From a virus, in the IMG/VR virus record IMGVR_UViG_3300042090_002370, positions 32,001 through 96,000 of that record: a stretch of 64,000 nucleotides of DNA. One strand, 5' to 3'. The translations under genes were made by a program, and so were the position numbers. This document shows, piece after piece, positions 1 through 64,000 of this stretch (positions are counted from its first letter, which is position 1; the number at the start of each line of letters is the position of its first letter). The notes beneath the pieces are model-generated. The model did no database searches and was not told the DNA's origin. It saw only the letters and a program-made list of their open reading frames with translations.

Positions 1-2
1 TC

Positions 3-2963
3 GACGCGATCGGCGTCGGCTTCACGCTGCGCCAGAATGTTCTTACCCTGTCGGGAATCCCTGGCGGTATCCTCTTCCCCAACCAGCCCGACGGGACGCT
101 GCAGATACCGAATGGAACTGTTCATATCGGTGGTTGTACGGATGTCTACGTTCTCGACCCATCGACCATCACGCAGCAACTCATCATTACCGACATCTTC
201 GACGACCAGCCGGTCCTTGCTGGGGTGGCGCTCACCATCCTCAGTGCGACGTCGGTCGGGCTCAATGACCTAGTTCTCGGTACGAACTATGCGCTCAACG
301 ATTCGACATATACGGCGCTCGCCAACGCGCCCACGAACAACCTCTCCATCCAGGTTCTCGACCCCCCAGACGCCGGTGGCTATCGCATAACGGGCGTGAC
401 GCAGACGCTGGGGTCCTCACCAGTCCTTACCATCGCACCGGCCTTGTCTGTGGTCGTAGGCGGTAACTTCCGCTGGACCGTCAGCGACCAGATCTACATC
501 GATCTACTGGCTCCGAAAGAAACGCGTGTCTCTGGCCCTGACCTCACGACGGTTCTGGGTTCGGCGGTCGTCAGCACCATCAGCGGCACTGATTTCGAGA
601 ACTACGGCGTGTCGCAGAACGACGTACTGGTTATCAGTACTGGCCATCTCATCAAAGGGACGTACACGGTTGAGTCCGTCAATGTTCCATTCTTCGACCA
701 GCTCACGCTCGACCGCCCTCTGGCGGCTACGGTGAGTGGAGCCACGTACGCCATCTACCGTCCGAACGTGACGGGCGGGCTTGTGCCACCCTTCTTGCGC
801 ATCGATAGCATAGAGCTGCTCGATACTTCGAGTCAGCCTATCGGGACGACTATCCCCTACGCCAAGCCGGTCAATGTGGAATCGAACGGCTTCGCGAACT
901 CGGCCAACGGCATTAAGACGGACGTTACGGACGGCGTTATGGGCATCGTTTTCGGCCTACAACCTGGGCCGCTGAACGTTGTCGGTCTCTCAATGACCAT
1001 ACAGCTAGGGTCACCGCCGGTCTACGCGCCGTTCTCTGTCACTTTTACTGGAACGAATCCGCTTACATCGGTCCAGATCAGCGCGCAGATCAATGCTGCT
1101 TGTGCCGGGGCCACCGGCGGTGCCCTCAGCTTCATCGCTACCGCGCTAAACGGAACCACGACCGTTGGCGGAATCATTCCAGCCATCCCCGACACGCGCA
1201 TCACGGGCGGCTCGGCGTGCGCCGTCCTCTTCGGTTTCACCCCCACCTCCTCGAACCCCATCTCGACGCGGGACATCACCTCGAAGACTGTAGACGGTCT
1301 GGGTGGCTGGGCCGAGCTGCGTCCTGTCCTCGACTCCGACTTCGACGTCGCTCAGACGCTCGACGGGAACCAGCTCGGGTTCTTCTGGCTGGGCAATGGC
1401 CAGCCTGTACCGAACTCTCCGTTCAACCACGCCTTGTGGGACCCGCTGGTTACGCGTACGGATTTCGTTCCGCAGTACGATATCCATGTGCAGGTGGGCT
1501 CACGAGCGCTAGGCACAGCCACCATCTTCTTCATTGATCCGACGAGCTTCCAGATCGATGCATTCCCGTCGGTGCAGCAAGTCACGCCGCCCTCTTACAC
1601 TGTTTTCACGCTGACCAACCCCGATGGCTCGGTGCTGAACTTCTTCGCCGATCCTACGAACAGCTATCAGGCCATCCCCGCCTTGCCGAGCGGCGCTAAG
1701 CCCTTGGACGGTACGACAGGGGCACCGTTGGCGGCCAATGTCTTCCAGTCCCTTTCTTCAGACTTCCTCGCCTCTGGTATTCAGGCCGGTGACCAGCTCG
1801 TCATCGACTTCGTGCCGGTAACCGGGACTGCGGTGCTGGCAGACCCGGTACTGAGTATGAACGGCGCCGTGCTCCTCATCTCGTTAGCAGGCGGCATCAC
1901 CAAGACCATTACCTTCATCACCGATAGCGCCTTCATCCCTACGGGCGCTGTGACGCGAGCTGGTGTCATCACACAGATCAACCAGCAGGCAGGACAAACC
2001 ATCTGCGCACTCAATGGCGCCAACCAGATTGTCTTCAACCCCACAGTCTCTCTTGCAATCCTTGGCAGCGCGGCAGCGAATAGTGCCAACATTCAATTGG
2101 GCTTCCCACTCACGAGCGGCAACGATGTCTACAACACAGCGCTGAATGCCGGGACGTACACAGTTATGCAGGTAGCCCCAGGCGGCAACGTCGAGGAGCT
2201 CGTGGTCAGCCCGAATTTCCCAACGGGTGAGAGCAACGAACAGTTCAGCGTCTCACACACTGGCGTTCAGCGCATTGTATCCACGACGATGGCTACGCAG
2301 CAGGGCATCGCTAGCCTCTATTACTTCCAGGTAACACTGGTCTCTGAGGGCACTGGGAGCCAGTACAGTATCGGGGCAGGCTTGCAGATGACGGTCACGG
2401 GTTACAAGTCGGATGGCTACTACGTCACGACAGCCAATCCGAACCTGACCTTCTCTTCGGTAGAGGAGCCGGCGCTCATCATGTCGCTCTCTATCTTGCC
2501 GGTGGGTGTGAGCGACGACCCAAGCAACGCTGTGCAGCTGTCCGGCCAGAACATACAGGTGAACTACGACCAGTCCAGCCTCGTGCAGAACGTATCGAAC
2601 TTCATCACGTCGGACACTGAACGCGTTGTCTGCTCGAGCCCACTAGGCCGGCATCTTCTGCCCTACTACGTACGATTCGATATGACCTACTATGGCGGGT
2701 CGAATACGAACGTTGTGGTCCCGGCCATCAATACGTACATAGAGGGGCTCGACCCGACTGAGCGCCTAGAGGTTTCTAGCCTCAATAACATCGCGCTCTC
2801 CAACGGCGCCACGGCCGTTCAGAACCCGATTACTTTGGTGGCACTCATCCACAACTTCGACCGGTCCATCACAGTTGAGCAGTCGAGTGACTCTTTGAAC
2901 ACAGGTGTTCTGGCAGCGTTCATTCCTGATGTTCTCAACGTTGTGCGGAACGTGTCGACGTAG
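3..2963 (+). CDS. Baseplate wedge protein (baseplate J / T4 gp6-like), 5' truncated by window edge
   Basis: Frame is open from position 3 (DAIGVGF...), so the GTG at 225 is not the true start. Contains VHIGGCTDVYV, resembling the GGxxDVYV motif of baseplate J-like wedges. Beta-rich S/T/V composition; sits in the tail cluster. Confidence 0.6.
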   Translation, partial: DAIGVGFTLRQNVLTLSGIPGGILFPNQPDGTLQIPNGTVHIGGCTDVYVLDPSTITQQLIITDIFDDQPVLAGVALTILSATSVGLNDLVLGTNYALNDSTYTALANAPTNNLSIQVLDPPDAGGYRITGVTQTLGSSPVLTIAPALSVVVGGNFRWTVSDQIYIDLLAPKETRVSGPDLTTVLGSAVVSTISGTDFENYGVSQNDVLVISTGHLIKGTYTVESVNVPFFDQLTLDRPLAATVSGATYAIYRPNVTGGLVPPFLRIDSIELLDTSSQPIGTTIPYAKPVNVESNGFANSANGIKTDVTDGVMGIVFGLQPGPLNVVGLSMTIQLGSPPVYAPFSVTFTGTNPLTSVQISAQINAACAGATGGALSFIATALNGTTTVGGIIPAIPDTRITGGSACAVLFGFTPTSSNPISTRDITSKTVDGLGGWAELRPVLDSDFDVAQTLDGNQLGFFWLGNGQPVPNSPFNHALWDPLVTRTDFVPQYDIHVQVGSRALGTATIFFIDPTSFQIDAFPSVQQVTPPSYTVFTLTNPDGSVLNFFADPTNSYQAIPALPSGAKPLDGTTGAPLAANVFQSLSSDFLASGIQAGDQLVIDFVPVTGTAVLADPVLSMNGAVLLISLAGGITKTITFITDSAFIPTGAVTRAGVITQINQQAGQTICALNGANQIVFNPTVSLAILGSAAANSANIQLGFPLTSGNDVYNTALNAGTYTVMQVAPGGNVEELVVSPNFPTGESNEQFSVSHTGVQRIVSTTMATQQGIASLYYFQVTLVSEGTGSQYSIGAGLQMTVTGYKSDGYYVTTANPNLTFSSVEEPALIMSLSILPVGVSDDPSNAVQLSGQNIQVNYDQSSLVQNVSNFITSDTERVVCSSPLGRHLLPYYVRFDMTYYGGSNTNVVVPAINTYIEGLDPTERLEVSSLNNIALSNGATAVQNPITLVALIHNFDRSITVEQSSDSLNTGVLAAFIPDVLNVVRNVST

Positions 2964-3225
2964 TTCCTCGCTCTAGGAGCAGACCAGAATGCGGATCGAA
3001 GAGTGCGCGGCAAGCTACGCAACGAAGACAAGAACGAGGCACCAGGGTGTCTTGGTCACCGAAGACGTGCCCTCTGACGTGTTCCTTCTGGCAGGCGCCT
3101 CCGCACTGTTTGCACTTGAACTGCCTGTAGAAGGCGGCGAGCGCTTTTTGCGCGGGCGCCAGCTCGTCTGTGTACCCTTCGATGGCCTTCCTGGCGAGCT
3201 CGGGGTCCATTTCGATCAGCTTCAT
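2935..3225 (-). CDS. Small zinc-ribbon protein (CxxC...CxxC)
   Basis: CKQC, CLRC and CVAC clusters; preceded by its own sigma70-like promoter. Confidence 0.65.
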   Translation of the reverse strand: MKLIEMDPELARKAIEGYTDELAPAQKALAAFYRQFKCKQCGGACQKEHVRGHVFGDQDTLVPRSCLRCVACRALFDPHSGLLLERGTTSTRSAQR

Positions 3226-3231
3226 GCGCTG

Positions 3232-3260
3232 AGCATAATGCTGTCAGCATAGGAGAGCAA
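3232..3260 (-). promoter_or_regulatory. sigma70-like promoter, leaderless (TTGCTC-17-TATGCT-6-ATG)
   Basis: Minus strand: -35 TTGCTC (3260-3255), 17 nt spacer, -10 TATGCT (3237-3232), 6 nt, then ATG at 3225. Confidence 0.6.
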
Positions 3261-3261
3261 C

Positions 3262-4521
3262 ATGGAACGGTTTAACAACTATGCGTTGATTGTGCTCACC
3301 GCGCCGTGCGGCGCTTTGGACACGTTCATCACCATCAGCAACCCCGGAGCGCTAGTCAGCGAGGGCAACTTCCGTCTCACCGTGGACGGCGAGATTATGT
3401 TGGCGACGGCAGGTCCTACTGGCGACACTGTTCCTGTAGCACGCGCTCAAGAGGGAACCGCCGCTACGGCGCACGACCTGGGCGCTCAGGTCATTCCAGG
3501 ACTCACCGCTGGTGCATTGGAGCAGCTCGAGGCTGACATCGAGGGGCTGATTCCGCCTGCTACTGCGAAGAGTCCGGCGTTTCAGAGCACGGTTGGCCCT
3601 ATTACTTCTTTCTACACGCTCGTCCAAGAGACTATGACTGAGGTAGACACGACTGGTGGGCCAGTCACCAATCTCTTGCCAACCTATTCTGATGTGGTTG
3701 ATGGCGATGTCATCGCCGTGGTCGATGTAGGCGGGGCGTTCGCAACGAACAACTACACGCTTGAACCACAGATCTCTGAGGGCGTGAGCATACAGGACCC
3801 TGTGAGCAAGATTGTAACGGGCGGTAGCATTGTGCTGGCCCGTTCAGGTATGAGCGCCAGTTGGGTATACGATTCCAATTCGGCGACTTGGTGGTGCTAT
3901 TCGGTTACTGTCACCGGGTCGCTTGTGCAGTCGACATTGCTCACCTCGAGTTCTGGAACATTTACCACACAGCCGCAGACAAGATTCGTGCGAATCCGAG
4001 GCGTGGGCGGTGGTGGTGCGAGTGGTGGGACGCCGTCAACTAGCGGCACTCAGAGCGCAGCGTCACCTGGCGCAAGTAGCGGTGGGTACCTTGAGGCACT
4101 GGTTCCAGTGGCCGGTAGCACTGGCTACGCCTACACCTGCGGCGCAGGCGGGACTCCTGTGTCAGGTGCTGCCGGCAATAACGGTGGGAACGCTACGTTC
4201 GTGATTGGTGCCACGACATACACAGCCGGTCACGGCCTCGGTTCAGCGGCGGGCACAGTTACGTCTACCGTCGCGGCCGTCGCCGGTCCTGCAGGTGGGA
4301 CCTCTACGAATGGCGAGTTCAACACTGCCGGACAACACGGCGGCGCCGGCTTGGTACTCCTAGGTACAAGCGCCGTGGTCGCCCCCGGCTTAGGTGGTGT
4401 CAGCGCGCTCGGTTCTACATACGGAAACGGCGCTAATGGTGTCTCGGCTGGTAACTCGGCCTCTGCACAAGCAGGTAACGCTGGGCTGCCAAGCTGTTGG
4501 ATAGTGGACGAGTACATATAG
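3262..4521 (+). CDS. Tail fibre / virion protein with C-terminal glycine-rich domain
   Basis: AGGAG RBS; N-terminal 'VARAQEGTAATAH' module common in tail proteins; Gly-rich C-terminus (GGGGASGG...GASSGGY). Confidence 0.6.
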   Translation: MERFNNYALIVLTAPCGALDTFITISNPGALVSEGNFRLTVDGEIMLATAGPTGDTVPVARAQEGTAATAHDLGAQVIPGLTAGALEQLEADIEGLIPPATAKSPAFQSTVGPITSFYTLVQETMTEVDTTGGPVTNLLPTYSDVVDGDVIAVVDVGGAFATNNYTLEPQISEGVSIQDPVSKIVTGGSIVLARSGMSASWVYDSNSATWWCYSVTVTGSLVQSTLLTSSSGTFTTQPQTRFVRIRGVGGGGASGGTPSTSGTQSAASPGASSGGYLEALVPVAGSTGYAYTCGAGGTPVSGAAGNNGGNATFVIGATTYTAGHGLGSAAGTVTSTVAAVAGPAGGTSTNGEFNTAGQHGGAGLVLLGTSAVVAPGLGGVSALGSTYGNGANGVSAGNSASAQAGNAGLPSCWIVDEYI

Positions 4522-4525
4522 TCCG

Positions 4526-7500
4526 ATGCCGCTTACCTCCTCCATAGGCCTGCTCAGCGGCGGGCTGGGGTTCCAGCAGATACTAGGCCCCATCACGTCT
4601 TCTGGCCTGCCCTCAGAGCCGCCGTTCGATATCTACTGTGTTGCGCTCTGCGAGTCGCTTATCTCGTACACGCAGGTCAGTACAATCGGCAACGGCCTGC
4701 AGTTCTTTGTAGGGCCGAGTCCGAACTTTGATCAGGAAATAGCCTCTGGTGGGGTGTACCCAGTAGGAGACGCTGCTGTCATTATCGACGTCGATGTCAC
4801 TGCGGAATTTACGTTCCAGTTCACCGCGCTCTGGAACAACCTCCCAAACAACTTCTCCGACCTCGTCAATGAGCATTCGTACTTCGGGACCTTCTCCGCA
4901 TCCGCTGGCTGCGTTGGGCTCTTCTTCTCTAAGGTAGGCATCGCGTATACGGGCTCGGTTCACTTCGACGGCAGCAATAACCTCGTTCTCGACACACCTG
5001 TACAAGAGCTCCCAGGTAGCCAGTTCTTCGTCAGTGAGAACGAGTACTGGACTGTTCGTGTTGCGTTGAGTTTCACAACAGGCGTGGTTTACATCTACGT
5101 CACGCTGGCATCCGAGTTGCCGAGTATTGGCCACCAGCTTCGTTACATCATGCCTGTGATCCCGTCCTCGAGCGCAGCAGTGAACCCGCCAGACGAGACG
5201 CTGGTCTCAGTGCGCGGTACTCCTGGGGCACCGACGTGGGTTAGCCTCAACGAGATCTGCCTCTCTTCCTCGCTGCTCATTCCCACCATCCCACCGGTAG
5301 CCAGTGCTGGCAATGATTCTTCGTTGCTCATCTGCTCCATCCTGCAGTTGAGTGGGTCAGCAAGCTTTGACCCGCAAGGTGGTGCGCTCACATACAAGTG
5401 GCAGCTTATCGATGCGCCGCCTGGAAGTCAGTACATTGTCAATTGCGTCGACGGTCTGACTTACCCTGGCAGTCCTCCTACAGGGTTCACTGACAAGCTC
5501 TACTCAGTGACATTGCAAAACATCAATGCGCTGTCCCCCATACCGATAGGCAATGTCGTGGTTGTGGACGGCGTTTCATACACGGTCACCGGTACGGGCT
5601 CTGACGGCCACGGTTTCTTTGTTGTGGTTACGCCATTCGAGTTACCTGACAGTTTGTCGGCACCGACGACCTTCACGTACATGCTCCAGAACGGTCTGAA
5701 CACGTCGACGAGCGAGAACCCAACGTTCTATCCGGACGTCCTCGGCATCTTCAAGTTCAGCCTCGTGGTTTACAACGGAGCGCTCTTCTCACTTCCAGCG
5801 GAGGTCATCGCGAATGTCGTAGAGAACGACATTGCGCGTGGTTGTGTGCCAGACCTCACCTTCCTCTGGAACTACCTCTCGGACTTCTGGAATCTTGTTG
5901 AAGGGACGGACCGCGTTGCTGTCCTCTGGCAGGGCCTGGCGCAGGTTGCAGGCGCCGAGCTCTTGAACCTCTGGCAGGTTGATTACTCAAAGAGTCTGCG
6001 CGATATCCAACGCACCTTCCAGCGTCGTTGGATGCACTATGACTTTCTTATGCAAGAAAACCCGGCGCTCGTCGCGCTCTCGACTGTCTCAGCGGTCTAC
6101 GGCGGTGTGGAGTCAAGCAATATCGCTGACAGCGGAATCACAGGCATCTACGGAACGCACCTCGATCTGCAGGTCTCTTTACAGTCCAGTCCGGTCATTG
6201 TCAGCTTTACGCTACCTGGCACGTACCTCCCGGCGCAGATTCAGGCGGTACTCCAAGCGGCGCTGTCACAAATCAACCACGGCTTCGTTGTGGAAGCCAT
6301 CCCGAATCACGCGGGTACCATCACGCGTATTCGCATCGACGCGCCATTCCCATTCATGGTTATGGGAACCTCCACTGTTCCCATCTTCACTGCGGGGCAG
6401 GCGAACGGATCTCCTACTGGGACCGCTGGCGCGGCGGTAGGTTTGCAGACCTACCTACTTGACCGTAGTGCGCAGTATCTCGACATCGCGATGAATGACT
6501 TCTTGTGCATCGACGGCGTTGCGTACCGTATCTCGGGTGTTGTTGACGTAGCCTCAGATGAATGGCCTTTCCAACGAGTAACACTCCTAGATACGCTGCC
6601 TGCTCCTGTAGACGCTAACTGGACTATTTCTGGTACCGCGACGTCGGAGGACCTCGACTTCTGGAGCGGCCTTTGTGAGCAGAGTGACATTGTCACCTTC
6701 GAGGTTCTGAATCGCGTCTCGAATCAGATCACCCTGGTGACCAGCTCGGTGCTTGGGGCGAACGAGACCCTCACCGGTAGCCTGCCCGTAGACGCCACAC
6801 CGGTTGGGGCGTACTTGTCGCAGCCCAACCTGTACTCGGTGTATCTCTATAGTGTACTCAGGCGGAAGTACATCCAGCTCGAGCCGCTCATCGTGAGCGT
6901 CCCCTACCTGCAGCAGTACATCATCAACACGGACGATACACAGGTCCTTCGACAGAACGTCGACTACTTCCTTACGACCTTCCGTGGTCAGCCTGTCTTC
7001 AGCTTCGTGACCCCGGTACCAGCAAGCGCAGGCGGACCGGATGTCTGGGAAGGGCAGCCGCCGCCGAACTCGTTGTGGGCAGAGACGTCCTATCTCGACA
7101 ACCGTCCGCGCATCGAGGCGAACTTTGGCATACCTGCGGATTTCACGTTAGACGATCTTGCACAGCTGCCAAGTAGCGTTGACTACCTCTCAACGGTAAC
7201 CGGGCTCTGGTACGCGTACTGGAACGGACCGACGATGTTCAATCTACGTGTAGGCACGCAGATTCTCATTGGTCTGCCCTTCGCTGATGAGACCGGTATC
7301 ATCGTTGAGATTCGCAGCGATTTCAGTGTTTCGACTGGGCTCATCTTGGTGCAGGACGCTGCGAATACTGCGGTTGTTCGATCGTACTCTTACCCAGTTT
7401 CGCTCGCCCTCGAGACCAATCCTGCGACCAACTTGCCTTACGCTGTCGGTGATACGGTTCAGCAGTTCGCTCCGCTTGTCACGGGGGCCACTGTGGAGGA

Positions 7501-8443
7501 CTACGTCAACAACCCGACCTGGTTTCAGGGCTACCTCGAACAGGGTGACTTTTTCGAGGTGGAGAAGTTCTTCAAGTTCCTTGTGCAAGTGGACAGCGCG
7601 GCCTTCAGCTTACCGGCTCTCACCTTCGTTCAGCAGTTCATCTTGCGTATCAAGCCGACCTACACGTACCCGCTCTTCGTGGTCAGCGCAGATGTAGCGA
7701 GCGCGACGGTTTCGGTCAGCGACGAGATCGGGCTTTCTGGCACCTTATCGCTTTACGACGATACGTGCTTCCCTGGCACCTGGGGCGTGGCGACGATGTT
7801 CGACCAGCCTAGCCCAAATGGTGGGTGGCGCAGTCAGTTTGACCACAACCAGGACCCCACCAACCTGCCGACGTTCCCCAATCCGAACTACCCCATCATC
7901 TGGGGCTTCGACAAGAACTACTTGTGCCCAGAGGACTTCATCCAGGGAACGCTTTGCACGACGTTTTCGGTACCGACGCTGCCGACTTTCGATTCGCTTT
8001 TCGCCTTCGACAAGCCGCTCTACACGGCAGACCAGGCTTCGTTCTTCACCGGGCCGACGATCTCGATTCCTGCTGGTCCGTCAGGGCTACCTATTGGCGG
8101 GCCCTATACAATACCGAACAACGGAACGATCAACTCCATCTCGTTGGAGCTCGTCTGCGGGAGCCCAGGATCGCCGGCAAACTACCTGCTAAACCTCTAC
8201 AAGAACGGGACGTTACAATCCTCGACGGCGTTCACCTGCGGCGCTTCTGGGATCACGCTTATGGCCACCATCTCCGTCGCCGTCGTCGCCAGCGATATTC
8301 TGACGGTTGCGATTCTGCCTGCGAGCGGTGGCCCCATTACCGTCGCATGGGATAGCGCTCTTGTAGAAACTGGGCAGTCGATTCCCTGGTTCTTCGACAC
8401 GGACGTCGCAGCTGGAACTTATTGCGCATTCAAGGCGTTATGA
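4526..8443 (+). CDS. Large baseplate wedge / tail protein (P2 gpI-like motif, PKD-like domain)
   Basis: 1305 aa. PKD-like segment LSGSASFDPQGGALTYKWQ. ILRIKPTYT resembles the KPAHT motif of gpI-type wedge proteins. Confidence 0.55.
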   Translation: MPLTSSIGLLSGGLGFQQILGPITSSGLPSEPPFDIYCVALCESLISYTQVSTIGNGLQFFVGPSPNFDQEIASGGVYPVGDAAVIIDVDVTAEFTFQFTALWNNLPNNFSDLVNEHSYFGTFSASAGCVGLFFSKVGIAYTGSVHFDGSNNLVLDTPVQELPGSQFFVSENEYWTVRVALSFTTGVVYIYVTLASELPSIGHQLRYIMPVIPSSSAAVNPPDETLVSVRGTPGAPTWVSLNEICLSSSLLIPTIPPVASAGNDSSLLICSILQLSGSASFDPQGGALTYKWQLIDAPPGSQYIVNCVDGLTYPGSPPTGFTDKLYSVTLQNINALSPIPIGNVVVVDGVSYTVTGTGSDGHGFFVVVTPFELPDSLSAPTTFTYMLQNGLNTSTSENPTFYPDVLGIFKFSLVVYNGALFSLPAEVIANVVENDIARGCVPDLTFLWNYLSDFWNLVEGTDRVAVLWQGLAQVAGAELLNLWQVDYSKSLRDIQRTFQRRWMHYDFLMQENPALVALSTVSAVYGGVESSNIADSGITGIYGTHLDLQVSLQSSPVIVSFTLPGTYLPAQIQAVLQAALSQINHGFVVEAIPNHAGTITRIRIDAPFPFMVMGTSTVPIFTAGQANGSPTGTAGAAVGLQTYLLDRSAQYLDIAMNDFLCIDGVAYRISGVVDVASDEWPFQRVTLLDTLPAPVDANWTISGTATSEDLDFWSGLCEQSDIVTFEVLNRVSNQITLVTSSVLGANETLTGSLPVDATPVGAYLSQPNLYSVYLYSVLRRKYIQLEPLIVSVPYLQQYIINTDDTQVLRQNVDYFLTTFRGQPVFSFVTPVPASAGGPDVWEGQPPPNSLWAETSYLDNRPRIEANFGIPADFTLDDLAQLPSSVDYLSTVTGLWYAYWNGPTMFNLRVGTQILIGLPFADETGIIVEIRSDFSVSTGLILVQDAANTAVVRSYSYPVSLALETNPATNLPYAVGDTVQQFAPLVTGATVEDYVNNPTWFQGYLEQGDFFEVEKFFKFLVQVDSAAFSLPALTFVQQFILRIKPTYTYPLFVVSADVASATVSVSDEIGLSGTLSLYDDTCFPGTWGVATMFDQPSPNGGWRSQFDHNQDPTNLPTFPNPNYPIIWGFDKNYLCPEDFIQGTLCTTFSVPTLPTFDSLFAFDKPLYTADQASFFTGPTISIPAGPSGLPIGGPYTIPNNGTINSISLELVCGSPGSPANYLLNLYKNGTLQSSTAFTCGASGITLMATISVAVVASDILTVAILPASGGPITVAWDSALVETGQSIPWFFDTDVAAGTYCAFKAL

Positions 8444-8907
8444 AGACACACAAACTCAAAGGGCATCTGACGTACCAAGGGCTCAATATCGCCATTGAGC
8501 AATTCAAAGGCGACACAAGAAGCGGCGTCAGTGCCACAGGCAAGCCCTGGTCTACTACGATGAAGAACCCCTACGGATACGTAGTCGGTTCGGAGGGGGC
8601 AGACGGCGACGGCGTTGACGTGTTCGTTGGCGACGATAAGAAGGCCCCGAATGTCTACGTCGTGCAGCAGAAAAAGGACGACGGCAGCTATGACGAGGAC
8701 AAGTGTATCCTAGGTGTGAACAGCGTCGAAGAAGCAAAGAAGCTCTACCTTTCGAACTATGATACGGCCAAGTACCTCGGGCCTATCAAGACGGTTCCCA
8801 TCGAGCGCTTCAAGGCTCTCGTGACCTCCGGCAAGAAGCTCACCAAGATCTCGAGCGTCGTGCTAGCCTTCTTCGACGAGCTCACCAAGATAGAGGGCGC
8901 GACATGA
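8440..8907 (+). CDS. Inorganic pyrophosphatase-like (InPase) domain protein
   Basis: YGYVVGSEGADGDGVDVFVG and YDEDKCILG match the soluble PPase-fold DxDxxD signature of phage InPase domains. ATG at 8440 overlaps the upstream stop (ATGA). Confidence 0.75.
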   Translation: MKTHKLKGHLTYQGLNIAIEQFKGDTRSGVSATGKPWSTTMKNPYGYVVGSEGADGDGVDVFVGDDKKAPNVYVVQQKKDDGSYDEDKCILGVNSVEEAKKLYLSNYDTAKYLGPIKTVPIERFKALVTSGKKLTKISSVVLAFFDELTKIEGAT

Positions 8908-9578
8908 TTCGACGCAGCAATGTGGGTACCAGCAACAAGAAGAGGGCTGGCGGCAGCTGGGGCCTCAAGGCGACGGTCGAGACGAAGAATAACGTCCGTA
9001 TGGTCATGCGCGAGCGCGGCAAGATCATCGGGCGCTACGAGAACCATAATATCTGGCTGAATCTCGGGCGGGAGTACTTGGCCTCGCTACTCGACTACAT
9101 ATCCTTCGTGGGGCCTACACCGGAGAATAACAACCGCATCGCGTACATGGGCGTTGGGATCGGCGGCAACCAGCAGATCGCGCTGACCGTTGCAAACGCG
9201 GTGCCGCTGGTTACAGCCTACCCGGGTACGAACGCGCAGACGAATACTGACCCGACGGTTACAAAGCTCGAGCGCCCTGTTCGTATCTCCGGTGGGTCGC
9301 TCCCATACCCCGGGGCGTTCAGCGACTTGTGGCTCGGACAAGTTCAGGCCCCTGCTATGCATCTTACGGCAACGCAGGTAACCTTCAACCACCTCTTCGC
9401 TGACACGGACATCAGTTACTCACCATTCCTTGTGGTGCCGCTGAGCGAGATCATGCTTTTCACGTACGCCGCGAATCCGAATGTGTACAACAACACCGGC
9501 GTGGCGTACGACACATTCCCTACCATCTCCAAGACAAACGCCTTCTCGTTGGAAGTCGCGTGGACCGTTTTGTTCTAG
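8904..9578 (+). CDS. Baseplate / tail-collar structural protein
   Basis: HNIWLNLGREYLA, YMGVGIG, SEIMLF and FPTISKT...LEVAWT pattern typical of tail-fibre attachment/baseplate proteins. Confidence 0.55.
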   Translation: MIRRSNVGTSNKKRAGGSWGLKATVETKNNVRMVMRERGKIIGRYENHNIWLNLGREYLASLLDYISFVGPTPENNNRIAYMGVGIGGNQQIALTVANAVPLVTAYPGTNAQTNTDPTVTKLERPVRISGGSLPYPGAFSDLWLGQVQAPAMHLTATQVTFNHLFADTDISYSPFLVVPLSEIMLFTYAANPNVYNNTGVAYDTFPTISKTNAFSLEVAWTVLF

Positions 9579-9593
9579 GCACACGAGGTACAC

Positions 9594-12500
9594 ATGGCAC
9601 TCTTTCACAGGCTCAGCGTTCCATCATACTTTGGTGGCCTCCCTGCAGGTTACGACTATGTGAACAACGCCATCTCCGGTACGCCTGCGCCTGCTTCCGG
9701 TCAGCAAGGTGCAGGGCCGAATGCTGGTTCCTACTTCATTACATTCGGTGAGGATGCGACGGCTAATGATGCCAACCGTCCGGCGCAGGCGTTGGCAACG
9801 AACACGGATTACCTCGACGACATCCTGCGCACAGATCTCGTTCAGATCATCCGCTCGAGCGACAGTACTGTATCGGGCTCTCCGCTGACGAGCGTCACTA
9901 TTACAGGCAGTAACAACATTTGGCTCGGCAGCGGCGGGTACGCTTTGCAGGACCTCTTCCACGTCGTTGACTCAACCGAGCGCGAGATTGAGGTCAGTGG
10001 TACCAGGGTGGTTGTCTCGGCGATTGCTTCTGGGGGCACGCTAGGTGGTGGCTTCGCGACCGGCAACGTCACGCTCACACTGAATGTCGGCATTCCGGTT
10101 GGCGTCACCTGGCACATCTACTACTGCCAGAGAACGAACCTTGCCTCGATTCCGATTGACGCGCTCACGCTCCCCTTCCTGCGAAACCAAGATAGCGTCG
10201 ACGGCAGTGTCGTAGATTTCGTGGCGCAGATCTCTGCACCAGGCGTGCTGGGCAGCCCCGTTACTGCGCTCGAGGCCTATACCTACTCCACGCCTTACAG
10301 CCGTCTCGCAGCCACTGGCACGATGACGTTCAGCTGCGACCCGACAGACTCTGGCGCGACAGTTCGGCATTTCTACTTCGTCACGCGTGGGCAGACGGTC
10401 AACAGAGACATCTTCGATATCTGGGATGACCCTACGTCTAGCGCTGTTGGCGCTGGTCTGACTGGGCGCATACGCGGCGATGTTGGTGTTGCCTACTCTA
10501 GCTTGGGCACGTTGCCGCTACAGGATGCGAACATTGTCTCTGGGCTCGGTGCCGGGATGAATGCGTTCTGGCCGCTTACAAGTTCGACAACGGTCAGCGG
10601 CGATCAGTACCCGCGTCTTTTTGAAAAGGTGGTCACGGACGCTGCGTTTGGTAATGCGACGCCGCCCTCCATTCTGCGTTACGTGAATGGTCGCTGGTGC
10701 TGCACCGTGGGTGACGGTACGAACTCGTTCGGTGACTTCAGCGGTGCTGCCTCTTTGGAAGCAGCGCTGGCCTACGCTGCGGCAGCCGGCGTGACGAATC
10801 TGCACATCCAGATGAAGCTCGGTACCTTTACGGTGAGCTCATCGCACACGTTCGCTGGCGAGGTCGTTCTAGAGGGGCACTCCTCCGGGCAGACGGTCAT
10901 TCAGACACACGTAACTGCGTCCAGCCCCGTCTTCACAACGACGTTTGGGCTGATCCTGAAACACCTGAGCATCGTGTACGCAACAGGTGCTGGCTGCGCG
11001 GTGGTTGTTACTGGTGCTACTGCGTTCCTAGAGGATGTGGGCCTGTACGGCATTCCGCTGCAGCTCGTCAACGGTGTTTCGACCTACGGTCAGACCCTTC
11101 TCTGCAGAGACTGTTACTTCCAGCCGTCTGTGGCTAACTCCCCGACGAGTACCTACAGCGTTCTGATTACAGTCAACGATGGCGTCACGCACGCTGGGTA
11201 CCAGTTCTATGGATGCACGTGGCTCTGTGCGGATGAGACTGGGCCTGTTCAGATCACGGCCTTTGGCGCAACGCTAGCAACCACCGTAGAAGGGGTTCTC
11301 TTCAGAGACTGCTACTACACGTTGGGTGGTACGGCGACGACGAGCTCGCACCTGACTACGAACACTGGCGTCCTTTACGTCAATCCGGCTGGTACTAACC
11401 TCCTGCTGAACATCACGGATGTCACGTGGGAAGACTGCTATCCGTCTGGGAACAATACGTCCTCTACGAACGGTGTACTGGCTAGGATTCATCCCATTGG
11501 CACCGGCGATAACAGTACCAGTCACAAGGCCGTCGTGGGCGCGGTTGTTATCAGGGGTGGTATCTGGACTGCTAATGCCTGCTCAGGCGCCGGCAGCATC
11601 ATCTCGCAGTTACTCATTGCCGCGCAGACCATCACCGTCGCCGACGTTATATTCAACGCGAACAGCCAGCCGTATGGTGGCGGACCGAGCAGCGAAGACC
11701 AGTACATCATTGACGGTGTCTCGCACTCTGTGCAGGACTGGCATCAGTTCATCTTCGCGCCGGGTGGGCAGTCCGTCCTTTCGCCTTTGAACGGGACGAC
11801 TGTGCTTGCGATGCGTAACGTGCAGTTCCAGAACTTCGTTGCAGGATCGAGCTCCGGTGACATCTGGTTCTATTTAGGCGGTAGGGTAGACATCGACGGC
11901 GTGTTCTTGTCAGGGTACCAGTCCTCTACGGGCACGTTGCCCAACGCGCGCGTACGAGTGACGCCCAATGCAACGTCAGGTAGCTTCAAGGGGCTTTCAC
12001 TGCACGGCGCCTCTGCTGGTACTGGGACATTCACGAACTACAGTAACCGCGGCCTGGCTGCGTTCGTTCTACTTGAGCCCAGCCCGGTGTCTGTTACGCA
12101 GGCATTGCTGCTCTCCGGTTTGATCTTGGAGAACTTCACCTACTCCGGGTCGAACTATGACGACGGTATCGTTATGGTCAATCCAGCAACCGGAACGTTC
12201 TCGTGGCGGTACTGGATTGACCAAGCGAAGGTATCTGGCGTCTGGAACGGCTTTGCGATGTACGGACAAGATGTCGGCAGCCAGGGCGGGAACAACACGC
12301 CGCTCGCCAACTTTCGGATTACCGACAGCGAGTTCAGCGAGAATTTCAACTACGGCATCCTGCTGAACCCCGATGAGCTGACGTCTGTACAGCTTGAGGG
12401 GAACAGCATGGCCATCAATGGCCTGTATGGGCTGTACTTCATTCCGCACACCTGGACTAACGGCGTAGTGACCTTTACGGACAACTACATGTTGGAGAAC

Positions 12501-12788
12501 AACGCCAATAACGCGCAGGCGTTCTTTGCGTCTACTCAGGCTGGCGCATCCCCTCACATGACCATACGCGATAACGTTGCGCTAGGTAACTTGGGCGCGC
12601 TTGCATCGATCAAGGTGCAGTTCCAGAGTTCTGGCGCATTGCCGAGTACCGGTGTGCCAGGCAACCTAAGCAACTTCTTCATCTTCGGGGTGCACACCGG
12701 CATCTCTAGTCTTGGCGTGCCCACGCCGCTGTCCTATACGAGTACGTCTGCGATGATGGAGAACATGGCGCTGCTTCTGACGCCATGA
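9594..12788 (+). CDS. Tail spike / receptor-binding protein with probable parallel beta-helix
   Basis: GAGG RBS. Capping helix SLEAALAYAAAAG followed by beta-helix-like repeats (ITDSEFSENFNYGILL, LEGNSMAINGLYGLY, FTDNYMLEN). Confidence 0.65.
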   Translation: MALFHRLSVPSYFGGLPAGYDYVNNAISGTPAPASGQQGAGPNAGSYFITFGEDATANDANRPAQALATNTDYLDDILRTDLVQIIRSSDSTVSGSPLTSVTITGSNNIWLGSGGYALQDLFHVVDSTEREIEVSGTRVVVSAIASGGTLGGGFATGNVTLTLNVGIPVGVTWHIYYCQRTNLASIPIDALTLPFLRNQDSVDGSVVDFVAQISAPGVLGSPVTALEAYTYSTPYSRLAATGTMTFSCDPTDSGATVRHFYFVTRGQTVNRDIFDIWDDPTSSAVGAGLTGRIRGDVGVAYSSLGTLPLQDANIVSGLGAGMNAFWPLTSSTTVSGDQYPRLFEKVVTDAAFGNATPPSILRYVNGRWCCTVGDGTNSFGDFSGAASLEAALAYAAAAGVTNLHIQMKLGTFTVSSSHTFAGEVVLEGHSSGQTVIQTHVTASSPVFTTTFGLILKHLSIVYATGAGCAVVVTGATAFLEDVGLYGIPLQLVNGVSTYGQTLLCRDCYFQPSVANSPTSTYSVLITVNDGVTHAGYQFYGCTWLCADETGPVQITAFGATLATTVEGVLFRDCYYTLGGTATTSSHLTTNTGVLYVNPAGTNLLLNITDVTWEDCYPSGNNTSSTNGVLARIHPIGTGDNSTSHKAVVGAVVIRGGIWTANACSGAGSIISQLLIAAQTITVADVIFNANSQPYGGGPSSEDQYIIDGVSHSVQDWHQFIFAPGGQSVLSPLNGTTVLAMRNVQFQNFVAGSSSGDIWFYLGGRVDIDGVFLSGYQSSTGTLPNARVRVTPNATSGSFKGLSLHGASAGTGTFTNYSNRGLAAFVLLEPSPVSVTQALLLSGLILENFTYSGSNYDDGIVMVNPATGTFSWRYWIDQAKVSGVWNGFAMYGQDVGSQGGNNTPLANFRITDSEFSENFNYGILLNPDELTSVQLEGNSMAINGLYGLYFIPHTWTNGVVTFTDNYMLENNANNAQAFFASTQAGASPHMTIRDNVALGNLGALASIKVQFQSSGALPSTGVPGNLSNFFIFGVHTGISSLGVPTPLSYTSTSAMMENMALLLTP

Positions 12789-12789
12789 G

Positions 12790-12831
12790 TAGCTAGGAAA
12801 AAGAGCGCCGGGGTTGCCTGCCCCTACGCTC
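12790..12831 (-). terminator. Terminator T1: hairpin + TTTTTCC + TAGCTA
   Basis: GAGCG/CGCTC and GGGG/CCCC stem, then a U-tract and TAGCTA on the minus strand, 12 nt after the stop of 12844..13584. Confidence 0.65.
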
Positions 12832-12843
12832 GATTACCTAAGA

Positions 12844-13584
12844 CTACGGAACGGTCGTAGTCCATGTGCCACCCCAAGCGCCTTCGCAGTTCGACTGGTC
12901 TTGGTCGAGCGTGAGCTGCCCACTTGCCGCAGTGCTCGGAAAGCATGCCTCCGTCGTCTCTCCGCCAAATGGGATCTTGCAGCATCCGCCGAGGTCTAGC
13001 CCCTGACAAGATGGCGCTGGAGCCGCGCAGCCTACCGTGCCGCCAGACACTCCATTGCATCCACAATCGGCCGCGTTCAAACCTACTGCGTAGTCACACG
13101 CGTCGACCTGATTCACCGTACCTGTCCCGGCAACATAGCTTCCTGAGAAAGCCGGCCCAGGTCCGTTAGGCGCTGCGGTAGGGGGCCACGTAGGCGTTTC
13201 GGCAAGAACAAAGTCGGTGGGGTCTAGTACTGTGACAACGTATCGACCGTTCGCTGCAGGTACACCTTGTACGCCGTTTACAGTAATGCTCTGACCGGTG
13301 ACCGCCCCTGATGCCGTGGCCGTTTTGATCTGAATAAGCCCACCAGTGTAGCTCTGCACATTGACCACACTTGTTAGCGGGTTCCCCCAGTAGACACATG
13401 CCTGCCCTACTGGTGGGGTGTTTCCATTCAATGCCTGCTCAGGCGGTAATGGTGGAAGCGGGGCATACGGCGGCACGACGACGTCGTCCCTGCCCTCAGC
13501 CACAGGCGGCAGTTCGGCCGTGCAGTTGGGCAGAAGAAGAAGAAGTGCGACAAGCGACGAATACAGCGAGAGTGCTCTTTTCAT
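12844..13584 (-). CDS. Secreted / putative lipoprotein, Cys-rich
   Basis: Likely start MKRALSLYSSLVALLLLLPNC (GGAGG RBS): basic N-terminus, hydrophobic core, Cys at position 21. Pro-rich linker and Cys-rich C-terminal domain. Confidence 0.65.
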   Translation of the reverse strand: MKRALSLYSSLVALLLLLPNCTAELPPVAEGRDDVVVPPYAPLPPLPPEQALNGNTPPVGQACVYWGNPLTSVVNVQSYTGGLIQIKTATASGAVTGQSITVNGVQGVPAANGRYVVTVLDPTDFVLAETPTWPPTAAPNGPGPAFSGSYVAGTGTVNQVDACDYAVGLNAADCGCNGVSGGTVGCAAPAPSCQGLDLGGCCKIPFGGETTEACFPSTAASGQLTLDQDQSNCEGAWGGTWTTTVP

Positions 13585-13603
13585 GATGGGTTCCTCCACT
13601 ACT

Positions 13604-13612
13604 CTTATCCCC
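13604..13612 (-). promoter_or_regulatory. Phage-specific promoter motif P1 (GGGGATAAG)
   Basis: One of 7 intergenic copies of SGGRATAAG; followed after 6 nt by GGAGG and then ATG 13584. Confidence 0.75.
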
Positions 13613-13675
13613 GAAATGTGCAAAAACTTGCCTGGATGTAGGTCGCTAGGCTCCTTCGTTTCTTCTAGCGTCACG

Positions 13676-13684
13676 TGGTAACCT
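13676..13684 (+). promoter_or_regulatory. Extended -10 promoter (TGgTAACCT), leaderless
   Basis: TGn-TAACCT lies 8 nt upstream of ATG 13693; no SD. Confidence 0.5.
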
Positions 13685-13692
13685 TCCAGGCT

Positions 13693-14103
13693 ATGCCGCT
13701 GAACTCGCTGGACCAGATTCTAACCGTTCCAACGCTGTGCCTCATCATCGTTTTGGCCGTGATGACGCTGCTCCTGCGGAGATTGGCAGAGGCTGTCTGG
13801 CCAGTCCTTTCTTCTACGACGCCGCTGACGACCGCTCAGCGTGTCTGGGAAGAGTTCGTACTGCCGACCATCCCGGCGGCTATGGGTACGCTGTTCTGCT
13901 CGTTCGTGCCGATGAGCATGTACCCCTATCCAGCTGTAGCATCCGTAACGACGCTCTCCAGGATTCTCTACGGTTTCTCTCTTGGTTGGTTTTCTTCAGG
14001 CGGGTACCGTGGTATCTCCGCTGTCCTCAAGAAGAAGTGGAATATTAGCCTGCCTGGTGATACGGACCCGCCGCCGCGCTTGAACGGCACCGGCGGCCAC
14101 TAG
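13693..14103 (+). CDS. Holin-like membrane protein
   Basis: About 136 aa, three hydrophobic segments, basic C-terminal LKKKW. Confidence 0.5.
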   Translation: MPLNSLDQILTVPTLCLIIVLAVMTLLLRRLAEAVWPVLSSTTPLTTAQRVWEEFVLPTIPAAMGTLFCSFVPMSMYPYPAVASVTTLSRILYGFSLGWFSSGGYRGISAVLKKKWNISLPGDTDPPPRLNGTGGH

Positions 14104-14121
14104 AAACTTTCGTCGTAGGTT

Positions 14122-14130
14122 GGGAATAAG
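14122..14130 (+). promoter_or_regulatory. Phage-specific promoter motif P2 (GGGAATAAG)
   Basis: SGGRATAAG copy 34 nt upstream of the thyX ATG (14165). Confidence 0.75.
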
Positions 14131-14164
14131 ACCTGCGCACTCTCTAGTGCGAGGAGGCTTTCTC

Positions 14165-15076
14165 ATGCGCAAAGACGTCACCATTCTCACAGGCGACCCC
14201 ACCATCGAGCTCATCGCCGCGATGAAGCTATTGCCTATCGGCATCGAGGCCATGATGGACTGGGTTCGCGTCCACCGGCCAGAGTGTCTGCCGGACGACC
14301 CCGAGGATCAGAGCTGGCGTTCGCTCTTCCCGCACGACCTCGAGGAGGCCACGGCGAATGCGAACGACTCCATGGTCGTGCAGAAGCGGCCGCTCACCGA
14401 CAACGAGCTCCTCGTCGAGCTCGCCGGCAGGAAGTGTTACGACTCCTTCGGGAAGAAGGCCGGCAAGAAGTCCAACAGCGAGTACATCAAAAACACGCAG
14501 CAGGGCGACATCCCGCACGCCAGCATCCTCTACCACGCCAAGCTCAGCTTCTTCTTCGCCGGCATCTCCCGCCGGGTTAGCCACGAGCTCATCAGAAACT
14601 ATGTGGGCGCCGACCGTGATGAGGAGGGAGCTCCGTCGCAGGAATCCACGCGCTTCACGCACCACTACGGGTTCTTTATCTGCCCACCGCGTTATCTCGG
14701 CTCTGACGCCTTCTGGGATGCTGCCGCTGCCTCTGGCGTACGCCAGCACTTCGAGCAGTCCATGCAGTTGGCGTACGACAACTACCTCAAGGCCGTGGAG
14801 CTCGAGGTGAAGGAGTTTGAGTTACGGTATGGCAAGCCACCCACCAGCATCGACAAGAAGCGCATCTACGAGGCCGCCTCGAGCTTCCTGCCGCACCAGG
14901 CCGAGACCAGCTTCATCTGGACCACGAACCCAGCAGCCATCGCGAAGCTGGTACGTGAACGGGCGAACAACGCCGCCGACCTAGAAATACAGCGTTTCGC
15001 TCGGAAGCTTCGGCGCGTTGCAGTCGACTACTGCCCCAATTTATTTCCGCAAGTTTGGATGCAATCAACGGATTAG
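14165..15076 (+). CDS. thyX: Flavin-dependent thymidylate synthase (ThyX family), variant motif
   Basis: AGRKCY, HASILYH, GISRRVSHELIR, SQESTRF and AADLEIQRFA motifs. GAGGAGG RBS before ATG 14165. Confidence 0.8.
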   Translation: MRKDVTILTGDPTIELIAAMKLLPIGIEAMMDWVRVHRPECLPDDPEDQSWRSLFPHDLEEATANANDSMVVQKRPLTDNELLVELAGRKCYDSFGKKAGKKSNSEYIKNTQQGDIPHASILYHAKLSFFFAGISRRVSHELIRNYVGADRDEEGAPSQESTRFTHHYGFFICPPRYLGSDAFWDAAAASGVRQHFEQSMQLAYDNYLKAVELEVKEFELRYGKPPTSIDKKRIYEAASSFLPHQAETSFIWTTNPAAIAKLVRERANNAADLEIQRFARKLRRVAVDYCPNLFPQVWMQSTD

Positions 15077-15117
15077 CTGATTGGATAGACCTTGTAACAA
15101 AGAAAGAGGAGTAGAAC

Positions 15118-15423
15118 ATGGCGGCGGAACCCTCTAAGGCGGAACAACCGGTTATTGGAGTACGTCCTGTAGTGCAGGACAAGGCCCTCAACGGGGCTGC
15201 AGCAGCCAAGCCGGACGCCTTCGCCCCTCTGCGGGAGTTTGTCGAGCAGATGGTGAAGGACGCACGTGAGGAGGGGCGCAAAGCTGGCGTGGTTGAAGGT
15301 CGTGTGTTGGGCTTGCGACGGGCCTGTACGCTACTAGGCATTGCGATGAGCAAGCTCTCAGTGGATGACAGGAACAAGCTCGCCGGCGCACTCGAGGACG
15401 TTGAGCACGAGCTCGTAAAGTAG
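15118..15423 (+). CDS. Hypothetical protein
   Basis: Strong GAGGAG RBS; 101 aa helical ORF between thyX and terminator T2. Confidence 0.7.
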   Translation: MAAEPSKAEQPVIGVRPVVQDKALNGAAAAKPDAFAPLREFVEQMVKDAREEGRKAGVVEGRVLGLRRACTLLGIAMSKLSVDDRNKLAGALEDVEHELVK

Positions 15424-15465
15424 AAGAGGTGGGCCCGCGAGGGCCGGGCCCCCTTCTTTTAGCTA
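15422..15465 (+). terminator. Terminator T2: hairpin + TTCTTT + TAGCTA
   Basis: GGGCCCG/CGGGCCC stem followed by CCTTCTTTTAGCTA. Confidence 0.8.
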
Positions 15466-15489
15466 CGTGTTGGATGCATACTGTTCTTC

Positions 15490-15876
15490 ATGCTGGCCGT
15501 CAGCACCAACACGCGCAACGTCGAGGTTATGGCCACGACGGCCAGTATGAATGGCGGGTATCTGCGCGTGTACGGAGCCCCACGGCCGCCTGCACCGGAG
15601 GTTGCCGTAACCTCTCAAGTGCTGTTCGTGGAGTTGCGTTTCGCCACTTCCGCATTCGCGCCTCCGGTAAATGGTGTAGCTCAGGTGACTACAATCCCAG
15701 CTGGGGCCATCCTCGCAAGCGGCATGCCTACATGGTTTCGGGCATTTGCCGAAGACGGGGTTACAGCTATCCTAGACGGTGACATTGGTGAGGACCTCGA
15801 TCTAAGTCAGTCTCGCATCATCTCCGGCGGCACCTTTTCCGTGGTCTCTCTCGTGTACTACATCCCCAACCCCTAA
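15490..15876 (+). CDS. Small virion structural protein
   Basis: LRVYG...P, SGMPTWFR...ILDGDIG pattern seen in phage tail-associated proteins; -10-like box immediately upstream. Confidence 0.55.
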   Translation: MLAVSTNTRNVEVMATTASMNGGYLRVYGAPRPPAPEVAVTSQVLFVELRFATSAFAPPVNGVAQVTTIPAGAILASGMPTWFRAFAEDGVTAILDGDIGEDLDLSQSRIISGGTFSVVSLVYYIPNP

Positions 15877-15910
15877 GCCACGTTCGGCGTTCCCAGACGC
15901 TGCCGCAACC

Positions 15911-15919
15911 TGATAGGCT
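15911..15919 (+). promoter_or_regulatory. Extended -10 promoter (TGaTAGGCT), leaderless
   Basis: TGn-TAGGCT lies 6 nt upstream of ATG 15926; no SD. Confidence 0.55.
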
Positions 15920-15925
15920 AAGCGC

Positions 15926-16231
15926 ATGCACCAGCTCCCTCTGACGTTAACGGTTCGTTCGGTGAGGGTCACTGACCAGGGCGTCGACTTTGCGTGCGTC
16001 GTAGAAGACGCCAAGGGCGAAAGCGTTCGCTTCGTTCCGATGACTACCGGCCCTGTTTCTGCTGCCGAGGCGTTCGCTATTCTGCAGGGGCATGCAGACA
16101 CGCTGGCAAAAGATCTTCTACGTCAAGGTAAGGCGCAGTTGGTTGAAGTCAGCCAGAGTGAAGAAGAGAGGGTCAAAGCTCTCGAGGCCATGGTTGGGCT
16201 TCATTTCGAAGGAAGCACGGTGCGCGTATGA
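15926..16231 (+). CDS. Hypothetical protein
   Basis: 101-aa ORF coupled (ATGA) to the next gene. Confidence 0.65.
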   Translation: MHQLPLTLTVRSVRVTDQGVDFACVVEDAKGESVRFVPMTTGPVSAAEAFAILQGHADTLAKDLLRQGKAQLVEVSQSEEERVKALEAMVGLHFEGSTVRV

Positions 16232-17289
16232 GCAATCAGCTTTTCGGTATCGCGAAGCAGCGCCTTGTCGACGCAGGCATGCCGCGGATCTACATCTCAC
16301 GCCGCGTTCTCGCTGAGCTCAACGACTTCGAGGAGTCCAGGGCGCGCAAGAAGTCGTTCGTGCGTAGGGAGCGTGAGTTTCGGGCCTGCGGCATGTCCGC
16401 TAGGTTGTTCGATACTGGGCGCAACGCTTTCAATACGAAGGCTATCTCGTGGACAGGTGATACGCAGAAGGCGCTCTTGCTCGACATGAGCGCTACTGGC
16501 ACCTACGTGAAGGTCATCTCAACGGTCTCCAACGCGAGCCCAGCGGTGTACACCACGACAGTGGCACACGGGTTCTCTACTGGCGACGTCGTTGTGGTAA
16601 CCGGCGTGCTGGGTAACCTGTCAACGAACCAGACTGGGCTTGTGACGAGCCCGAGCGGCTCCACGTTCTCCATGACGACCCTCGAGGGTCAGACCATCGC
16701 TGGGTCAGCTGCGTACACCTCTGGTGGGTACTGCATCGACCTGACGCAGGCACAGTTCGTTTCCGGTATTCTCGGCAACCGTGTCGGCACAGATCAGACT
16801 CTTGCGGGTACGACGAGCTCCAAGGGCGTCGCAAACGCAACCACGCCCATCACCTGGCCCACAGTTCCTTCTGGCAACCCTGCGCAGGCGGTTGTCTTCT
16901 ACGACGCAGCTGGCGGCTCAGACGCCACCAACCAGATCATCGGCTGGCAGGATGGGAAGATCCGCGTCATCACGGTCGGGGATACGCCGCTTTCATCGAC
17001 GTCCATGAAGGTACAGCCGCTTCGAGCTCAGCTCTGGGACGGGTCGACAGGCTCCGCGCCTGTGCTCTGGTTCTCCAACGGGTTCTCTGCCACGCTCAAC
17101 GCCGCTGCTGCACAGGGCGCAGACTCCCTCACCGTGACGTCAACCGGACACGACATCCCTGACCTTCAGACGGCAGACGTCATCGCATTTGGAGCGGGTC
17201 TACCCGTTACCCCGTCCGGCGGTAACATCGCGTTCAACATCGGTTCTATCTACGCTCCGCTCACGCCGACTGGAATCTACGAGTTGTAG
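16228..17289 (+). CDS. Virion structural protein (tail-associated)
   Basis: MSARLFDTGRNAF...ISWTGDTQKALLLD N-terminal family motif; AHGFSTGDVVVVTGV beta module. Alternative start at 16393. Confidence 0.6.
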   Translation: MSNQLFGIAKQRLVDAGMPRIYISRRVLAELNDFEESRARKKSFVRREREFRACGMSARLFDTGRNAFNTKAISWTGDTQKALLLDMSATGTYVKVISTVSNASPAVYTTTVAHGFSTGDVVVVTGVLGNLSTNQTGLVTSPSGSTFSMTTLEGQTIAGSAAYTSGGYCIDLTQAQFVSGILGNRVGTDQTLAGTTSSKGVANATTPITWPTVPSGNPAQAVVFYDAAGGSDATNQIIGWQDGKIRVITVGDTPLSSTSMKVQPLRAQLWDGSTGSAPVLWFSNGFSATLNAAAAQGADSLTVTSTGHDIPDLQTADVIAFGAGLPVTPSGGNIAFNIGSIYAPLTPTGIYEL

Positions 17290-17334
17290 AAGCGTGGCGC
17301 GTCGCTGGCGGCGTGCCAGGCTTAGTGACCGCCT

Positions 17335-19833
17335 ATGATCTTACTCGACAACACCTCGAGCGTACTCCAGATCGTCTCTGGCGGTCAGGCAGCACTGCAT
17401 GTGCAAGCCGACTGGGTAGACCTTCTCAGTAGTACGGTCACGCCTAGCGTTCCCCCGCAAAATACGCTCATCGCAGCTACGCCCGGAACGACGACAGTCG
17501 TCGGTTCTCCCGCCGCGACCTACTCGCGTTCGGTCGTGGGGCTGTCGATTACGAATACAAGCGCGTCGCTTGGTTGCACCGTTCAAGTGCAACACAACGA
17601 CGGGACGAATGTTGCGGACGTCACTCCGTCTGCAACGCTCCCAGCAAATTCAACACTGATCTACAACGGTCAGAGCTGGGATCTCGTCACGAGCAACTTT
17701 TTTCGCGGCGCGGTTGTAGAAGTCACGGATGGGCTCAACGGAAACGTTGGCGTAGCGCCGGCCAACACGGCGGGTGCGGTGGCTCAACCCGCGCTCGTCA
17801 CGACGCTCTCACCGAACTCCGCCCCCCAGCCCAACACGTCCCTATCGGGGACGCTGTCCTCGGTCACGGCGGGGCCAGCGATGTCCACGGCGGGGATGTC
17901 GTCGTTTTCGGTCGTCTTCGAGGCGGTCACGGCGGTCGCAACGATCACGATGCAGGAGTCGAGGGACGGTGGGACCACGTGGCAGACGGTCAAGCTGCAA
18001 CTGATTCCAAGCGGGCTGCCGGTCTCCGGAGTGGTTACGTGGTCCGGCGCAACGGTGATCCTGTTCTACGGGATCGCCGTCAACTCTGGCGTGGGTCTTC
18101 TGCGCGCGAATATGACCTCGTACACGAGCGGCGGTCCGGTCGTCTACACGATAGAGGGCTCGACCGTCGCCCCTCCGTTCCTCGCGAACACCGTAGGAGC
18201 GCCGGGGGCCGCGATTCCCCCCTCGGCGCTGCAAGTTGGGGGGAATGACGGGACGGACATTCGAGCGCTGTCGACGGACTCGTCCGGGCGCGTGAATGTT
18301 GTCGGCCCAGCCGCCGCCGGAGCCGTACCGGTTGGTAACCCGGTTCTTGCCGCAGGGTATGACGGCACGGATGTTCGGACGATCCTGACCGACACTTCCG
18401 GTCGCGTGATCGGGGAGATCACAGACGGAACCAACGGGATCGTAGGGGTAGCTCCTGCCAGCACGGCCCCAGTCGCGACTCAACCCGCGCTCGTGGTGGC
18501 TCTCTCACCGAACTCGCAGCCGTACACCGACTCGAGTCCTGCCACGCAAAACATCACTGCGCAGGACACCAACACAACTTCCACAACCGTCGCCAACGGA
18601 CAGACGTTTTTCACCGGTACGCCTACGGCTGGCTCTGCTGCGACGTTCACTCTTGCATCGCAAGAGACAGTCACTGTTCAGGTGACCGGAACTTGGACAG
18701 GCACCCTGCAAGCCGAGTCGTCGATGGACGGTGGGACCACGTACACGGTCCTGCCGATCCAGCAGGGTACCTACCAGAGCGCCTGGACTCAGAATTTCAA
18801 AGGCACGGGTAACGTCGGAGGCACGACGCAGTTCCGTATTCGAGCTACTGCGGCGTGGACGGGCACTGCGACTGTCAAGGTCGTCACCTCGAGTAATCCA
18901 TATGTCACGACAAACGTCGTAACTGATACGACCAACTCTGCGTCTCTCGCCGCGTTGAACGCGGCGGTGCAGGTTGCGACATCGGGTCAGAACAGCGTTG
19001 CGCTGGAGATCACCAACTCGACGTTCACTGGCACATTGATCGCGGAGGTCAGTGCAGACGGAACGACGTGGAACGCGGCGAAGACGTTCAGCATCGTCGG
19101 CACGCCGTTTCCGAACGGTGTCGCCTACGCGGCGAGCAGCGGGGCCGGGTTCCTGTCTATCCTCCTGTTGCCCGGTGTTGGGTTCGCCCGCATTCGATGC
19201 TCGGCGTACACGAGCGGGTCGTCCCTGGTCTCGATGCGCGCGTCCACGGCGGGCAAAGACCTTGTGCAGCTTGCACTAGGTACCATCGCTGCCGGAGCGC
19301 TCCCGACCAACGCGCTGATGGCGGGTCTCACGGACGGGACGGCGCTGCGCGGGATGCTGGGGGATACGAGCGGCCGCCCGAACGTCGTCGGCGCGGCGGC
19401 GGACGGTGCTGCGGTAGCGGGTAACCCCGTTCTCGTCGCTGGTCAGTTTCAGACCACGGCCGCTAACACGGTGAACACGCTAGTTACGGATCAGTACGGA
19501 GATCTGTTCGTCAGCCCGGGACTCAGTGAGGATATGACTGGGCTCAATAGACAGAGCCCTGACGTTCCCTCGCTTAGTAACACCAATGTCCCGAATTACG
19601 AGATCGCGCGCACAAAAGTCGCTGTTGGCCGCTTCCAGCAAGACCAAGGTGACGCGTCTTTCGACTACCCGCTTCCGGCCGAGTCGAGGAACGAGCGTCA
19701 GCGCTTGGAGCTGGCCTCGCTTGCGAATCAGGACCATGGGATTCTGTCCATAGCGTTCGGGGGACGCACAAGCTCACGGTTTCCGTCGTTGACATTCGGC
19801 CAACGCGGCTTTGGTGATAGAGGAGGAAGGTAA
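17335..19833 (+). CDS. Modular tail / fibre protein with internal repeats
   Basis: Three beta-sandwich modules (ESRDGGTTW, SSMDGGTTY, EVSADGTTW), two TDGxNGxVGVAPAxTA...QPALVxxLSPNS linkers and three DGTxxRxxxxDxSGR repeats. Confidence 0.6.
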   Translation: MILLDNTSSVLQIVSGGQAALHVQADWVDLLSSTVTPSVPPQNTLIAATPGTTTVVGSPAATYSRSVVGLSITNTSASLGCTVQVQHNDGTNVADVTPSATLPANSTLIYNGQSWDLVTSNFFRGAVVEVTDGLNGNVGVAPANTAGAVAQPALVTTLSPNSAPQPNTSLSGTLSSVTAGPAMSTAGMSSFSVVFEAVTAVATITMQESRDGGTTWQTVKLQLIPSGLPVSGVVTWSGATVILFYGIAVNSGVGLLRANMTSYTSGGPVVYTIEGSTVAPPFLANTVGAPGAAIPPSALQVGGNDGTDIRALSTDSSGRVNVVGPAAAGAVPVGNPVLAAGYDGTDVRTILTDTSGRVIGEITDGTNGIVGVAPASTAPVATQPALVVALSPNSQPYTDSSPATQNITAQDTNTTSTTVANGQTFFTGTPTAGSAATFTLASQETVTVQVTGTWTGTLQAESSMDGGTTYTVLPIQQGTYQSAWTQNFKGTGNVGGTTQFRIRATAAWTGTATVKVVTSSNPYVTTNVVTDTTNSASLAALNAAVQVATSGQNSVALEITNSTFTGTLIAEVSADGTTWNAAKTFSIVGTPFPNGVAYAASSGAGFLSILLLPGVGFARIRCSAYTSGSSLVSMRASTAGKDLVQLALGTIAAGALPTNALMAGLTDGTALRGMLGDTSGRPNVVGAAADGAAVAGNPVLVAGQFQTTAANTVNTLVTDQYGDLFVSPGLSEDMTGLNRQSPDVPSLSNTNVPNYEIARTKVAVGRFQQDQGDASFDYPLPAESRNERQRLELASLANQDHGILSIAFGGRTSSRFPSLTFGQRGFGDRGGR

Positions 19834-20489
19834 TGATCACAGAAGGCGTAGCAGGTAGGCGTGCACGACGGCAGCAGGGGAACGTGGTTTCCGCCTATAC
19901 GCAGTTGGGGAGCGTTCCCATCGCGTACATGGAGGGAGAGGGCGACGAAGGCACGCGTACAGGAATGCGGATGCAGTTGTCTGCCCTTGGCGCTACCGGG
20001 ATCGCGCCAGTGCAGGCGGTCCCGACAACCGCCGCACAGTGGCTGATCGTCAATCCAGCGGCGAATACGAAGTCCGCGTACATCGACGAGCTGGGGATGA
20101 TACTGGTGAGCGGTACGGGCGGCGCTAACGCAACCGTGCTCTGTGCTGTCCTGCCACCGGCGAATATGCCGGCTACGGTTCCGTCAGCCTCGGCTGCCAA
20201 TATCGTGATCACGAACAGGTCGACGTCCAGTGGAAACACCTCGAGGCTGATCGTGGCTTCCGCTCAAACGCTGGTCGGCGTGACGGCAGGTTGGTGGTAT
20301 CCGCTCGCGTGGGAAGACATCGCCAACACCCTGCTAGGGCAGACGCAGCTCGTTGACCGAGACATTCGCGGCAAGATCGAGATTGCACCTGGTGGGGGAG
20401 TCGCGTTGGCGGTCATCAGCCCAACAGGGACCACGCCTCTTTGGGGCCCTGTAGGAACCTGGCGCGAGTACGAGTCCGACAACGAGTAA
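19833..20489 (+). CDS. Hypothetical virion protein
   Basis: GAGGAGG RBS, coupled to the upstream stop; beta-rich. Confidence 0.6.
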   Translation: MITEGVAGRRARRQQGNVVSAYTQLGSVPIAYMEGEGDEGTRTGMRMQLSALGATGIAPVQAVPTTAAQWLIVNPAANTKSAYIDELGMILVSGTGGANATVLCAVLPPANMPATVPSASAANIVITNRSTSSGNTSRLIVASAQTLVGVTAGWWYPLAWEDIANTLLGQTQLVDRDIRGKIEIAPGGGVALAVISPTGTTPLWGPVGTWREYESDNE

Positions 20490-20513
20490 CCGCTTCCCCG
20501 GAGAGGGTGGGAC

Positions 20514-23366
20514 ATGAGCCACGCATGGGTCGGCCAATGGGGTGCGCTGGCCGTCCCTGCGGGGTGGTGGGGCGGTGCGGTAGGCGTCGCCACGCCTTCG
20601 GCTACCGGTTGGTTCGATCCCGAGCTTCTACGTCTGCCGTCGACTACGGCGTCACTGACTGGATCTATCCCAACATCAGAGGCGCTAGGCGCCTTCATTA
20701 TGACGGTTGTGCTCACGTTGCCTGGCATACCGAGCGGAGAGGGATGGTCTAAGGCTTCGCTGACGTATGGGGTTAGCGCATCAGGTATTGCTAGCGCAGA
20801 GGTTTTGGGGGCACCGAATGTAGGGGGGGCACTGTCACCGTCCGGCGTTTCTAGCGCCGAGGCCGTGGGTGCAGAGAAGACAACGTACGGGCTCACACCA
20901 GTTGGAATACCGTCATCAGAAGCGCTGGGTGCTGAAACTACGACGAGCGTGCTCGCGCCCTACGGCGTTTCTTCCGAAGAGAGGCTCGGCGCCGAAACTG
21001 TAACAGTTGGTATATCACCGCCAGGTGTGGCGACTGCGGAGTCCTTGTCGAAGGCCGGTACGACTTTGGGCGTGTCTACGTCTGGCATCGACAGCGCCGA
21101 GCGTGTTAGCGCTCCGACTACCTCGACGGTACTAGCACCAACCGGAATAAGCTCAGCTGAGTCTCTACCAGGCACCAGCACTACTTCTGGTCTTTCACCA
21201 TTCGGTATTGCGACATCTGAGGTTGTTGGCCAACCGAACGTAGGATGGGCTGTAGACGCCAACGGTATTCCGACCGCTGAAGGGCTAGGTGCAGGTACGC
21301 TTTCTGCTGCGCTCACTCCATCAGGTATCGATACTGCTGAGTCGTTACCGACAGCAAGTACTACAACTGCAGTATCTGTCGCTGGTATCTCGTCGGCTGA
21401 GACCGTTGGTGCTGGCGGTGTGGCGTCGCCACTGAACCCACCAGGAATCCCTAGTGCTGAAGCGCTGGGTGCGGAAACAGTCGCTTTCACAGGTACTGTT
21501 ACAGGTATTGACTCTGCCGAGTCGCTGCCCGGTGCGCGTACTACATTGGGTATCGCTACGTCGGGCGTAGCCTCCGCTGAGGTTGTCGGTGCGCCAAACA
21601 CTGGCTGGGCGGTAAACGCTACAGGCGTACCTACTGCTGAGGCCATCGGCGCAGAGACGGCAGTACTCTCTGGGTCTGTGCCTGGTATCGCAACAAGTGA
21701 GGTGCTGGGCGCACCAGCTACTGCATTGCAGGTCTCCGTGGCTGGAATTGCATCTGCAGAGGCCGTTGGAGCAGAGGATGTCTCGCCAGCGCTCTCACCA
21801 CCGGGTATTTCTACAACCGAGGCACTCAGCGCGGAGAAAGCCACAGTCACACTTTCGCCTTACGGGATATCTAGCTCGGAGGCTGTTGGTGCGGAGACGC
21901 TGTCGAGCTCGCTCGCGCTTTCAGGGATTGCTACGACGGAGATTATAGGAGCGCCGAATACAGGCCCTGCGCCAGCACCGGCAGGCATACCTACCGCAGA
22001 GGTTTTGGGCGCCACAACATCCAAGACCGTTTTGTCGGTGTCTGGGATCAGCAGCGCGGAAGCCCTCTCACCTTCGCCCATTTCTTTCGTGCTAGCGCCC
22101 AGTGGAATACCAACAGCGGAAGCGCTTGGTGCTGAGAACGTACTCATTGCGTATACGTTGTGGGGCATTGCTTCTGAGGAAAAGCTTGGCGCTACGACGT
22201 CGTCTAGCACCCTCAAAGGTTTTGGTATCGACTCCGCTGAGGTGCTGGGCCAGTCAACCACTGCGCGTACAGCGTTCATCTCAGGGATTATCGGTAGTGA
22301 TGAGGCATGGGGGTATGGAAAGACAACACAGGGTGTCAGCGTTGCCGGCATTTCTTCTACAGAAGCGCTTTCGGCTGCGAGCACTACTCAGTGCGTTTCC
22401 ACAAGCGGTATTGCCAGTAGCGAAGCTCTTGGCGCACCCGATGTCGGGTGGGCTCTACAGCCGGCTGGCATTTCGACCGTTGAGTCATTGGGCGCAGAGA
22501 AGATAACGCTGACGCTCGCACCGTCCGGCATTTCCAGCAATGAGGCCGTAGGCGCATCCGATGTGGGCCATGCGATATCGCCAGGCGGTATTCCTAGTGC
22601 CGAAGCGGTATCCAAGAGCGCTGTCTCTATTACGCTGTCCCCGTACGGCATCGGTTCCAATGAGGCGCTGTCAGGCGCGTCGGTTGCGCAGTCGTTCACC
22701 TTCTTTGGTATTGATAGCGTCGAGCGTGTGGGAGCGCCGAATGTTGGTTGGGCGCTGTCGCCGTCAGGGGTCGCATCAGCAGAGTCCGTCAATGTACAGA
22801 GAACAACCGCAACTTTCACGCTTGTTGGGATAGGAAGCGCTGAGGCTGTGGGTAGTATGAGTACCGGTCCAGCCATACGCATTGCTGGAATACCGGCAGC
22901 TGAGTCGGTTGGCTATTCCACGGTTTCAATTGTGTTGACTCTGCAAGGTATCTCCTCTCAAGAGGTGCTTTCGGAGCCGTCTGCTACGCAAGCGTCGGCT
23001 GTCGCCGGCATCGCAAGCGATTCAGTAATCGGTGCGGGCACCGTTCAGATTATTCTCGCGAACGTTACCGCTACAGGTGAGTGGATACAGTACACGTACC
23101 TCTCTGGCACTGGGGCTTCGATCGGGTACAGACAACCCAGCTTTATCTCCCTCGTGAGTGGTGCAAAAGGCATCGGTGTTCGGCCTACGTCGCGACCGGT
23201 TCAAGTTCCTGTGGCGGCACCCACATCGCCGGCTCCCCCTCAAGGCCCCGCACCGGTGTCTGGCAAGGATATGCTCCCCCCGACGATTAGCGTACCGCGC
23301 GTACAACTTCCAGAGCCGGCACCAGAGGGTCCGCCACAAGGGCCGGCACCGACCCGCCGACGATGA
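20514..23366 (+). CDS. Virion protein made of about 40 tandem 20-aa repeats with a Pro-rich C-terminus
   Basis: Repeat G(I/V)x(S/T)xExxG/S at a 20-aa period; GGAGAGGG RBS. Confidence 0.75.
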   Translation: MSHAWVGQWGALAVPAGWWGGAVGVATPSATGWFDPELLRLPSTTASLTGSIPTSEALGAFIMTVVLTLPGIPSGEGWSKASLTYGVSASGIASAEVLGAPNVGGALSPSGVSSAEAVGAEKTTYGLTPVGIPSSEALGAETTTSVLAPYGVSSEERLGAETVTVGISPPGVATAESLSKAGTTLGVSTSGIDSAERVSAPTTSTVLAPTGISSAESLPGTSTTSGLSPFGIATSEVVGQPNVGWAVDANGIPTAEGLGAGTLSAALTPSGIDTAESLPTASTTTAVSVAGISSAETVGAGGVASPLNPPGIPSAEALGAETVAFTGTVTGIDSAESLPGARTTLGIATSGVASAEVVGAPNTGWAVNATGVPTAEAIGAETAVLSGSVPGIATSEVLGAPATALQVSVAGIASAEAVGAEDVSPALSPPGISTTEALSAEKATVTLSPYGISSSEAVGAETLSSSLALSGIATTEIIGAPNTGPAPAPAGIPTAEVLGATTSKTVLSVSGISSAEALSPSPISFVLAPSGIPTAEALGAENVLIAYTLWGIASEEKLGATTSSSTLKGFGIDSAEVLGQSTTARTAFISGIIGSDEAWGYGKTTQGVSVAGISSTEALSAASTTQCVSTSGIASSEALGAPDVGWALQPAGISTVESLGAEKITLTLAPSGISSNEAVGASDVGHAISPGGIPSAEAVSKSAVSITLSPYGIGSNEALSGASVAQSFTFFGIDSVERVGAPNVGWALSPSGVASAESVNVQRTTATFTLVGIGSAEAVGSMSTGPAIRIAGIPAAESVGYSTVSIVLTLQGISSQEVLSEPSATQASAVAGIASDSVIGAGTVQIILANVTATGEWIQYTYLSGTGASIGYRQPSFISLVSGAKGIGVRPTSRPVQVPVAAPTSPAPPQGPAPVSGKDMLPPTISVPRVQLPEPAPEGPPQGPAPTRRR
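20661..23040 (+). repeat. Degenerate 60-nt coding tandem repeat (about 40 units)
   Basis: Units such as GIASAEVLGAPNVGGALSPS, GVSSAEAVGAEKTTYGLTPV and GIPSSEALGAETTTSVLAPY; diverged at the DNA level. Confidence 0.85.
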
Positions 23367-23375
23367 AAAAAGGTC

Positions 23376-23404
23376 TTGCGCTTTTTCGTCGCGTTGTGCA
23401 TGAT
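23376..23404 (+). promoter_or_regulatory. sigma70-like promoter TTGCGC-17-CATGAT
   Basis: -35 at 23376-23381, 17 nt spacer, -10 at 23399-23404; no convincing ORF downstream. Confidence 0.5.
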
Positions 23405-23615
23405 AGGGCGTGATGCAAAGGCAACGCAGACCCTGAATCCGCTTATGGGCTACGCGATGCCTGATATCGCCAGTCTTCGCGTTCACGGCCATCACCGGCC
23501 CGTCCACGGGGGGAAGATGAAGCACGACGTGGAATTGACGCCGGGTGCCGGGTGCCGGTGGTCGCGTGGCTCCAGGCGTAGACGCGAGTCCCGCTCTCTG
23601 CACTAAGAACCCGGG

Positions 23616-23647
23616 TAGCTAAAAAAGAGGGCCCGTTGGGGCCCCCT
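23616..23647 (-). terminator. Terminator T3: hairpin + U-tract + AGCTA (ends replication operon)
   Basis: GGGCCC/GGGCCC stem then TCTTTTTTAGCTA on the minus strand, immediately after the stop at 23650. Confidence 0.8.
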
Positions 23648-23649
23648 GT

Positions 23650-23817
23650 TTACTGGCTGCGCCCCGCGTCCTCGAGCGCTGTGGTTTGTGGGCATGGCGA
23701 CGCGCCTACATCTATGGGCTTGTCGAAGTCATTACAGCGCGTTGTGATGAGCGCGAAGGCCAACCAGAATAGCAGGATTCCGACTGTGATGATGGCCTCC
23801 TTCGTGCGTCTCTTCAT
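23650..23817 (-). CDS. Small single-pass membrane protein (55 aa)
   Basis: Not in the ORF track. GGAG RBS, MKRRTKEAIITVGILLFWLAFALITTRC...; fills the gap up to T3. Confidence 0.65.
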   Translation of the reverse strand: MKRRTKEAIITVGILLFWLAFALITTRCNDFDKPIDVGASPCPQTTALEDAGRSQ

Positions 23818-23821
23818 GGTG

Positions 23822-24034
23822 TTACTCCGCTTGGTTTCTTTTGAGCCGTACTCTCACGAGGTCTGGAAAGCGTTCTTCCTCTACAAGCAATACGCCAGCC
23901 CGGCGAGCGAGTTCGATAATCGATCCGTGGCTCACGGTATCCAGCAGCGCCTCATCGACTTCGATGAAGTCCAGTTTCTGCGGGCGCGTGGTACCCGGCC
24001 ACGGATCGTCGAGTACAGCTCTTACGCTTTTCCC
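23822..24034 (-). other. Start-less ORF reached by a putative -1 frameshift from 24022..24951
   Basis: G_GGA_AAA slippery heptamer (24034-24028) lies one codon before the stop. The -1 frame stays open for 68 further codons to TAA 23822. Confidence 0.6.
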
Positions 24035-24951
24035 GTTGCCTGGTTGACGATGGACTGGAAGTTGTTCCCGTCCTCTATCGCACTGCGCAGAACGTCGATG
24101 GGGCTGACCCCGTTCACGGCTGACTGTGACTGCAGAAGCATCATCATGGTCCAGATCTGGACCTTCCAGGTGCTCTCTACGAGATTGGTGAGCGTGGTCA
24201 TCTGCGCCGTGAGCGCCTTGTATTGAACCTCCAGTTCGGTAATACGACTGGCCTTCATGCTGGCGGCCTCCTCGAGAATCGAGGAGACGTTCTTCTGCAT
24301 AGCGTCGTAACGTTCACGGTCCTTGTCTTGACCGTCGATAAGACGCTGTAGGAAGTTGATGACGTCGGCGCCGAGGTCGACTGCGGCACCTGCGCCGGCG
24401 TTTGTTTTAGGTGCGCGCTTCGGTTTCTCGCCGGCAGCGACGGCACCAGCCGCAGCGATGGCACCAGGGCTCACGTTGGGGATGAAGCCCGGTCCTGCAG
24501 TCACAGCGCCGGCAGCGGCGACACCGACGACCCCGACGCCGCTGGTCAACGGCGTGGTCATCGTGGTGGGAGGTGGCACAAACCCGGTTGTAGGCGCGCC
24601 TATGGGGGCAACGGGCTGCATCTGCTGCACACCCGGCTGCAGTGAGCTTGCCATCGAGTTTACAACGGGGGTGCGTTCGACGACTGGTGCCGGCATTGCG
24701 TGGCCGGAGACACCGTTGGTTGGCGCTGCAGCGCCTGGGTTCTGCTGGTCCCAGCGTTTCAGTAGTTCGAGGATGTATGTGACGCGGGCATCGGTAGTTT
24801 TGAGCTGGTACCAAGCTTGCTTCTCGGCTTCAGTGCGCATACTGCCGAGGTGACGCTCTGCGAGTAGGCGCAGCTGGAACGGGCTCTTCTCTGCCAGTGC
24901 GACAGCGTCACGCGGTGCGTTCTGCGGGGTCAATTCATTCGGGTCAGCCAT
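24022..24951 (-). CDS. Hypothetical protein (N-terminal domain, Pro/Ala linker, coiled coil)
   Basis: AGGAG RBS; 309 aa. Confidence 0.75.
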   Translation of the reverse strand: MADPNELTPQNAPRDAVALAEKSPFQLRLLAERHLGSMRTEAEKQAWYQLKTTDARVTYILELLKRWDQQNPGAAAPTNGVSGHAMPAPVVERTPVVNSMASSLQPGVQQMQPVAPIGAPTTGFVPPPTTMTTPLTSGVGVVGVAAAGAVTAGPGFIPNVSPGAIAAAGAVAAGEKPKRAPKTNAGAGAAVDLGADVINFLQRLIDGQDKDRERYDAMQKNVSSILEEAASMKASRITELEVQYKALTAQMTTLTNLVESTWKVQIWTMMMLLQSQSAVNGVSPIDVLRSAIEDGNNFQSIVNQATGKA

Positions 24952-24960
24952 TGTAGTCTC

Positions 24961-25341
24961 CTAACTTTTCTTGTGCAGCAGGATGAGCCGTTGGTTCTCG
25001 GCTCCGTTTGAGGTGAGGCAGCTGTACACCTGAGCGTCGACGCAGGCGAAGCAGGCGTCGGGCTTGAAAGAGCGTGCGGGACACGTGAGCTGTGTCTCGA
25101 GTTTCTTTCTATGATCGATGATGAATTTCATGAGAGCAATGCGTGTCTCATCCACGTCGTGGAACGGCAGCGGCGGGGGTGGTACTTCACCGATGATGAT
25201 TCGTATGAGGGCGTCGCGACTTAGGCTGGGTAATACAACGTGTCCGGCACCGCGCGCAATCTGGTAGATCTCTGTATGGTTGCAGCGCTCGAAGAGAGCG
25301 TACTCTGCAGCGAACTCAGGTGAGACGGTCGAAGACGTCAT
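24961..25341 (-). CDS. Hypothetical protein with a C-x9-C-x2-C-x7-C cluster
   Basis: Likely start MTSSTVSPEF (25341). CPARSFKPDACFACVDAQVYSC is a possible metal or Fe-S site. Confidence 0.6.
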   Translation of the reverse strand: MTSSTVSPEFAAEYALFERCNHTEIYQIARGAGHVVLPSLSRDALIRIIIGEVPPPPLPFHDVDETRIALMKFIIDHRKKLETQLTCPARSFKPDACFACVDAQVYSCLTSNGAENQRLILLHKKS

Positions 25342-25777
25342 TGAACGGGCAGCTTTCTTCTTCCAGACTCCAGACCCAGAGCGTGCTGCGCTCCGGCGTA
25401 CCCTGAACCTTCTGCGGGTGCATGGACAAGAATTGCGAGTCGTCGATTCCACCAGCCTCTTTGAGCGCGTCAATGAGCAGCTTGAGACGGTTATCGACGT
25501 CGATATGCTTATACCGCGATGCGGCCTTTCCTGTCGTGAATCCGGAGTTCTCTATCTGCTCGAGATGGAAGCGCAGTGCAATTACATATGGTTTGTTCGG
25601 TTTGAAGATGCGCATCTCCTTTGGGTAGTTCTGGGAGAAGTGAGCGGTGGTCGTCGTGAGGAACTCCCTGCCGACTTTGGTGAGGATGCGTCCACGACCA
25701 CGCATGTTGAGGTAGGCATGATTCGAGCTAGGCGGTATCCAGGGAACGTCCAGGCGAATCATCGAGAGTCTTCCCAT
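25316..25777 (-). CDS. rusA: RusA-family Holliday junction resolvase
   Basis: PPSSNHAY, DVDNRLKLLIDAL and IDDSQ: the RusA catalytic D/K/D pattern. Confidence 0.8.
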   Translation of the reverse strand: MGRLSMIRLDVPWIPPSSNHAYLNMRGRGRILTKVGREFLTTTTAHFSQNYPKEMRIFKPNKPYVIALRFHLEQIENSGFTTGKAASRYKHIDVDNRLKLLIDALKEAGGIDDSQFLSMHPQKVQGTPERSTLWVWSLEEESCPFNDVFDRLT

Positions 25778-26379
25778 CGGCCGCGTGACTGGCCCGGCAT
25801 GTTTGCTGACCTGTTGCCGGCATCACTCTCCATCCTTCGTGTCTCAATCTGTCTCGAGATAACCTTGACGTTAGTCTCGACCTCCTTGCACCAGGCGTTT
25901 GCTTTGAGCTCGAGTTGCTGAAGCTCCTGCTGACGAATCGCCAGCGTGTGGTAAGCGGGGTCGCTCTCGATGACGTCTGACATCGTTTGTACGGTCATAC
26001 GCTCGCTCTTCTTCTTGCCAGATTCCAGGTTGCGGAAGTGTTCGCGTTTCGTGCGTGAGATATCAGCCATCTCGTTTTCGACCTGCAGTAGCTCAGCACG
26101 AATGTCGGCGAGGATCCGTACGATGTGGTTGTACCATCGGACGTGCGCCGTGTGTGTCACGGTGTACGACTTGGCGTCAGGTACCAAAAGCTGTTCGGCA
26201 GTGATGGGGAGGTACGCGACGTTTGGCTCCTGGCTGATTTGCATGCCAGACATCCTCAGTCGCGCGTCGACGTATGGCAGCGTGTCTCGTTCGCCGGCGA
26301 TGTAATCTGCGTCTTGCTGGCCGATGCCGATGTCACCCGGCAGACGCAGGCCACCTGTCTGAGGCGCTCGTGTGGTCAT
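25759..26379 (-). CDS. Helical coiled-coil protein, possibly a UvsY-like recombination mediator
   Basis: Long amphipathic helices; lies in the RecA/nuclease cluster. The UvsY resemblance is impressionistic. Confidence 0.35.
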   Translation of the reverse strand: MTTRAPQTGGLRLPGDIGIGQQDADYIAGERDTLPYVDARLRMSGMQISQEPNVAYLPITAEQLLVPDAKSYTVTHTAHVRWYNHIVRILADIRAELLQVENEMADISRTKREHFRNLESGKKKSERMTVQTMSDVIESDPAYHTLAIRQQELQQLELKANAWCKEVETNVKVISRQIETRRMESDAGNRSANMPGQSRGRWEDSR

Positions 26380-27248
26380 AGCGCTGGTCCTCTCAGTCCC
26401 CTGCGTAGTTGGCGTGGTGAGTCATCTCGTACACTTGCTGGCTCGCATGTGTAGGCCCAGGGGCAGAACTGGCAGATGACGGTTTCGGTTCGTGGTGGTA
26501 GCTGGTTTCTCGCTGCATGCGCCGTAGCGTCAATGCAGCGATTCTCTACCTCCACCCAGATTTTTGGCTGCCACACCATCAGCCATGGTGCCTGTGAGTT
26601 GGTGTTGTTTTGATTGGACTTGTTCATGTAGAAGAACCAGATGAGCGGAACGTCAAGGCAGGCCATGTAGATGTGCCCCTGACGTATGTGCTGTTCCTCG
26701 GGGACCTTGAGCTTCTCGTACTCGGGAGCGGACTTGCTCTTGATCTCGAGACCAATGCGCAGCACGAGCTCATCTGTGTCTAGGTCGAAGAAGCTGAAAA
26801 TGCCATCGCAGCTGGAGTGGATGTTGTAGTGCGCGGCGATGGCCTGGAATTTCGGGCTCACTGGCGCCTCAGACTCGAACGCCATACGGCAGTTCATCTT
26901 CTCTGCGATGTGCTCCGCGAAGGTTTTGGCCTGCCCGATGACCTGCTGCTTGGCCATCTTGTGGAAGTCCCGCTGCAGCATGTCGTGTATGGCTGAGCCA
27001 ACCTTGAAGCGCTGTTTCCAGAACTTCGAGACGTTGTTCTTCTTGGGCACGTTCATCAGTGAGTAGACGACCTTGCGCAGGCACGGGTAGAGCTCCGAGG
27101 CGTGGATGCCAGGGGCCCTCTCGTGACTGTCCGCTTGGTCGAATGCGATGAACTCGTCGTACATGTCTGAGAGCTGCAGCGCCTGACCTACGCGAAAGGC
27201 TACTTCTTCAGGTGGGCCGTTCAGATCTGCGATTCTGGCTAGCGGCAT
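26376..27248 (-). CDS. Cas4-like PD-(D/E)xK exonuclease
   Basis: ASELYPCLRK, GSAIH, CDG, EIKS, QGHIYM and C-terminal CQFCPWAYTC (1+3 Cys Fe-S pattern). Confidence 0.8.
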   Translation of the reverse strand: MPLARIADLNGPPEEVAFRVGQALQLSDMYDEFIAFDQADSHERAPGIHASELYPCLRKVVYSLMNVPKKNNVSKFWKQRFKVGSAIHDMLQRDFHKMAKQQVIGQAKTFAEHIAEKMNCRMAFESEAPVSPKFQAIAAHYNIHSSCDGIFSFFDLDTDELVLRIGLEIKSKSAPEYEKLKVPEEQHIRQGHIYMACLDVPLIWFFYMNKSNQNNTNSQAPWLMVWQPKIWVEVENRCIDATAHAARNQLPPRTETVICQFCPWAYTCEPASVRDDSPRQLRRGLRGPAL

Positions 27249-27774
27249 AGAGCTCCTTGAGGTCGTTGGAATGGAGGACAGCGAAGCGGTCTTTCAGCTT
27301 CCCAGTACCCTGGGTGAGGAAGTCTATAAACAGTACGGCTAGCTCTCCGTGGGTTGCTTCGCCGGCGATCTTGTAGAGCTCATCGAGCTTGAGGCTGAAG
27401 GACTCGGCTTGTGTGAACTTGGCCTCGATGCGGAGCTCCCCCTTCTTGCGATTGTCCCCCTTCGTCCCGGCTTGGTTGCCGGAGCCAGGCTGCCGGCGGG
27501 CGCCCCACTCCTCTTGGATGTCGAGCTCCTGGCGTAGGGAGGACCGCTGGTTGGACCTGAGGGCCTTCTTGCGCGGTGCCGGGCCTGGGGCGAGTTCGTG
27601 CATCGGCACGTTGGTCTTCTGGCCGTCGCAGTTCATCAGGCAGGTGGAACACAGCGGCTCGGCGTCACCGTAGTGGCCGTCCACGAGCAGCATGAAGCCG
27701 AGGACCCAGACGCCCTCGGCCTTACACTTCGAGCAGATGCCGATTTTCGCTACGGTGTTCAGCGATACGCGCAC
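27208..27774 (-). CDS. PD-(D/E)xK nuclease, Hjc-like resolvase, with N-terminal Zn ribbon
   Basis: GARRQPGSG...KGD...IEAK; CSKC and CSTC. Confidence 0.65.
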   Translation of the reverse strand: MRVSLNTVAKIGICSKCKAEGVWVLGFMLLVDGHYGDAEPLCSTCLMNCDGQKTNVPMHELAPGPAPRKKALRSNQRSSLRQELDIQEEWGARRQPGSGNQAGTKGDNRKKGELRIEAKFTQAESFSLKLDELYKIAGEATHGELAVLFIDFLTQGTGKLKDRFAVLHSNDLKELYAASQNRRSERPT

Positions 27775-29018
27775 TGAACCCCCGCGGCGGTGAGCAGCAT
27801 GCGTCTCAGTAACAGCTCAAGCTCGAAGTCCGCCTTCATCATGTCGACAAGGCGGTCGACACCAGCGAGCTTCTTGAGCCCCTCGAGCGGTTCCATCGTG
27901 GTCGGATTGTAGACGGTGATGTATCCGTCGTCGGCTGCGGCGATGCCCTGTTGCACCAAGGCTTCGACGATCATCTTCTGGTCCTCGGTAAGCTTCTCGA
28001 AGTGGAAGTCGAACTCGCCGGTGACGCCGTCGTGCACGCCAGCCTTCCCCTTCATGATCTCGTAGTTGACAGTCTTGCTGACGGCGACCTTCTTCTGCTT
28101 CTGTTTCTCCTTCTCTTCTGCCTCTGCGGCTGGACCAACGCCCTTCACGACCTCGCGCTCCTTGCTGCCCGGTTTCACTAGGATGTCGATGAGCTTGCCG
28201 TGCTTGGCTGCCCACGCTCCCATCGCGGCGTAGTCGGGCAGGAACTTCTGGATGTGTGCCATGGCCTCTGCCTTCTTGTTGTTGGCGCGCACCTGTGCGG
28301 TGAAGATGACCGTTGTCGGGTTGGGGCCGTAGTAGCCCGTGGTCCCGTTCAGGTAGTGTTGGAAGAAGCGTGTGAGCATGCCAGCGGCCGCGGCCCTCTT
28401 CGCCGGCTCGTCCAGGTCCTTCATGGCGTCGGCCTCAGGGAGGCAGGCGGACACGGAGTCCAGGCAGATGAGGTCGAAGCACTTGGCCTCGAAGCACTTG
28501 AGCATTGACTCCAAGAGCTCTTCACCTGTCGCCCCTCGGAGGATCTTGAGCTCGCCTACTGTATCCGTGCGGAGGCTCTTGAGATCCTCCTTGGTGAAGG
28601 AGGGGAGCCCGCGTCTCTTGAGCTCATCTACGCGCTCTGCGATCATCTCTTCAGGGATGGCGAGCTGTACACCGCAGCGCCGCATCCAGAAGTGGTCAGG
28701 AGCGGCTTCGCTGACCGCGAGCACCTGCGCGGACTGCTTCCCGTATAAGCGCTGGTTCATTGCGAGGTACTTGTAGAGCAAGAAGGTCTTGCCAGTACCG
28801 TCAGGTCCGGACAGGTACGTGAGGCCGCCGGCGGGCAAGCCGCCCCCCGTATCAATGTCTAAGCCGATGATGCCGGAGGGCCGCCTTAGGAAGTACGTGT
28901 TGGGCGCCGTGTCGATGTCAGCCATGACACGAGCGCCCTTCACCTTCGGCTTCTTATTGAGCCGAGCCTCGAGGCCGGCGATCTTTCTTGTAAGTTCGTT
29001 CACCGGCATCCGAGGCAT
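27759..29018 (-). CDS. recA: RecA/UvsX-like recombinase
   Basis: DIDTGGGLPAG, Walker A SGPDGTGKT, LICLDSV, IFTAQVR, GAWAAKH. Confidence 0.85.
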   Translation of the reverse strand: MPRMPVNELTRKIAGLEARLNKKPKVKGARVMADIDTAPNTYFLRRPSGIIGLDIDTGGGLPAGGLTYLSGPDGTGKTFLLYKYLAMNQRLYGKQSAQVLAVSEAAPDHFWMRRCGVQLAIPEEMIAERVDELKRRGLPSFTKEDLKSLRTDTVGELKILRGATGEELLESMLKCFEAKCFDLICLDSVSACLPEADAMKDLDEPAKRAAAAGMLTRFFQHYLNGTTGYYGPNPTTVIFTAQVRANNKKAEAMAHIQKFLPDYAAMGAWAAKHGKLIDILVKPGSKEREVVKGVGPAAEAEEKEKQKQKKVAVSKTVNYEIMKGKAGVHDGVTGEFDFHFEKLTEDQKMIVEALVQQGIAAADDGYITVYNPTTMEPLEGLKKLAGVDRLVDMMKADFELELLLRRMLLTAAGVQCAYR

Positions 29019-29333
29019 CTACTTCTTCTCCGTCTCGAATGGCTCGGTTCCACAGTTGTTGCACGTGAGCGTGGCGCCGTGTCTTGCGACGCGACCACCG
29101 CACTTTGGGCACCCCTGCATGGCCTGCTTCTCGAGTTCTTCTTGATTCGCGCCTTCTTCCACGCCGAATTTTTCCATGGTGTCCTCCGTTCTGAATGTAA
29201 TCCTACGCGGTGTCGCCGTCGGTTCGATATCGTTCGAGCAAGCACCATCGTGATTTGGGTTGAGAATGCAGTACTGCGCCCCTATGTGCGTAGAGAAAGC
29301 CTTGCCGCACAGTTCTACTTTGCGTTCGCCCAT
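29019..29333 (-). CDS. Small zinc-ribbon protein
   Basis: CPKCGG...CNNCGT. Start at 29333, or at 29177 where a GGAGG RBS precedes MEKFG. Confidence 0.6.
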   Translation of the reverse strand: MGERKVELCGKAFSTHIGAQYCILNPNHDGACSNDIEPTATPRRITFRTEDTMEKFGVEEGANQEELEKQAMQGCPKCGGRVARHGATLTCNNCGTEPFETEKK

Positions 29334-31378
29334 GACGGGCCCTTTCCGATGGAGATGGTGAGGGGGACAGCGAGGTCTGTGGGTAGTGGGTGCTGCATCA
29401 GTTCGCTGATCTCTGTCATGCACTCGTCTGCTGTCTCCTCCGGGCACTCGAACATGAGCTCGTCGTGAATCTGGAGGAGCATCTTGCAGCCGTACTTGTA
29501 CTCGAGGTTTGCCTTCGAGACCTTGATCATCGCCATGCGTACGACGTCGGCTGCGGAGCCCTGGATGTTGTTGTTCACTGCCTTCCGCTCTTCGCCCCAC
29601 CGGTCCATCGTGTTGCGTGAGTTGATGCTGGGGTGGAAGCGCCGGCGGCCGAGGACCGTGGACGAGAACCCGGTCTGACGGGCCTCTGTCTTGGCGGATT
29701 CGTAGAAGTCCTCGATGGCCGGGTAGGTCTTGAAGTACCGGTCGATGATGTCGAGCGCTTCGTCCTCGGAGATGCCCAGATCGCGCGCAAGCTTCTTCTC
29801 CTTCATGCCGTAGTTCAGTCCGAAGGAGACGGTCTTGATGGCGTTCCTGGCGAAGACTGCGAGTCGAATCTCCTCGGTGCGGTCGGAGTCGTGGAGCTTG
29901 CCCTCCTTGATGAGCCCGTCGATCTTCTTCGCGTTCTTCAGGAAGTCGTACGTGAGGCGGAAGCCGTACTTCTTGGCGTAGATGTCCCCGTACACTAGCT
30001 CGGCGGAGCCCATATGGATGTCCTTGCCGTCGAGGAAGATCTGAATCATGTCTCGAGCGCCCATGGGATTCTCGGGCGTGACGGTGGCGCAGGCCAGGAG
30101 CCGCATCTCGAGTGCCGCGTAGTCGGCAACGATGAGTGTGTTGCCGCTGTTAGGCTGTGGCTGGAACGCGCCGCGTAGTCTGAACCTGTCCTTGTCGGGC
30201 GTTGGGACGTTCTGCAGGTTAGGATTAGATGAGCTTAGCCGTCCAGTGCGCGCGATGTCTTGGTTGAACCGCGTGTGCATACGGCCGAAGCTGTCGCGGT
30301 GTTGGTCGACGTTGTTGATGTACGTACTGAGGAGCTTCTCCAGCTTTGAATACTCCTCGAGCGCGTCTGCCATAGGGCTCTCCTCGGCGTAGTGCTCGAG
30401 GAACTTTTTGTCGATACTGGCCTTCTTGACGCCGCTCTTGCCGCCCTTGGTCATCATGAGCGGCCGCAACCCCTCCATGTTCAGGAAGTAGTCGCGTTTC
30501 TGCTCGACCGAGTTCGGGTTGAAGTTGACGTTACCTGATAGCTGAACCATCTTCATCTTCAGCTCGTCGAGCGTCCGCTGCATACCGGTACCAAGGTTGG
30601 TCAGGTAGTCCTTGTTGACGTAGACGCCGTTGCGCTCGCAGCCGAAGAGCACCTTGGTGAACGGTACCTCGGTCAGGAAGAACAGGTCGGCCATGGTCGG
30701 CAGCCACTCTGGGTAGAGTGTGTTGAGCCGCTCGTGCTCGAGTTCCTTCCTCAGTTTCTCGTAGATGCATAAGGTGCCGTACGCGTCGTTGGAGGCGTAG
30801 TCGACGAGTTTCTCGAGGTTGTCCTTCTCGAAGCGCTTGAGGAGCTCGTGAATCTCTTCTCGTCGATTGGGGTAAACGAGCTTGCCGGCATTGGTTTTGG
30901 TGGCGCCGACCAGCTTGGGCGGTTTGCTGGTGTCGGGAACCATCTCACGCGGGAACGTGTCGAAGAAGTCGGTCCAGCGCCAGCCGAGGACGCTCTTAGC
31001 CATGTCCTTCAGCTTGTGGGACTCCTCTTCGTAGAGGAGCGCGTGCATAACTTGCGTGTCGGCGCAGTCGCCGGCGAACTGAACACCGACATTGCTCAGC
31101 ATGTGCATGTCGAACTTCGCGTTGGCGAAGACCCAGCGTACTGTCTCGTCCACGAAGGAATCGTGGAAGTATCGCAGCGTTTCAATGGGCATGCAGACAC
31201 GGCGCTGTCCCCAAGACAGCGACCAGAAGAGCGGCATGTCCTTCCACACCACGAGGCCTGTCGTCTCGGTGTCTATAGCGAGGACGTCTTGGTCACGTAC
31301 TTCTCGTACTAAGCCGTCTAGCCGCTCGTCCCCCATGGGGTACCACTCGGCATCCGGCATGTCGATGTTCCAACCCAT
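29315..31378 (-). CDS. polA: Family A DNA polymerase with 3'-5' exonuclease
   Basis: Exo I DTETTG, NAKFD, YASNDA; TGRLSSSNPNLQN; motif A DYAALEMR; motif B KTVSFGLNYG; motif C QIHDEL. AGGAG RBS before ATG 31378. Confidence 0.95.
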   Translation of the reverse strand: MGWNIDMPDAEWYPMGDERLDGLVREVRDQDVLAIDTETTGLVVWKDMPLFWSLSWGQRRVCMPIETLRYFHDSFVDETVRWVFANAKFDMHMLSNVGVQFAGDCADTQVMHALLYEEESHKLKDMAKSVLGWRWTDFFDTFPREMVPDTSKPPKLVGATKTNAGKLVYPNRREEIHELLKRFEKDNLEKLVDYASNDAYGTLCIYEKLRKELEHERLNTLYPEWLPTMADLFFLTEVPFTKVLFGCERNGVYVNKDYLTNLGTGMQRTLDELKMKMVQLSGNVNFNPNSVEQKRDYFLNMEGLRPLMMTKGGKSGVKKASIDKKFLEHYAEESPMADALEEYSKLEKLLSTYINNVDQHRDSFGRMHTRFNQDIARTGRLSSSNPNLQNVPTPDKDRFRLRGAFQPQPNSGNTLIVADYAALEMRLLACATVTPENPMGARDMIQIFLDGKDIHMGSAELVYGDIYAKKYGFRLTYDFLKNAKKIDGLIKEGKLHDSDRTEEIRLAVFARNAIKTVSFGLNYGMKEKKLARDLGISEDEALDIIDRYFKTYPAIEDFYESAKTEARQTGFSSTVLGRRRFHPSINSRNTMDRWGEERKAVNNNIQGSAADVVRMAMIKVSKANLEYKYGCKMLLQIHDELMFECPEETADECMTEISELMQHPLPTDLAVPLTISIGKGPSWANAK

Positions 31379-31390
31379 AGCTCTCCTAGT

Positions 31391-31428
31391 GTGCATGGAA
31401 CCCCGCCCGAAGGCGGGGCTCCGCGCAC
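31391..31428 (-). promoter_or_regulatory. Long cUUCGg-capped RNA hairpin between SSB and the DNA polymerase RBS
   Basis: Minus strand GTGCGCGGAGCCCCGCC-TTCG-GGCGGGGTTCCATGCAC. No U-tract; ends 3 nt before the AGGAG RBS. Confidence 0.7.
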
Positions 31429-31435
31429 GGTGGCC

Positions 31436-32644
31436 TCAGCTTGTCTTGGGGCCGTAGTTGGTGAACGGCTGTGTTCCTGGTGCGCCAGTTACTGGCGTAC
31501 GCCCGGTGGTTGGCGGTGCGGCACCAAATCGAGAGATCTGATACTCCATCGAGTCTGGGGCGTAGCGGGCGACGAGGTCTACGGGTACAGCCATCTCTGC
31601 AAAGTCAGGTGCGACAGGTCGCGGCGGTGACCAACCCATGACTTGTAGCATTTTGGCCTTCTGGCCTGGTACCTCGGTGAGTTGTACGCGAATGTCGACG
31701 TCGAACAGCCCGGCGCGCTTACCAACCTGACCGAGCTTTTCGCATTCTACGCAGATGATCTCTTCGCGAAGTAGGCTCTTCTCGCCGCAGGCCGGGCATT
31801 CGTATGGCCGGTCCGTAAGCTTGTAGATCTCGTCCCATTTCAGTGAGGTGTTGCTCATGTCGATGGCAGGTTCGCCGCAGTGGCGGCAAGCCCAGACGAG
31901 GCTTCGGATAGGCGACTCGGTGCGGCCGTCTGGCTTGAGGTCCATTGTGCGGCAGACGGCGCACGACTGCCCGATGTTGACCTCAGAAGCGATGAGCACT
32001 TGGTTGTGCGTGTAGCTCATCGGCCAGTGGGACATATTGCCGAAGCGTTTCTCCTTACCGGCGCGGCAGGCATCGCAGCCCTGCCCTTGGCATTTTACCC
32101 AGTTGAAGAAAGCCTCACCGGTTTTGTTGTTGATCTTGAGCTGACCAGTAGCATGATCGATGGATTCGAGCTTGTGATACGGGCCATAATCCAGAACGGA
32201 GATCACGTACTTGTCGACACGGCTGATGGTCTTCGATTCGAGTCGGTTGGTCTTTGGGTCACGTACAGCGGTTTCCCAGAAGATGTCGCAGCCTCTGCAT
32301 GGCGCTCTCTTGCTCTTGATGTTGGCGAACGGCCCTGCGCTGCAGATTGCGCTCTTGCCCTTTCCAGTAGGGCTGCCTAGGAAGTGTTCGGTGAACGTGA
32401 TGTAGTCAGCCGGTAATTCTACGAGCTGTACGTCGTCGCCTGTACCGATGGCGTGCTGTTGTAGGTAGTGCCCTGCGATGAGGCGGATGGTGTCGGGGGA
32501 ACCAACAGTGGGCGTGTATTGATCTACGAAGTATGGCAGGCGGCCCTTTGGGCCGCGTGTGACAAGGTCACGGCCGAATGATTGAACAGTTTGGCGTAGT
32601 GAGCCGCCGGCGAGTGCAAGACGAGGATCTTTTCCGAATGCCAT
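31436..32644 (-). CDS. Probable single-stranded DNA-binding protein (gp32-like) with multiple Zn ribbons
   Basis: Lies between primase and polymerase. IRLI...EHF...C...CxxC...YVISVLD pattern; several extra CxxC pairs. Confidence 0.5.
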   Translation of the reverse strand: MAFGKDPRLALAGGSLRQTVQSFGRDLVTRGPKGRLPYFVDQYTPTVGSPDTIRLIAGHYLQQHAIGTGDDVQLVELPADYITFTEHFLGSPTGKGKSAICSAGPFANIKSKRAPCRGCDIFWETAVRDPKTNRLESKTISRVDKYVISVLDYGPYHKLESIDHATGQLKINNKTGEAFFNWVKCQGQGCDACRAGKEKRFGNMSHWPMSYTHNQVLIASEVNIGQSCAVCRTMDLKPDGRTESPIRSLVWACRHCGEPAIDMSNTSLKWDEIYKLTDRPYECPACGEKSLLREEIICVECEKLGQVGKRAGLFDVDIRVQLTEVPGQKAKMLQVMGWSPPRPVAPDFAEMAVPVDLVARYAPDSMEYQISRFGAAPPTTGRTPVTGAPGTQPFTNYGPKTS

Positions 32645-32659
32645 GATAGGACGACCTTT

Positions 32660-33649
32660 CTACTGTGTGCTGGTTGCAACTTGCTTTTGGTACCAAACTC
32701 CGAATGTAACTGCTGTTGTAACAGCGTCTGCTACCTCTTCTGGTGTTAGGTCACTCGGCTGAGGCGCTGCGTATTCTACGAAGCGCACTCCACCAGCGCG
32801 TCCGAGGAGCGCCTCGGCGGCTTTGAGCGTGCCGTTCAAGCCGGCTTCGTTGTTGTCGAGCATCAGGTAGATGGGAACTTCGTGTTTGACGAGCCACCAC
32901 CTCTGCTCTTTTGAAAGGGCGGAGCCGAGTAGGGCGACTACGGTACTTACGCCTGCTTGCGCTACGCGCATAGCGGCCTTGAAGCCCTCCACGACGACGA
33001 TGAAGCGGTCGTTGAAAGGGGTCTTGTCGAGCGCCTCCTTGCATTCACGGGCGTGCCAGATGATGGCCCGCTTTTCGGTCTTCCGTTCTGCCAGACCGAA
33101 GTCCTTGTACTCTTTGTCGTAGACCTTGTAACGGGGTGTGGCGCCTGTGAGGTTTCGTCCGCTGATGCCGACTAGCCGACCTTCCAGATCGCGCAATGGG
33201 AATGTGACGCGTTGATGCAGCTCGTCGAATCCTACGCTGAATGCCTGGCAGACTTCGGGGGAGAACCCTTCGTCGGCCATAAGCTGCGGGTAGTAGTTGA
33301 ATAGGCCTAGTATACCTTCTGGTAGCGGCTCACTTGTTGGTGCTACGGGGTTGAGTGGGTTGCCTGGGTCCGGTATATACTTTGCGACTTCGTCGAGGAT
33401 GCGCTGGTATCCGGCGATAATGTTGGCGTGCGTGAGCCCAATGTTGCGCAGGAAGGTGTAGAAGTTACCACTTGCGTGACAGGAGTGGCAGAACCAGAGG
33501 CCGCTGTTTACGTTGATTGCGAATGACGGGCCGTGCTCCTCGCTGCCATCTAACTTACGATGGAAGGGGCAGATAGCCATCGCGTTTTCATTGCCGGACG
33601 ACTTTACTTTCTTGAGGTATCGCCTAGCGATATCGAGGACCTCGGTCAT
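32660..33649 (-). CDS. dnaG: DnaG-like primase (CHC2 Zn finger + TOPRIM)
   Basis: CPFH...CHSC, FPLRDLEGRLVGISGR, VVEG, LDNNEAG. Confidence 0.85.
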   Translation of the reverse strand: MTEVLDIARRYLKKVKSSGNENAMAICPFHRKLDGSEEHGPSFAINVNSGLWFCHSCHASGNFYTFLRNIGLTHANIIAGYQRILDEVAKYIPDPGNPLNPVAPTSEPLPEGILGLFNYYPQLMADEGFSPEVCQAFSVGFDELHQRVTFPLRDLEGRLVGISGRNLTGATPRYKVYDKEYKDFGLAERKTEKRAIIWHARECKEALDKTPFNDRFIVVVEGFKAAMRVAQAGVSTVVALLGSALSKEQRWWLVKHEVPIYLMLDNNEAGLNGTLKAAEALLGRAGGVRFVEYAAPQPSDLTPEEVADAVTTAVTFGVWYQKQVATSTQ

Positions 33650-35061
33650 GCTGGTTTTACTGCCTTTAGTTGTTCGGCTAGATCCTTGTCATGTGTATCG
33701 GGTTCTGTAGGCTGCCCGCCCTTCTTGCCTTTCTTCGGCTTCTTCTCGTCCTCCCCCTGGTCACCCTCGACAGCTTTCTTGATGTCATGTTCTTGGAGTA
33801 TGGAGTGCTGCGTGAAATTCTTGGCTGGTATGGCGTGGATGCGTATTCCGTGAAGAGCGAACTCGCGACTGCCGCCTACAACCAGGCTGATAGTTGGAGC
33901 CTCCTTGTCGGCAATTACGCGTGCGAACATTGTTGCGTCCTGGCCGACGGCATCCGAGTAGGCGATCTCTCCGCTGCTGGCCTGGCCGTGGCCCTCAGCT
34001 TTACGATTCGCTTGAATTGTGGCGATGATCGGCACGTTCGTGCCGAGGTTCATGTCTCGCAGATCGCGTGAGATATTCATTACGCGCTGGTGGTCGCTTG
34101 TGTGCTTTCTGGAGTCGCTCATGAGATAGAAGCCGTCAACGAACACGATGTCCGGCTCGTACTGTTTGACCTTTGACCTTAACCACGGGACGTTGTCGTT
34201 TCCCGGTCCGACCTCGCGCCCGTTTACTACCTGGATAAGGTTGGCGAGGAATCGGTCGTTACGAAGGTCTTCGAGGAACCGAGCGAACTTGTGCTCGTCG
34301 TTCGGTTCTAGTGGGTTGAACTTAGACATTACGGCCCCGCGGAGCTCTCGGTAGCCGAAGAACAAGATACAGGCGAGCGTTCTCAAGTAAACGTTGTCTG
34401 GTGTCATCTCTTTCGTGTAGACGACAACACGCTTCTGTTCGTGGAATGCCCAGGACAGAAGGTATGCAAGTACCCAGGTCTTCATCGACTTGGGTCTGCC
34501 GTAGAATACGATGAAGTCATCCGGTTGCAGACCGAAGGTCTCTGCTTGCAGCGCGGGCCATGGCCAGCGCATTTTGGCGAAGTCGCGCCCCTCTTTCGCC
34601 CACTCTTTACGCTGCCACGCACTCTCCACCCCCTGTAAAATGGACATGTCTGTGTTGGCCGCGCAGCCGAGTGCCTGATACGTCTGCAGCTTTGACTGCA
34701 GTTCGCTGATTGGACCCATCGGATCGACTTGCGGTAGGGACATCGCCTGCGAGAATTTTACGGCATCCCTCTCGCATTGCGCTCGTACGCGCTGTCGGCG
34801 CACCTCACTACAGAGCCCTTTGATGCTGGTCCCGGGCATGTCGTCGCCCATGCTGAAGTCCATCTGGTGGTGCGCACTCAGTGTGGACGTGTCTATTATG
34901 GACCCTGCTGTACGCGGGTCTGTGTAGTAGCTGAAGATAGAAGTCCAAAGCACTCTCGCTTCGTCAGAGATGAAGTCGTCTGCTGTGATCCCGAATGAAA
35001 GAGCTGTTTCGATGTCACGAGATTTCAGAACGCGATAGCACAACGCCATTTGGTAGCTCAT
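33646..35061 (-). CDS. dnaB: DnaB-like replicative helicase
   Basis: GLQPDD, Walker A GRPKSMKT, EM, VFVDG, ISRDLR, QANR, YSDAVGQDA. Confidence 0.85.
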   Translation of the reverse strand: MSYQMALCYRVLKSRDIETALSFGITADDFISDEARVLWTSIFSYYTDPRTAGSIIDTSTLSAHHQMDFSMGDDMPGTSIKGLCSEVRRQRVRAQCERDAVKFSQAMSLPQVDPMGPISELQSKLQTYQALGCAANTDMSILQGVESAWQRKEWAKEGRDFAKMRWPWPALQAETFGLQPDDFIVFYGRPKSMKTWVLAYLLSWAFHEQKRVVVYTKEMTPDNVYLRTLACILFFGYRELRGAVMSKFNPLEPNDEHKFARFLEDLRNDRFLANLIQVVNGREVGPGNDNVPWLRSKVKQYEPDIVFVDGFYLMSDSRKHTSDHQRVMNISRDLRDMNLGTNVPIIATIQANRKAEGHGQASSGEIAYSDAVGQDATMFARVIADKEAPTISLVVGGSREFALHGIRIHAIPAKNFTQHSILQEHDIKKAVEGDQGEDEKKPKKGKKGGQPTEPDTHDKDLAEQLKAVKPA

Positions 35062-35097
35062 TCACCCTCCGTGGACGCGTAATCTGTATGCGACGCC

Positions 35098-35106
35098 CTT
35101 ATTCCG
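35098..35106 (-). promoter_or_regulatory. Phage-specific promoter motif P3 (CGGAATAAG)
   Basis: SGGRATAAG copy 36 nt upstream of the helicase ATG; heads the 11.5 kb replication operon. Confidence 0.75.
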
Positions 35107-35134
35107 CCAACGCGAGACAATGTGCAGCCCCGCG

Positions 35135-35160
35135 GAGCTAAAAAAAGGCGGCGCAGGCCG
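35135..35160 (-). terminator. Terminator T4: short hairpin + TTTTTTT + AGCTC
   Basis: CGGC/GCCG stem, U7 tract, AGCT; embedded in a larger structured intergenic region. Confidence 0.65.
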
Positions 35161-35269
35161 GACCGTCAACATGGCTCCGTTTTCGAAGCCATGTCAACGT
35201 GCCGAAGCCCCTTTTTTCTCGTGTCTTGTGGTGGCCCACAGCCGTAGCCACTAGGGGTTGTGGACGAGC

Positions 35270-35602
35270 TCAGACCTGCTCGGCGCCGCTTTCTCCGAGG
35301 TGGTCGCCGAGCCCTGTTGGGGGTTGTGCGCCGCCCCTTTGAGCGGTGACAGTATTGGCAGTGAGCTCGCCACCGCTCTCGAGGTGCTTCATGCCAAGGT
35401 CGAGCTCCATCATCTCACGCAGCTCCTTCAGCTTTGCGATGGTGGGTGGGGACCATGTGCTGTTGGTGGTCCACCCGTGCGTCTCCCCTGTCTTGGAGTC
35501 GACGAAGGCGGCCTTGGCCTTGAACTCCAATGTGGGGCCTAGGAAGACTGCTGTGAACTCGCCGACGGCCACGCCGTCAAACTTCGTGACTCCCTTGATC
35601 AT
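35270..35602 (-). CDS. Hypothetical protein
   Basis: 110 aa, translationally coupled (ATGA) to the upstream gene. Confidence 0.7.
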   Translation of the reverse strand: MIKGVTKFDGVAVGEFTAVFLGPTLEFKAKAAFVDSKTGETHGWTTNSTWSPPTIAKLKELREMMELDLGMKHLESGGELTANTVTAQRGGAQPPTGLGDHLGESGAEQV

Positions 35603-35898
35603 TCTGCTTTCTTTCCTGCCAGGATAGAAAAGCCGCCTTGCATGTACTCGATGGCTTTGAGTAGGGCGAGCTCAGCGGCGCGGTCGAGTGTGGGCTCGTT
35701 CTGGTCGCAAGTGAGATTCACGACGGCTGTGATTTTCACGTCGCCGAAGTTCTGTGAGGTACCGACATTGAAGCCGACGTTTCCATGAATGGCTCCAGGT
35801 GTTGCGAGCTGAGCGAACTGGTCTTCCTTGAGGACCTCGCGTTTGAGAACCTCAGCCGGCCCGTCGCCCACTTGTACTTCTACGCGCACCTCGTTCAA
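35599..35898 (-). CDS. Hypothetical protein
   Basis: 99 aa, 4-nt overlaps on both sides. Confidence 0.7.
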   Translation of the reverse strand: MNEVRVEVQVGDGPAEVLKREVLKEDQFAQLATPGAIHGNVGFNVGTSQNFGDVKITAVVNLTCDQNEPTLDRAAELALLKAIEYMQGGFSILAGKKAE

Positions 35899-36338
35899 GG
35901 CGTCACCAGCTTAGGTGGCATGTGATAATTCACAATTTCTTTGCGCACGAGGCTCACGACTTCGTCCTTGATCTTACTGTTGGGCATTGTAACGGCGGCG
36001 TCGAAGCGGCCTTTGTCGATGGCGTAAGTTGTTGTATTACTGATAGCGCCGCCCACTTGCAGAAAGAGCTCACGTCCTACTGCATCGTAGAGCGCTTCTG
36101 GATCGTACTTGACCGAGACCTGGTAGGCGTCGAAGGGGCCGCACTTCACCTCTTGTTGCCTCACCGCCTTCTCCGCTTGCTCCAGTTCGGAGTTGTACCG
36201 GTCTACGAGGTGTGCGAACTGTTCGAATACAGCCGCGTTGTCGGCCTTGAACTCCTCGAGTGCTGCTTTGGCGTCGAGAAATCTGAGTACCTCGAGAAAT
36301 TCCTCGGGCGGTTTTGTGACGATGCTCTTCTTCTTCAC
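35895..36338 (-). CDS. Hypothetical protein (N-terminal coiled coil)
   Basis: 147 aa, 4-nt overlaps with neighbours. Confidence 0.7.
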   Translation of the reverse strand: MKKKSIVTKPPEEFLEVLRFLDAKAALEEFKADNAAVFEQFAHLVDRYNSELEQAEKAVRQQEVKCGPFDAYQVSVKYDPEALYDAVGRELFLQVGGAISNTTTYAIDKGRFDAAVTMPNSKIKDEVVSLVRKEIVNYHMPPKLVTP

Positions 36339-37198
36339 TCGGATTCTCTTTCTAGTTCGTGGTGTAACTCGTCTGCTTCGACCTTCTCGCGCTCTGTCGG
36401 GATGACACCGAAGATTGCTTCGAGGTAGCTGTTGTACGTTTGTACGGCCTTGCGAATATCGCCAACGAATCTCTGAAATGGGTTGCCTGGGCCCTTGTCA
36501 GACAGTTGCCGCGCGACGTACGCCGGGTGCAGTGTGGGGACGAAGTAGTAGTAGACCTCATTCTGCTCTACTGGGTTCTGCCACTCCTTGCCGACTTTAC
36601 GTAACCATTGCTGCTTCTTTTCCGTGAGTACAGGTCGATAGCTCGCGCCAGGGATGGCGATCTGGGCAATCTCACCATGGTCACGTGTGATGGTGATACT
36701 GCGGCCGAGGAGCGCTTCGCACGCTGGCCCTCCGAGTCCCACGATGACGATGGGGTCGACCAGGTAGATCTCCTCGAGTAGCCGTGGCCTACACGCGCTC
36801 TTCTGCGGTGGCGTTGGCGGTTCGTCTCTGAACACCGGGTAGGAGATCTTCGTGCGATAGTCCATCCGCATCTGCGGTGAGCCGTCTGCTTGCGTTGCGA
36901 TGGCGCAAGAACGGCAGCAGACAATGTTGGTGATGTAGAAGTCTGTGAGCCCCAGGGTGTCTATGACACGGCGTAGAAGCTGACCGCTACGCCCAATGAA
37001 CGGCTCACCGTGTTGTTCTTCGTCTACACCGGGGCCCTCGCCGATGAACATTACGCTGTGATTGAAGCCGCGGCCGAAGACGAATTTGCCGTCTCGACGG
37101 ATGCGCTCTACGCCGAGATCACACTTGATGCAGGAGGACCAGTCCTCTCTCAGTGTAGCAAGTGACTTCCTGGCGTCTGGTCTAATGTCTTCGGACAC
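36335..37198 (-). CDS. Uracil-DNA glycosylase, family 4 (Fe-S)
   Basis: CIKCDL, IGEGPG, PFIGRSG, TNIVCCR, LHPAY. Likely GTG start at 37198. Confidence 0.88.
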   Translation of the reverse strand: MSEDIRPDARKSLATLREDWSSCIKCDLGVERIRRDGKFVFGRGFNHSVMFIGEGPGVDEEQHGEPFIGRSGQLLRRVIDTLGLTDFYITNIVCCRSCAIATQADGSPQMRMDYRTKISYPVFRDEPPTPPQKSACRPRLLEEIYLVDPIVIVGLGGPACEALLGRSITITRDHGEIAQIAIPGASYRPVLTEKKQQWLRKVGKEWQNPVEQNEVYYYFVPTLHPAYVARQLSDKGPGNPFQRFVGDIRKAVQTYNSYLEAIFGVIPTEREKVEADELHHELERESE

Positions 37199-37772
37199 GC
37201 CGCTGCCTTTCAGCCTCAGCAGCAACATCCTGCGGCGTTGCAGACGTTGTGAGGCCAGTTTGATGCGCCATCGCGTCCTTGCGGTGCTGCTCGTTGAGCT
37301 CCTCTGCGTGCTGGCAGAATGCCCGAAGCGTGGCCTGATCATTTTTGTGCTGCTGACTGAAGACGTAGATGCTGTTCCCTCTTCGGAAGTGCATCATGGT
37401 GGGATGTAGGTTGAAGTCGATACCCCTGATTAGCGGCTGACGTTGTAAGCCCACCTGTGGCATTCTCGTCTCTGGGTCGACGAGCGGTTTGCCATCGGGA
37501 CCCGTGATAGCCACACGCGTTTCTTGTACACCGAAGAAATAGGTAGGAAAGAGCGTGAGGATGTCGGCCATCATGATGGCCTGCGCTGAGACCGCTTGCT
37601 TCGGCGGGTCATTCAGGCCCTTGGGCGCGTATGGATCTCTGAAGTCGAGTTGGTATACGCGGCCCAGGTAAGTCGCTGGCCCGTCCTGGATGCGTATCCA
37701 CGTCCCGTTCTTCGGGTCGGTTATTGGCTCGCCTTCGGCGTGTCCGTGAACATTTTCGGTGTCGTTTGACAT
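37182..37772 (-). CDS. Hypothetical protein
   Basis: GGAG RBS; 196 aa in the operon. Confidence 0.7.
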   Translation of the reverse strand: MSNDTENVHGHAEGEPITDPKNGTWIRIQDGPATYLGRVYQLDFRDPYAPKGLNDPPKQAVSAQAIMMADILTLFPTYFFGVQETRVAITGPDGKPLVDPETRMPQVGLQRQPLIRGIDFNLHPTMMHFRRGNSIYVFSQQHKNDQATLRAFCQHAEELNEQHRKDAMAHQTGLTTSATPQDVAAEAERQRRVRRH

Positions 37773-39487
37773 GCTCGTCTCCCAACAATGTGTCCGATGT
37801 TTTCATAGGTGAGTGGACCGTCTTGGTCGGCGGGCCAGCTCAGCAGGTGCGAACGTAGCTTCTGGCACATTCCGATGAAGGGGCCAATATCGTCCTCGAG
37901 GAAAACGACGATGGGTTCCTTCTTGCCGCCCTTCTTCCTGAGTATGCGGCCCATAAGCTGCTGCAGTGCGTTGGCGCTCGAGAGCGGCTCGTTTACGATG
38001 ATGGTGTCGAGCGCGCGTTCGTTGAGGCCCTCTTTGCCGTACTTCATGATGGCGAAGGTGACCTTTTTCTCGCGTAGCATCTTTGCTCGTTGGTCTGGCT
38101 TGACCTTGTAGATCATGAGGCCGGCGTCGCTCTGCTGAGCGAGAAGCGTCTTGAGGTACTTGCTACGGGCCTTATTCCACAAGGCCTCGCACTTCTTGTA
38201 GACGCGATGACCATATAGCAGCTGGTTGAGCTGCGCTTTCTTGATGAGCTCACCCTGCAGAGCGGCGCTGTGGCTCGTACCGGAGAGCTTTTGGATGTGC
38301 CCGATGCAGACGCCGAGCTGTTTCTGGATCTTTTGAAGAGAACTCGGGTCGAGCTCGGAAGGCGGTGTCGTCTCGCCAACGTCCTGGGCGGAGGGAAATG
38401 GAATGTCCGTGATGAGTGTCTGCCCTTTGTTGTTCCATGCAGCGAGGAGGTTCACGAGTGCGTCTACGCTCTTGGATAGAACCAGCACTTTCCGGTCGTT
38501 GGCTACTGCTTGGCGAATCTCACTTAGCACGAAGTCGATGCGCTTCGGCCATGCACCAAGAAAGCTCGCAATCTTGCCGATGTGTAGCTCACCATTCTTG
38601 TCACGTGCAGCGGCCTGTACGCGTGGGTCGCTTGTGTCGAGGCCCATTCCTGTCCAGACAAAGTAGAACTTAGGCTTCAGGTCCTGCCGTAGGTTCTTGT
38701 AGATGACTGGGCCTAGATGAAAGTTGTAGATGACGTGGTAGCCATCTTCGCGATCGGGGGTGGCTGTCAGGGCTAGCCTGTAACCGTAGAAAAGGTCGGC
38801 GGTACGCGCGAAGGTCGGAGCTGCGATGTGATGCCCCTCGTCCCATATGATGGTTCCGAACCATCGACGCGCCTCTTCTGGAAACAGATGGGCCTTTGCA
38901 GCCAGCGTGTGGTACGTCGCGATAACTACAGGCTTCTTCCAATCAAAGTGCTCGCCCTGTATCAGCCCGATGCCATCAGGTACCTCAAGGCAGTCGGCTA
39001 TCTCTTCGCGCCACTGGCGTATGAGCTCGGTTGTATCGAGGATAATAAGAAGAGGGACGCCGCGGCGCGCGGCGAAGTCCAGGGCAACAACAGTCTTCCC
39101 GCCACCGCAGCGAAGTTGGAGCACTCCCCCCCGTGAGGAGAGGAGTGCATTCATGGCCTCTTGCTGCGTGCGTTCGCCTGTGGGTACGAGTTGTCCGTTC
39201 TCTACTGTATGGTCGAGCTTTACCTTGCTCCGGATGTCCACTTTCGTGTAGTGCTGTGGCCGGCAGTCAATGACTGGGAATGCGTAGTCCTCTGGCTTCC
39301 AGAACTCTCGAGGTAGCAGTAGATGGTGCTCAGTCTCTCGGTAGAGTGTGAGGAGCGTAACCGCCTGCCTGTCGAAGAACTCAAATGTCAGCGCGTTCTT
39401 AGTGCCTTGTACATTTATCGCGCTCTTCGGACACCAGAGCATTGTATCGAGATACCCGACGTCAGGGCGGCGGACTAGCAGTTGCAT
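37721..39487 (-). CDS. Superfamily 2 DNA helicase (UvsW/ResIII-like)
   Basis: QQEA, GGGKT, DEGHH, LTATPDR, EGLN, QLMGRILR. Confidence 0.88.
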   Translation of the reverse strand: MQLLVRRPDVGYLDTMLWCPKSAINVQGTKNALTFEFFDRQAVTLLTLYRETEHHLLLPREFWKPEDYAFPVIDCRPQHYTKVDIRSKVKLDHTVENGQLVPTGERTQQEAMNALLSSRGGVLQLRCGGGKTVVALDFAARRGVPLLIILDTTELIRQWREEIADCLEVPDGIGLIQGEHFDWKKPVVIATYHTLAAKAHLFPEEARRWFGTIIWDEGHHIAAPTFARTADLFYGYRLALTATPDREDGYHVIYNFHLGPVIYKNLRQDLKPKFYFVWTGMGLDTSDPRVQAAARDKNGELHIGKIASFLGAWPKRIDFVLSEIRQAVANDRKVLVLSKSVDALVNLLAAWNNKGQTLITDIPFPSAQDVGETTPPSELDPSSLQKIQKQLGVCIGHIQKLSGTSHSAALQGELIKKAQLNQLLYGHRVYKKCEALWNKARSKYLKTLLAQQSDAGLMIYKVKPDQRAKMLREKKVTFAIMKYGKEGLNERALDTIIVNEPLSSANALQQLMGRILRKKGGKKEPIVVFLEDDIGPFIGMCQKLRSHLLSWPADQDGPLTYENIGHIVGRRACQTTPKMFTDTPKASQ

Positions 39488-39490
39488 CCT

Positions 39491-40111
39491 CTACTCCCTT
39501 CTTTCTTCCGGCTTCTTCTCTGGTACGGCCGCCTTCATGACATGCGTGTCGAACCAGTGCGCTGCAACGTGGCCTATGGCTTTGCCGAGGCCTCGTAAAA
39601 GTTGCCTGATGAGCGGCGACCACCAAGACTCACCGGGATGCCTCAGCTCCTCCGCAGACAGGAATGGTGGTACGGCGTAGGTTGAGGCCCATGTTGGGTA
39701 TGGGTGCTGTGGGTAAGGCACACCGTACTGAGAGCCTATAGCAGCTACCCGTTCAGCCTCCACTCTGCGGACGTACTCACCAAAGTTGGATGCCGGTGCT
39801 GGTGGGGAGTACGGGCGCGAGAATGGTTGTGGTGCAGGTTGTGGTGCAGCCTGCGCTTCGGGTGGTGGCGTAACTATAGGCGGTCTAAAGAGGTTCTGTG
39901 CGGGGATGACGCTACTAAGCGTCGCCGCGACACGGCTGCCGCAGGAGTTGAAGTAGTTACACTGATAGCGCACGTTCTTCCCGTTGTCGGGATTGACGTA
40001 GTTTGCGTCGGGCCCGCCTGCGCACGCGGGATGGTTCCTGTTCCAGAGCTTCGGGTTGCCGAAGCAGTCGGGCGGTGCTTCTCGATTGGTCACGGTGACC
40101 GGTACGTTCAT
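39491..40111 (-). CDS. Hypothetical protein, Cys-rich N-terminus and Pro-rich middle
   Basis: GGAGG RBS; CFG...CAGG...C...C; first gene after P4. Confidence 0.7.
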   Translation of the reverse strand: MNVPVTVTNREAPPDCFGNPKLWNRNHPACAGGPDANYVNPDNGKNVRYQCNYFNSCGSRVAATLSSVIPAQNLFRPPIVTPPPEAQAAPQPAPQPFSRPYSPPAPASNFGEYVRRVEAERVAAIGSQYGVPYPQHPYPTWASTYAVPPFLSAEELRHPGESWWSPLIRQLLRGLGKAIGHVAAHWFDTHVMKAAVPEKKPEERRE

Positions 40112-40147
40112 GCAGACCTCCGTATACTACTGGTGGCGATTCTAGTT

Positions 40148-40156
40148 CTTATCCCG
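40148..40156 (-). promoter_or_regulatory. Phage-specific promoter motif P4 (CGGGATAAG)
   Basis: SGGRATAAG copy 36 nt upstream of ATG 40111. Confidence 0.75.
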
Positions 40157-40181
40157 CTTTTCGTGCGCCATTGGCGCGGTG

Positions 40182-40187
40182 TAAGAT
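40182..40187 (+). promoter_or_regulatory. -10 box TAAGAT, leaderless
   Basis: 7 nt upstream of ATG 40195; no SD. Confidence 0.55.
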
Positions 40188-40194
40188 AGACCGC

Positions 40195-41697
40195 ATGCAA
40201 ACTAGCGGCCTGATTCTAGACGTGTATGATGACATCGACGGATCTGTGCTGCGGTCGGTCTACCCGACACGCGAGAGTATTCCGCAGACAGTGAAGGAGG
40301 CACACGTACTGAGCTACGAGGAGCGACGCACGCTGCCTGATGACGTATTCGCGCTCATTCTTCTGAACAATGGGGAGTCTCTGCGCAAGTACGCATGCAT
40401 CGACGCAGGAGGAACAGCGCTCGCTGTGGAGTACTTCCTCAAGACGGCCTACAAACTTCCGGTCGAGGCGCAGAAGACCGCTGCAGAGAATCTCTGCACG
40501 GCCTGCGGCTGGTACGATGTCGAGGCCCCCGAGCAGCTACAGAAAATGGCGGGCATTATCAGCGGCGCATTTGGCCTGGCCACGGCTGTGCCGACCGTGA
40601 CCGGAACGGCACGCGAAATCAAAAACAACCTGGCGAACGTTCGTCAGGGAGAGGCTATGGGGGCCAACATTGTGGTTCCAGGCGGCGCGCCTGGAATGCC
40701 GAAAGTTGCTGAGGCGAGTGGGACAGCTCTCCTACCGAATCAGCCTACGCTCGGTCTCCCTTCGGCATCGAAGACCGTCATTCAGAAGACCGCACGCCTC
40801 GGTCGGCTTGTGGCATCCGAGCGCTCTCACCATGGTGGTGAGCAGGCGGTCGAGCCGGATGTCGTTCACCCGCCTACACACGAGCAGAAGGGCAAGCTCC
40901 CGCAGGCCGGACACCTACGCCCTACTTGCGACGTAACGAACTTCGAGGCGCCGGCTCGAATGCATGAGAAGAAGGGTAGCGTCTTTGCGCTTCCTTCTGA
41001 GGGCAAGTACCCGCTCGACACCTACGATCAGGTGAAGACCGCGAATCATTGGTACTCCCAATACGCCAACCACCTGACGCCGGACAAGCGCCGTGAGTTC
41101 GCCACCAACTTCATGAAGCGTGCGAGCGAGCTCGACATCAGGACGGACAACTACGACCTGAAGCGCTACGGATCGAACACGCCGGCATCCGAGGCTGAGA
41201 TCAAGGCAGCCTTCGACGCCAGGCGGCTTGAAGTTGCGCACAACGACGCGGCGCTCCAGCTCCTTGGAGAAGTCGAGAAGGTGGCCCGTACACGCATCTG
41301 GCGGGACGCAGGCACCATCGTCGAGCTCTCACCAGAGCAGATCTGCGGAGTCGTCGAAGAGTTCGACAAGGTCGCCGGACTCAACCATCGCTACGATGTC
41401 GTTCCCGACCCGTACTATACGATGTTCGGTGTGGAGAAGAACGCAGATGGAAAGAAAGACAACAACGACCCGGCATGGAGCGATCAGATCGCTAACGATT
41501 GTGTTACGAGCGCTGATTTGCATCGGCTCGCTCAGATCGGCGCTCTCAGCGTGAAGACTACGTTCGGCAATGATTTTCAGGAGGAATTCCTCAAAGACCC
41601 AGTAGGGATGTACGAGAGCCTGCCTCGCACGCAGAAGAAGATGTTGATGCGTATGGCGAACAGCACCCAGCCTGGAGTAGAACGTACCTACTTCTAG
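40195..41697 (+). CDS. Putative head / internal virion protein, K-x-A rich
   Basis: First gene of the portal operon; 13 of 29 Lys are in K-x-A. Confidence 0.6.
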   Translation: MQTSGLILDVYDDIDGSVLRSVYPTRESIPQTVKEAHVLSYEERRTLPDDVFALILLNNGESLRKYACIDAGGTALAVEYFLKTAYKLPVEAQKTAAENLCTACGWYDVEAPEQLQKMAGIISGAFGLATAVPTVTGTAREIKNNLANVRQGEAMGANIVVPGGAPGMPKVAEASGTALLPNQPTLGLPSASKTVIQKTARLGRLVASERSHHGGEQAVEPDVVHPPTHEQKGKLPQAGHLRPTCDVTNFEAPARMHEKKGSVFALPSEGKYPLDTYDQVKTANHWYSQYANHLTPDKRREFATNFMKRASELDIRTDNYDLKRYGSNTPASEAEIKAAFDARRLEVAHNDAALQLLGEVEKVARTRIWRDAGTIVELSPEQICGVVEEFDKVAGLNHRYDVVPDPYYTMFGVEKNADGKKDNNDPAWSDQIANDCVTSADLHRLAQIGALSVKTTFGNDFQEEFLKDPVGMYESLPRTQKKMLMRMANSTQPGVERTYF

Positions 41698-41705
41698 GAG
41701 GCGGC

Positions 41706-42491
41706 GTGTCGACTCTGGATAATGACCAAGCCTTCCTCGAGGCCCTTGAGAGTATCGGTGACAAGAAGAAGCTGCCGAAGATCGAAGGCGACCCCACAGT
41801 CATCGTTGAGGAGGGAAGTACAGATGCGCCGTCTGTTACCACGACTGTTCAGGCGCCCCCCGAGAACGTGACGGCGAAGAATATCTGGCGTCATCCAGAT
41901 GCGCACCCTATTGCGCTCGATTTCTTCCTTCTGCGTAGGTACGGCCATAGTTGGCTTGAATGGGAACCGGAGACCCTGCAGACGCTCATCCCAGAGGATT
42001 TCGGCACGCCGCTCCTCAGTGACCTCAACCTCTCGAAGCTACAGGCCTGTAAGACGCTGCATCTCGTCGATACATTCTGGCAGCAGTGGGAGATCTTCGT
42101 TGCCTGCCTGCGCCCCTTCAACAATGAGTTCCCCGACTTCGCCGTGATGCCCGCCCCCACAGTTGCAGAGGTATTGGTGGCATGTGACGTGGCAGCCCGT
42201 ATACGTGACGACGTGGCGTGGTCTACGGAGATGAAGGAGTACGTCAAGGTTGTCTACAAGCACGACGGGATCTTCCTACCGCTACCGCCTGCGGACTTCA
42301 TCACGCTTGAGGCGCCCGAGGAGATTGATCAGAAGCAACTCGCGGTGCGGTGGAATGAGGTACGCTCTACCGACAAGCCACCTGTTGGCGAGACGCACAT
42401 GGACGAGCAACTACGGCGGCTACTGACTGCGAATGACATTCTCGAGGAGAGCCGTGCGCGTCTACAGCGGCAGCTGAATCTACATGCTTGA
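41706..42491 (+). CDS. Hypothetical protein (portal operon)
   Basis: AGGAGG RBS, GTG start, acidic helical protein. Confidence 0.7.
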   Translation: MSTLDNDQAFLEALESIGDKKKLPKIEGDPTVIVEEGSTDAPSVTTTVQAPPENVTAKNIWRHPDAHPIALDFFLLRRYGHSWLEWEPETLQTLIPEDFGTPLLSDLNLSKLQACKTLHLVDTFWQQWEIFVACLRPFNNEFPDFAVMPAPTVAEVLVACDVAARIRDDVAWSTEMKEYVKVVYKHDGIFLPLPPADFITLEAPEEIDQKQLAVRWNEVRSTDKPPVGETHMDEQLRRLLTANDILEESRARLQRQLNLHA

Positions 42492-43485
42492 GGCTACAAT
42501 CCACGCTTTCCGCGATGAGCTCCGTAAAGAGGCGACAACGCCGCTACTTGGGGCTCCGGGGCTGCTGCAACGGGCCAAACCAGTGTTACAGCGGGCAGGC
42601 GCACTCGGGGGCGTCGGTGCTCTCGGGGGGGCGGCTATTGGCGCTGGCCTAGGGGGTGCAAAGGGATACCGCGAGGCACGCGCAGAAGGGGCTGGAGTGG
42701 GCGGCGCAGCGTTACATGGGCTCCTCGGCGCCGGTGGCGGGGCTATACGCGGCGCCGGTTACGGCGCCCTGGCCGGAGCAGGTGCGGGCGCTTTTTCGAA
42801 GCTGGACACTAGCAAGCTCACTGCCGGTGAGGGCCTAATTCACAGCGCAGCCCGTTCTGGGCAGCGGCAGGTACACGCTCTCACAGGAATGCTAACGCCA
42901 GGTGAGCTTGAGGGGGTCCGCGGCGGTGCGTTTGACGCCAGGAAAGCGTTGGAGACCGCCAGGGGATTACCGCATGAAGCTAAAGCTCAAAAGGCCTTCA
43001 CGGCTGCTGACACGGCTCAGCACATGGGGCTTACCAGCGTTCCTGGCTATCTGAGAGCATTGAAAGACCGGCCAGTTAGTGAGGTTCTCGGTGCCAGCGC
43101 AAGGGAGCAGTATCACGGCATGCACCCTGCGCTGGGGGCGGTTATGGTTGGTCTGCCGGCCGCATCGGCAGTAGGTACACTTGCTAATAAGGAGAGCCCT
43201 ACCGGGCCAGGTAAGGGTGAGGAGCTCGGTCGTAATTTAGGTGGGGCTGTTGGTGGCGTAATGGGTGGGATGATGCCGGTGGGCGGCGCTGAGGTGATGA
43301 ATCGTCTGGGCACGGGCGCTGGCGCCGGCGTCGGCCGCGTCATCGATCGTATCCGTGGGCGCAAGCCTCTAGTCAATGACCTAGGCAACCCCAGCACGCT
43401 CGAACCTACCGAGTCGCAGAACACACCCAGTGAGCGCGTTACGAGCCCCTCAGCGGCAGGTGGGCAGAAAGATATAGGGCTGTGA
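42484..43485 (+). CDS. Gly/Ala-rich putative internal virion (ejection) protein
   Basis: N-terminal AFRDELRKEA motif; glycine-zipper hydrophobic segments. Confidence 0.55.
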   Translation: MLEATIHAFRDELRKEATTPLLGAPGLLQRAKPVLQRAGALGGVGALGGAAIGAGLGGAKGYREARAEGAGVGGAALHGLLGAGGGAIRGAGYGALAGAGAGAFSKLDTSKLTAGEGLIHSAARSGQRQVHALTGMLTPGELEGVRGGAFDARKALETARGLPHEAKAQKAFTAADTAQHMGLTSVPGYLRALKDRPVSEVLGASAREQYHGMHPALGAVMVGLPAASAVGTLANKESPTGPGKGEELGRNLGGAVGGVMGGMMPVGGAEVMNRLGTGAGAGVGRVIDRIRGRKPLVNDLGNPSTLEPTESQNTPSERVTSPSAAGGQKDIGL

Positions 43486-43486
43486 A

Positions 43487-46400
43487 ATGAGCTTCGTTGG
43501 ACCCGGTGGCGCAGTCGCTTCAGGCCCGGCTTCTGGCCTGCGGTTCGCGCAGTCGCGTGGGCGTATCCAGGGCTCCAATGTTACGGGCGTCAATTATCCG
43601 TCTCCGTTCTTCGATGTCGCCCACACCTACTTGCCCGTCACCGTCAAGGCGATGTTCAAATGGTGCCGCTATTACTTCCTCACGAATCCGCTCATCAATG
43701 CGGTAGTCTTCAAGTTGTCGGAGTACCCGGTCACCGACATCATCATTGACCATCCGTCGAATGAGGTGAAGAGGCGCTGGACCGACTACTTTCAAGACCA
43801 CCTTCGCTGGCAGCCATTTCGTGTAGAGGCCGGTCTCGATTACTTCGCATACGGTAACGGTTGTATCAGTCTAGGCTTCCCGTTCAAGAAGTATCTCTAC
43901 TGTAAGAACTGCGCGTTCCGGGATGAAGCGGGGAAGATTCGAGCGCAGTGGATCTTTACGAGCTTTCAGTTCCGCCTGACGTGCCCAAAGTGTGGCTACG
44001 TCGGCGACGCGCTCGCGAAGGACTTCTATTACAAGAATGCGAGCGGCATCAAGACCATCCGCTGGAATCCTGAAGACATCGAGATTACGTACAACGACAT
44101 CTCTGGGGAGTACACGTACTTCTACACCATCCCTGCAACGGTGCGTAATGACATTGTCATTGGCAGGAAGGACATTGTCGAAGGCGTGCCGCAGGTCTTC
44201 ATCCAAGCGATGCGTGAGCAGAAGGGTGTCATCTTCTCGAAGGACAACTTCTTCCACATGCGTAGGCCTACGTTGGCTACGCAGGACCGCGGTTGGGGCA
44301 CGCCACTTCTTCTGCCTGTTCTGAAGGACACGTTCTACCTCCAGGTCATGAAGAAGGCGCAGGAGGCCATCCTCCTCGAGCACATCGTTCCGTTGAGAGT
44401 TTTGTTTCCACAAGCCGGAAGCGGATCTAGCGACCCCTACTGCGTTTCGCCAGAGACTCTGGTCGAAACACCTTCTGGTTTGCTGCCGGCAGCAGAGGTT
44501 CGCGAGGGCGAGTTCCTTCGCAGCCACACGGGTGCGTGGCGACGCGTCGAGTACCAGAAGCGCCGTCAGATCAAGCCGGCCGAGAAGGTGTTCAAGTTCC
44601 AGATCGCCTCCCTTCCGGCCTTTCCGTTCGCGGTTTCGGAAGATCATCCGATCTTGGCGGTGCCTCGCGTATCCCGCAAGAAGCCGCGCGCTGGTCTGGT
44701 CGACCCGACTTTCATCGAAGCGAAAGCGCTCAAGAAGGGTGACTACGTTGCCTATCCCATCAAGCGCCAGATCCGTCGGGGTCAGATGCTCGATCTGGCA
44801 GACTACGTGACTGAGCGCGCAGCAACCGACAGCTGGGTCTACCGCCGGCTATCGCAGAGTGCTGCGGAAGCATACGAGTGGCTCGAGCAGAACGCAGATC
44901 CCGTGCACGCCTGGGGCGAACGGAAGAAGCTCCTGGAAGAGAAGGGATGGTCGGAGGCAGACTACGCTACTGCAGCAGCTGCGCGCCGCGAGCCTAAGGT
45001 AGATCGCGTGAGCCGCTTTCTGCCGATGTGCCCTGCTCTGGGTTCACTCATTGGCTACTACCTGTCCGAGGGATCGTACGGTGGTTCCACGGTTTCTTTC
45101 TCGCTGCACCTCGAGGAGAAGGACTTCGCAGAGCTCATTGAAAGCGCTGTGAAGAGGCTCGGGTTCCGTGGCGTGTCGCACTACGAGCGCCCAGAGCAAC
45201 ACGGTCGAACTGTTGTCATTGAGGATGTGATCCTATCCGAGCTGTTGGTCTCCATGTGCGGCTCCGGCTTTGCCGAGAAGCGCATCCCAGACGTTGTGTC
45301 GGAGGCTAGTGACGTCATCGTCCTGGATATGCTCCGTGCGCTGTTCAACGGAGATGGCTGTGACTTCAAGACAACCACAGATCGCGTCGGGTTGAAACTT
45401 GCGAACCCCTCGATGATCATGGAGGCGCGTCGACTCCTGCTCTCGTTCGGTCTCATCGGAGGCGTGGTCAAAGAGGAACCTACTGCCACCACGAAGTTCC
45501 GAACGACGAGTTACCAGCTGAACTACAACGGCCACGCCGCATATAAGCTACGGCACTTGTTCGGTAGGCCTGGGGGCTTTGACTGGCAGGAGCTGCCGCA
45601 GAAGAGCGGCCTCGTGCGTGGTGACTACGTGCTCTTGCGGATCGATGCCGTGCACGAAGTTGCCGATGTTCCCGAGGTCATCGGCTTTCAAATGGCGGAG
45701 GACAAGAGCTTCTGTGTCGCCGGTGTCGCGACACACAACACGACGATCAATCTCATCGACTGGCGTGACCAGGTCGCCGCTGAGATCGCCCGCTGGCGTT
45801 ATGACAACAACTACATACCCATCATGCCGTTGCCGCTAGGCAACCAGACCATTGGTGGTGACGGTCGTGCGCTCATGCTCACGCAGGAGATCACGACTTG
45901 GAGCGACCAGATTCTTAATGGCATGGGAGTGCCCGTGGAATTCATACGCGGCGGCCTTTCCTACGCCGGGACTAACGTCTCCATGCGCATGATGGAGAAC
46001 ATGTTCCTTGGGTACATCTCGAGGCAGAAGGCCCTCGCCAAGTTCGTAATGAAGCAGGTCTCTAGCTTCCTTGGTTGGCCGGAGGCGAACATTCGCTTCA
46101 AGCCATTCAAGATGGCCGACGATCTGCAGCGGAAGGCCTACTTGTTCCAGTTGAATCAGGCGAACAAGGTGAGCGACACGACGCTGCTAGCGGACAGTGA
46201 CCTCGACCAGGACGAAGAGAACGAGATTATGATTCGCGAGACGGACAAGCGAATCGAGGCGACGAAGAAACAGCAGCTGGCCATGGCCCGCATTCAGGGT
46301 GAGGCGCAGCAGATCATGATGAAGTTCCAGACTAAGGCACAGCAGGATGCGCAGCAGGCTATGGGCGCCCCCGCTGCGCCAGGCGAGCCTGGGGGTATAG

Positions 46401-46852
46401 AAATGCAGGGGCAGGGTGGAGGTCCAGGTGGCGCCGGCGGCGAAGGCGCGATGCGGACAATGCCTGTGGAGATGCAGGCCGCTGGGGCCGGCGCGAGCGG
46501 TATGGCTGCGCCACCCGCGCAGCCTACGGACCCGTCGCCGCAGGACTTTCTCTCGTCGGTCTCGAGCCAGCTTACGGGTGAGACGAGACTGAACCAGGAG
46601 CAGAGCCAGAAGGGTATTGACCTTCCCACTTATGCGATGGGCCAAGCAAAGCTACTCGTAACGATGGCTAAGCCTCAGCAGGAACAGGCCCTGAGAAACA
46701 TTCAGGCGATGAGCCCGGAGCTCGCCGACCTGGTGAAGCAGATGCTGGCTGAACTGCAGCCGCAGGAGCAGGCTGATAGCGGTAGTGCTGGCGTAGACAC
46801 GCGACCTCTACCGCAACAGCGTCCACCGCGACGAGCGGGCGGGATGGTGTGA
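43487..46852 (+). CDS. Portal protein containing an intein
   Basis: NPLINAVVFKLSEY, DYFAYGN, WNPEDI, FHMRR...RGWGTPLLLPVL, ILNGMGVP: portal-like. Intein at aa 319-751; Q/G/P-rich C-terminus. Confidence 0.7.
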   Translation: MSFVGPGGAVASGPASGLRFAQSRGRIQGSNVTGVNYPSPFFDVAHTYLPVTVKAMFKWCRYYFLTNPLINAVVFKLSEYPVTDIIIDHPSNEVKRRWTDYFQDHLRWQPFRVEAGLDYFAYGNGCISLGFPFKKYLYCKNCAFRDEAGKIRAQWIFTSFQFRLTCPKCGYVGDALAKDFYYKNASGIKTIRWNPEDIEITYNDISGEYTYFYTIPATVRNDIVIGRKDIVEGVPQVFIQAMREQKGVIFSKDNFFHMRRPTLATQDRGWGTPLLLPVLKDTFYLQVMKKAQEAILLEHIVPLRVLFPQAGSGSSDPYCVSPETLVETPSGLLPAAEVREGEFLRSHTGAWRRVEYQKRRQIKPAEKVFKFQIASLPAFPFAVSEDHPILAVPRVSRKKPRAGLVDPTFIEAKALKKGDYVAYPIKRQIRRGQMLDLADYVTERAATDSWVYRRLSQSAAEAYEWLEQNADPVHAWGERKKLLEEKGWSEADYATAAAARREPKVDRVSRFLPMCPALGSLIGYYLSEGSYGGSTVSFSLHLEEKDFAELIESAVKRLGFRGVSHYERPEQHGRTVVIEDVILSELLVSMCGSGFAEKRIPDVVSEASDVIVLDMLRALFNGDGCDFKTTTDRVGLKLANPSMIMEARRLLLSFGLIGGVVKEEPTATTKFRTTSYQLNYNGHAAYKLRHLFGRPGGFDWQELPQKSGLVRGDYVLLRIDAVHEVADVPEVIGFQMAEDKSFCVAGVATHNTTINLIDWRDQVAAEIARWRYDNNYIPIMPLPLGNQTIGGDGRALMLTQEITTWSDQILNGMGVPVEFIRGGLSYAGTNVSMRMMENMFLGYISRQKALAKFVMKQVSSFLGWPEANIRFKPFKMADDLQRKAYLFQLNQANKVSDTTLLADSDLDQDEENEIMIRETDKRIEATKKQQLAMARIQGEAQQIMMKFQTKAQQDAQQAMGAPAAPGEPGGIEMQGQGGGPGGAGGEGAMRTMPVEMQAAGAGASGMAAPPAQPTDPSPQDFLSSVSSQLTGETRLNQEQSQKGIDLPTYAMGQAKLLVTMAKPQQEQALRNIQAMSPELADLVKQMLAELQPQEQADSGSAGVDTRPLPQQRPPRRAGGMV
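44441..45739 (+). mobile_element. Intein with LAGLIDADG homing endonuclease (433 aa)
   Basis: Block A CVSPETLV, block B SEDHPIL, LAGLIDADG motifs LIGYYLSEGS and MLRALFNGDG, terminal ATHN followed by Thr. Confidence 0.93.
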
Positions 46853-46902
46853 CCGGCCGTCAGCCGCGAGCTGCTCGCCAGGCGGAGCGTAAGGCGAACA
46901 GG

Positions 46903-46934
46903 TAGCTAAAAAAAGGGGCGGCACTGCCGCCCCT
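46903..46934 (-). terminator. Terminator T5: hairpin + TTTTTTT + AGCTA
   Basis: AGGGGCGGCA/TGCCGCCCCT inverted repeat adjoining the stop of 46934..47155. Confidence 0.85.
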
Positions 46935-47155
46935 CATTTGCATGATTCCTCGACGATGGCTTCGGCGAGGTCGACGCGCCACTGTTCATCGAGGCGCTTT
47001 CGGTCCTCGTAGGTCTGGTAGGGAACTGAGAGGAGGAACCGGTAGCAGCGGCTGACGCTCTCCGGCGACCGGTCCTCCACTTGGTTAGGTCCTGACCATA
47101 TCCAGCGACCGCGATCGTTCCACCAGTACCCGGTATGCGGGAACCATGTGCGCAT
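46934..47155 (-). CDS. Hypothetical protein (Trp-rich, 73 aa)
   Basis: Coupled to the VWA gene stop; ends at T5. Confidence 0.6.
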   Translation of the reverse strand: MRTWFPHTGYWWNDRGRWIWSGPNQVEDRSPESVSRCYRFLLSVPYQTYEDRKRLDEQWRVDLAEAIVEESCK

Positions 47156-48669
47156 CAGATACTGATGTCGTCTTCGTCATCCTCATCGGGCTCGTCCGGT
47201 AGAATGACTGCGGCCTTGCGTTGCTTCGGGTCCTCGGTGACGAAGACCGTGTGCCCGTAGCGGGCTGGGGCCTTGTTCCTGGCGTATCCGCCGAGGATTA
47301 GGCACCACACGATGTCCATGTACATCGGCGGCTTCTTGGGGGCCGCGCCGTCGCCGTCGGTGCAGTAGATGAGGATGTCGGGACGGGGGAAGAGCTTGTC
47401 GGCCGCCTTGATGGCTGGGATGAAGCTCGTGCCGCCGCGGCCGTGGGCCTCATTCAGCGTGCGGAAAAACTGCGGACCTACGCGCTTCCACGGCATGGCG
47501 ACGTCCGCGTCAGCATCTGTAAACCAGGCCTCGTCGACGCCGAGCGCCAGGAGGATGTGGTAGGCCTCGCGGATGCAGGCGTTGAGCTGCTCGATGTTCA
47601 TCGAGCCGGAGGTGTCTCGGACGATGGCGACTTCGGGCTGGTGCTCGATCATGCCTGGGCGGACGATGCCCCTCATGATGGAGCGTTTGGATGGGCGGGA
47701 CATCGAGAAGTCCTCCCCACCAGCCTGTACGCGACCGGTGGAGTGACGGATAACGTGCGCGAGTTCTGTCTGCCAGCGCACGTGCGGTTCCTCGATGAGG
47801 GCTTTGGCGAGCTCAGCCAGGCCTGCAGGAACGCTTCCGCGCCCATTCGCTTCGATGTGCGCTGCGATGTCCGCAGCCGTCTTTTTGGTGATGGTTTCCA
47901 TTTCGACGGCGCTGCGGCCATGTTCGGCGTTCAGCTTGTCGACAAGACGAGGATCGTCTGTTCCACCGGCTATGCTGCCGCAGTGGCCGGAGCAGACGCC
48001 GTTACCAAGTCCAGGTTTGGGCTCTTGCTTACTTTGACCTCCATCTTGGTCAGGCTGGCCGGCCGGCTCTTGCGTTTGCTGTGAGGGCGTGGCGCCATGC
48101 CCGCTTTGGCTTTGATCCTGCTTCTGCTGAGGATTTTGTCCGCCTCCCTGTTTATTAGGCGCTCCTTTGCCGGAGTTTCCGATGCTGGGCGTCGGCATGG
48201 TGGCGCCATTATGCTTCATCTGTAAAAGCCGGTCGTAGTACTCTTCTGTGGAAAGGCCCTCCGGTAACCCGACGTGCGCAGGAAAGATGGCGGGTCGCGT
48301 TGATTTCTCACCGGCGAGCTCCCAGATGCCTGTGTTGCGCATGTCAGGATTGATGGTGAGGTCGCCGGCCAGATTGAAGAGGTTTTTGTCTTCTACAGTC
48401 GCTCCGCGCTCGAAGTGCCTGCGCATGAAGTGGTTGACTTCATGGACGATGTCTGCGGCTAGCTCCTTGATGCTTGCTTCGTTGATCCACTGCGGGTCGT
48501 AAGCCAGTACCATCTGCGCTGTTACGCCCATGGTGCCAAGGCCTTCGACAGGCACGTAGATGAAACCGTGTACTACGCTCGCGAAGTATGGTGCATCGAA
48601 GACGACTGCTGCTCTCGCATAGGAAAGCTTGTCCTCGATAGTGTCCACAGATGGTATGAGCGAGATCAT
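47155..48669 (-). CDS. Metallopeptidase-like + VWA domain protein (DUF2201-type)
   Basis: HEVNH, NLAGDLTIN, EEYY, MIDAS DTSGSM, GRGGTSF, TDG. Confidence 0.85.
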   Translation of the reverse strand: MISLIPSVDTIEDKLSYARAAVVFDAPYFASVVHGFIYVPVEGLGTMGVTAQMVLAYDPQWINEASIKELAADIVHEVNHFMRRHFERGATVEDKNLFNLAGDLTINPDMRNTGIWELAGEKSTRPAIFPAHVGLPEGLSTEEYYDRLLQMKHNGATMPTPSIGNSGKGAPNKQGGGQNPQQKQDQSQSGHGATPSQQTQEPAGQPDQDGGQSKQEPKPGLGNGVCSGHCGSIAGGTDDPRLVDKLNAEHGRSAVEMETITKKTAADIAAHIEANGRGSVPAGLAELAKALIEEPHVRWQTELAHVIRHSTGRVQAGGEDFSMSRPSKRSIMRGIVRPGMIEHQPEVAIVRDTSGSMNIEQLNACIREAYHILLALGVDEAWFTDADADVAMPWKRVGPQFFRTLNEAHGRGGTSFIPAIKAADKLFPRPDILIYCTDGDGAAPKKPPMYMDIVWCLILGGYARNKAPARYGHTVFVTEDPKQRKAAVILPDEPDEDDEDDISI

Positions 48670-49862
48670 GGGTTTCGCGTTGTGTGTACGAAGAGAGATA
48701 TCTTGTCCGCGAACTTCTTGATGATCTTACGGGACACTGCGTCCATCGCCGATGAGTGCTTCGTGGTGAAGCCTGCGCGCATTAGAGGTACTGCGGCAGC
48801 GCATGCGGCATCGAGCATACCGTGCTTCTCCCAGGCATCGGTGAGCAATACCCATGCTTTCAACGCCCACTTTGTGCGCTCATCCTTGTCTGGCTTCGCA
48901 AGTGTCCAGGCGATGGCTTGGCCGTAGGCGGCGAAGCAGATATCAAGGCGGCGCTTGTCGGGCTCCCATCCGTTTGTCAGCATGTCTTCTGGACTCGGCA
49001 TGTTGGCTTTGAGGGTCCATTCTCCCCATGCAGCTGCTGGCCCTTTTCCAACGCACGCGGTGATGAACTCGAGACGCCACTCCTTACGGCCGATGCATTC
49101 GCAGGTGGCAGCGACGTTGGTGGCGAGGTCCCAGGTTCTGGGTGACGGCCACGCGCGGCCGCGGTCGACGTGACCGTCGCGCGGTATTTTCAGGAGCGTA
49201 TCCGGACCTAGGCTTTTGATGAACCCAGCGAATAGCCCTTGGTAGTAGGGGAAGACGTCGGGCCACTTCTTGCGGACCATCTCCTCGCCCTCATCGGCGC
49301 CGATGACCTGAGCAGCGTGGTTGCCCATTCGCCATGAGGCCCACTTGTCCGGCGACGGCGTAGGCATGTCGAAATGCATAAGGCGATTGGCCATAGGTAA
49401 GGATAGTGGCCAACCGCCTGCAGCTTCCTCTGGCGGGTTGGCGGCGGCCATGATGCGGATGCCTCCTGGTAGACGCTTGTTAGCCAGGATGCGGTCGCGC
49501 ACGAGACTCAGGCCTGCGCCCTGTACTGCCGGGCGTGCGCAGGTGAGCTCGTCTACGAAAATGACACCGCGCTTGGCCCTGATGAGATCTTGGATGCCGG
49601 GGTGCGCGATGTGTGTTGTCACACCGCCCTTGCCATCAGACATCGGAATGCCGCCGAGTTCTTCTGGTTGTGCTGTCGACAAGAAGAGCTCGCTTACGCT
49701 AAGCCCCACTGCGTGACCGGCCTCGCGGACGCTGTCGGACTTGCCAATGCCCGGCGACCCCCAGAGGATAGCAGGCGCACCCCAACGGCAATCATCGTCG
49801 TATGGGTTGTCCATCGGTGTGAGAAGTGCAACGGAGATGAGGTGTTCGACGGGGATGTCCAT
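48666..49862 (-). CDS. MoxR-family AAA+ ATPase
   Basis: GSPGIGKS, FVDELT, AAANP, ANRLMH, PSPRTW. Confidence 0.88.
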   Translation of the reverse strand: MDIPVEHLISVALLTPMDNPYDDDCRWGAPAILWGSPGIGKSDSVREAGHAVGLSVSELFLSTAQPEELGGIPMSDGKGGVTTHIAHPGIQDLIRAKRGVIFVDELTCARPAVQGAGLSLVRDRILANKRLPGGIRIMAAANPPEEAAGGWPLSLPMANRLMHFDMPTPSPDKWASWRMGNHAAQVIGADEGEEMVRKKWPDVFPYYQGLFAGFIKSLGPDTLLKIPRDGHVDRGRAWPSPRTWDLATNVAATCECIGRKEWRLEFITACVGKGPAAAWGEWTLKANMPSPEDMLTNGWEPDKRRLDICFAAYGQAIAWTLAKPDKDERTKWALKAWVLLTDAWEKHGMLDAACAAAVPLMRAGFTTKHSSAMDAVSRKIIKKFADKISLFVHTTRNP

Positions 49863-49870
49863 GTTGGTCT

Positions 49871-50494
49871 CTATCGATATTCGATGGTGGTTGGTTCAGC
49901 GGGCTGTTCTTCATCTTCCTCTGGCGCTTCGAAGTGGCAGCGGCATTCGCATTCTGACGCTCTCCAGCAGCGAGCTTGGATGCAATCGACGCATTCGCCG
50001 TACTCTGTAAGGTCGGGCCACATATCGATGCACCCATCGTTCAGGAGCGACATGCAGTAGAGGCAGATCAGATCGGGGTTACTGATGCCTAAGAAAGAGG
50101 CATCGTGCATGCCGTTCGGTGCGCGTTCGGAGATGTGGAACTCGCCGAGCGTTGCGAGCCCAGCGAGTTCAAACTCTCGTATGCCACTGCCGCAGCAGAC
50201 GCACTCGAACTTGCTATCGTAGTCGTTGACCGGTAGTTCGTCCTCCATGTCGCTGTGTATTTCGCCGTAGTTCTTCTCCCAGCACTGGATGCAGAAATAG
50301 TAGGGCTCGAATCGGAAGCAGCCGTCCGGGTCGTGCTCGTCGATGACCTCGTAGTGCAGTACGCCTTCCTGACCGCGTTTCGAGCGAACAATCTGGAGAA
50401 GAAAAACCTCGTCCATGTAAACCACGGCTCCGCCACAATCGGCGCAGATGTGGTCCGTTTTGCGCAGCTCGATTGGGTCTAGCTCTTTTCCCAA
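49871..50494 (-). CDS. Cys-rich acidic multi-zinc-ribbon protein
   Basis: CADC, CIQC, CVCC, CLYC, CVDC, CECRCH. Confidence 0.65.
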   Translation of the reverse strand: MGKELDPIELRKTDHICADCGGAVVYMDEVFLLQIVRSKRGQEGVLHYEVIDEHDPDGCFRFEPYYFCIQCWEKNYGEIHSDMEDELPVNDYDSKFECVCCGSGIREFELAGLATLGEFHISERAPNGMHDASFLGISNPDLICLYCMSLLNDGCIDMWPDLTEYGECVDCIQARCWRASECECRCHFEAPEEDEEQPAEPTTIEYR

Positions 50495-51063
50495 CGTACT
50501 CTCTTCCTCTCTGCTCGCATCCAGCGGTGCTCAATGGTCTCGAAGCGCGTGTCGGGCGACTGCCCTGTTTCTGGTGCGTAGTCCCCGAGCATTACAAAGA
50601 GATCTTCTACGTCATAGTTCTTCCCTATGTGTACACGCCTGGCTATGTCGTACTCCGTGGTGAGGATGCTCATCGGCATCTGTGTTCGCAGCAGGCCTTC
50701 TCGTTCGAGTAGGTCGTCGCGTAGGTCTTCGTCGTCGCAGGCCAGACCGACCCAGCTCTCACTGGTGCAATCAACGTAGTACTCGTCCAGCCATGGGCAG
50801 AACTCGCCGGGTTGGGCGTAGCCCAGTATTACTTCCAGATCGCGTTGATTGCAGAAGGAGATGAATCCCTTCTGGTCGCGAATCTTTACGCGCAGGCCGC
50901 CTAGAACGCGGCCTGGGATGGGCATGTATGCGGTCTCGACTTGCCAGATACGTCGAGCATCGAGGGGGTCCGTAAACCGAACCCCCTCGATGCCTAGCTG
51001 TGTTTCTATGACGCGGGTTCCTGGGAATGTACTGGGTCTGTCACGGTACAGGTTGATGATCAA
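50479..51063 (-). CDS. Hypothetical protein
   Basis: GGAG RBS with TTG start; 194 aa. Confidence 0.65.
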   Translation of the reverse strand: MIINLYRDRPSTFPGTRVIETQLGIEGVRFTDPLDARRIWQVETAYMPIPGRVLGGLRVKIRDQKGFISFCNQRDLEVILGYAQPGEFCPWLDEYYVDCTSESWVGLACDDEDLRDDLLEREGLLRTQMPMSILTTEYDIARRVHIGKNYDVEDLFVMLGDYAPETGQSPDTRFETIEHRWMRAERKRVRWEKS

Positions 51064-51148
51064 GGTGCTCCGTCAGCTTGCGATGAATCCACAGCATGAT
51101 GCCGTTGAGAAAACCGGCGAGTATGAACCACAAGAGACTCTTTCTCAC
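51041..51148 (-). CDS. Small membrane peptide (35 aa)
   Basis: GTG start 6 nt after P5; MRKSLLWFILAGFLNGIMLWIHRKLTEHLDHQPVP. Confidence 0.45.
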   Translation of the reverse strand: MRKSLLWFILAGFLNGIMLWIHRKLTEHLDHQPVP

Positions 51149-51154
51149 GCTTCT

Positions 51155-51163
51155 CTTATTCCC
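51155..51163 (-). promoter_or_regulatory. Phage-specific promoter motif P5 (GGGAATAAG)
   Basis: SGGRATAAG copy heading the MoxR/VWA unit. Confidence 0.75.
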
Positions 51164-51186
51164 GTAGTGTTCAACCTATTTCCGCG

Positions 51187-51342
51187 TTACTCGCCCTCGT
51201 CTTCGCTTTCCTCGTCGTCTTCATCGAAGTCTTCATCGAAGTCTTCGGACCCGTCGTCTGTAGGTAGCAGCTCGCGTTCGATCTTTCGCTCCATGCCGCC
51301 ACCCACCGTCTCTTCTTTTACCTTCTTGTCCTTCGGTCCCAT
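51187..51342 (-). CDS. Small protein with a highly acidic C-terminal tail (51 aa)
   Basis: GAAAGG RBS; MGPKDKKVKEE...SEDFDEDFDEDDEESEDEGE. Confidence 0.6.
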   Translation of the reverse strand: MGPKDKKVKEETVGGGMERKIERELLPTDDGSEDFDEDFDEDDEESEDEGE

Positions 51343-51378
51343 ATTGATGCCTTTCGTGGCGTTGCATCTCCCATCTCT

Positions 51379-51387
51379 CTTATCCCG
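51379..51387 (-). promoter_or_regulatory. Phage-specific promoter motif P6 (CGGGATAAG)
   Basis: SGGRATAAG copy 36 nt upstream of ATG 51342; divergent from the RNAP gene. Confidence 0.75.
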
Positions 51388-51435
51388 CGGCGGTGCGTTT
51401 TTTGGTGTCGTTGGCCTTATGCCGGACGGCATGAG

Positions 51436-54400
51436 ATGATTGCAGCGGCCATGGCGTATTTGGACCCCAAGAAGGCGTTCGAACACCTGAAGGAACGCGT
51501 GCTCGAGGGCATACAGGACCAATTTGCCAAGAACCCCATTGTCGGGAAGAAGCAGTCGCTGCACCTTGAGGCGCTCGAAGTACGCGACAAGTTAGGTGAG
51601 GCAGACGACATCCGCGCACAGCACAAGGCAAAGGTGGAGAACGACACCTGGGCGGTGCCTATTTATGCCACACTGGCGCTCAAGGATAACGAGACCGGAA
51701 AGGCGTTAGACCGTCGAACTATCCGCATCGCGGAGATTCCGAAGACGACTAACAGGCACTCGTACATCATCGATGGGCAGGAGTATCAGGTCAACAACCA
51801 GTGGCAATTGCGGCACGGCATTTATGTAAAGCGCCGTGTGAACGGTGAGCTTGAGGCTGCGTGCAACGCGGGTCGCGGGTTCGATGTTGTGCTGGACCCG
51901 GCAACCAAAGTCTTTCGAATGGAGCACGGTAAGAGCCGCGGTAAGCTCCCCATCTACCCATTCCTCAAGACGCTTGGTGTGAGCGACGAAGATCTCATGA
52001 AGTCGTGGGGCAAGGAGATGTTCGAAGCGAATCAGAAGGCGCCGAAGTCGGACATTGCGCTCGAGAAATTCTACAAGGCGGATAAGCCGTGGGCAGGTAC
52101 TCCAACCAAGGAGGTCGCTGCCGAGCACTTCTACGACATGATGGAGAAGACGCATCTCCGTCCAGAGTCCACGCAACTCACGTTAGGGCGGCCCTTCACG
52201 CATGTATCCGGCGAGGCGCTGAAGCTCGCAACTGAGAAGATGCTCAAGGTACAGGCGGGGCACCCAGAGGATGACCGCGATTCACTGGTCTTCAAGGATC
52301 TACGTACCGCCGGTGACTTCGCCTATGACGCCATTCTACATCAGCGCAAGAATATTGAGACACGTGCCGGGCGACAGATCGACAAAGCAAAGGACGCCTA
52401 TGACGTCATGAAGTTCGACATGTTCAACAAGCCCATCAAGGGGGCGTTGTCCTCAGCGAACGCGGCGGCTATGCCGGCATCGCAGATCAATCCACTAGAG
52501 ATGGCGTCGTCTGCGATGCAGACTACTATCATGGGCGCAGGCGGTATTCGTACCGCGCAGCAGGTACAGCATGAAGCGAAGTTTGTGAATCCCAGCCATC
52601 TCGGTTTTCTTGATCCGCTCAACACACCGGAGGGTGAGAAAACAGGTGTCACATTGCGGCTGCCTATCGGTGTACGCAAGGTCGGGCACGAGGCGAAGAT
52701 TCCTCTCTACAACCTGCTCTCCAAAAAAACCGAGCTTGTCTCTCCAGGCGAGTTCATGGAGGCAAACATCGTCCTGCCAGATCAGGTGAAGTGGGAAGAT
52801 GGCGTACCGCATCCGCTGCACCATACAGTTCGCGCGAGCTCTAAGGGCAACGAGATTCGCGACGTGAAATTCGAGGATGCGCACTACGTTATGCGCAGCC
52901 CTTCTCAGCTTTTCAACATGACTTCGAACCTCATTCCATTCCTGGCGAACACGAGCGGTAACCGCGCGTCTATGGCGAGCAGGCATATGGAACAGGCGGT
53001 CTCGCTCTTGCATCGTGAGGCCCCACTTGTCCAGGTAGGTACAGGCTCCGACAAGGAAGGCATCGACACCTTCGAGAACATCATGGGCTACCAGGCGTCC
53101 CACGCTGCTTCGGAAGAAGGCAAAGTTGTAGCAGTGAACAGGGACGGCATTATCATTGAAGACCGCCTTGGTAAGAAGCACGAAGTTCAGCTCTACAACA
53201 ACTACCCGCTCAATGACGCCAAGAGTGTGATGCACTCTACACCCGTTGTCGCCGTCGGCGATCATGTGAAGAAGGGTCAGCTCATTGCAGACACGAACTT
53301 CTCCAAGAATGGGACGCTCGCTCTCGGCACGAACTTGCGCGTCGCGTACCTGCCCTTCAAAGGGTACAACTTCGAGGACGGTGTTGTCATTAGTGACAGC
53401 GCTGCCAAGAAGCTCTCGAGTGAGCATCTGCAGAAGCTGATGATGCCACTCGACCAGGAGACCATACTCGACAAGAAGCGCTTCCACATCTCCAACCCCG
53501 GGTTGATGACGAAGGAACAGTACGAGAAGATGGACTCGAACGGCATAGTGCGGGTGGGGCAGAAGGTCCAGCCAGGCGACCCGCTCGTTGCAGCGATGCG
53601 ACCGTACAAATTGAAGGACCGTACGGGTATGGCGGCTGTGCGCAAGGCCATGGGCGGTCGGCACGATGACCGCAGCATGCGGTGGGACAGCGACTTCGAG
53701 GGCGAGGTCGTAGGCGTACATCGCAGCGACAAAGGGCTGACCGTTCATGTTCGCACGGTCGAGCCTATGCAGGTCGGCGACAAGATCAGTAATCGTTATG
53801 GTGGGAAAGGTATCGTCACCAAGATTCTGCCCGACCCTGAGATGCCGCACACGAAGGACGGTAAGCATATAGAGGTAGCGCTAAACCCCAGCGGCATACC
53901 GGGGCGCATGAACGTGGGGCAGGTCTTCGAGACCTCCGTCGCCAAGATCGCCGAGAAGACCGGCAAGCCCTACATCGTGAAGAACTTCGACACGAACATG
54001 GACGTCATCGCCAAGGTCCAGGCTGACCTGAAGGCGCACGGGCTCTCGGACACCGAGGAGCTCAAGGATCCTGCGACTGGGCAGATCCTTGGGCAGGTGA
54101 CGGTGGGGCCGCAGCACATCTTCAAACTCGTTCACCAGATCGACAAGAAGCTTGCAGTGCGCAGCGGCAGTGGGACCCTGCCTGGGGCAGCGGCGGAGCA
54201 TTACGACTTGAATCTGCAGCCCATGGGTGGCAAGAGCACTGGCGGGCAGTCGATGGGCACGCTGGGGCTCTTCGCGCTCCTGGCGCACGGCGCCAAAGCA
54301 AACATCCGGGAGATGCAGACATACAAGTCGGAGGGCCCGGACCCGCAGACCGACCCGGCGAAGAGGTGGCCGAGCGACCACCACCGGATCTGGGCAGCCA

Positions 54401-57400
54401 TTCAGACTGGGCACCCACTACCGACGCCCAAGCCGACTTTTGCTTACCGCAAGTTCGAAGACATGCTACGCGGGAGTGGCATCAACATCGAGAAGAAGGG
54501 GCATGACCTTATCCTCTCGCCAATGACGGACCAACACATACGAGCGCTGGCGAAGAACGCACTGCCGCACCCTGCGGACATGCTGAACTCGAAGATGGAC
54601 AAGAACGGAGACCCTAAGCCTAAGGCCGGTGGGCTCTGGGATGAGAAGCTTACTGGTGGGTTGGGCGGTCGTCAGTGGACGCGAATCGAGCTATCTGAAC
54701 CGCTGCCAAACCCCATCTTCGAGAAGCCTATCAAGGCACTGACCGGGCTCTCTCCAAAAGACTTTAATGCTGTTCTGCATGGAAGTAAGGGCGTCACGGC
54801 GAATGGCAACATCACGGAGGCCGGCGCCGGCGTAACTGGCGGAGCGGGCATCAAGGTTTTGCTAGACCGCGTCAACGTTGCGCGCGATCTCGCCAAGGCC
54901 GAGGCTCAGCTGAAGATCGTCAAGGGGCAGAGCGTCGACCGTGTACTGAAGAAGGTAAAGTACTTGCGGGCGCTCAAGCAGATTGGGGTGACCCCAAGCG
55001 AGGCGTACATCCTTCACAACATCCCTGTCATGCCGCCCATCATGCGACCGGTATCGAAACTGCCGGATGGGTCACCTAAGTTCGACGATATCAACCAGCT
55101 CTATTCCGACTTCGCGAAGATCAACGATAAGTTGAAGGACCCCATCTTGGTGAGGAATCTCACTGACGAGGGGAAGTCGGATCTCCGCAAGGACTTCTAC
55201 GACGGCGCCAAGATGTTCATGGGCATGGGGCTCCAGTACGGAGATGCCAAGCACAAGGGGCTACTGCACCAGATTGCCGGCAGCTCACCGAAACACGGCT
55301 ACTTCCAGGACAAGCTCATCGCCCGCAAGCAGGATCTGACGATGCGCTCGACCATCGTCCCCGAGCCAGGTCTCGATTTGGATGAGGTGGGTCTGCCGAA
55401 GCACGCCGCGCTCGAGCTTTTCAAGCCCTTTGTCGTTCGCCAGCTCAAGCAGATGGGCGCCATACAGAACGAGGTGCAGGGCGCGGCCTTTGTAGAGAAG
55501 AAGAGCCCACAGGTCTGGCGTGCGCTCGATCGTGTGATGGCGGAGCGACCTATTCTCCTAAAGCGAGACCCTGCGCTGCACAAGTACAATGTGCAAGCCT
55601 TCCGTGCACGGCCTATTGAGGGCGACGCTGTGCGCATACACCCGCTCGTGACGGGCGGATACAACGCCGATTTCGACGGCGACACGATGAGTGCCTTCGT
55701 GCCCATCACGCACGATGCGGTGAACGAGGCCGTACGGATGTTCCCCTCTCATAACCTCTTCAGCGAGGCGACTGGCCGGCTTATGTACCAGCCGACGCTC
55801 GAGAGCGCCCTCGGACTCTACAAGCTGTCGGTAGTTGGTAAGGACTCCGGGCAGAAGTTTGAGCACGCTGGCCTGGCACTTGACGCCGTGCGTTCGGGGA
55901 AGCTTGGGTATACCGATGTCGTACACATCGGTGGCAAGAAAACCACGCCGGGGCGCATTCTGCTCTCCAGCGCGGTTCCGGAGGCTATGCAGAGCGAGAT
56001 GCTGCATGATCTTCACTATCGAATCGACGGTAAGTCAGCGGGCCTGAGCGCGCTTCTGACAGGCATTGCTAAGCATTACGGCCCGCAGTATGGAGAGGTC
56101 GTCAACAAGCTGAAGGATCTCGGCAACACTACGACATTCGGAGCAGCAGCGGTTCCGCGGGCTACTAGCGCTGGGCACGCGATGTCTTTTAGCACGTTGG
56201 GTAAGAACCCAGTCGCAACACTCAATAAGAAGATGGATGTCTTCATCCCAGTTGGGGCGCACACACTCTCGCTTAAGGACTTCGAGCCGGACAAGGCGTC
56301 GAGGGACCACGTGCTGTCAGCAGCTCACAAGGTCGTAGAGAAATACGCCGACGACCCGAAAATGACTAAGGACGAGAGGGATCGCAGAACCATTGCCGTA
56401 TACGAACACGCCGCCGACGAGATGAAGGCCCTACATGAAAAGAAGGAAGAGAAAGACCCAAGCAACCTCTACACAATGTACAAGGCTGGCGTGAAGCCTG
56501 GCTGGGACCAGTACAAACAGATGGTTCTAGCACCCATGATTTACAAGGATTCCGCTGATCGGAAGATTCCGATACCTGTGACCAAGAGCTACGCAGAGGG
56601 GCTAGACGTAGGCAGCTACTGGACTCAGATGCACGGCGCCCGACGCGGTTCGGTCATGAAGGTGCAAGAGGTCAGCGGTCCAGGCTATCTATCCAAGTTG
56701 CTCATGAACAACATGATGCACATTCTTGTGAACTCTCCTGATTGCGGGACGAGCAAGGGCATCGTCCTGGACGCCAATGAGGCAGATATTCATGATCGAT
56801 ACCTGCAGCAGGAGTTCACACACGGCAAGGTTACTTTTCCTGCGGGTACGCTACTCACCCCAAGCGTTGTCGGGAAGATCCGAGCGGCGAAGAAGGACGC
56901 CAAGCTGCTTGTACGAAGCCCGCTGAAATGCGAGGACCCGAAAGGGATTTGCCAGATGTGCTCAGGGCTTGGCTCGAGTGGTCAGCACTACGACCTGGGG
57001 CACAATCTCGGCGTGCAGTCTGCACAAGCCGTTGGTGAACGCGGCATCCAGTTAGCGCTCAAGAGCTTTCATACAGGTGGCGTAGGCGAACACAAGGGCG
57101 GCTCGAAGCTGCTCAACTCCTTCGAGCGCTTCAAGCAGCTTATGTACTTGCCTGAGAAAGTTCAGGACGAGTCCTCCCTAGCGATGAAGACTGGGAAGGT
57201 TGAACAGATCGTGCCTACGTCAACAGGAGTTGACATCTTCATCGGCGGGCAGAAGCACCATGTGGGCCGCGATACGAAGGGCATGCCGCTGCATCAGCCG
57301 CTGCCAGGCGCAGAGGCGGTAGAGGGCTATGTCCACTGGAAGGTTCCGGTGGTCGGGCAGCACCTCAAGGCAGGGGACACGCTCTCCGACCCCAACCGTA

Positions 57401-57915
57401 CGCTGCTCAACCCCCATCATCTCTATGCGGCGACAGGCTCCATTGAGGAGGTACAGAATCACCTCACGAATGAGATCTACGGGCTCTACCAGAAGGAAGG
57501 CATCAAGCGTCGAGCCATTGAAACGGTCGTGCGCGCGATGAGTAACCTAACCAAGGTCAATGACCCTGGCGAGCATCCCGATGTCCTCCGCGGTGAGTTC
57601 TACCCGCTGGCACAGGTGCAGCATATGAACCAAGAGCTGCTGCGCAACAAGAAGCGGCCTATCGAACACGAGCCGGTGATGAAAGGCATCAGCGCTATGC
57701 CTCATGCCCTCATTGAGGATTGGATGGCGAAGTTGCAGCATGAACATCTGCGAACGACGCTCACTGAGGCCGCGGCGATGGGCGGCATTTCCCACCTCCA
57801 TTCTACTCACCCGATTCCAGCCATTGCTTTCGGCGCCGAATTCGGGCTTACTTCCAAGGACGCGCTAAAGCCAGGGCATGAACACTTACGTGATGTGCCG
57901 GCGCATTACTACTAG
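51436..57915 (+). CDS. rpoBC: Single-chain DNA-directed RNA polymerase: fused beta-beta' subunits
   Basis: Beta motifs: YIIDGQE, NTPEGEKTG, LIPFL...NRASM, GYNFED, GDKISNRYGGKG, NPSGIPGRMNVGQ, GGQSMG. Beta' motifs: PVMPPIMRP, LELFKPF, catalytic NADFDGD (55663-55683), bridge helix HGARRG, trigger loop LKSFHTGG. No stop between the two halves. Start at 51436 or 51451. Confidence 0.96.
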   Translation: MIAAAMAYLDPKKAFEHLKERVLEGIQDQFAKNPIVGKKQSLHLEALEVRDKLGEADDIRAQHKAKVENDTWAVPIYATLALKDNETGKALDRRTIRIAEIPKTTNRHSYIIDGQEYQVNNQWQLRHGIYVKRRVNGELEAACNAGRGFDVVLDPATKVFRMEHGKSRGKLPIYPFLKTLGVSDEDLMKSWGKEMFEANQKAPKSDIALEKFYKADKPWAGTPTKEVAAEHFYDMMEKTHLRPESTQLTLGRPFTHVSGEALKLATEKMLKVQAGHPEDDRDSLVFKDLRTAGDFAYDAILHQRKNIETRAGRQIDKAKDAYDVMKFDMFNKPIKGALSSANAAAMPASQINPLEMASSAMQTTIMGAGGIRTAQQVQHEAKFVNPSHLGFLDPLNTPEGEKTGVTLRLPIGVRKVGHEAKIPLYNLLSKKTELVSPGEFMEANIVLPDQVKWEDGVPHPLHHTVRASSKGNEIRDVKFEDAHYVMRSPSQLFNMTSNLIPFLANTSGNRASMASRHMEQAVSLLHREAPLVQVGTGSDKEGIDTFENIMGYQASHAASEEGKVVAVNRDGIIIEDRLGKKHEVQLYNNYPLNDAKSVMHSTPVVAVGDHVKKGQLIADTNFSKNGTLALGTNLRVAYLPFKGYNFEDGVVISDSAAKKLSSEHLQKLMMPLDQETILDKKRFHISNPGLMTKEQYEKMDSNGIVRVGQKVQPGDPLVAAMRPYKLKDRTGMAAVRKAMGGRHDDRSMRWDSDFEGEVVGVHRSDKGLTVHVRTVEPMQVGDKISNRYGGKGIVTKILPDPEMPHTKDGKHIEVALNPSGIPGRMNVGQVFETSVAKIAEKTGKPYIVKNFDTNMDVIAKVQADLKAHGLSDTEELKDPATGQILGQVTVGPQHIFKLVHQIDKKLAVRSGSGTLPGAAAEHYDLNLQPMGGKSTGGQSMGTLGLFALLAHGAKANIREMQTYKSEGPDPQTDPAKRWPSDHHRIWAAIQTGHPLPTPKPTFAYRKFEDMLRGSGINIEKKGHDLILSPMTDQHIRALAKNALPHPADMLNSKMDKNGDPKPKAGGLWDEKLTGGLGGRQWTRIELSEPLPNPIFEKPIKALTGLSPKDFNAVLHGSKGVTANGNITEAGAGVTGGAGIKVLLDRVNVARDLAKAEAQLKIVKGQSVDRVLKKVKYLRALKQIGVTPSEAYILHNIPVMPPIMRPVSKLPDGSPKFDDINQLYSDFAKINDKLKDPILVRNLTDEGKSDLRKDFYDGAKMFMGMGLQYGDAKHKGLLHQIAGSSPKHGYFQDKLIARKQDLTMRSTIVPEPGLDLDEVGLPKHAALELFKPFVVRQLKQMGAIQNEVQGAAFVEKKSPQVWRALDRVMAERPILLKRDPALHKYNVQAFRARPIEGDAVRIHPLVTGGYNADFDGDTMSAFVPITHDAVNEAVRMFPSHNLFSEATGRLMYQPTLESALGLYKLSVVGKDSGQKFEHAGLALDAVRSGKLGYTDVVHIGGKKTTPGRILLSSAVPEAMQSEMLHDLHYRIDGKSAGLSALLTGIAKHYGPQYGEVVNKLKDLGNTTTFGAAAVPRATSAGHAMSFSTLGKNPVATLNKKMDVFIPVGAHTLSLKDFEPDKASRDHVLSAAHKVVEKYADDPKMTKDERDRRTIAVYEHAADEMKALHEKKEEKDPSNLYTMYKAGVKPGWDQYKQMVLAPMIYKDSADRKIPIPVTKSYAEGLDVGSYWTQMHGARRGSVMKVQEVSGPGYLSKLLMNNMMHILVNSPDCGTSKGIVLDANEADIHDRYLQQEFTHGKVTFPAGTLLTPSVVGKIRAAKKDAKLLVRSPLKCEDPKGICQMCSGLGSSGQHYDLGHNLGVQSAQAVGERGIQLALKSFHTGGVGEHKGGSKLLNSFERFKQLMYLPEKVQDESSLAMKTGKVEQIVPTSTGVDIFIGGQKHHVGRDTKGMPLHQPLPGAEAVEGYVHWKVPVVGQHLKAGDTLSDPNRTLLNPHHLYAATGSIEEVQNHLTNEIYGLYQKEGIKRRAIETVVRAMSNLTKVNDPGEHPDVLRGEFYPLAQVQHMNQELLRNKKRPIEHEPVMKGISAMPHALIEDWMAKLQHEHLRTTLTEAAAMGGISHLHSTHPIPAIAFGAEFGLTSKDALKPGHEHLRDVPAHYY

Positions 57916-57920
57916 GAGCC

Positions 57921-59195
57921 ATGCTGAATTGGGCATCGAAATTTCGCACGTCGATGACGAGCGTGGCTGGTCATGGGCCGGCTAAGATTTGCCAAGGGCG
58001 CATCGTCAACATCAATCTGCTCAAGTGGACGGTCGATGTTATCGCGCAATTCGACAGGAAGCGTTACTTCAACATCCAGGTGAGCTCGCCATATCTGCAC
58101 CATGCCAGCGGCGAGGGCATCTACGTCATGCCTGAGGTCAATGCGACCGTCATGGTCTGCATCCCCTCGGACAGCACGGCGCCCTTCGTTCTAGGTTTCA
58201 TTATGCCGACTGAGACCGTCGACTCCTCTACGGACGACGCGCCTCTCGGTACGACGCAGCACGCTCAGGCACCGGCGAACGCGACTGACTCCTCCTATGC
58301 CGCCGGACGCACAGCGAATCCTGGTGACATCGTTATGCGCTCGAGGGACAACAACTTTGTCATTCTGCATCGAGGGGGCGTGCTCCAGGTGGGTGCGACT
58401 CCGCTCGCGCAGCGCCTCTATATCCCTCTGCAGAATCTCGTGATGGACATCAGCGAGAACTATGAGCACCAGAATTCTGGTGGTGCCATCAAGTGGGGTA
58501 TACAGGAAGGCCCTTCGCAGACGACGCACCCCACGCAGTTCGTCCAAACCTTCCGTGTCTTTGCCGAGAATCAGTACGCGGACGTGCGCGTGACGTGCGG
58601 CGACATCACCGGACCATACGGGGACCCAGACGGCGGTGTTGCCGCTGCTGCGGATGGCTTGGGGCAGAAGAACAACACGGCTACAGCTAGCAACTGCGTT
58701 CTCTTCGAGATCGCCGTTACACCGCAAGGCTTCAACGTCAGCACTGGCGTGCCCAACGATGTTCCGGTTTCAGCGTCTACCTTCCGCTTCGCCTACGACA
58801 GAACTGGCAACGTTTTTTTACGTAATGCCGGCAACTTCTCCCAGCAAACGCAGGGTAAATACACGCTTTCGGTAGTCGGTGACCTCAGCGTTTCTTCGCA
58901 GGGTGTCGTGGAGCTCACATCACCCAAGAGCGTCAAGATCAACGGCGGAAAAGAGACGGACATTATAGGGACTGTCGTACGGCTGAATGCTGGGAAGAAC
59001 GCCGTGGCCTCTAAGGGCGACATGGTGCGTATCGATGTCGCAACCACTACGCCATTACAGGTCGGGCCGACTCCTATCCCGGTTGTCGGCTCTCCAACCG
59101 GCCCGTGGAGCATCGCTCCTGGAACACCCATCATCTTGACTGGCACGCTCTGGGGTTCGATTGTTGTCTGCCAAAACAGTTCGGTGCTGACGTGA
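57921..59195 (+). CDS. Baseplate central spike (gp5/gpV-like OB fold + beta repeats)
   Basis: AGGAG RBS; GRIVNI...VMPEVNATVMV...FVLG OB-fold pattern; PGDIVM; C-terminal beta-strand repeats and VASKGD. Confidence 0.6.
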   Translation: MLNWASKFRTSMTSVAGHGPAKICQGRIVNINLLKWTVDVIAQFDRKRYFNIQVSSPYLHHASGEGIYVMPEVNATVMVCIPSDSTAPFVLGFIMPTETVDSSTDDAPLGTTQHAQAPANATDSSYAAGRTANPGDIVMRSRDNNFVILHRGGVLQVGATPLAQRLYIPLQNLVMDISENYEHQNSGGAIKWGIQEGPSQTTHPTQFVQTFRVFAENQYADVRVTCGDITGPYGDPDGGVAAAADGLGQKNNTATASNCVLFEIAVTPQGFNVSTGVPNDVPVSASTFRFAYDRTGNVFLRNAGNFSQQTQGKYTLSVVGDLSVSSQGVVELTSPKSVKINGGKETDIIGTVVRLNAGKNAVASKGDMVRIDVATTTPLQVGPTPIPVVGSPTGPWSIAPGTPIILTGTLWGSIVVCQNSSVLT

Positions 59196-59809
59196 CCGTA
59201 CAGTTCGTAGAAGAGCTCTCGCTCGGTGAGCTGATGCCGGGGATTGTTCTTCTCATCCCACCACTGCTTGCCGGCTTCGATCTTGTTCTCACTGGGCCGT
59301 TCGGTCTTGGGACACTGCTAGCGGATGTCTCGGTGCAGCTCGCGGCGTCGATCTCAATTCAGGTGCAGATAGGGCTGCAGATATCGAACCCCTTTGCCGC
59401 TATTGAGGCGCAGCTTGCAGCGTTAGTACAAATTCAAGCGACGCTAGAGGCCTCGCTTTCTCTGGGGCTGCCTTCAGTAGCTGTTGGCTTCTCGGCATCC
59501 TTGAGCGCTAATGCTGCCATTGCGGCGTCCCTTGGCGCTCAGATTGGTGGTATTCAAGCGCTCATTCAAGCCTCCTTGGCATTGAAGATTCCAATCGTTT
59601 CCCTACTGGCTGCGCTGGAGGTCGGTCCAGCGGACCTCTTCACGGTCGGCTTCGATACGCCGGACAACATCAATGACATCGGTGCAGGTATACTCTCAGC
59701 TCGGCTGTCGCCCGGTTGCACGCTTGCGGACACCCCCGTCTACGGCGTCATCTTGCTCACCAACGGCGCTGCGGTACAGGCCAGCATGGGCCTCATCTTC
59801 AATCCGTAG
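59192..59809 (+). CDS. Hydrophobic Ala/Leu-rich virion protein
   Basis: GTG start overlapping the upstream stop (GTGA). Confidence 0.6.
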   Translation: MTVQFVEELSLGELMPGIVLLIPPLLAGFDLVLTGPFGLGTLLADVSVQLAASISIQVQIGLQISNPFAAIEAQLAALVQIQATLEASLSLGLPSVAVGFSASLSANAAIAASLGAQIGGIQALIQASLALKIPIVSLLAALEVGPADLFTVGFDTPDNINDIGAGILSARLSPGCTLADTPVYGVILLTNGAAVQASMGLIFNP

Positions 59810-59839
59810 CTAAAAAGAAGCGGGTTGTGCCCGCTTCTT
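59807..59839 (-). terminator. Terminator T6: hairpin + U-tract + AGCTA
   Basis: AAGAAGCGGG/CCCGCTTCTT inverted repeat; minus strand ends CTTCTTTTTAGCTA. Confidence 0.85.
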
Positions 59840-59845
59840 CGCGCC

Positions 59846-60083
59846 TCAGCGCGTTTCGGCCAGGTGCATCGAGTAGAGGATGGTTATGAAGACGCGCTCC
59901 GCACTTCGGACGATGACACCGGGCTTCTCGTGATTGTAGTTCACGAGGTCTGAGCGCACGCTCGGGTCCTTCAGAAACACGATACCTGGCTTGTGCGCCA
60001 GCCACTCGTTTGTCTCCTTCTCTACGACGTCAGGGGGCTCCGAAGAAGAACTTGATCTGCGGTTTGGGATGAAATTCGGACAT
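59846..60083 (-). CDS. 78-aa protein split by a +1 frameshift at CCC_TGA (programmed, or a 1-nt insertion)
   Basis: GGAGG RBS, MSEFHPKPQIKFFFGAP then stop. The +1 frame continues PDVVEKETNEWLAHKPG...ITILYSMHLAETR to TGA 59846, just before T6. Confidence 0.55.
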
Positions 60084-60102
60084 GGTAGGTACCTCCATCA
60101 TC

Positions 60103-60111
60103 CTTATCCCG
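60103..60111 (-). promoter_or_regulatory. Phage-specific promoter motif P7 (CGGGATAAG)
   Basis: Followed after 6 nt by GGAGG and then ATG 60083, the same geometry as P1. Confidence 0.75.
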
Positions 60112-60126
60112 CAGATGGCCTGAAGA

Positions 60127-60155
60127 TTGCGGCGCTGTAGTGCATTTGGTACCCT
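60127..60155 (+). promoter_or_regulatory. sigma70-like promoter TTGCGG-17-TACCCT (extended TG), leaderless
   Basis: -35 at 60127-60132, TGg, -10 at 60150-60155, 7 nt, then ATG 60163. Confidence 0.65.
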
Positions 60156-60162
60156 CATCGAC

Positions 60163-62151
60163 ATGACACAGCCGCTCTTCTTCCAGCCTGAGGTGACCTT
60201 CGAAAAGACGGCAGCAGAAGTCATGCTTCCAGAGGACGCGAATCAGTGGCCTGAAGAGTTGATGCAGGAGCTCTACAAGCAGGTGCCTTATGCAGCGGAC
60301 TTCGAGCCGCATGTTGTTATGGATCGTGTCGATGCGGAGCGCGGTTACGCCTTTGGTCACATAGAAATTCAGAATAAAACCGAGGTCCAGCACGGAGCTC
60401 CTCCTGATGCAACTGCTGCCGCGGGCATCAAGAACGCGCGTATCCCCGTCATCATCAAAGACCTACGCCTACAGCCGCTCGACCTCCTCGTCACCGATGA
60501 CTCGAAGGTTCTACCGCTCACCGAGCCGCGTCTGCGTCAGGCCATCTTCCGCCCGCAGGCCTTCGATATCACGGGGCGCGGCCCCGGCGACATGTCGATG
60601 ATTGGGCAGCTCTACCCACCGTACCGTCAGAATTATGGCTTCGGTGGCGGCGGCGCGACGATGAATGTAGGAATGGGTAAGGAGGGGGGTGTTCTCTCTG
60701 CCATCCTCCCGACCATCCGCGAGCATGACTACAACGCCTTCTTTGCCAAGTTCGCGCACGACCGCGGCCTGCAGGCGCAGTACGTCGCTAATCATGGCGG
60801 TACGGCAGCGGCGTTGGATACGCTCTCGAGGTACGAGCCAGTCAGCCCAGTCAAGCTAGCGGAGGCGGCACTCAGTCACATTAAGCCGTCCGTCGTGCAG
60901 CTGCGTAAGGAGGCAGAGGGCTATACGCTTAAGACCGCTTCGTACGCCTGCTGGATGCCTATCGAGAGCCATCTCGACCGCGGGGAAGCAGTGCGCCTGC
61001 TCGGACCGAAAGTTGTGCTCGCGGCCGACCAGACCGGGTCCACGACCATGTCAGTGGGCGACGGCTCGAATGAGGAGGCCATGCAGAGCCCCGGCGGCGA
61101 AGCTCAGATGATCACCGAGTACGGCATCTACCAAGTGCAGGACGAGAAGGGTAACCACCTTATCGGCTTCGTCTTCCCGAACCTCATCGACCTCGACGGC
61201 AAGCCGCTGCCCATAGCGCTCTTCACGAACGGCAGTCAGATGGCGGTGCAGAGCGACATCGCCGGCATCCCCGTCGGTGAGGGCGTGAGCCTCTTTGAGG
61301 GGCAGCCTGGGGGTATGGGGGTCTTCTACAAGGATTCGCAGGCGACGCTCCCCATGACCGTCAAGGCGACCATGGCATCCCCTGAGGAGGGTGGTGTCAT
61401 CCTACACGCCGAGACCTTCGATGGGCGTGGCATGCAGGTCATGGTGCAGCCGAACATTGAACAGCCTACCCCAGGCCCAGATGGGGAGTTCCTCATCCCC
61501 GACTCCTGGTCCTGGCTCCCGCTCGACACCTCGGAGAAAACTGCCCTCGTCAGCACCCCCGAGGACATGGGCAAGGAGGGCGAGGCCCTGCGGTCGCTGA
61601 CGGCAGTGACGCTGCGCTGCGGTGGGGACTGCTTCTCAATTGACGGCTTTGCTGTGGAGAAACTGGCGTCTGACGCCAAGTCGTTCCTCTCCCTCGACGA
61701 GACGATGTTCGTCCTGGCCGGGCTCGGCGCCAACCTCGACTACGCCCAGAAGAAGATGGGCGAGGCCGCGGCGCTGCACCGCCCAGCGAGCGTTATCGTC
61801 AACAGGGAAATCAAGACGGCGTCGTCGGCGCTCCTCGATTCTCGCAAGGAAGCGATGCGCGTCCTCAGTGACATGCCGGACTTGCGCAGGGATCTCGTGA
61901 AGGAAGCTGCGGTCATACCCGACCCCGCGGCCGTAGACACTGTGCTCTCTCTCGGCTTCCTCAATCCTGAAAACCTAGGAACCTTCATCAGCTCCATGCC
62001 GGAAATAGACGCCTCGCAATTGAAGATGTGCGACCTCCTTCTGGCTGCGCGTCTGGGGCTTGCTGAGGTACCGGCCCCAGCGTTGGAGACGGCTATCCGT
62101 GCTACGGAGGAAGTCCTTGAGGGCTTGAAGGTGCTCGCGTTTCAGAAGTAG
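60163..62151 (+). CDS. Putative head / internal virion protein, K-x-A rich
   Basis: Likely start MTQPLFF; 11 of 29 Lys are in K-x-A and 3 more in K-x-G. Confidence 0.6.
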   Translation: MTQPLFFQPEVTFEKTAAEVMLPEDANQWPEELMQELYKQVPYAADFEPHVVMDRVDAERGYAFGHIEIQNKTEVQHGAPPDATAAAGIKNARIPVIIKDLRLQPLDLLVTDDSKVLPLTEPRLRQAIFRPQAFDITGRGPGDMSMIGQLYPPYRQNYGFGGGGATMNVGMGKEGGVLSAILPTIREHDYNAFFAKFAHDRGLQAQYVANHGGTAAALDTLSRYEPVSPVKLAEAALSHIKPSVVQLRKEAEGYTLKTASYACWMPIESHLDRGEAVRLLGPKVVLAADQTGSTTMSVGDGSNEEAMQSPGGEAQMITEYGIYQVQDEKGNHLIGFVFPNLIDLDGKPLPIALFTNGSQMAVQSDIAGIPVGEGVSLFEGQPGGMGVFYKDSQATLPMTVKATMASPEEGGVILHAETFDGRGMQVMVQPNIEQPTPGPDGEFLIPDSWSWLPLDTSEKTALVSTPEDMGKEGEALRSLTAVTLRCGGDCFSIDGFAVEKLASDAKSFLSLDETMFVLAGLGANLDYAQKKMGEAAALHRPASVIVNREIKTASSALLDSRKEAMRVLSDMPDLRRDLVKEAAVIPDPAAVDTVLSLGFLNPENLGTFISSMPEIDASQLKMCDLLLAARLGLAEVPAPALETAIRATEEVLEGLKVLAFQK

Positions 62152-62193
62152 TCTAGACCCGCTTGCGGTAGTGTTGTACCCTCGTGCGAGGCG

Positions 62194-63168
62194 ATGCGTC
62201 TTCGTAGCCCGGCAGAGCACTACATCAAATACCTGATTCTGGCCAACAGGCAGAATACAAACGATGTTATCAAGGAGCGGCTCAACGACGAGCGGCTCGA
62301 TTACATCTCGGACAGGTACCTAGACAAGGTGAGGGCAGCACTGAAGCCGCCTGCGCCTTTTCAGCCCATGGATATTGGGCACGTGAAGTCCTTCAAGTTC
62401 ATCAACGAGGAGCGGGTCAACAGCCTCTTTCATCCCACTGCGGCGATGAAGATGGCCAAGCGAATATTGGAGGTTCCGCGGGCCAAAGAGTTTGTGGAGA
62501 CGATGATCCTTGTCCACGTACCGCTGTCGGCTATCGCGGCCTATGTTACGCAGCACCGAAAAGTCTATTGTACAGCCGAGGCAGTGCAGCTCTACCAGCA
62601 CTACTTCTGGAACATCGATCTGCTTGATACCGCTGAGATGCGCATTCTCTTTGCGCTTCGATTCGAACAGGCGGGAGAGCGCGACCCAGATCTCAAGGAT
62701 CGCAAGAAGTTGTTGACGACGGCCTACTACAAGGATGCGCGCAAGCTAGCAGCCGACCTGCCGTACTCCCCAATGTCTGCGACCCTGGCCCAGATGCGGC
62801 TCGGTGTAAGCCTGAACCGTGGTGAGCTGTCTACGCGGATGATGGAGGCTCGAGACATCGCCGTTGCACGCGCCATTGAGGCAGTTCAGCAAGATGGTCC
62901 TGGAGACCATATGAAGTTCTTGAATTACATCAACGGGGGCAGGATAATCGAGGAGATGCTGCAGATGATCGCGAAGCCAGCGGATCACCTGCAGGAGCTG
63001 CAGAAGAAGATTGCGTTGCGCACAGAGACGCGCAAAATGCTGACTGTTCACGAGCTAAGCGGTGGTCACCACACAGTGGAGATGGCCCCCATTGAGGACG
63101 CCCATGAAGGAACAGGACAAGATCTCGTCGGACAAGGTGATCTCAGCGGTTCAGGACTCCCCGGCTGA
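62194..63168 (+). CDS. Hypothetical helical protein
   Basis: 324 aa; TAGACC-17-TACCCT upstream. Confidence 0.7.
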   Translation: MRLRSPAEHYIKYLILANRQNTNDVIKERLNDERLDYISDRYLDKVRAALKPPAPFQPMDIGHVKSFKFINEERVNSLFHPTAAMKMAKRILEVPRAKEFVETMILVHVPLSAIAAYVTQHRKVYCTAEAVQLYQHYFWNIDLLDTAEMRILFALRFEQAGERDPDLKDRKKLLTTAYYKDARKLAADLPYSPMSATLAQMRLGVSLNRGELSTRMMEARDIAVARAIEAVQQDGPGDHMKFLNYINGGRIIEEMLQMIAKPADHLQELQKKIALRTETRKMLTVHELSGGHHTVEMAPIEDAHEGTGQDLVGQGDLSGSGLPG

Positions 63169-63526
63169 GCTGCCGGTCCTGCCGCTGTCATTCATTCAGG
63201 TCAATGACTACACGACGTTCCGCGCTGAGTTCGCCATTACCGAAGGCGACATCGTCTACCACTTCTTCATAACCGCGGAGATCAATGGTCTAGTGAATCC
63301 GCGTCGATACTGGGACGAGCTCTTCCCGAGCAAGTTACAAGATGTCGCGCGGGAGTACTTCAAGGCAGACTTTCCGCGTCTTCAGGCGCAGTACATTCCG
63401 GAGATGGCATCCTGGTGGTTTCGTGCAAAGGGTTATGGAGCCAAGCTCGACCCGCACCGGTTCTCTTACCGGTTCTTTGACTTGTTCGATGAAGCGCTCG
63501 AAGGTGAGATGGCCAAAGCAACGTGA
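63104..63526 (+). CDS. Hypothetical protein
   Basis: GAGG RBS before ATG 63104; aromatic-rich (SWWFRAKG). Confidence 0.65.
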   Translation: MKEQDKISSDKVISAVQDSPAELPVLPLSFIQVNDYTTFRAEFAITEGDIVYHFFITAEINGLVNPRRYWDELFPSKLQDVAREYFKADFPRLQAQYIPEMASWWFRAKGYGAKLDPHRFSYRFFDLFDEALEGEMAKAT

Positions 63527-63774
63527 CCCTTCTTGAGCGCCAGTCTTGTGATCTTCCAGCCGCTCTCCTTGGCGTACTCCCTCATCAGGGACGTCAGCGA
63601 GCTCCACACGGACGGCATGAGATTGCCAGGCGCGAGTTGTAGTGAGCACTCGTAGGACGCGTCTTTGGGTATGCACCGAGCATTGGATGTGAACACTGGA
63701 CCGGCGGCCTGTACACAACTCCACATGTTGTTGAGCAGCTCCTGCGCGTCTGCGGTCTCTGTCGGTGGAAACAC
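63466..63774 (-). CDS. Hypothetical protein
   Basis: Protein-like 102-aa ORF filling the gap; overlaps the convergent gene by about 60 nt. Confidence 0.4.
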   Translation of the reverse strand: MFPPTETADAQELLNNMWSCVQAAGPVFTSNARCIPKDASYECSLQLAPGNLMPSVWSSLTSLMREYAKESGWKITRLALKKGHVALAISPSSASSNKSKNR

Positions 63775-63782
63775 GTGAGCCT

Positions 63783-64000
63783 ATGACTATCTATCATCAC
63801 TACGGACCCAACGGCTACCAGGAGCTGGATAGCGAAGACGAACCGGAGCTCAGCGACGACGCGCTCCGAGCGGCCTACGATTGGATGAACGCGCCGGAGT
63901 CCTTCGCGGACTTCAGTCTAGTTGACGAGGCCTATGTAGAGGACGGCGACATCCCACCTATCCTGCCTTCGGAATTTACCGAGTTCGCCTTCCGGATGCC
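63783..64000 (+). CDS. N-terminus of a gene truncated by the window edge (possibly large terminase)
   Basis: Open from ATG 63783 to the end (MTIYHHYG...PSEFTEFAFRMP). The terminase identity is only a guess; no ATPase motif lies inside the window. Confidence 0.35.
   Translation, partial: MTIYHHYGPNGYQELDSEDEPELSDDALRAAYDWMNAPESFADFSLVDEAYVEDGDIPPILPSEFTEFAFRM

Follow-up and report, generated by a model that had tools for sequence, protein, structure and literature searches.

A fused beta-beta' RNA polymerase encoded beside virion genes in a large clade of tailed phages

Introduction

Multisubunit RNA polymerases (RNAPs) are thought to need a platform of alpha subunits (or Rpb3/11) that unites the two large subunits, and to our knowledge the multisubunit RNAPs of phages come in more pieces, not fewer. 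The 64,000-nucleotide stretch of viral DNA analysed here (the window) belongs to a 163.9-kb contig that is 88% complete and contains, at the only RNAP locus of that contig, one gene in which beta-like and beta'-like sequences run into each other. This raises the question of whether such a chain is a genuine polymerase core, where it comes from, which subunits accompany it and when in the infection it might act.

Architecture and fold of the fused protein

A single stop-free open reading frame (ORF) on the plus strand at 51436-57915 encodes 2,159 aa. The actual start is probably the ATG at 51451, which would give a protein of 2,154 aa, because the consensus start of the family is MA(Y/H)LDP. 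The features of the gene are as follows, with their basis in brackets.

51436..57915, plus strand: fused beta-beta' RNA polymerase gene (stop-free ORF, Pfam domains)
51436..54492, plus strand: beta module, aa 1-1019 (Pfam, alignment, predicted structure)
54493..54507, plus strand: junction KKGHD, aa 1020-1024 (alignment, predicted structure)
54508..57915, plus strand: beta' module, aa 1025-2159 (Pfam, alignment, predicted structure)
54631..54678, plus strand: position of the absent beta' N-terminal Zn ribbon (alignment)
55666..55686, plus strand: catalytic Mg-binding NADFDGD, aa 1411-1417 (alignment)

The beta half matches the Pfam domains Rpb2_3 (27.7 bits) and Rpb2_6 (198.8 bits) at aa 349-911. 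It comprises the fork (Rpb2_3), the hybrid-binding domain (Rpb2_6), a flap-tip helix at about aa 732-740 and the C-terminal GINIE strand, and conserves the active-site motifs GDKxxxRxGxKG, which carries the active-site lysine, and NFED/NFEDG. Rpb1_1, Rpb1_2 (88.1 bits) and Rpb1_5 (66.4 bits) match the beta' half at aa 1154-2047, where the clamp coiled-coil (about 1218-1262), NADFDGD, the bridge helix (about 1721-1760) and the N-arm of the trigger loop (about 1867-1882) can be recognised. The Zn2 cysteines are retained in DCGT, KCE and ICQMC. The Zn1 ribbon of beta' (E. coli C70, C72, C85 and C88) is deleted, a loss of about 32 aa that leaves no Cys, in all 15 members of an alignment of diverse family proteins, throughout which the catalytic motifs and the junction are conserved. 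Intein-sized inserts occur in relatives, most frequently at NADFDGD. Every position of the rifampicin pocket carries a substitution (E. coli Q513, D516, H526 and S531 to M, S, S and T), and phage transcription is therefore predicted to be rifampicin-resistant.

Structure prediction, which the earlier note had named as a check, matches both halves to full-length bacterial subunits. The AlphaFold model of the beta half (pLDDT 83.6) has Foldseek TM scores of 0.71-0.73 to bacterial beta (E about 1e-70) and that of the beta' half (pLDDT 84.6) scores of 0.74-0.78 to bacterial beta' (E about 1e-60), the best matches reaching 0.73 and 0.78 respectively, and bacterial chains fill the top ranks for both. 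In its beta domains, beta' motifs and full-length fold, the fused protein corresponds to the large subunits of bacterial-type multisubunit RNAPs.

The chain had been described as about 600 aa shorter than E. coli beta plus beta'. The figure is correct (590 aa short of 2,749 aa), but most of the gap comes from inserts peculiar to the E. coli lineage (beta-i4, beta-i9 and beta' SI3), which the fused chain lacks along with the Zn1 ribbon and the tails. The apparent compactness thus arises largely from the choice of E. coli for comparison; compact bacterial chains of 1,193 and 1,199 aa are in total only about 230 aa longer than the fused protein.

The beta-beta' junction and the reality of the fusion

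The beta C-terminal motif KFEDMLRGSGINIE at aa 1006-1019 aligns with residues 1325-1338 of E. coli beta, and LILSPMTD, from aa 1025, aligns with residues 19-26 or so of E. coli beta', which confirms the earlier placement of the two termini on either side of about five residues, KKGHD. These form the turn of a predicted beta-hairpin whose two strands are the last of beta (1016-1021) and the first of beta' (1024-1029). Through this conserved turn beta and beta' are joined head-to-tail into a probable single-chain catalytic core. In an engineered E. coli enzyme the beta C-terminus was reportedly tethered to the beta' N-terminus in the same way, which is possible because these two termini are neighbours within the clamp.

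It might be objected that the fusion is an artefact of assembly or annotation, or else a host rpoBC operon captured recently. Nothing was found in favour of either. The ORF is free of stops and holds both domain sets, and of 269 independent relatives in the databases 268 are continuous across the junction within a single alignment block. The protein is, as had been noted, collinear with RpoB and RpoC and yet strongly diverged, with 26-34% identity to cellular enzymes, including the RpoB and RpoC of a Myxococcales metagenome-assembled genome (MAG) into whose bin a related phage contig was sorted, and no bacterial phylum stands out among the PDB scores. The family also shares derived characters, namely the Zn1 loss and the junction hairpin, and forms a distinct clade in the tree described below. 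The likelihood of artefact or recent capture is negligible, and this explanation is for practical purposes refuted.

Relatives and comparison with other polymerases

In a tree that sampled 4 cellular taxa from 3 phyla, without archaeal or phiKZ-type rows, the fused clade groups with Arash and D69 (SH-aLRT 100), separate from the cellular taxa; the phylogeny that had been named as a check thus finds the fused family not nested among the cellular sequences sampled. The uniqueness that the earlier note implied is not supported. Full-length fusions account for over 120 clusters at the 90% identity level and some 150 representatives at the 50% level, on contigs of up to 200 kb. The fused layout is the defining feature of a very large metagenomic clade of tailed phages (165-200 kb), most of them uncultured, with Salmonella phage Arash and Vibrio phages D69, D148 and D181 as distant relatives. 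A literature search outside subscription journals found no published description of such a fused phage beta-beta'.

A 13.6-Mb contig of Pendulispora rubella carries one relative (P0088), and a related phage contig (L016) is binned in the Myxococcales MAG. Searches at phylum and at class level, each covering 401 Myxococcota genomes, recovered only that MAG.

The characterised phages nearest to the clade are Arash (Gp206 and Gp216; OQ632216; PMC10585845) and D69, D148 and D181 (OZ195729 and others), whose RNAPs are about 30-33% identical to the fused enzyme. Arash and D69 already share the beta-beta' junction in one gene, Arash gp206 and D69 0261 covering residues 8-1507 of the fused protein (P0001), and resemble the fused clade in the place of this gene beside the portal gene, in the lack of alpha and omega and in the presence of sigma-like genes in their lineage. 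Unlike the enzyme described here and those of most metagenomic relatives, which consist of one continuous chain, their beta' is split after about residue 1507 into a second gene, separated by 4.7 kb in Arash and by 0.6 kb in D69; in D148 and D181 a homing endonuclease occupies the gap. The RNAP genes of D69 are annotated as hypothetical.

RNAPs of the phiKZ/AR9 type consist of 4-5 polypeptides, with beta and beta' each divided into at least two, occur as virion and non-virion sets and have a specificity subunit that is not recognisably sigma-like. The fused RNAP differs in having one chain, one locus and, in relatives, a partner with Sigma70 region 3. The two types are alike in that the jumbo-phage enzymes (phiKZ, AR9/PBS1) are also phage homologues of beta and beta' without alpha or omega, and one form of them is packaged in the virion (PMC7598289). 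The genomes of Cobetia phage Carin-5 and Yersinia phage YerA41, each about 150 kb, also encode large subunits of the bacterial type, and in Carin-5 an annotated sigma gene adjoins the large-subunit genes. Their subunits come from two genes, beta' preceding beta, occupy a long branch of their own in the tree and are about 25% identical to the fused protein. Cellular RpoBC fusions in Helicobacter and Wolbachia occur in an rplL-rpoBC setting, and these enzymes continue to require alpha2, omega and sigma. They share the beta-beta' order with the phage protein, which by comparison has a viral context, no alpha or omega, no Zn1 and only 26-34% identity to cellular enzymes. Set against the canonical alpha2-beta-beta'-omega core, the fused lineage lacks alpha, omega and the beta' Zn ribbon.

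A large single chain is also the form of the N4 virion RNAP, reportedly a T7-like single-subunit enzyme that is packaged and injected. The crAss-like virion RNAP and YonO are likewise large single chains, the former packaged and injected, and the crAss and YonO RNAPs are too diverged for beta/beta' HMMs to detect (PMC7481178). Unlike these, P0001 scores 199 bits against Rpb2_6 and 88 bits against Rpb1_2 and superposes on whole bacterial subunits, and such strong matches therefore place it outside the crAss/YonO class.

Alpha, omega and a sigma-like partner

The earlier note recognised no alpha, omega or sigma gene in the window and implied an enzyme independent of sigma. For alpha (PF01000) and omega (PF01192) its observation extends well beyond the window, as neither gave any match at E<=1 in the window, the whole 163.9-kb contig, a relative that is 100% complete or the complete Arash and D69 genomes, while positive controls for these searches worked in 14 of 14 genomes. 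Alpha and omega are really absent across the lineage.

The gap for sigma is of another kind. Sigma70 regions 2, 3 and 4 were sought in the contig by six-frame Pfam searches, and phmmer and tblastn were run against it using the sigma-like proteins from two relatives (G403 and G402), Arash gp10 and gp196, YerA41 gp136 and the sigma of Carin-5; all returned noise only. In G403 (49.9 bits) and G402 a protein with Sigma70_r3 is encoded 1.4-2.3 kb beyond the homologue of g195, a gene that in the source contig stops 554 bp short of the contig end. By synteny the sigma-like gene would thus fall just past that end, and sigma is probably missing from the contig because the contig stops before the corresponding position. 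The sigma-like family has 149 members, seven of them on contigs of exactly the same size as those of fused-RNAP matches, and on sequence evidence the Sigma70_r3 protein is a conserved partner of the fused RNAP in relatives. The search of the remaining genome for alpha and sigma, also named as a check, accordingly found neither in the contig and only the sigma-like protein in relatives, and the implied independence of sigma is not borne out.

Two other candidate partners were considered. The tagged 210-aa protein g184, a candidate hidden sigma and the positional counterpart of Arash gp9/gp10, gave no Pfam or Atlas signal. The SNF2 ATPase g191 is present in G403 and Arash and absent from D69 and the complete relative G402, so that it is no universal RNAP partner.

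The promoter specificity of the fused RNAP would most likely come from the phage sigma-like protein, on which the enzyme would then depend. It has also to be considered whether the core enzyme borrows host factors (sigma, perhaps alpha and omega) in place of a phage specificity subunit. The folds on which sigma docks, the clamp coiled-coil and the flap tip, are retained, and no sigma, alpha or omega gene was seen in the 163.9-kb contig. Yet the docking helices are strongly diverged from bacterial ones, members of the conserved phage sigma-like family are found on contigs that also encode the fused RNAP, and the enriched motif GGRATAAG described below is not a standard -35/-10 pair, and such borrowing is thus considered very improbable.

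Genomic context and promoter-like motifs

The fused gene lies among portal, spike and terminase genes and not in an rplL-rpoB-rpoC setting, in agreement with the viral context reported before.

43487..46852, plus strand: portal protein gene, Arash gp204 homologue, with a 432-aa LAGLIDADG intein; upstream edge of the morphogenesis module
51155..51162, minus strand: second copy of the promoter-like motif, GGAATAAG (motif search)
51187-51343, minus strand: small acidic ORF behind the GGGATAAG motif
51379..51386, minus strand: promoter-like motif GGGATAAG, pointing away from the RNAP gene (motif search)
57921..59195, plus strand: g107, baseplate central spike/hub-like gene, 424 aa; downstream neighbour of the RNAP gene
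63765..64000, plus strand: start of the large terminase gene, Arash gp1 homologue, running off the window; downstream edge of the module

The order portal, RNAP, spike, terminase is kept in seven of seven relatives, in each of which the spike/hub gene begins within a few bases 3' of the RNAP gene. As g107 resembles a baseplate spike or hub it was rejected as an accessory subunit of the polymerase. A plus-strand ORF at 50849-51439 was considered as an upstream partner gene; it is probably spurious, since the stretch is taken up by ORFs on the minus strand and by two promoter-like motifs on that strand.

The motif (C/G)GGRATAAG is enriched and precedes non-structural genes, the core GGRATAAG occurring in 9 copies, a number reached in none of 100 shuffles, against 1.6 expected, and GGGATAAG recurs at the equivalent place in two relatives (L006 and L009). 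(C/G)GGRATAAG is a candidate promoter for the fused RNAP, which may read these sites. GGRATAAG was not found ahead of the RNAP gene itself, and inspection by eye found no shared element upstream of the structural operons that could serve as a late promoter.

Proposed packaging and function

The location of the gene within the virion-morphogenesis module, between portal and spike/terminase, and the virion homologue in Arash lead to the reading that the enzyme is probably synthesised late, packaged in the head and injected with the DNA, after which it would transcribe phage genes without the host polymerase. Among the proteins of purified Arash virions Gp206 ranked first by number of spectra (3,516, 100% coverage), and the preparation also contained detectable Gp216 and sigma-like Gp10 (PMC10585845). 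The extension to the present phage leans on a virus whose enzyme is about 30% identical to the fused RNAP.

On another account the RNAP is no virion enzyme and is made after infection to transcribe only middle and late genes, the early genes being read by the host polymerase; the non-virion RNAPs of phiKZ and AR9, which transcribe middle and late genes post-infection, provide the model. An N-terminal F.DEL.KIA tag, reminiscent of a packaging signal, is found on g184 and the SNF2 ATPase g191 and not on the RNAP, and a single RNAP locus need not encode an injected enzyme. The Arash authors themselves allow for carry-over or contamination of purified particles by abundant proteins (PMC10585845). 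Against this stand the position of the gene inside the structural module in all relatives, the place of Gp206 at the top of the Arash virion spectra with a sigma-like protein alongside (PMC10585845), and the occurrence of GGRATAAG ahead of non-structural genes. This account is regarded as unlikely.

Building on what is directly observed (gene, fusion, motifs, fold, clade, absence of alpha and omega, sigma-like partner in relatives, gene context and motif enrichment), we consider it likely that the fused protein is a working single-chain RNAP core without alpha and omega, steered by a phage sigma-like factor, probably packaged in the virion and serving host-independent transcription. Covalent tethering may take over the assembly role of alpha. 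It is also possible, if somewhat doubtful, that a 240-kDa beta-beta' chain and a sigma-like protein of about 30 kDa constitute the simplest known machine of the bacterial type, in which the tether replaces the alpha2 platform and which is packaged, passes through the tail and refolds by itself in the host.

Implications

A large and widespread phage clade has gone the opposite way to the multi-piece phage enzymes, with nearly complete beta and beta' in one chain, no alpha or omega and a sigma-like partner. It opens the questions of whether tethering can substitute for an assembly platform, how little can make up a sigma-dependent polymerase, and how a 240-kDa enzyme is packaged and delivered. 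A compact two-gene polymerase would be of use to structural work and synthetic biology and, if the simplest-machine proposal is true, would provide a rifampicin-insensitive RNAP of the multisubunit type that can be transferred to other systems.

Architecture of the fused RNA polymerase

P0001, the fused beta-beta' RNA polymerase (RNAP) of the window, is encoded by a single gene:

Window 51436-57915, plus strand: fused beta-beta' RNAP gene, a single open frame of 2,159 codons

In the Pfam matches, residues 349-911 hold the beta domains Rpb2_3 and Rpb2_6, and residues 1154-2047 hold the beta' domains Rpb1_1, Rpb1_2 and Rpb1_5. When P0001 is aligned with RpoB and RpoC from the annotated genome of E. 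coli K-12, its beta end KFEDMLRGSGINIE (1006-1019) corresponds to E. coli beta 1325-1338 and its beta' start LILSPMTD (from residue 1025) to about residues 19-26 of E. coli beta', and the junction between them consists of the five residues KKGHD. The single frame, the domain order and the alignment bear out the proposal of the earlier note that beta runs via KKGHD into beta' in one polypeptide. The family consensus start MA(Y/H)LDP makes the ATG at 51451, which lies five codons inside the longest ORF, the probable real start.

An alignment of 15 diverse members shows conservation of NADFDGD (1411-1417 in P0001), the bridge helix and trigger-loop N-arm, the four Zn2 cysteines and the beta motifs GDKxxxRxGxKG and NFED; the beta' N-terminal Zn ribbon is missing from every aligned family member. 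The enzyme was also said to be about 600 aa shorter than its E. coli counterparts, but most of this gap comes from inserts that are specific to the E. coli lineage (beta-i4, beta-i9 and beta' SI3) and absent here. The alignment shows substitutions at each of the four main rifampicin-resistance positions, and therefore the fused RNAP is probably insensitive to rifampicin. AlphaFold models made in two pieces, residues 1-1100 (pLDDT 83.6) and 1001-2159 (pLDDT 84.6), superpose on the whole bacterial beta and beta' chains with TM scores of 0.73 and 0.78, respectively. The modelled junction is a tight beta-hairpin with strands 1016-1021 and 1024-1029, and the models retain the folds of the clamp coiled-coil and the flap-tip helix, the sigma-docking elements of the bacterial enzyme.

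Distribution and origin

A fusion of this kind could in principle be an assembly artefact or a recent capture from a bacterium, but the evidence speaks against both. The 163,859-bp contig is classed as viral in IMG/VR, is rated 88% complete and has one RNAP locus. A search of 5.8 billion proteins recovered more than 120 clusters of 2,120-2,170 aa that match at 54-79% identity over full coverage, on contigs of up to 200 kb. P0003, from one close relative with a contig of 197,936 bp, is 79% identical. An exhaustive HMMER search with a junction-spanning segment as query yielded, after clustering at 50% identity, 150 representatives with E < 1e-133, nearly all at least 2,000 aa long. The junction lies within a single alignment block in 268 of 269 proteins, the lone exception being an N-terminally truncated fragment. 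Identity of P0001 to cellular enzymes is only 26-34%, a range that covers the cellular RpoB and RpoC from a Myxococcales MAG with a related phage contig in its bin, and no bacterial phylum is prominent among its PDB scores. In a maximum-likelihood tree of 2,018 columns the fused clade groups with the RNAPs of Salmonella phage Arash and Vibrio phage D69 (SH-aLRT 100), apart from the lineage of Cobetia phage Carin-5 and Yersinia phage YerA41 and from the cellular taxa, which are thinly sampled, with four taxa; P0001 is not nested among these four.

Two records that served as cellular references carry phage labels and appear to be bacterial chromosome contigs: CAKLQH020000005.1 ('Acinetobacter phage MD-2021a') has an annotated rplJ-rplL-rpoB-rpoC locus, and the unannotated OR844998.1 ('Staphylococcus phage SA 1306 Kay') contains adjoining RpoB- and RpoC-sized open frames of 1,185 and 1,215 aa. 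A clue to the host comes from the closest subclade to P0001, which includes the 91.8-kb contig L016 (CALFEQ010000137.1) from the bin of an uncultured Myxococcales MAG, and P0088, a 2,045-aa protein on a 13.6-Mb Pendulispora rubella contig, at locus LVJ94_35230. Among about 800 Myxococcota genomes sampled, only that Myxococcales MAG was positive.

Inteins and insertions

The portal gene (window 43487-46852) contains a 432-aa intein (about 44444-45739) with a LAGLIDADG_3 domain and textbook junctions (N-terminal ...DPY/CVSPETL..., C-terminal ...THN/TT...), and its flanks match the Arash portal gp204. In the fused RNAPs of relatives (P0002-P0270) inserts of 280-520 aa are numerous. They occupy about 10 sites, each of them on a catalytic motif, and members are up to 4,739 aa long; P0001 has no such insert. 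Among the hits with precomputed domain listings, some contain PF14528 (LAGLIDADG_3).

Insert sites in the fused RNAP family (P0001 numbering; number of inserts)
About 400: 15
630-650: 5
780-820: 22
960-970: 6
1080-1100: 3
1290: 2
1420-1440, right after NADFDGD: 46
1840: 2
1880-1940, trigger loop: 21

Partner subunits

The earlier note recognised no alpha, omega or sigma gene in the window. For alpha and omega this extends to the whole lineage, because neither turned up in the contig, in G402 (a 100%-complete relative) or in the full genomes of Arash and D69, with controls positive in 14 of 14 genomes. Sigma is likewise not detectable in the 88%-complete contig, but the lineage does possess sigma-like genes. 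G403, a relative whose RNAP is 67% identical, encodes a 266-aa protein with Sigma70_r3 at 49.9 bits, G402 encodes a homologue with 48% identity to it, and D69 and Arash have two sigma-like genes each. Both G403 and G402 have the gene 1.4-2.3 kb past their homologue of g195, a gene that in the present contig ends at 163,305. Since this offset exceeds the sequence remaining before the contig end (163,859), synteny predicts a sigma-like gene just past that end. Of the 149 members of the sigma-like family, seven are on contigs exactly equal in length to those of fused-RNAP hits.

The motif GGRATAAG occurs nine times vs 1.6 expected (none of 100 shuffles reached nine), usually about 6 nt upstream of the Shine-Dalgarno sequence of non-structural genes. 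The promoter-like motif (C/G)GG(A/G/T)ATAAG has 25 copies in the whole contig (window span 13604-60110), typically about 6 nt before GGAGG and a start codon of non-structural genes, and two relatives keep it in the corresponding position. No copy of GGRATAAG precedes the RNAP gene itself; two copies point away from it, a layout shared with the relatives L006 and L009. Directly behind the GGGATAAG motif and divergent from the RNAP gene is a small, very acidic ORF of about 52 aa whose tail is rich in Asp and Glu (window 51187-51343, minus strand). Such an early acidic protein could be a DNA mimic or host-factor inhibitor.

Gene neighbourhood and probable role

All seven relatives compared share the gene order portal, minus-strand HNH/ATPase block, RNAP, spike-like gene, two unknown genes and large terminase. 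The block (window 47155-49862, minus strand) lies within the structural module but on the opposite strand. It consists of an HNH endonuclease-like gene, phrog_1314, together with the ATPase gene phrog_1297, and both are conserved in all relatives. Immediately 3' of the RNAP comes a gene similar to a baseplate central spike (Phage_base_V, Gp5_OB, VgrG). In purified Arash virions Gp206, comprising beta and the N-terminal half of beta', has the top spectra count (3,516), and Gp216 and the sigma-like Gp10 are detected too, with carry-over of abundant enzymes considered possible by the authors (PMC10585845). Given this gene order and the Arash proteomics, the favoured reading is that the fused RNAP would be packaged and injected. 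A non-virion enzyme is the less likely alternative; in keeping with it, the RNAP lacks the N-terminal F.DEL.KIA tag carried in its own genome by g184 and by g191, a SNF2 ATPase.

Both tagged proteins start with this motif: g184 is a 210-aa protein (contig 153952-154584; L030:5953-6585) and g191 a SNF2-family ATPase (contig 157972-160134; L030:9973-12135). The latter shares 38% identity with Gp217, a virion protein of Arash encoded directly beside the beta' C-terminal part, but its gene was found neither in G402, which is complete, nor in D69. SNF2 ATPases accompany RNAPs elsewhere, as with RapA and the poxvirus NPH-I and VETF.

Comparison with known enzymes

The beta-beta' junction of P0001 recurs in Arash and the Vibrio phages, in which, however, a split divides beta' after about residue 1507. 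In the Vibrio phages D148 and D181 a homing-endonuclease gene occupies the gap between the RNAP pieces (L002 / H2-H3), which suggests that the split in this lineage arose by mobile-element insertion. The phiKZ/AR9 enzymes are split into more pieces, in two sets, and those of crAss and YonO are too diverged for detection by beta/beta' HMMs. The beta-beta' fusions of Helicobacter and Wolbachia are cellular. A search of the open-access literature found no description of a full-length fused enzyme of this kind. P0001 is a phage-encoded RNAP of the multisubunit type in the form of a single chain, with a sigma-like partner seen in its relatives.

Follow-up and report, generated by a model that had tools for sequence, protein, structure and literature searches.

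An N-terminal zinc-binding domain of beta' has been described as common to all multisubunit RNA polymerases (RNAPs); among phage enzymes it is carried by the non-virion RNAP of phiKZ and is absent from that of AR9 (PMC7618050), and both of these polymerases are devoid of a rudder (PMC9209446). Where the zinc ribbon would be expected, the N-terminal part of AR9 beta' reads DGIYSERIFG, 13 mostly acidic residues, and then IGWINIEP. The ribbon is a contact site for several regulators: it is bound by the put RNA of HK022, which suppresses pausing and termination (PMC9378689), it serves as a docking surface for Q21 (PMC6606751), and it enters the Rho ring in the Rho-engaged complex (PMC9908020). It has also been removed by design, in a Thermus thermophilus RNAP purified by Murayama et al. 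with beta' residues 57–80 replaced by AAA, where Rho-dependent RNA release was unchanged (PMC9908020).

The closest cultured systems to the polymerase described here are those of Salmonella phage Arash, in whose virions Gp206, Gp216 and the sigma-like Gp10 are abundant (PMC10585845), and of Vibrio phages D69, D148 and D181. In the literature searched we found no published description of the RNAP of this clade beyond the Arash annotation, and the zinc domain is not mentioned in the Sokolova 2020 review.

Architecture of a single-chain phage polymerase

The window analysed here is a stretch of 64 000 nucleotides, part of an IMG/VR virus record of 163 859 bp with a completeness estimate of 88%. 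An open reading frame at 51436–57915 on the plus strand, which also carries all the polymerase features located below, translates into a protein of 2159 amino acids (P0001). Because Pfam places Rpb2_3 and Rpb2_6 in its first half and Rpb1_1, Rpb1_2 and Rpb1_5 in its second, and because the top hits in a search of solved structures are without exception bacterial beta' chains (E 4e-90), we identify P0001 as a beta-beta' RNAP fused into one chain. The beta C-terminus (FEDMLRGSGINIE) runs into the beta' N-terminus (LILSPMTDQ) at 54454–54534, as located by hhalign and translation. The gene lies between a homolog of the Arash portal gene (43487–46852) and a homolog of the large terminase gene just past the end of the window.

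In its beta' portion P0001 is collinear with bacterial RpoC, and the zipper, lid, clamp helices, rudder, NADFDGD motif, bridge helix, trigger loop and second zinc site can all be aligned. The hhalign alignments of zipper, lid and rudder contain small gaps at most: the zipper equivalent (54559–54633) matches Salmonella beta' residues ~35–58 without a large gap, the lid equivalent (55030–55083) matches residues 245–263, and the rudder equivalent (55222–55305) is ~6 residues shorter. The catalytic motif NADFDGD (55663–55683) was placed by translation and alignment to bacterial beta', with YNADFDGD occupying P0001 residues 1409–1416 in the double-psi beta-barrel. In the beta portion, which Pfam recognizes through Rpb2 domains 3 and 6, the flap with its tip helix is alignable, and the flap-tip equivalent (DRTGMAAVRKAMGGRH, 53617–53664) falls short of its Salmonella counterpart by 7 residues (family beta hhalign, probability 100%). 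An insertion of ~11 residues in the beta C-terminal region (GPDPQTDPAKRWPSD, 54334–54378), opposite a gap in bacterial beta, is conserved across 94 relatives. P0001 differs from the bacterial enzyme in the fusion of beta' to beta, the lack of lineage-specific insertions, the shortened flap tip, the replacement of the clamp-helix arginines that contact sigma70 and the absence of the zinc ribbon.

Deletion of the beta' zinc ribbon

In Salmonella and E. coli beta', the sequence DGLFCARIFGP is followed by the zinc ribbon (C70/C72 and C85/C88) and then by RRERMGHIEL. The earlier note had read the corresponding part of P0001 as a clean deletion of the zinc domain with both flanks kept, and our analysis confirms this. 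When a 42-sequence family profile was aligned by hhalign to one built from six beta' N-termini of bacteria and phages (probability 100%, E 6e-47), the sole 32-residue gap coincided with Salmonella beta' 66–97 (E. coli is identical here), which is exactly the Cys4 zinc ribbon. The gap falls between L1076 and G1077 of P0001, at about nucleotides 54663/54664, and its flanks are in register, with GGLWDEKLTGGL pairing with DGLFCARIFGPV on one side and GGRQWTRIELSEP with RRERMGHIELASP on the other. With this gap and a Cys-free segment in its place, P0001 lacks the N-terminal Cys4 zinc-binding domain that PMC7618050 attributes to all multisubunit RNAPs. The ribbon-less segment as a whole (GGLWDEKLTGGLGGRQWTRIEL) comprises residues 1065–1086 (54628–54693), as delimited from translation and hhalign.

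The gap is bridged by a Gly-rich connector, TGGLGGRQW (54652–54678; family consensus TGGHGG(R/K)KW), whose T, G, G, G and W do not vary among 48 aligned sequences. Residues 1000–1530, modelled with AlphaFold2 from 48 sequences, gave a mean pLDDT of 82, and in this model the connector forms a short turn just ahead of a strand (pLDDT 86–95). Foldseek returned bacterial beta' chains as the best fold matches of this model (E ~1e-32); the TM-scores of ~0.47 stem from how the domains are arranged in a fragment modelled on its own, and we take the matches as confirmation of the fold only. The connector resembles the Thermus construct, in which ~three small residues bridge the deletion much as H/L-G-G does here, although that construct is a laboratory deletion in an otherwise wild-type five-subunit enzyme of which few activities were assayed. 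AR9 offers the natural parallel, having lost the ribbon at the same site as P0001. However, its polymerase is far more diverged and is split into several subunits without a rudder, unlike the single, rudder-bearing chain of P0001, and it reads uracil-containing template-strand promoters with a promoter-specificity subunit that is not a sigma factor.

A replacement for the ribbon could in principle reside elsewhere in the chain or in a separate protein, and either would have overturned the reading of a lost domain. The second zinc site (56740–56961), which the earlier note had described as retained, is indeed intact: its four cysteines, C1770, C1832, C1839 and C1842, match those of bacterial Zn2 in the alignment and are 98–100% conserved in 94 full-length relatives, where no other cysteine is conserved. 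No second conserved Cys cluster that could form a substitute Cys4 site was found anywhere in the chain among these relatives. P0001 has just five cysteines in total, and since the conserved ones are the Zn2 four, the chain holds no replacement site. As for supply in trans, by a small phage zinc-ribbon protein docking at the vacated position, the genome does contain several small CxxC...CxxC ORFs, and zinc-ribbon ORFs of this kind at 34938–35243 (−), 130962–131222 (+) and 133452–133874 (+) of the genome have counterparts in two relatives, the nearest complete one (G001) and G002; a 207-aa protein with 17 cysteines is also encoded by the operon that runs divergently to the RNAP gene. Nevertheless, no small zinc-ribbon ORF was common to all four genomes compared (tblastn, E 1e-4), a weak test given how fast small proteins diverge, even though the deletion is universal. 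What the small-ORF screen did recover from all four was limited to the portal, a protein of 300 aa and a frame antisense to the RNAP gene and lying within it. The connector, a tight, confidently modelled and strongly conserved turn, also speaks against a zinc-ribbon partner, and both the AR9 RNAP and the Thermus deletion enzyme function without one. We therefore regard supply in trans as very unlikely.

The same junction recurs throughout the relatives of P0001. A search with residues 980–1300 retrieved more than 219 protein clusters, mostly of 2120–2170 residues and from metagenome contigs of 160–200 kb, and 119 of the 120 sequences among the matches listed carry the motif GGLFDEKLTGGHGG(R/K)KW(S/T)(R/H)I.LAEP with a Cys-free linker. 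Some relatives carry inteins. In IMG/VR, where the linker was read straight from the reading frame, the same short Cys-free linker is present in all 67 loci, whose identity ranges between 60% and 28%. The cultured relatives Arash (Gp206) and Vibrio phage D69 share it as well. Chance or an assembly error as the source of the deletion is ruled out by this recurrence in the listed relatives, the IMG/VR loci and the two cultured phages.

Arash (Gp206 and Gp216) and Vibrio phages D69, D148 and D181 belong to the same clade as P0001, at 30–33% identity. They have in common with it the ribbon-less linker (GGLFDMTVTGGPEGQNWSHYKL), the fusion of beta to the N-terminal half of beta' and a location near the portal gene; the C-terminal half of beta' is a separate gene in these phages, whereas P0001 is one chain. 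Of these phages, Arash alone has a documented sigma gene and, by mass spectrometry, documented presence of the proteins in the virion (PMC10585845). P0001 itself shows two features that mark the Arash-like clade, a beta fused to at least the N-terminal half of beta' and the linker GGLFD..TGGxxGxxW.

Other phage lineages keep the ribbon. The phage beta' relatives phiKZ GP55 (non-virion RNAP), Rhizobium RHph_TM21B, Cobetia Carin-5 and Ralstonia RP13 retain the Cys4 ribbon, with CxC...CxxC at its position in the last three, and the same cysteines are found in IMG/VR loci L083, L085, L086, L090, L092 and L093; one further lineage, L088 on a 244-kb contig, is likewise devoid of the ribbon. On this sequence distribution, the loss is an old, clade-wide trait that is both defining and ancestral for the phage RNAP clade. 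It is most simply read as a secondary deletion, since the sequence on either side can be aligned and these polymerases are plainly of bacterial type; the presence of CxC...CxxC in bacterial beta' and in four other phage beta' lineages also counts towards secondary loss.

The converse, that the domain was never present and the clade goes back to an ancient polymerase older than the insertion of the zinc ribbon, finds some encouragement in the view of some authors that the multisubunit RNAPs of jumbo phages are early-branching (PMC7824862). We judge it quite improbable: the clade shares 25–33% identity with bacterial beta and beta', bacterial chains are its best matches, zipper, lid, rudder and Zn2 are retained, the sequences on either side of the ribbon match position by position, and more distant phage beta' lineages still possess the ribbon. 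That P0001 might instead be a decayed, non-functional remnant, a reading whose sole support is the missing domain, is scarcely credible in view of an intact 6.5-kb frame with all catalytic motifs present, purifying selection on the family across hundreds of relatives, and the rank of the Arash homolog as top virion protein by spectral count.

Sigma factor, promoter motif and terminator tail

The clamp coiled-coil of beta', the docking site for sigma region 2, lies at 55084–55221 of the window (hhalign; AlphaFold2 helices at 219–263 of the model). Its contact residues have diverged, as the earlier note had noticed. Reading the hhalign alignment by hand, we find S, D, I and D at the positions of E. 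coli R270, R271, R275 and R281, and D in place of A302; the register is less certain along the second helix.

Thirteen of 16 related genomes encode a protein matching Sigma70_r3; among the 13 with a completeness of 90% or more, 12 do so. In the present, 88%-complete record no sigma factor was detected with Pfam Sigma70 r2, r3, r4 and r4_2, TIGR02937, Arash Gp10 or an HMM of 24 Gp10 relatives, and the ORFs after the Gp8 homolog encode no sigma-like protein. A gene at 163.1 kb, right where this record ends, has a homolog in G001 that is followed ~2 kb further on by the sigma gene. The counterpart of that sigma gene here has probably been cut off by the end of the record, a conclusion drawn from one synteny comparison.

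A promoter-like motif, SGGDATAAG, occurs 9 times in the window (1.2 expected). Two copies, found in the motif count at 51155–51387 on the minus strand, face away from the RNAP gene, and the motif recurs at the matching position in two related loci (L012 and L013). Against a control, the counts are 21 versus 4 in this genome, 12 versus 2 in G002 and 13 versus 0 in G009.

A second sequence element follows terminator-like hairpins. The sequence TTTTAGCT occurs 5 times in the window, with 0.8 expected. In our terminator scan, the hairpin + T-run + AGCTAC site nearest the RNAP gene is at 59790–59860 (−), and further ones are at 46911 (−), 35146 (−), 23626 (−), 15457 (+) and 12802 (−). Genome-wide, a hairpin, a T-run and (C/CT) followed by TAGCTAC are combined at ~11 sites, where ~0.3 would be expected. 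The T-run+TAGCTAC pattern is common in this genome and in its 80%-identical relative L012 only. L012 has two TTTCCTAGCTAC sites at positions matching those of this genome, and L013 has a degenerate CTAGCC tail. Elsewhere the element fades: 16 other zinc-ribbon-less genomes have 0–3 T-run+TAGCTAC sites each, near the reversed-pattern control, and the exact pattern TTTYNTAGCTAC has no match in Arash or D69. A looser test, which required a hairpin and five or more consecutive T to be followed closely, within a few bases, by AGC, gave 9 of 14 terminator-like sites here, 5 of 16 in G002, 1 of 21 in G001, 1 of 34 in G008 and 2 of 63 in G009; the denominators are rough, as the Python hairpin scan picks up many weak sites in AT-richer genomes.

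The earlier note had suggested that loss of the ribbon, which influences promoter binding and termination, may explain both the non-standard promoter and the added AGCT terminator element, and had proposed to check whether deletion and element co-occur across relatives. The idea takes its appeal from the position of the ribbon, which borders the RNA exit channel and contacts regulators of pausing and termination, as well as from the excess of TAGCTAC sites in this genome and the weaker AGC tails of G002 and L013. Such co-occurrence failed to appear, with near-background counts in all 16 of the other ribbon-less genomes and no AGC enrichment in G001, G008 or G009. Since the tail is not co-distributed with the deletion, which is universal in the clade, it is a trait of one subclade and much younger than the deletion. 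The private promoter also finds a more direct explanation in a phage sigma factor than in the missing ribbon, because motif and sigma gene co-occur in relatives, and RNA release by Rho was normal with the Thermus deletion enzyme (PMC9908020). A causal role of the ribbon in either element is thus unlikely, and at the level of the subclade nothing speaks in favour of a link between ribbon and tail. The looser AGC tails of G002 and L013 could reflect some link between this polymerase lineage and a post-U-tract element.

Proposed working and implications

We consider it likely that P0001 is the catalytic core of a phage-encoded, bacterial-type, single-chain RNAP that lost the zinc ribbon by a precise secondary deletion and is active, probably with its own sigma factor and probably after delivery in the virion, and that this loss is not the source of the AGCT(AC) tail. 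Mutations in the zinc ribbon reportedly alter the efficiency of intrinsic termination. That a polymerase can work without the ribbon follows from the activity of the Thermus deletion enzyme, and P0001 would likewise be active without it; with the ribbon absent from an active enzyme, one wall of the RNA exit channel would be missing. The enzyme probably works with a phage-encoded sigma on the motif GG(A/G/T)ATAAG. By analogy with its Arash homolog (33% identity), which appears to be carried in the particle, P0001 is probably delivered in the virion. The domain is probably dispensable in such an enzyme, which would have no need of the host regulators that dock there (put RNA, Q-type antiterminators and Rho). 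A self-contained polymerase of this kind may no longer need a domain mainly serving host regulation, or may gain from losing it.

A more elaborate scheme would give the open exit channel a role of its own. Here the polymerase, delivered in the virion, would escape the notice of ribbon-docking host factors, terminator hairpins would act on it differently, (CT)AGCTAC would have co-evolved in one subclade as a polymerase-specific part of the terminator, and the insertion in beta would partly rebuild the missing wall. The beta C-terminal region and the zinc ribbon line the same RNA exit channel (PMC6606751), and compensation for the lost ribbon by the insertion at 54334–54378 is speculation on our part. 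We hold this scheme to be unlikely.

The finding, of moderate reach, leaves the promoter and the terminator tail of this phage unexplained by ribbon loss. Its interest lies in a near-complete bacterial-type RNAP that has dispensed with one 'universal' domain across hundreds of phages, with AR9 as precedent. The clade, large and widespread among phages, thereby offers a deletion experiment performed by nature and seen across hundreds of sequences, which suggests that the domain may be dispensable for a working polymerase maintained by selection. Termination and antitermination factors dock on the zinc ribbon, and the Arash and Vibrio phages offer cultured systems for the study of its part in pausing, hairpin termination and factor control.

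Putative transcription signals, and genes near the polymerase gene

At several sites in the window and in the whole record (G000), a strong hairpin with a T-run is followed by the tail (C/CT)TAGCTAC. The window sites are at 12802(-), 15457(+), 23626(-), 35146(-), 46914(-) and 59816(-); further sites, numbered on G000, are at 20722, 109118, 119340, 131649, 141153, 142039 and 143145. This tail is limited to the present phage and its closest kin (the 80%-identical locus L012), with a related tail, AGCCC/AGCTCC, in the related genome G002. It may belong to the terminator, mark a start site or act as a signal for processing.

Divergent from the RNA polymerase gene lies an operon (window 47155–51063, minus strand) that is conserved in L012 and another IMG/VR locus, L013, and encodes four proteins: one of 194 aa, one of 207 aa that contains 17 Cys, a 398-aa MoxR-like AAA_5 ATPase and a 504-aa DUF2201 metallopeptidase/VWA protein. 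At the far end of the record, the promoter-like motif GGGGATAAG (G000 163326–163334, plus strand) lies 0.5 kb before the terminus and is directed outward past it. Because of synteny with the related genome G001, a sigma-factor gene may be located just beyond this end.

A probable intein in the portal gene, and inteins in polymerase homologs

The portal homolog (window 43487–46852, plus strand) comprises 1121 aa, compared to 691–694 aa in L012 and L013. Residues 613–683 form a LAGLIDADG_3 domain, and the protein therefore probably contains an intein. LAGLIDADG or intein-splicing domains are also present in many polymerase homologs of 2400–2980 aa (P0034–P0036, P0046, P0050, P0056, P0059, P0083, P0084, P0092 and others), making the polymerase gene a frequent target of inteins.

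Beta-side elements and zinc-ribbon loss

The beta C-terminal region lines the RNA exit channel, the same channel as the missing zinc ribbon, and harbours a conserved insertion of ~11 residues (QTDPAKRWPSD and neighbours; window 54334–54378, plus strand) that might partially fill the zinc-ribbon gap. The flap-tip helix region, on which sigma region 4 and NusA dock in bacteria, corresponds to window 53617–53664 (plus strand); the Salmonella flap tip is 7 residues longer than that of the phage enzyme and differs in sequence.

A phage beta' N-terminal part without zinc ribbon (GLFSERIFGPEGSKERRLIFSYIEL) is also found in locus L088 (IMGVR_UViG_3300037245_003526, 244,552 bp), as the N-terminus of an ORF spanning locus position 3001. 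Since both L088 and the AR9 non-virion polymerase lack the zinc ribbon, the comparison suggests that it has been lost repeatedly among phage polymerases.
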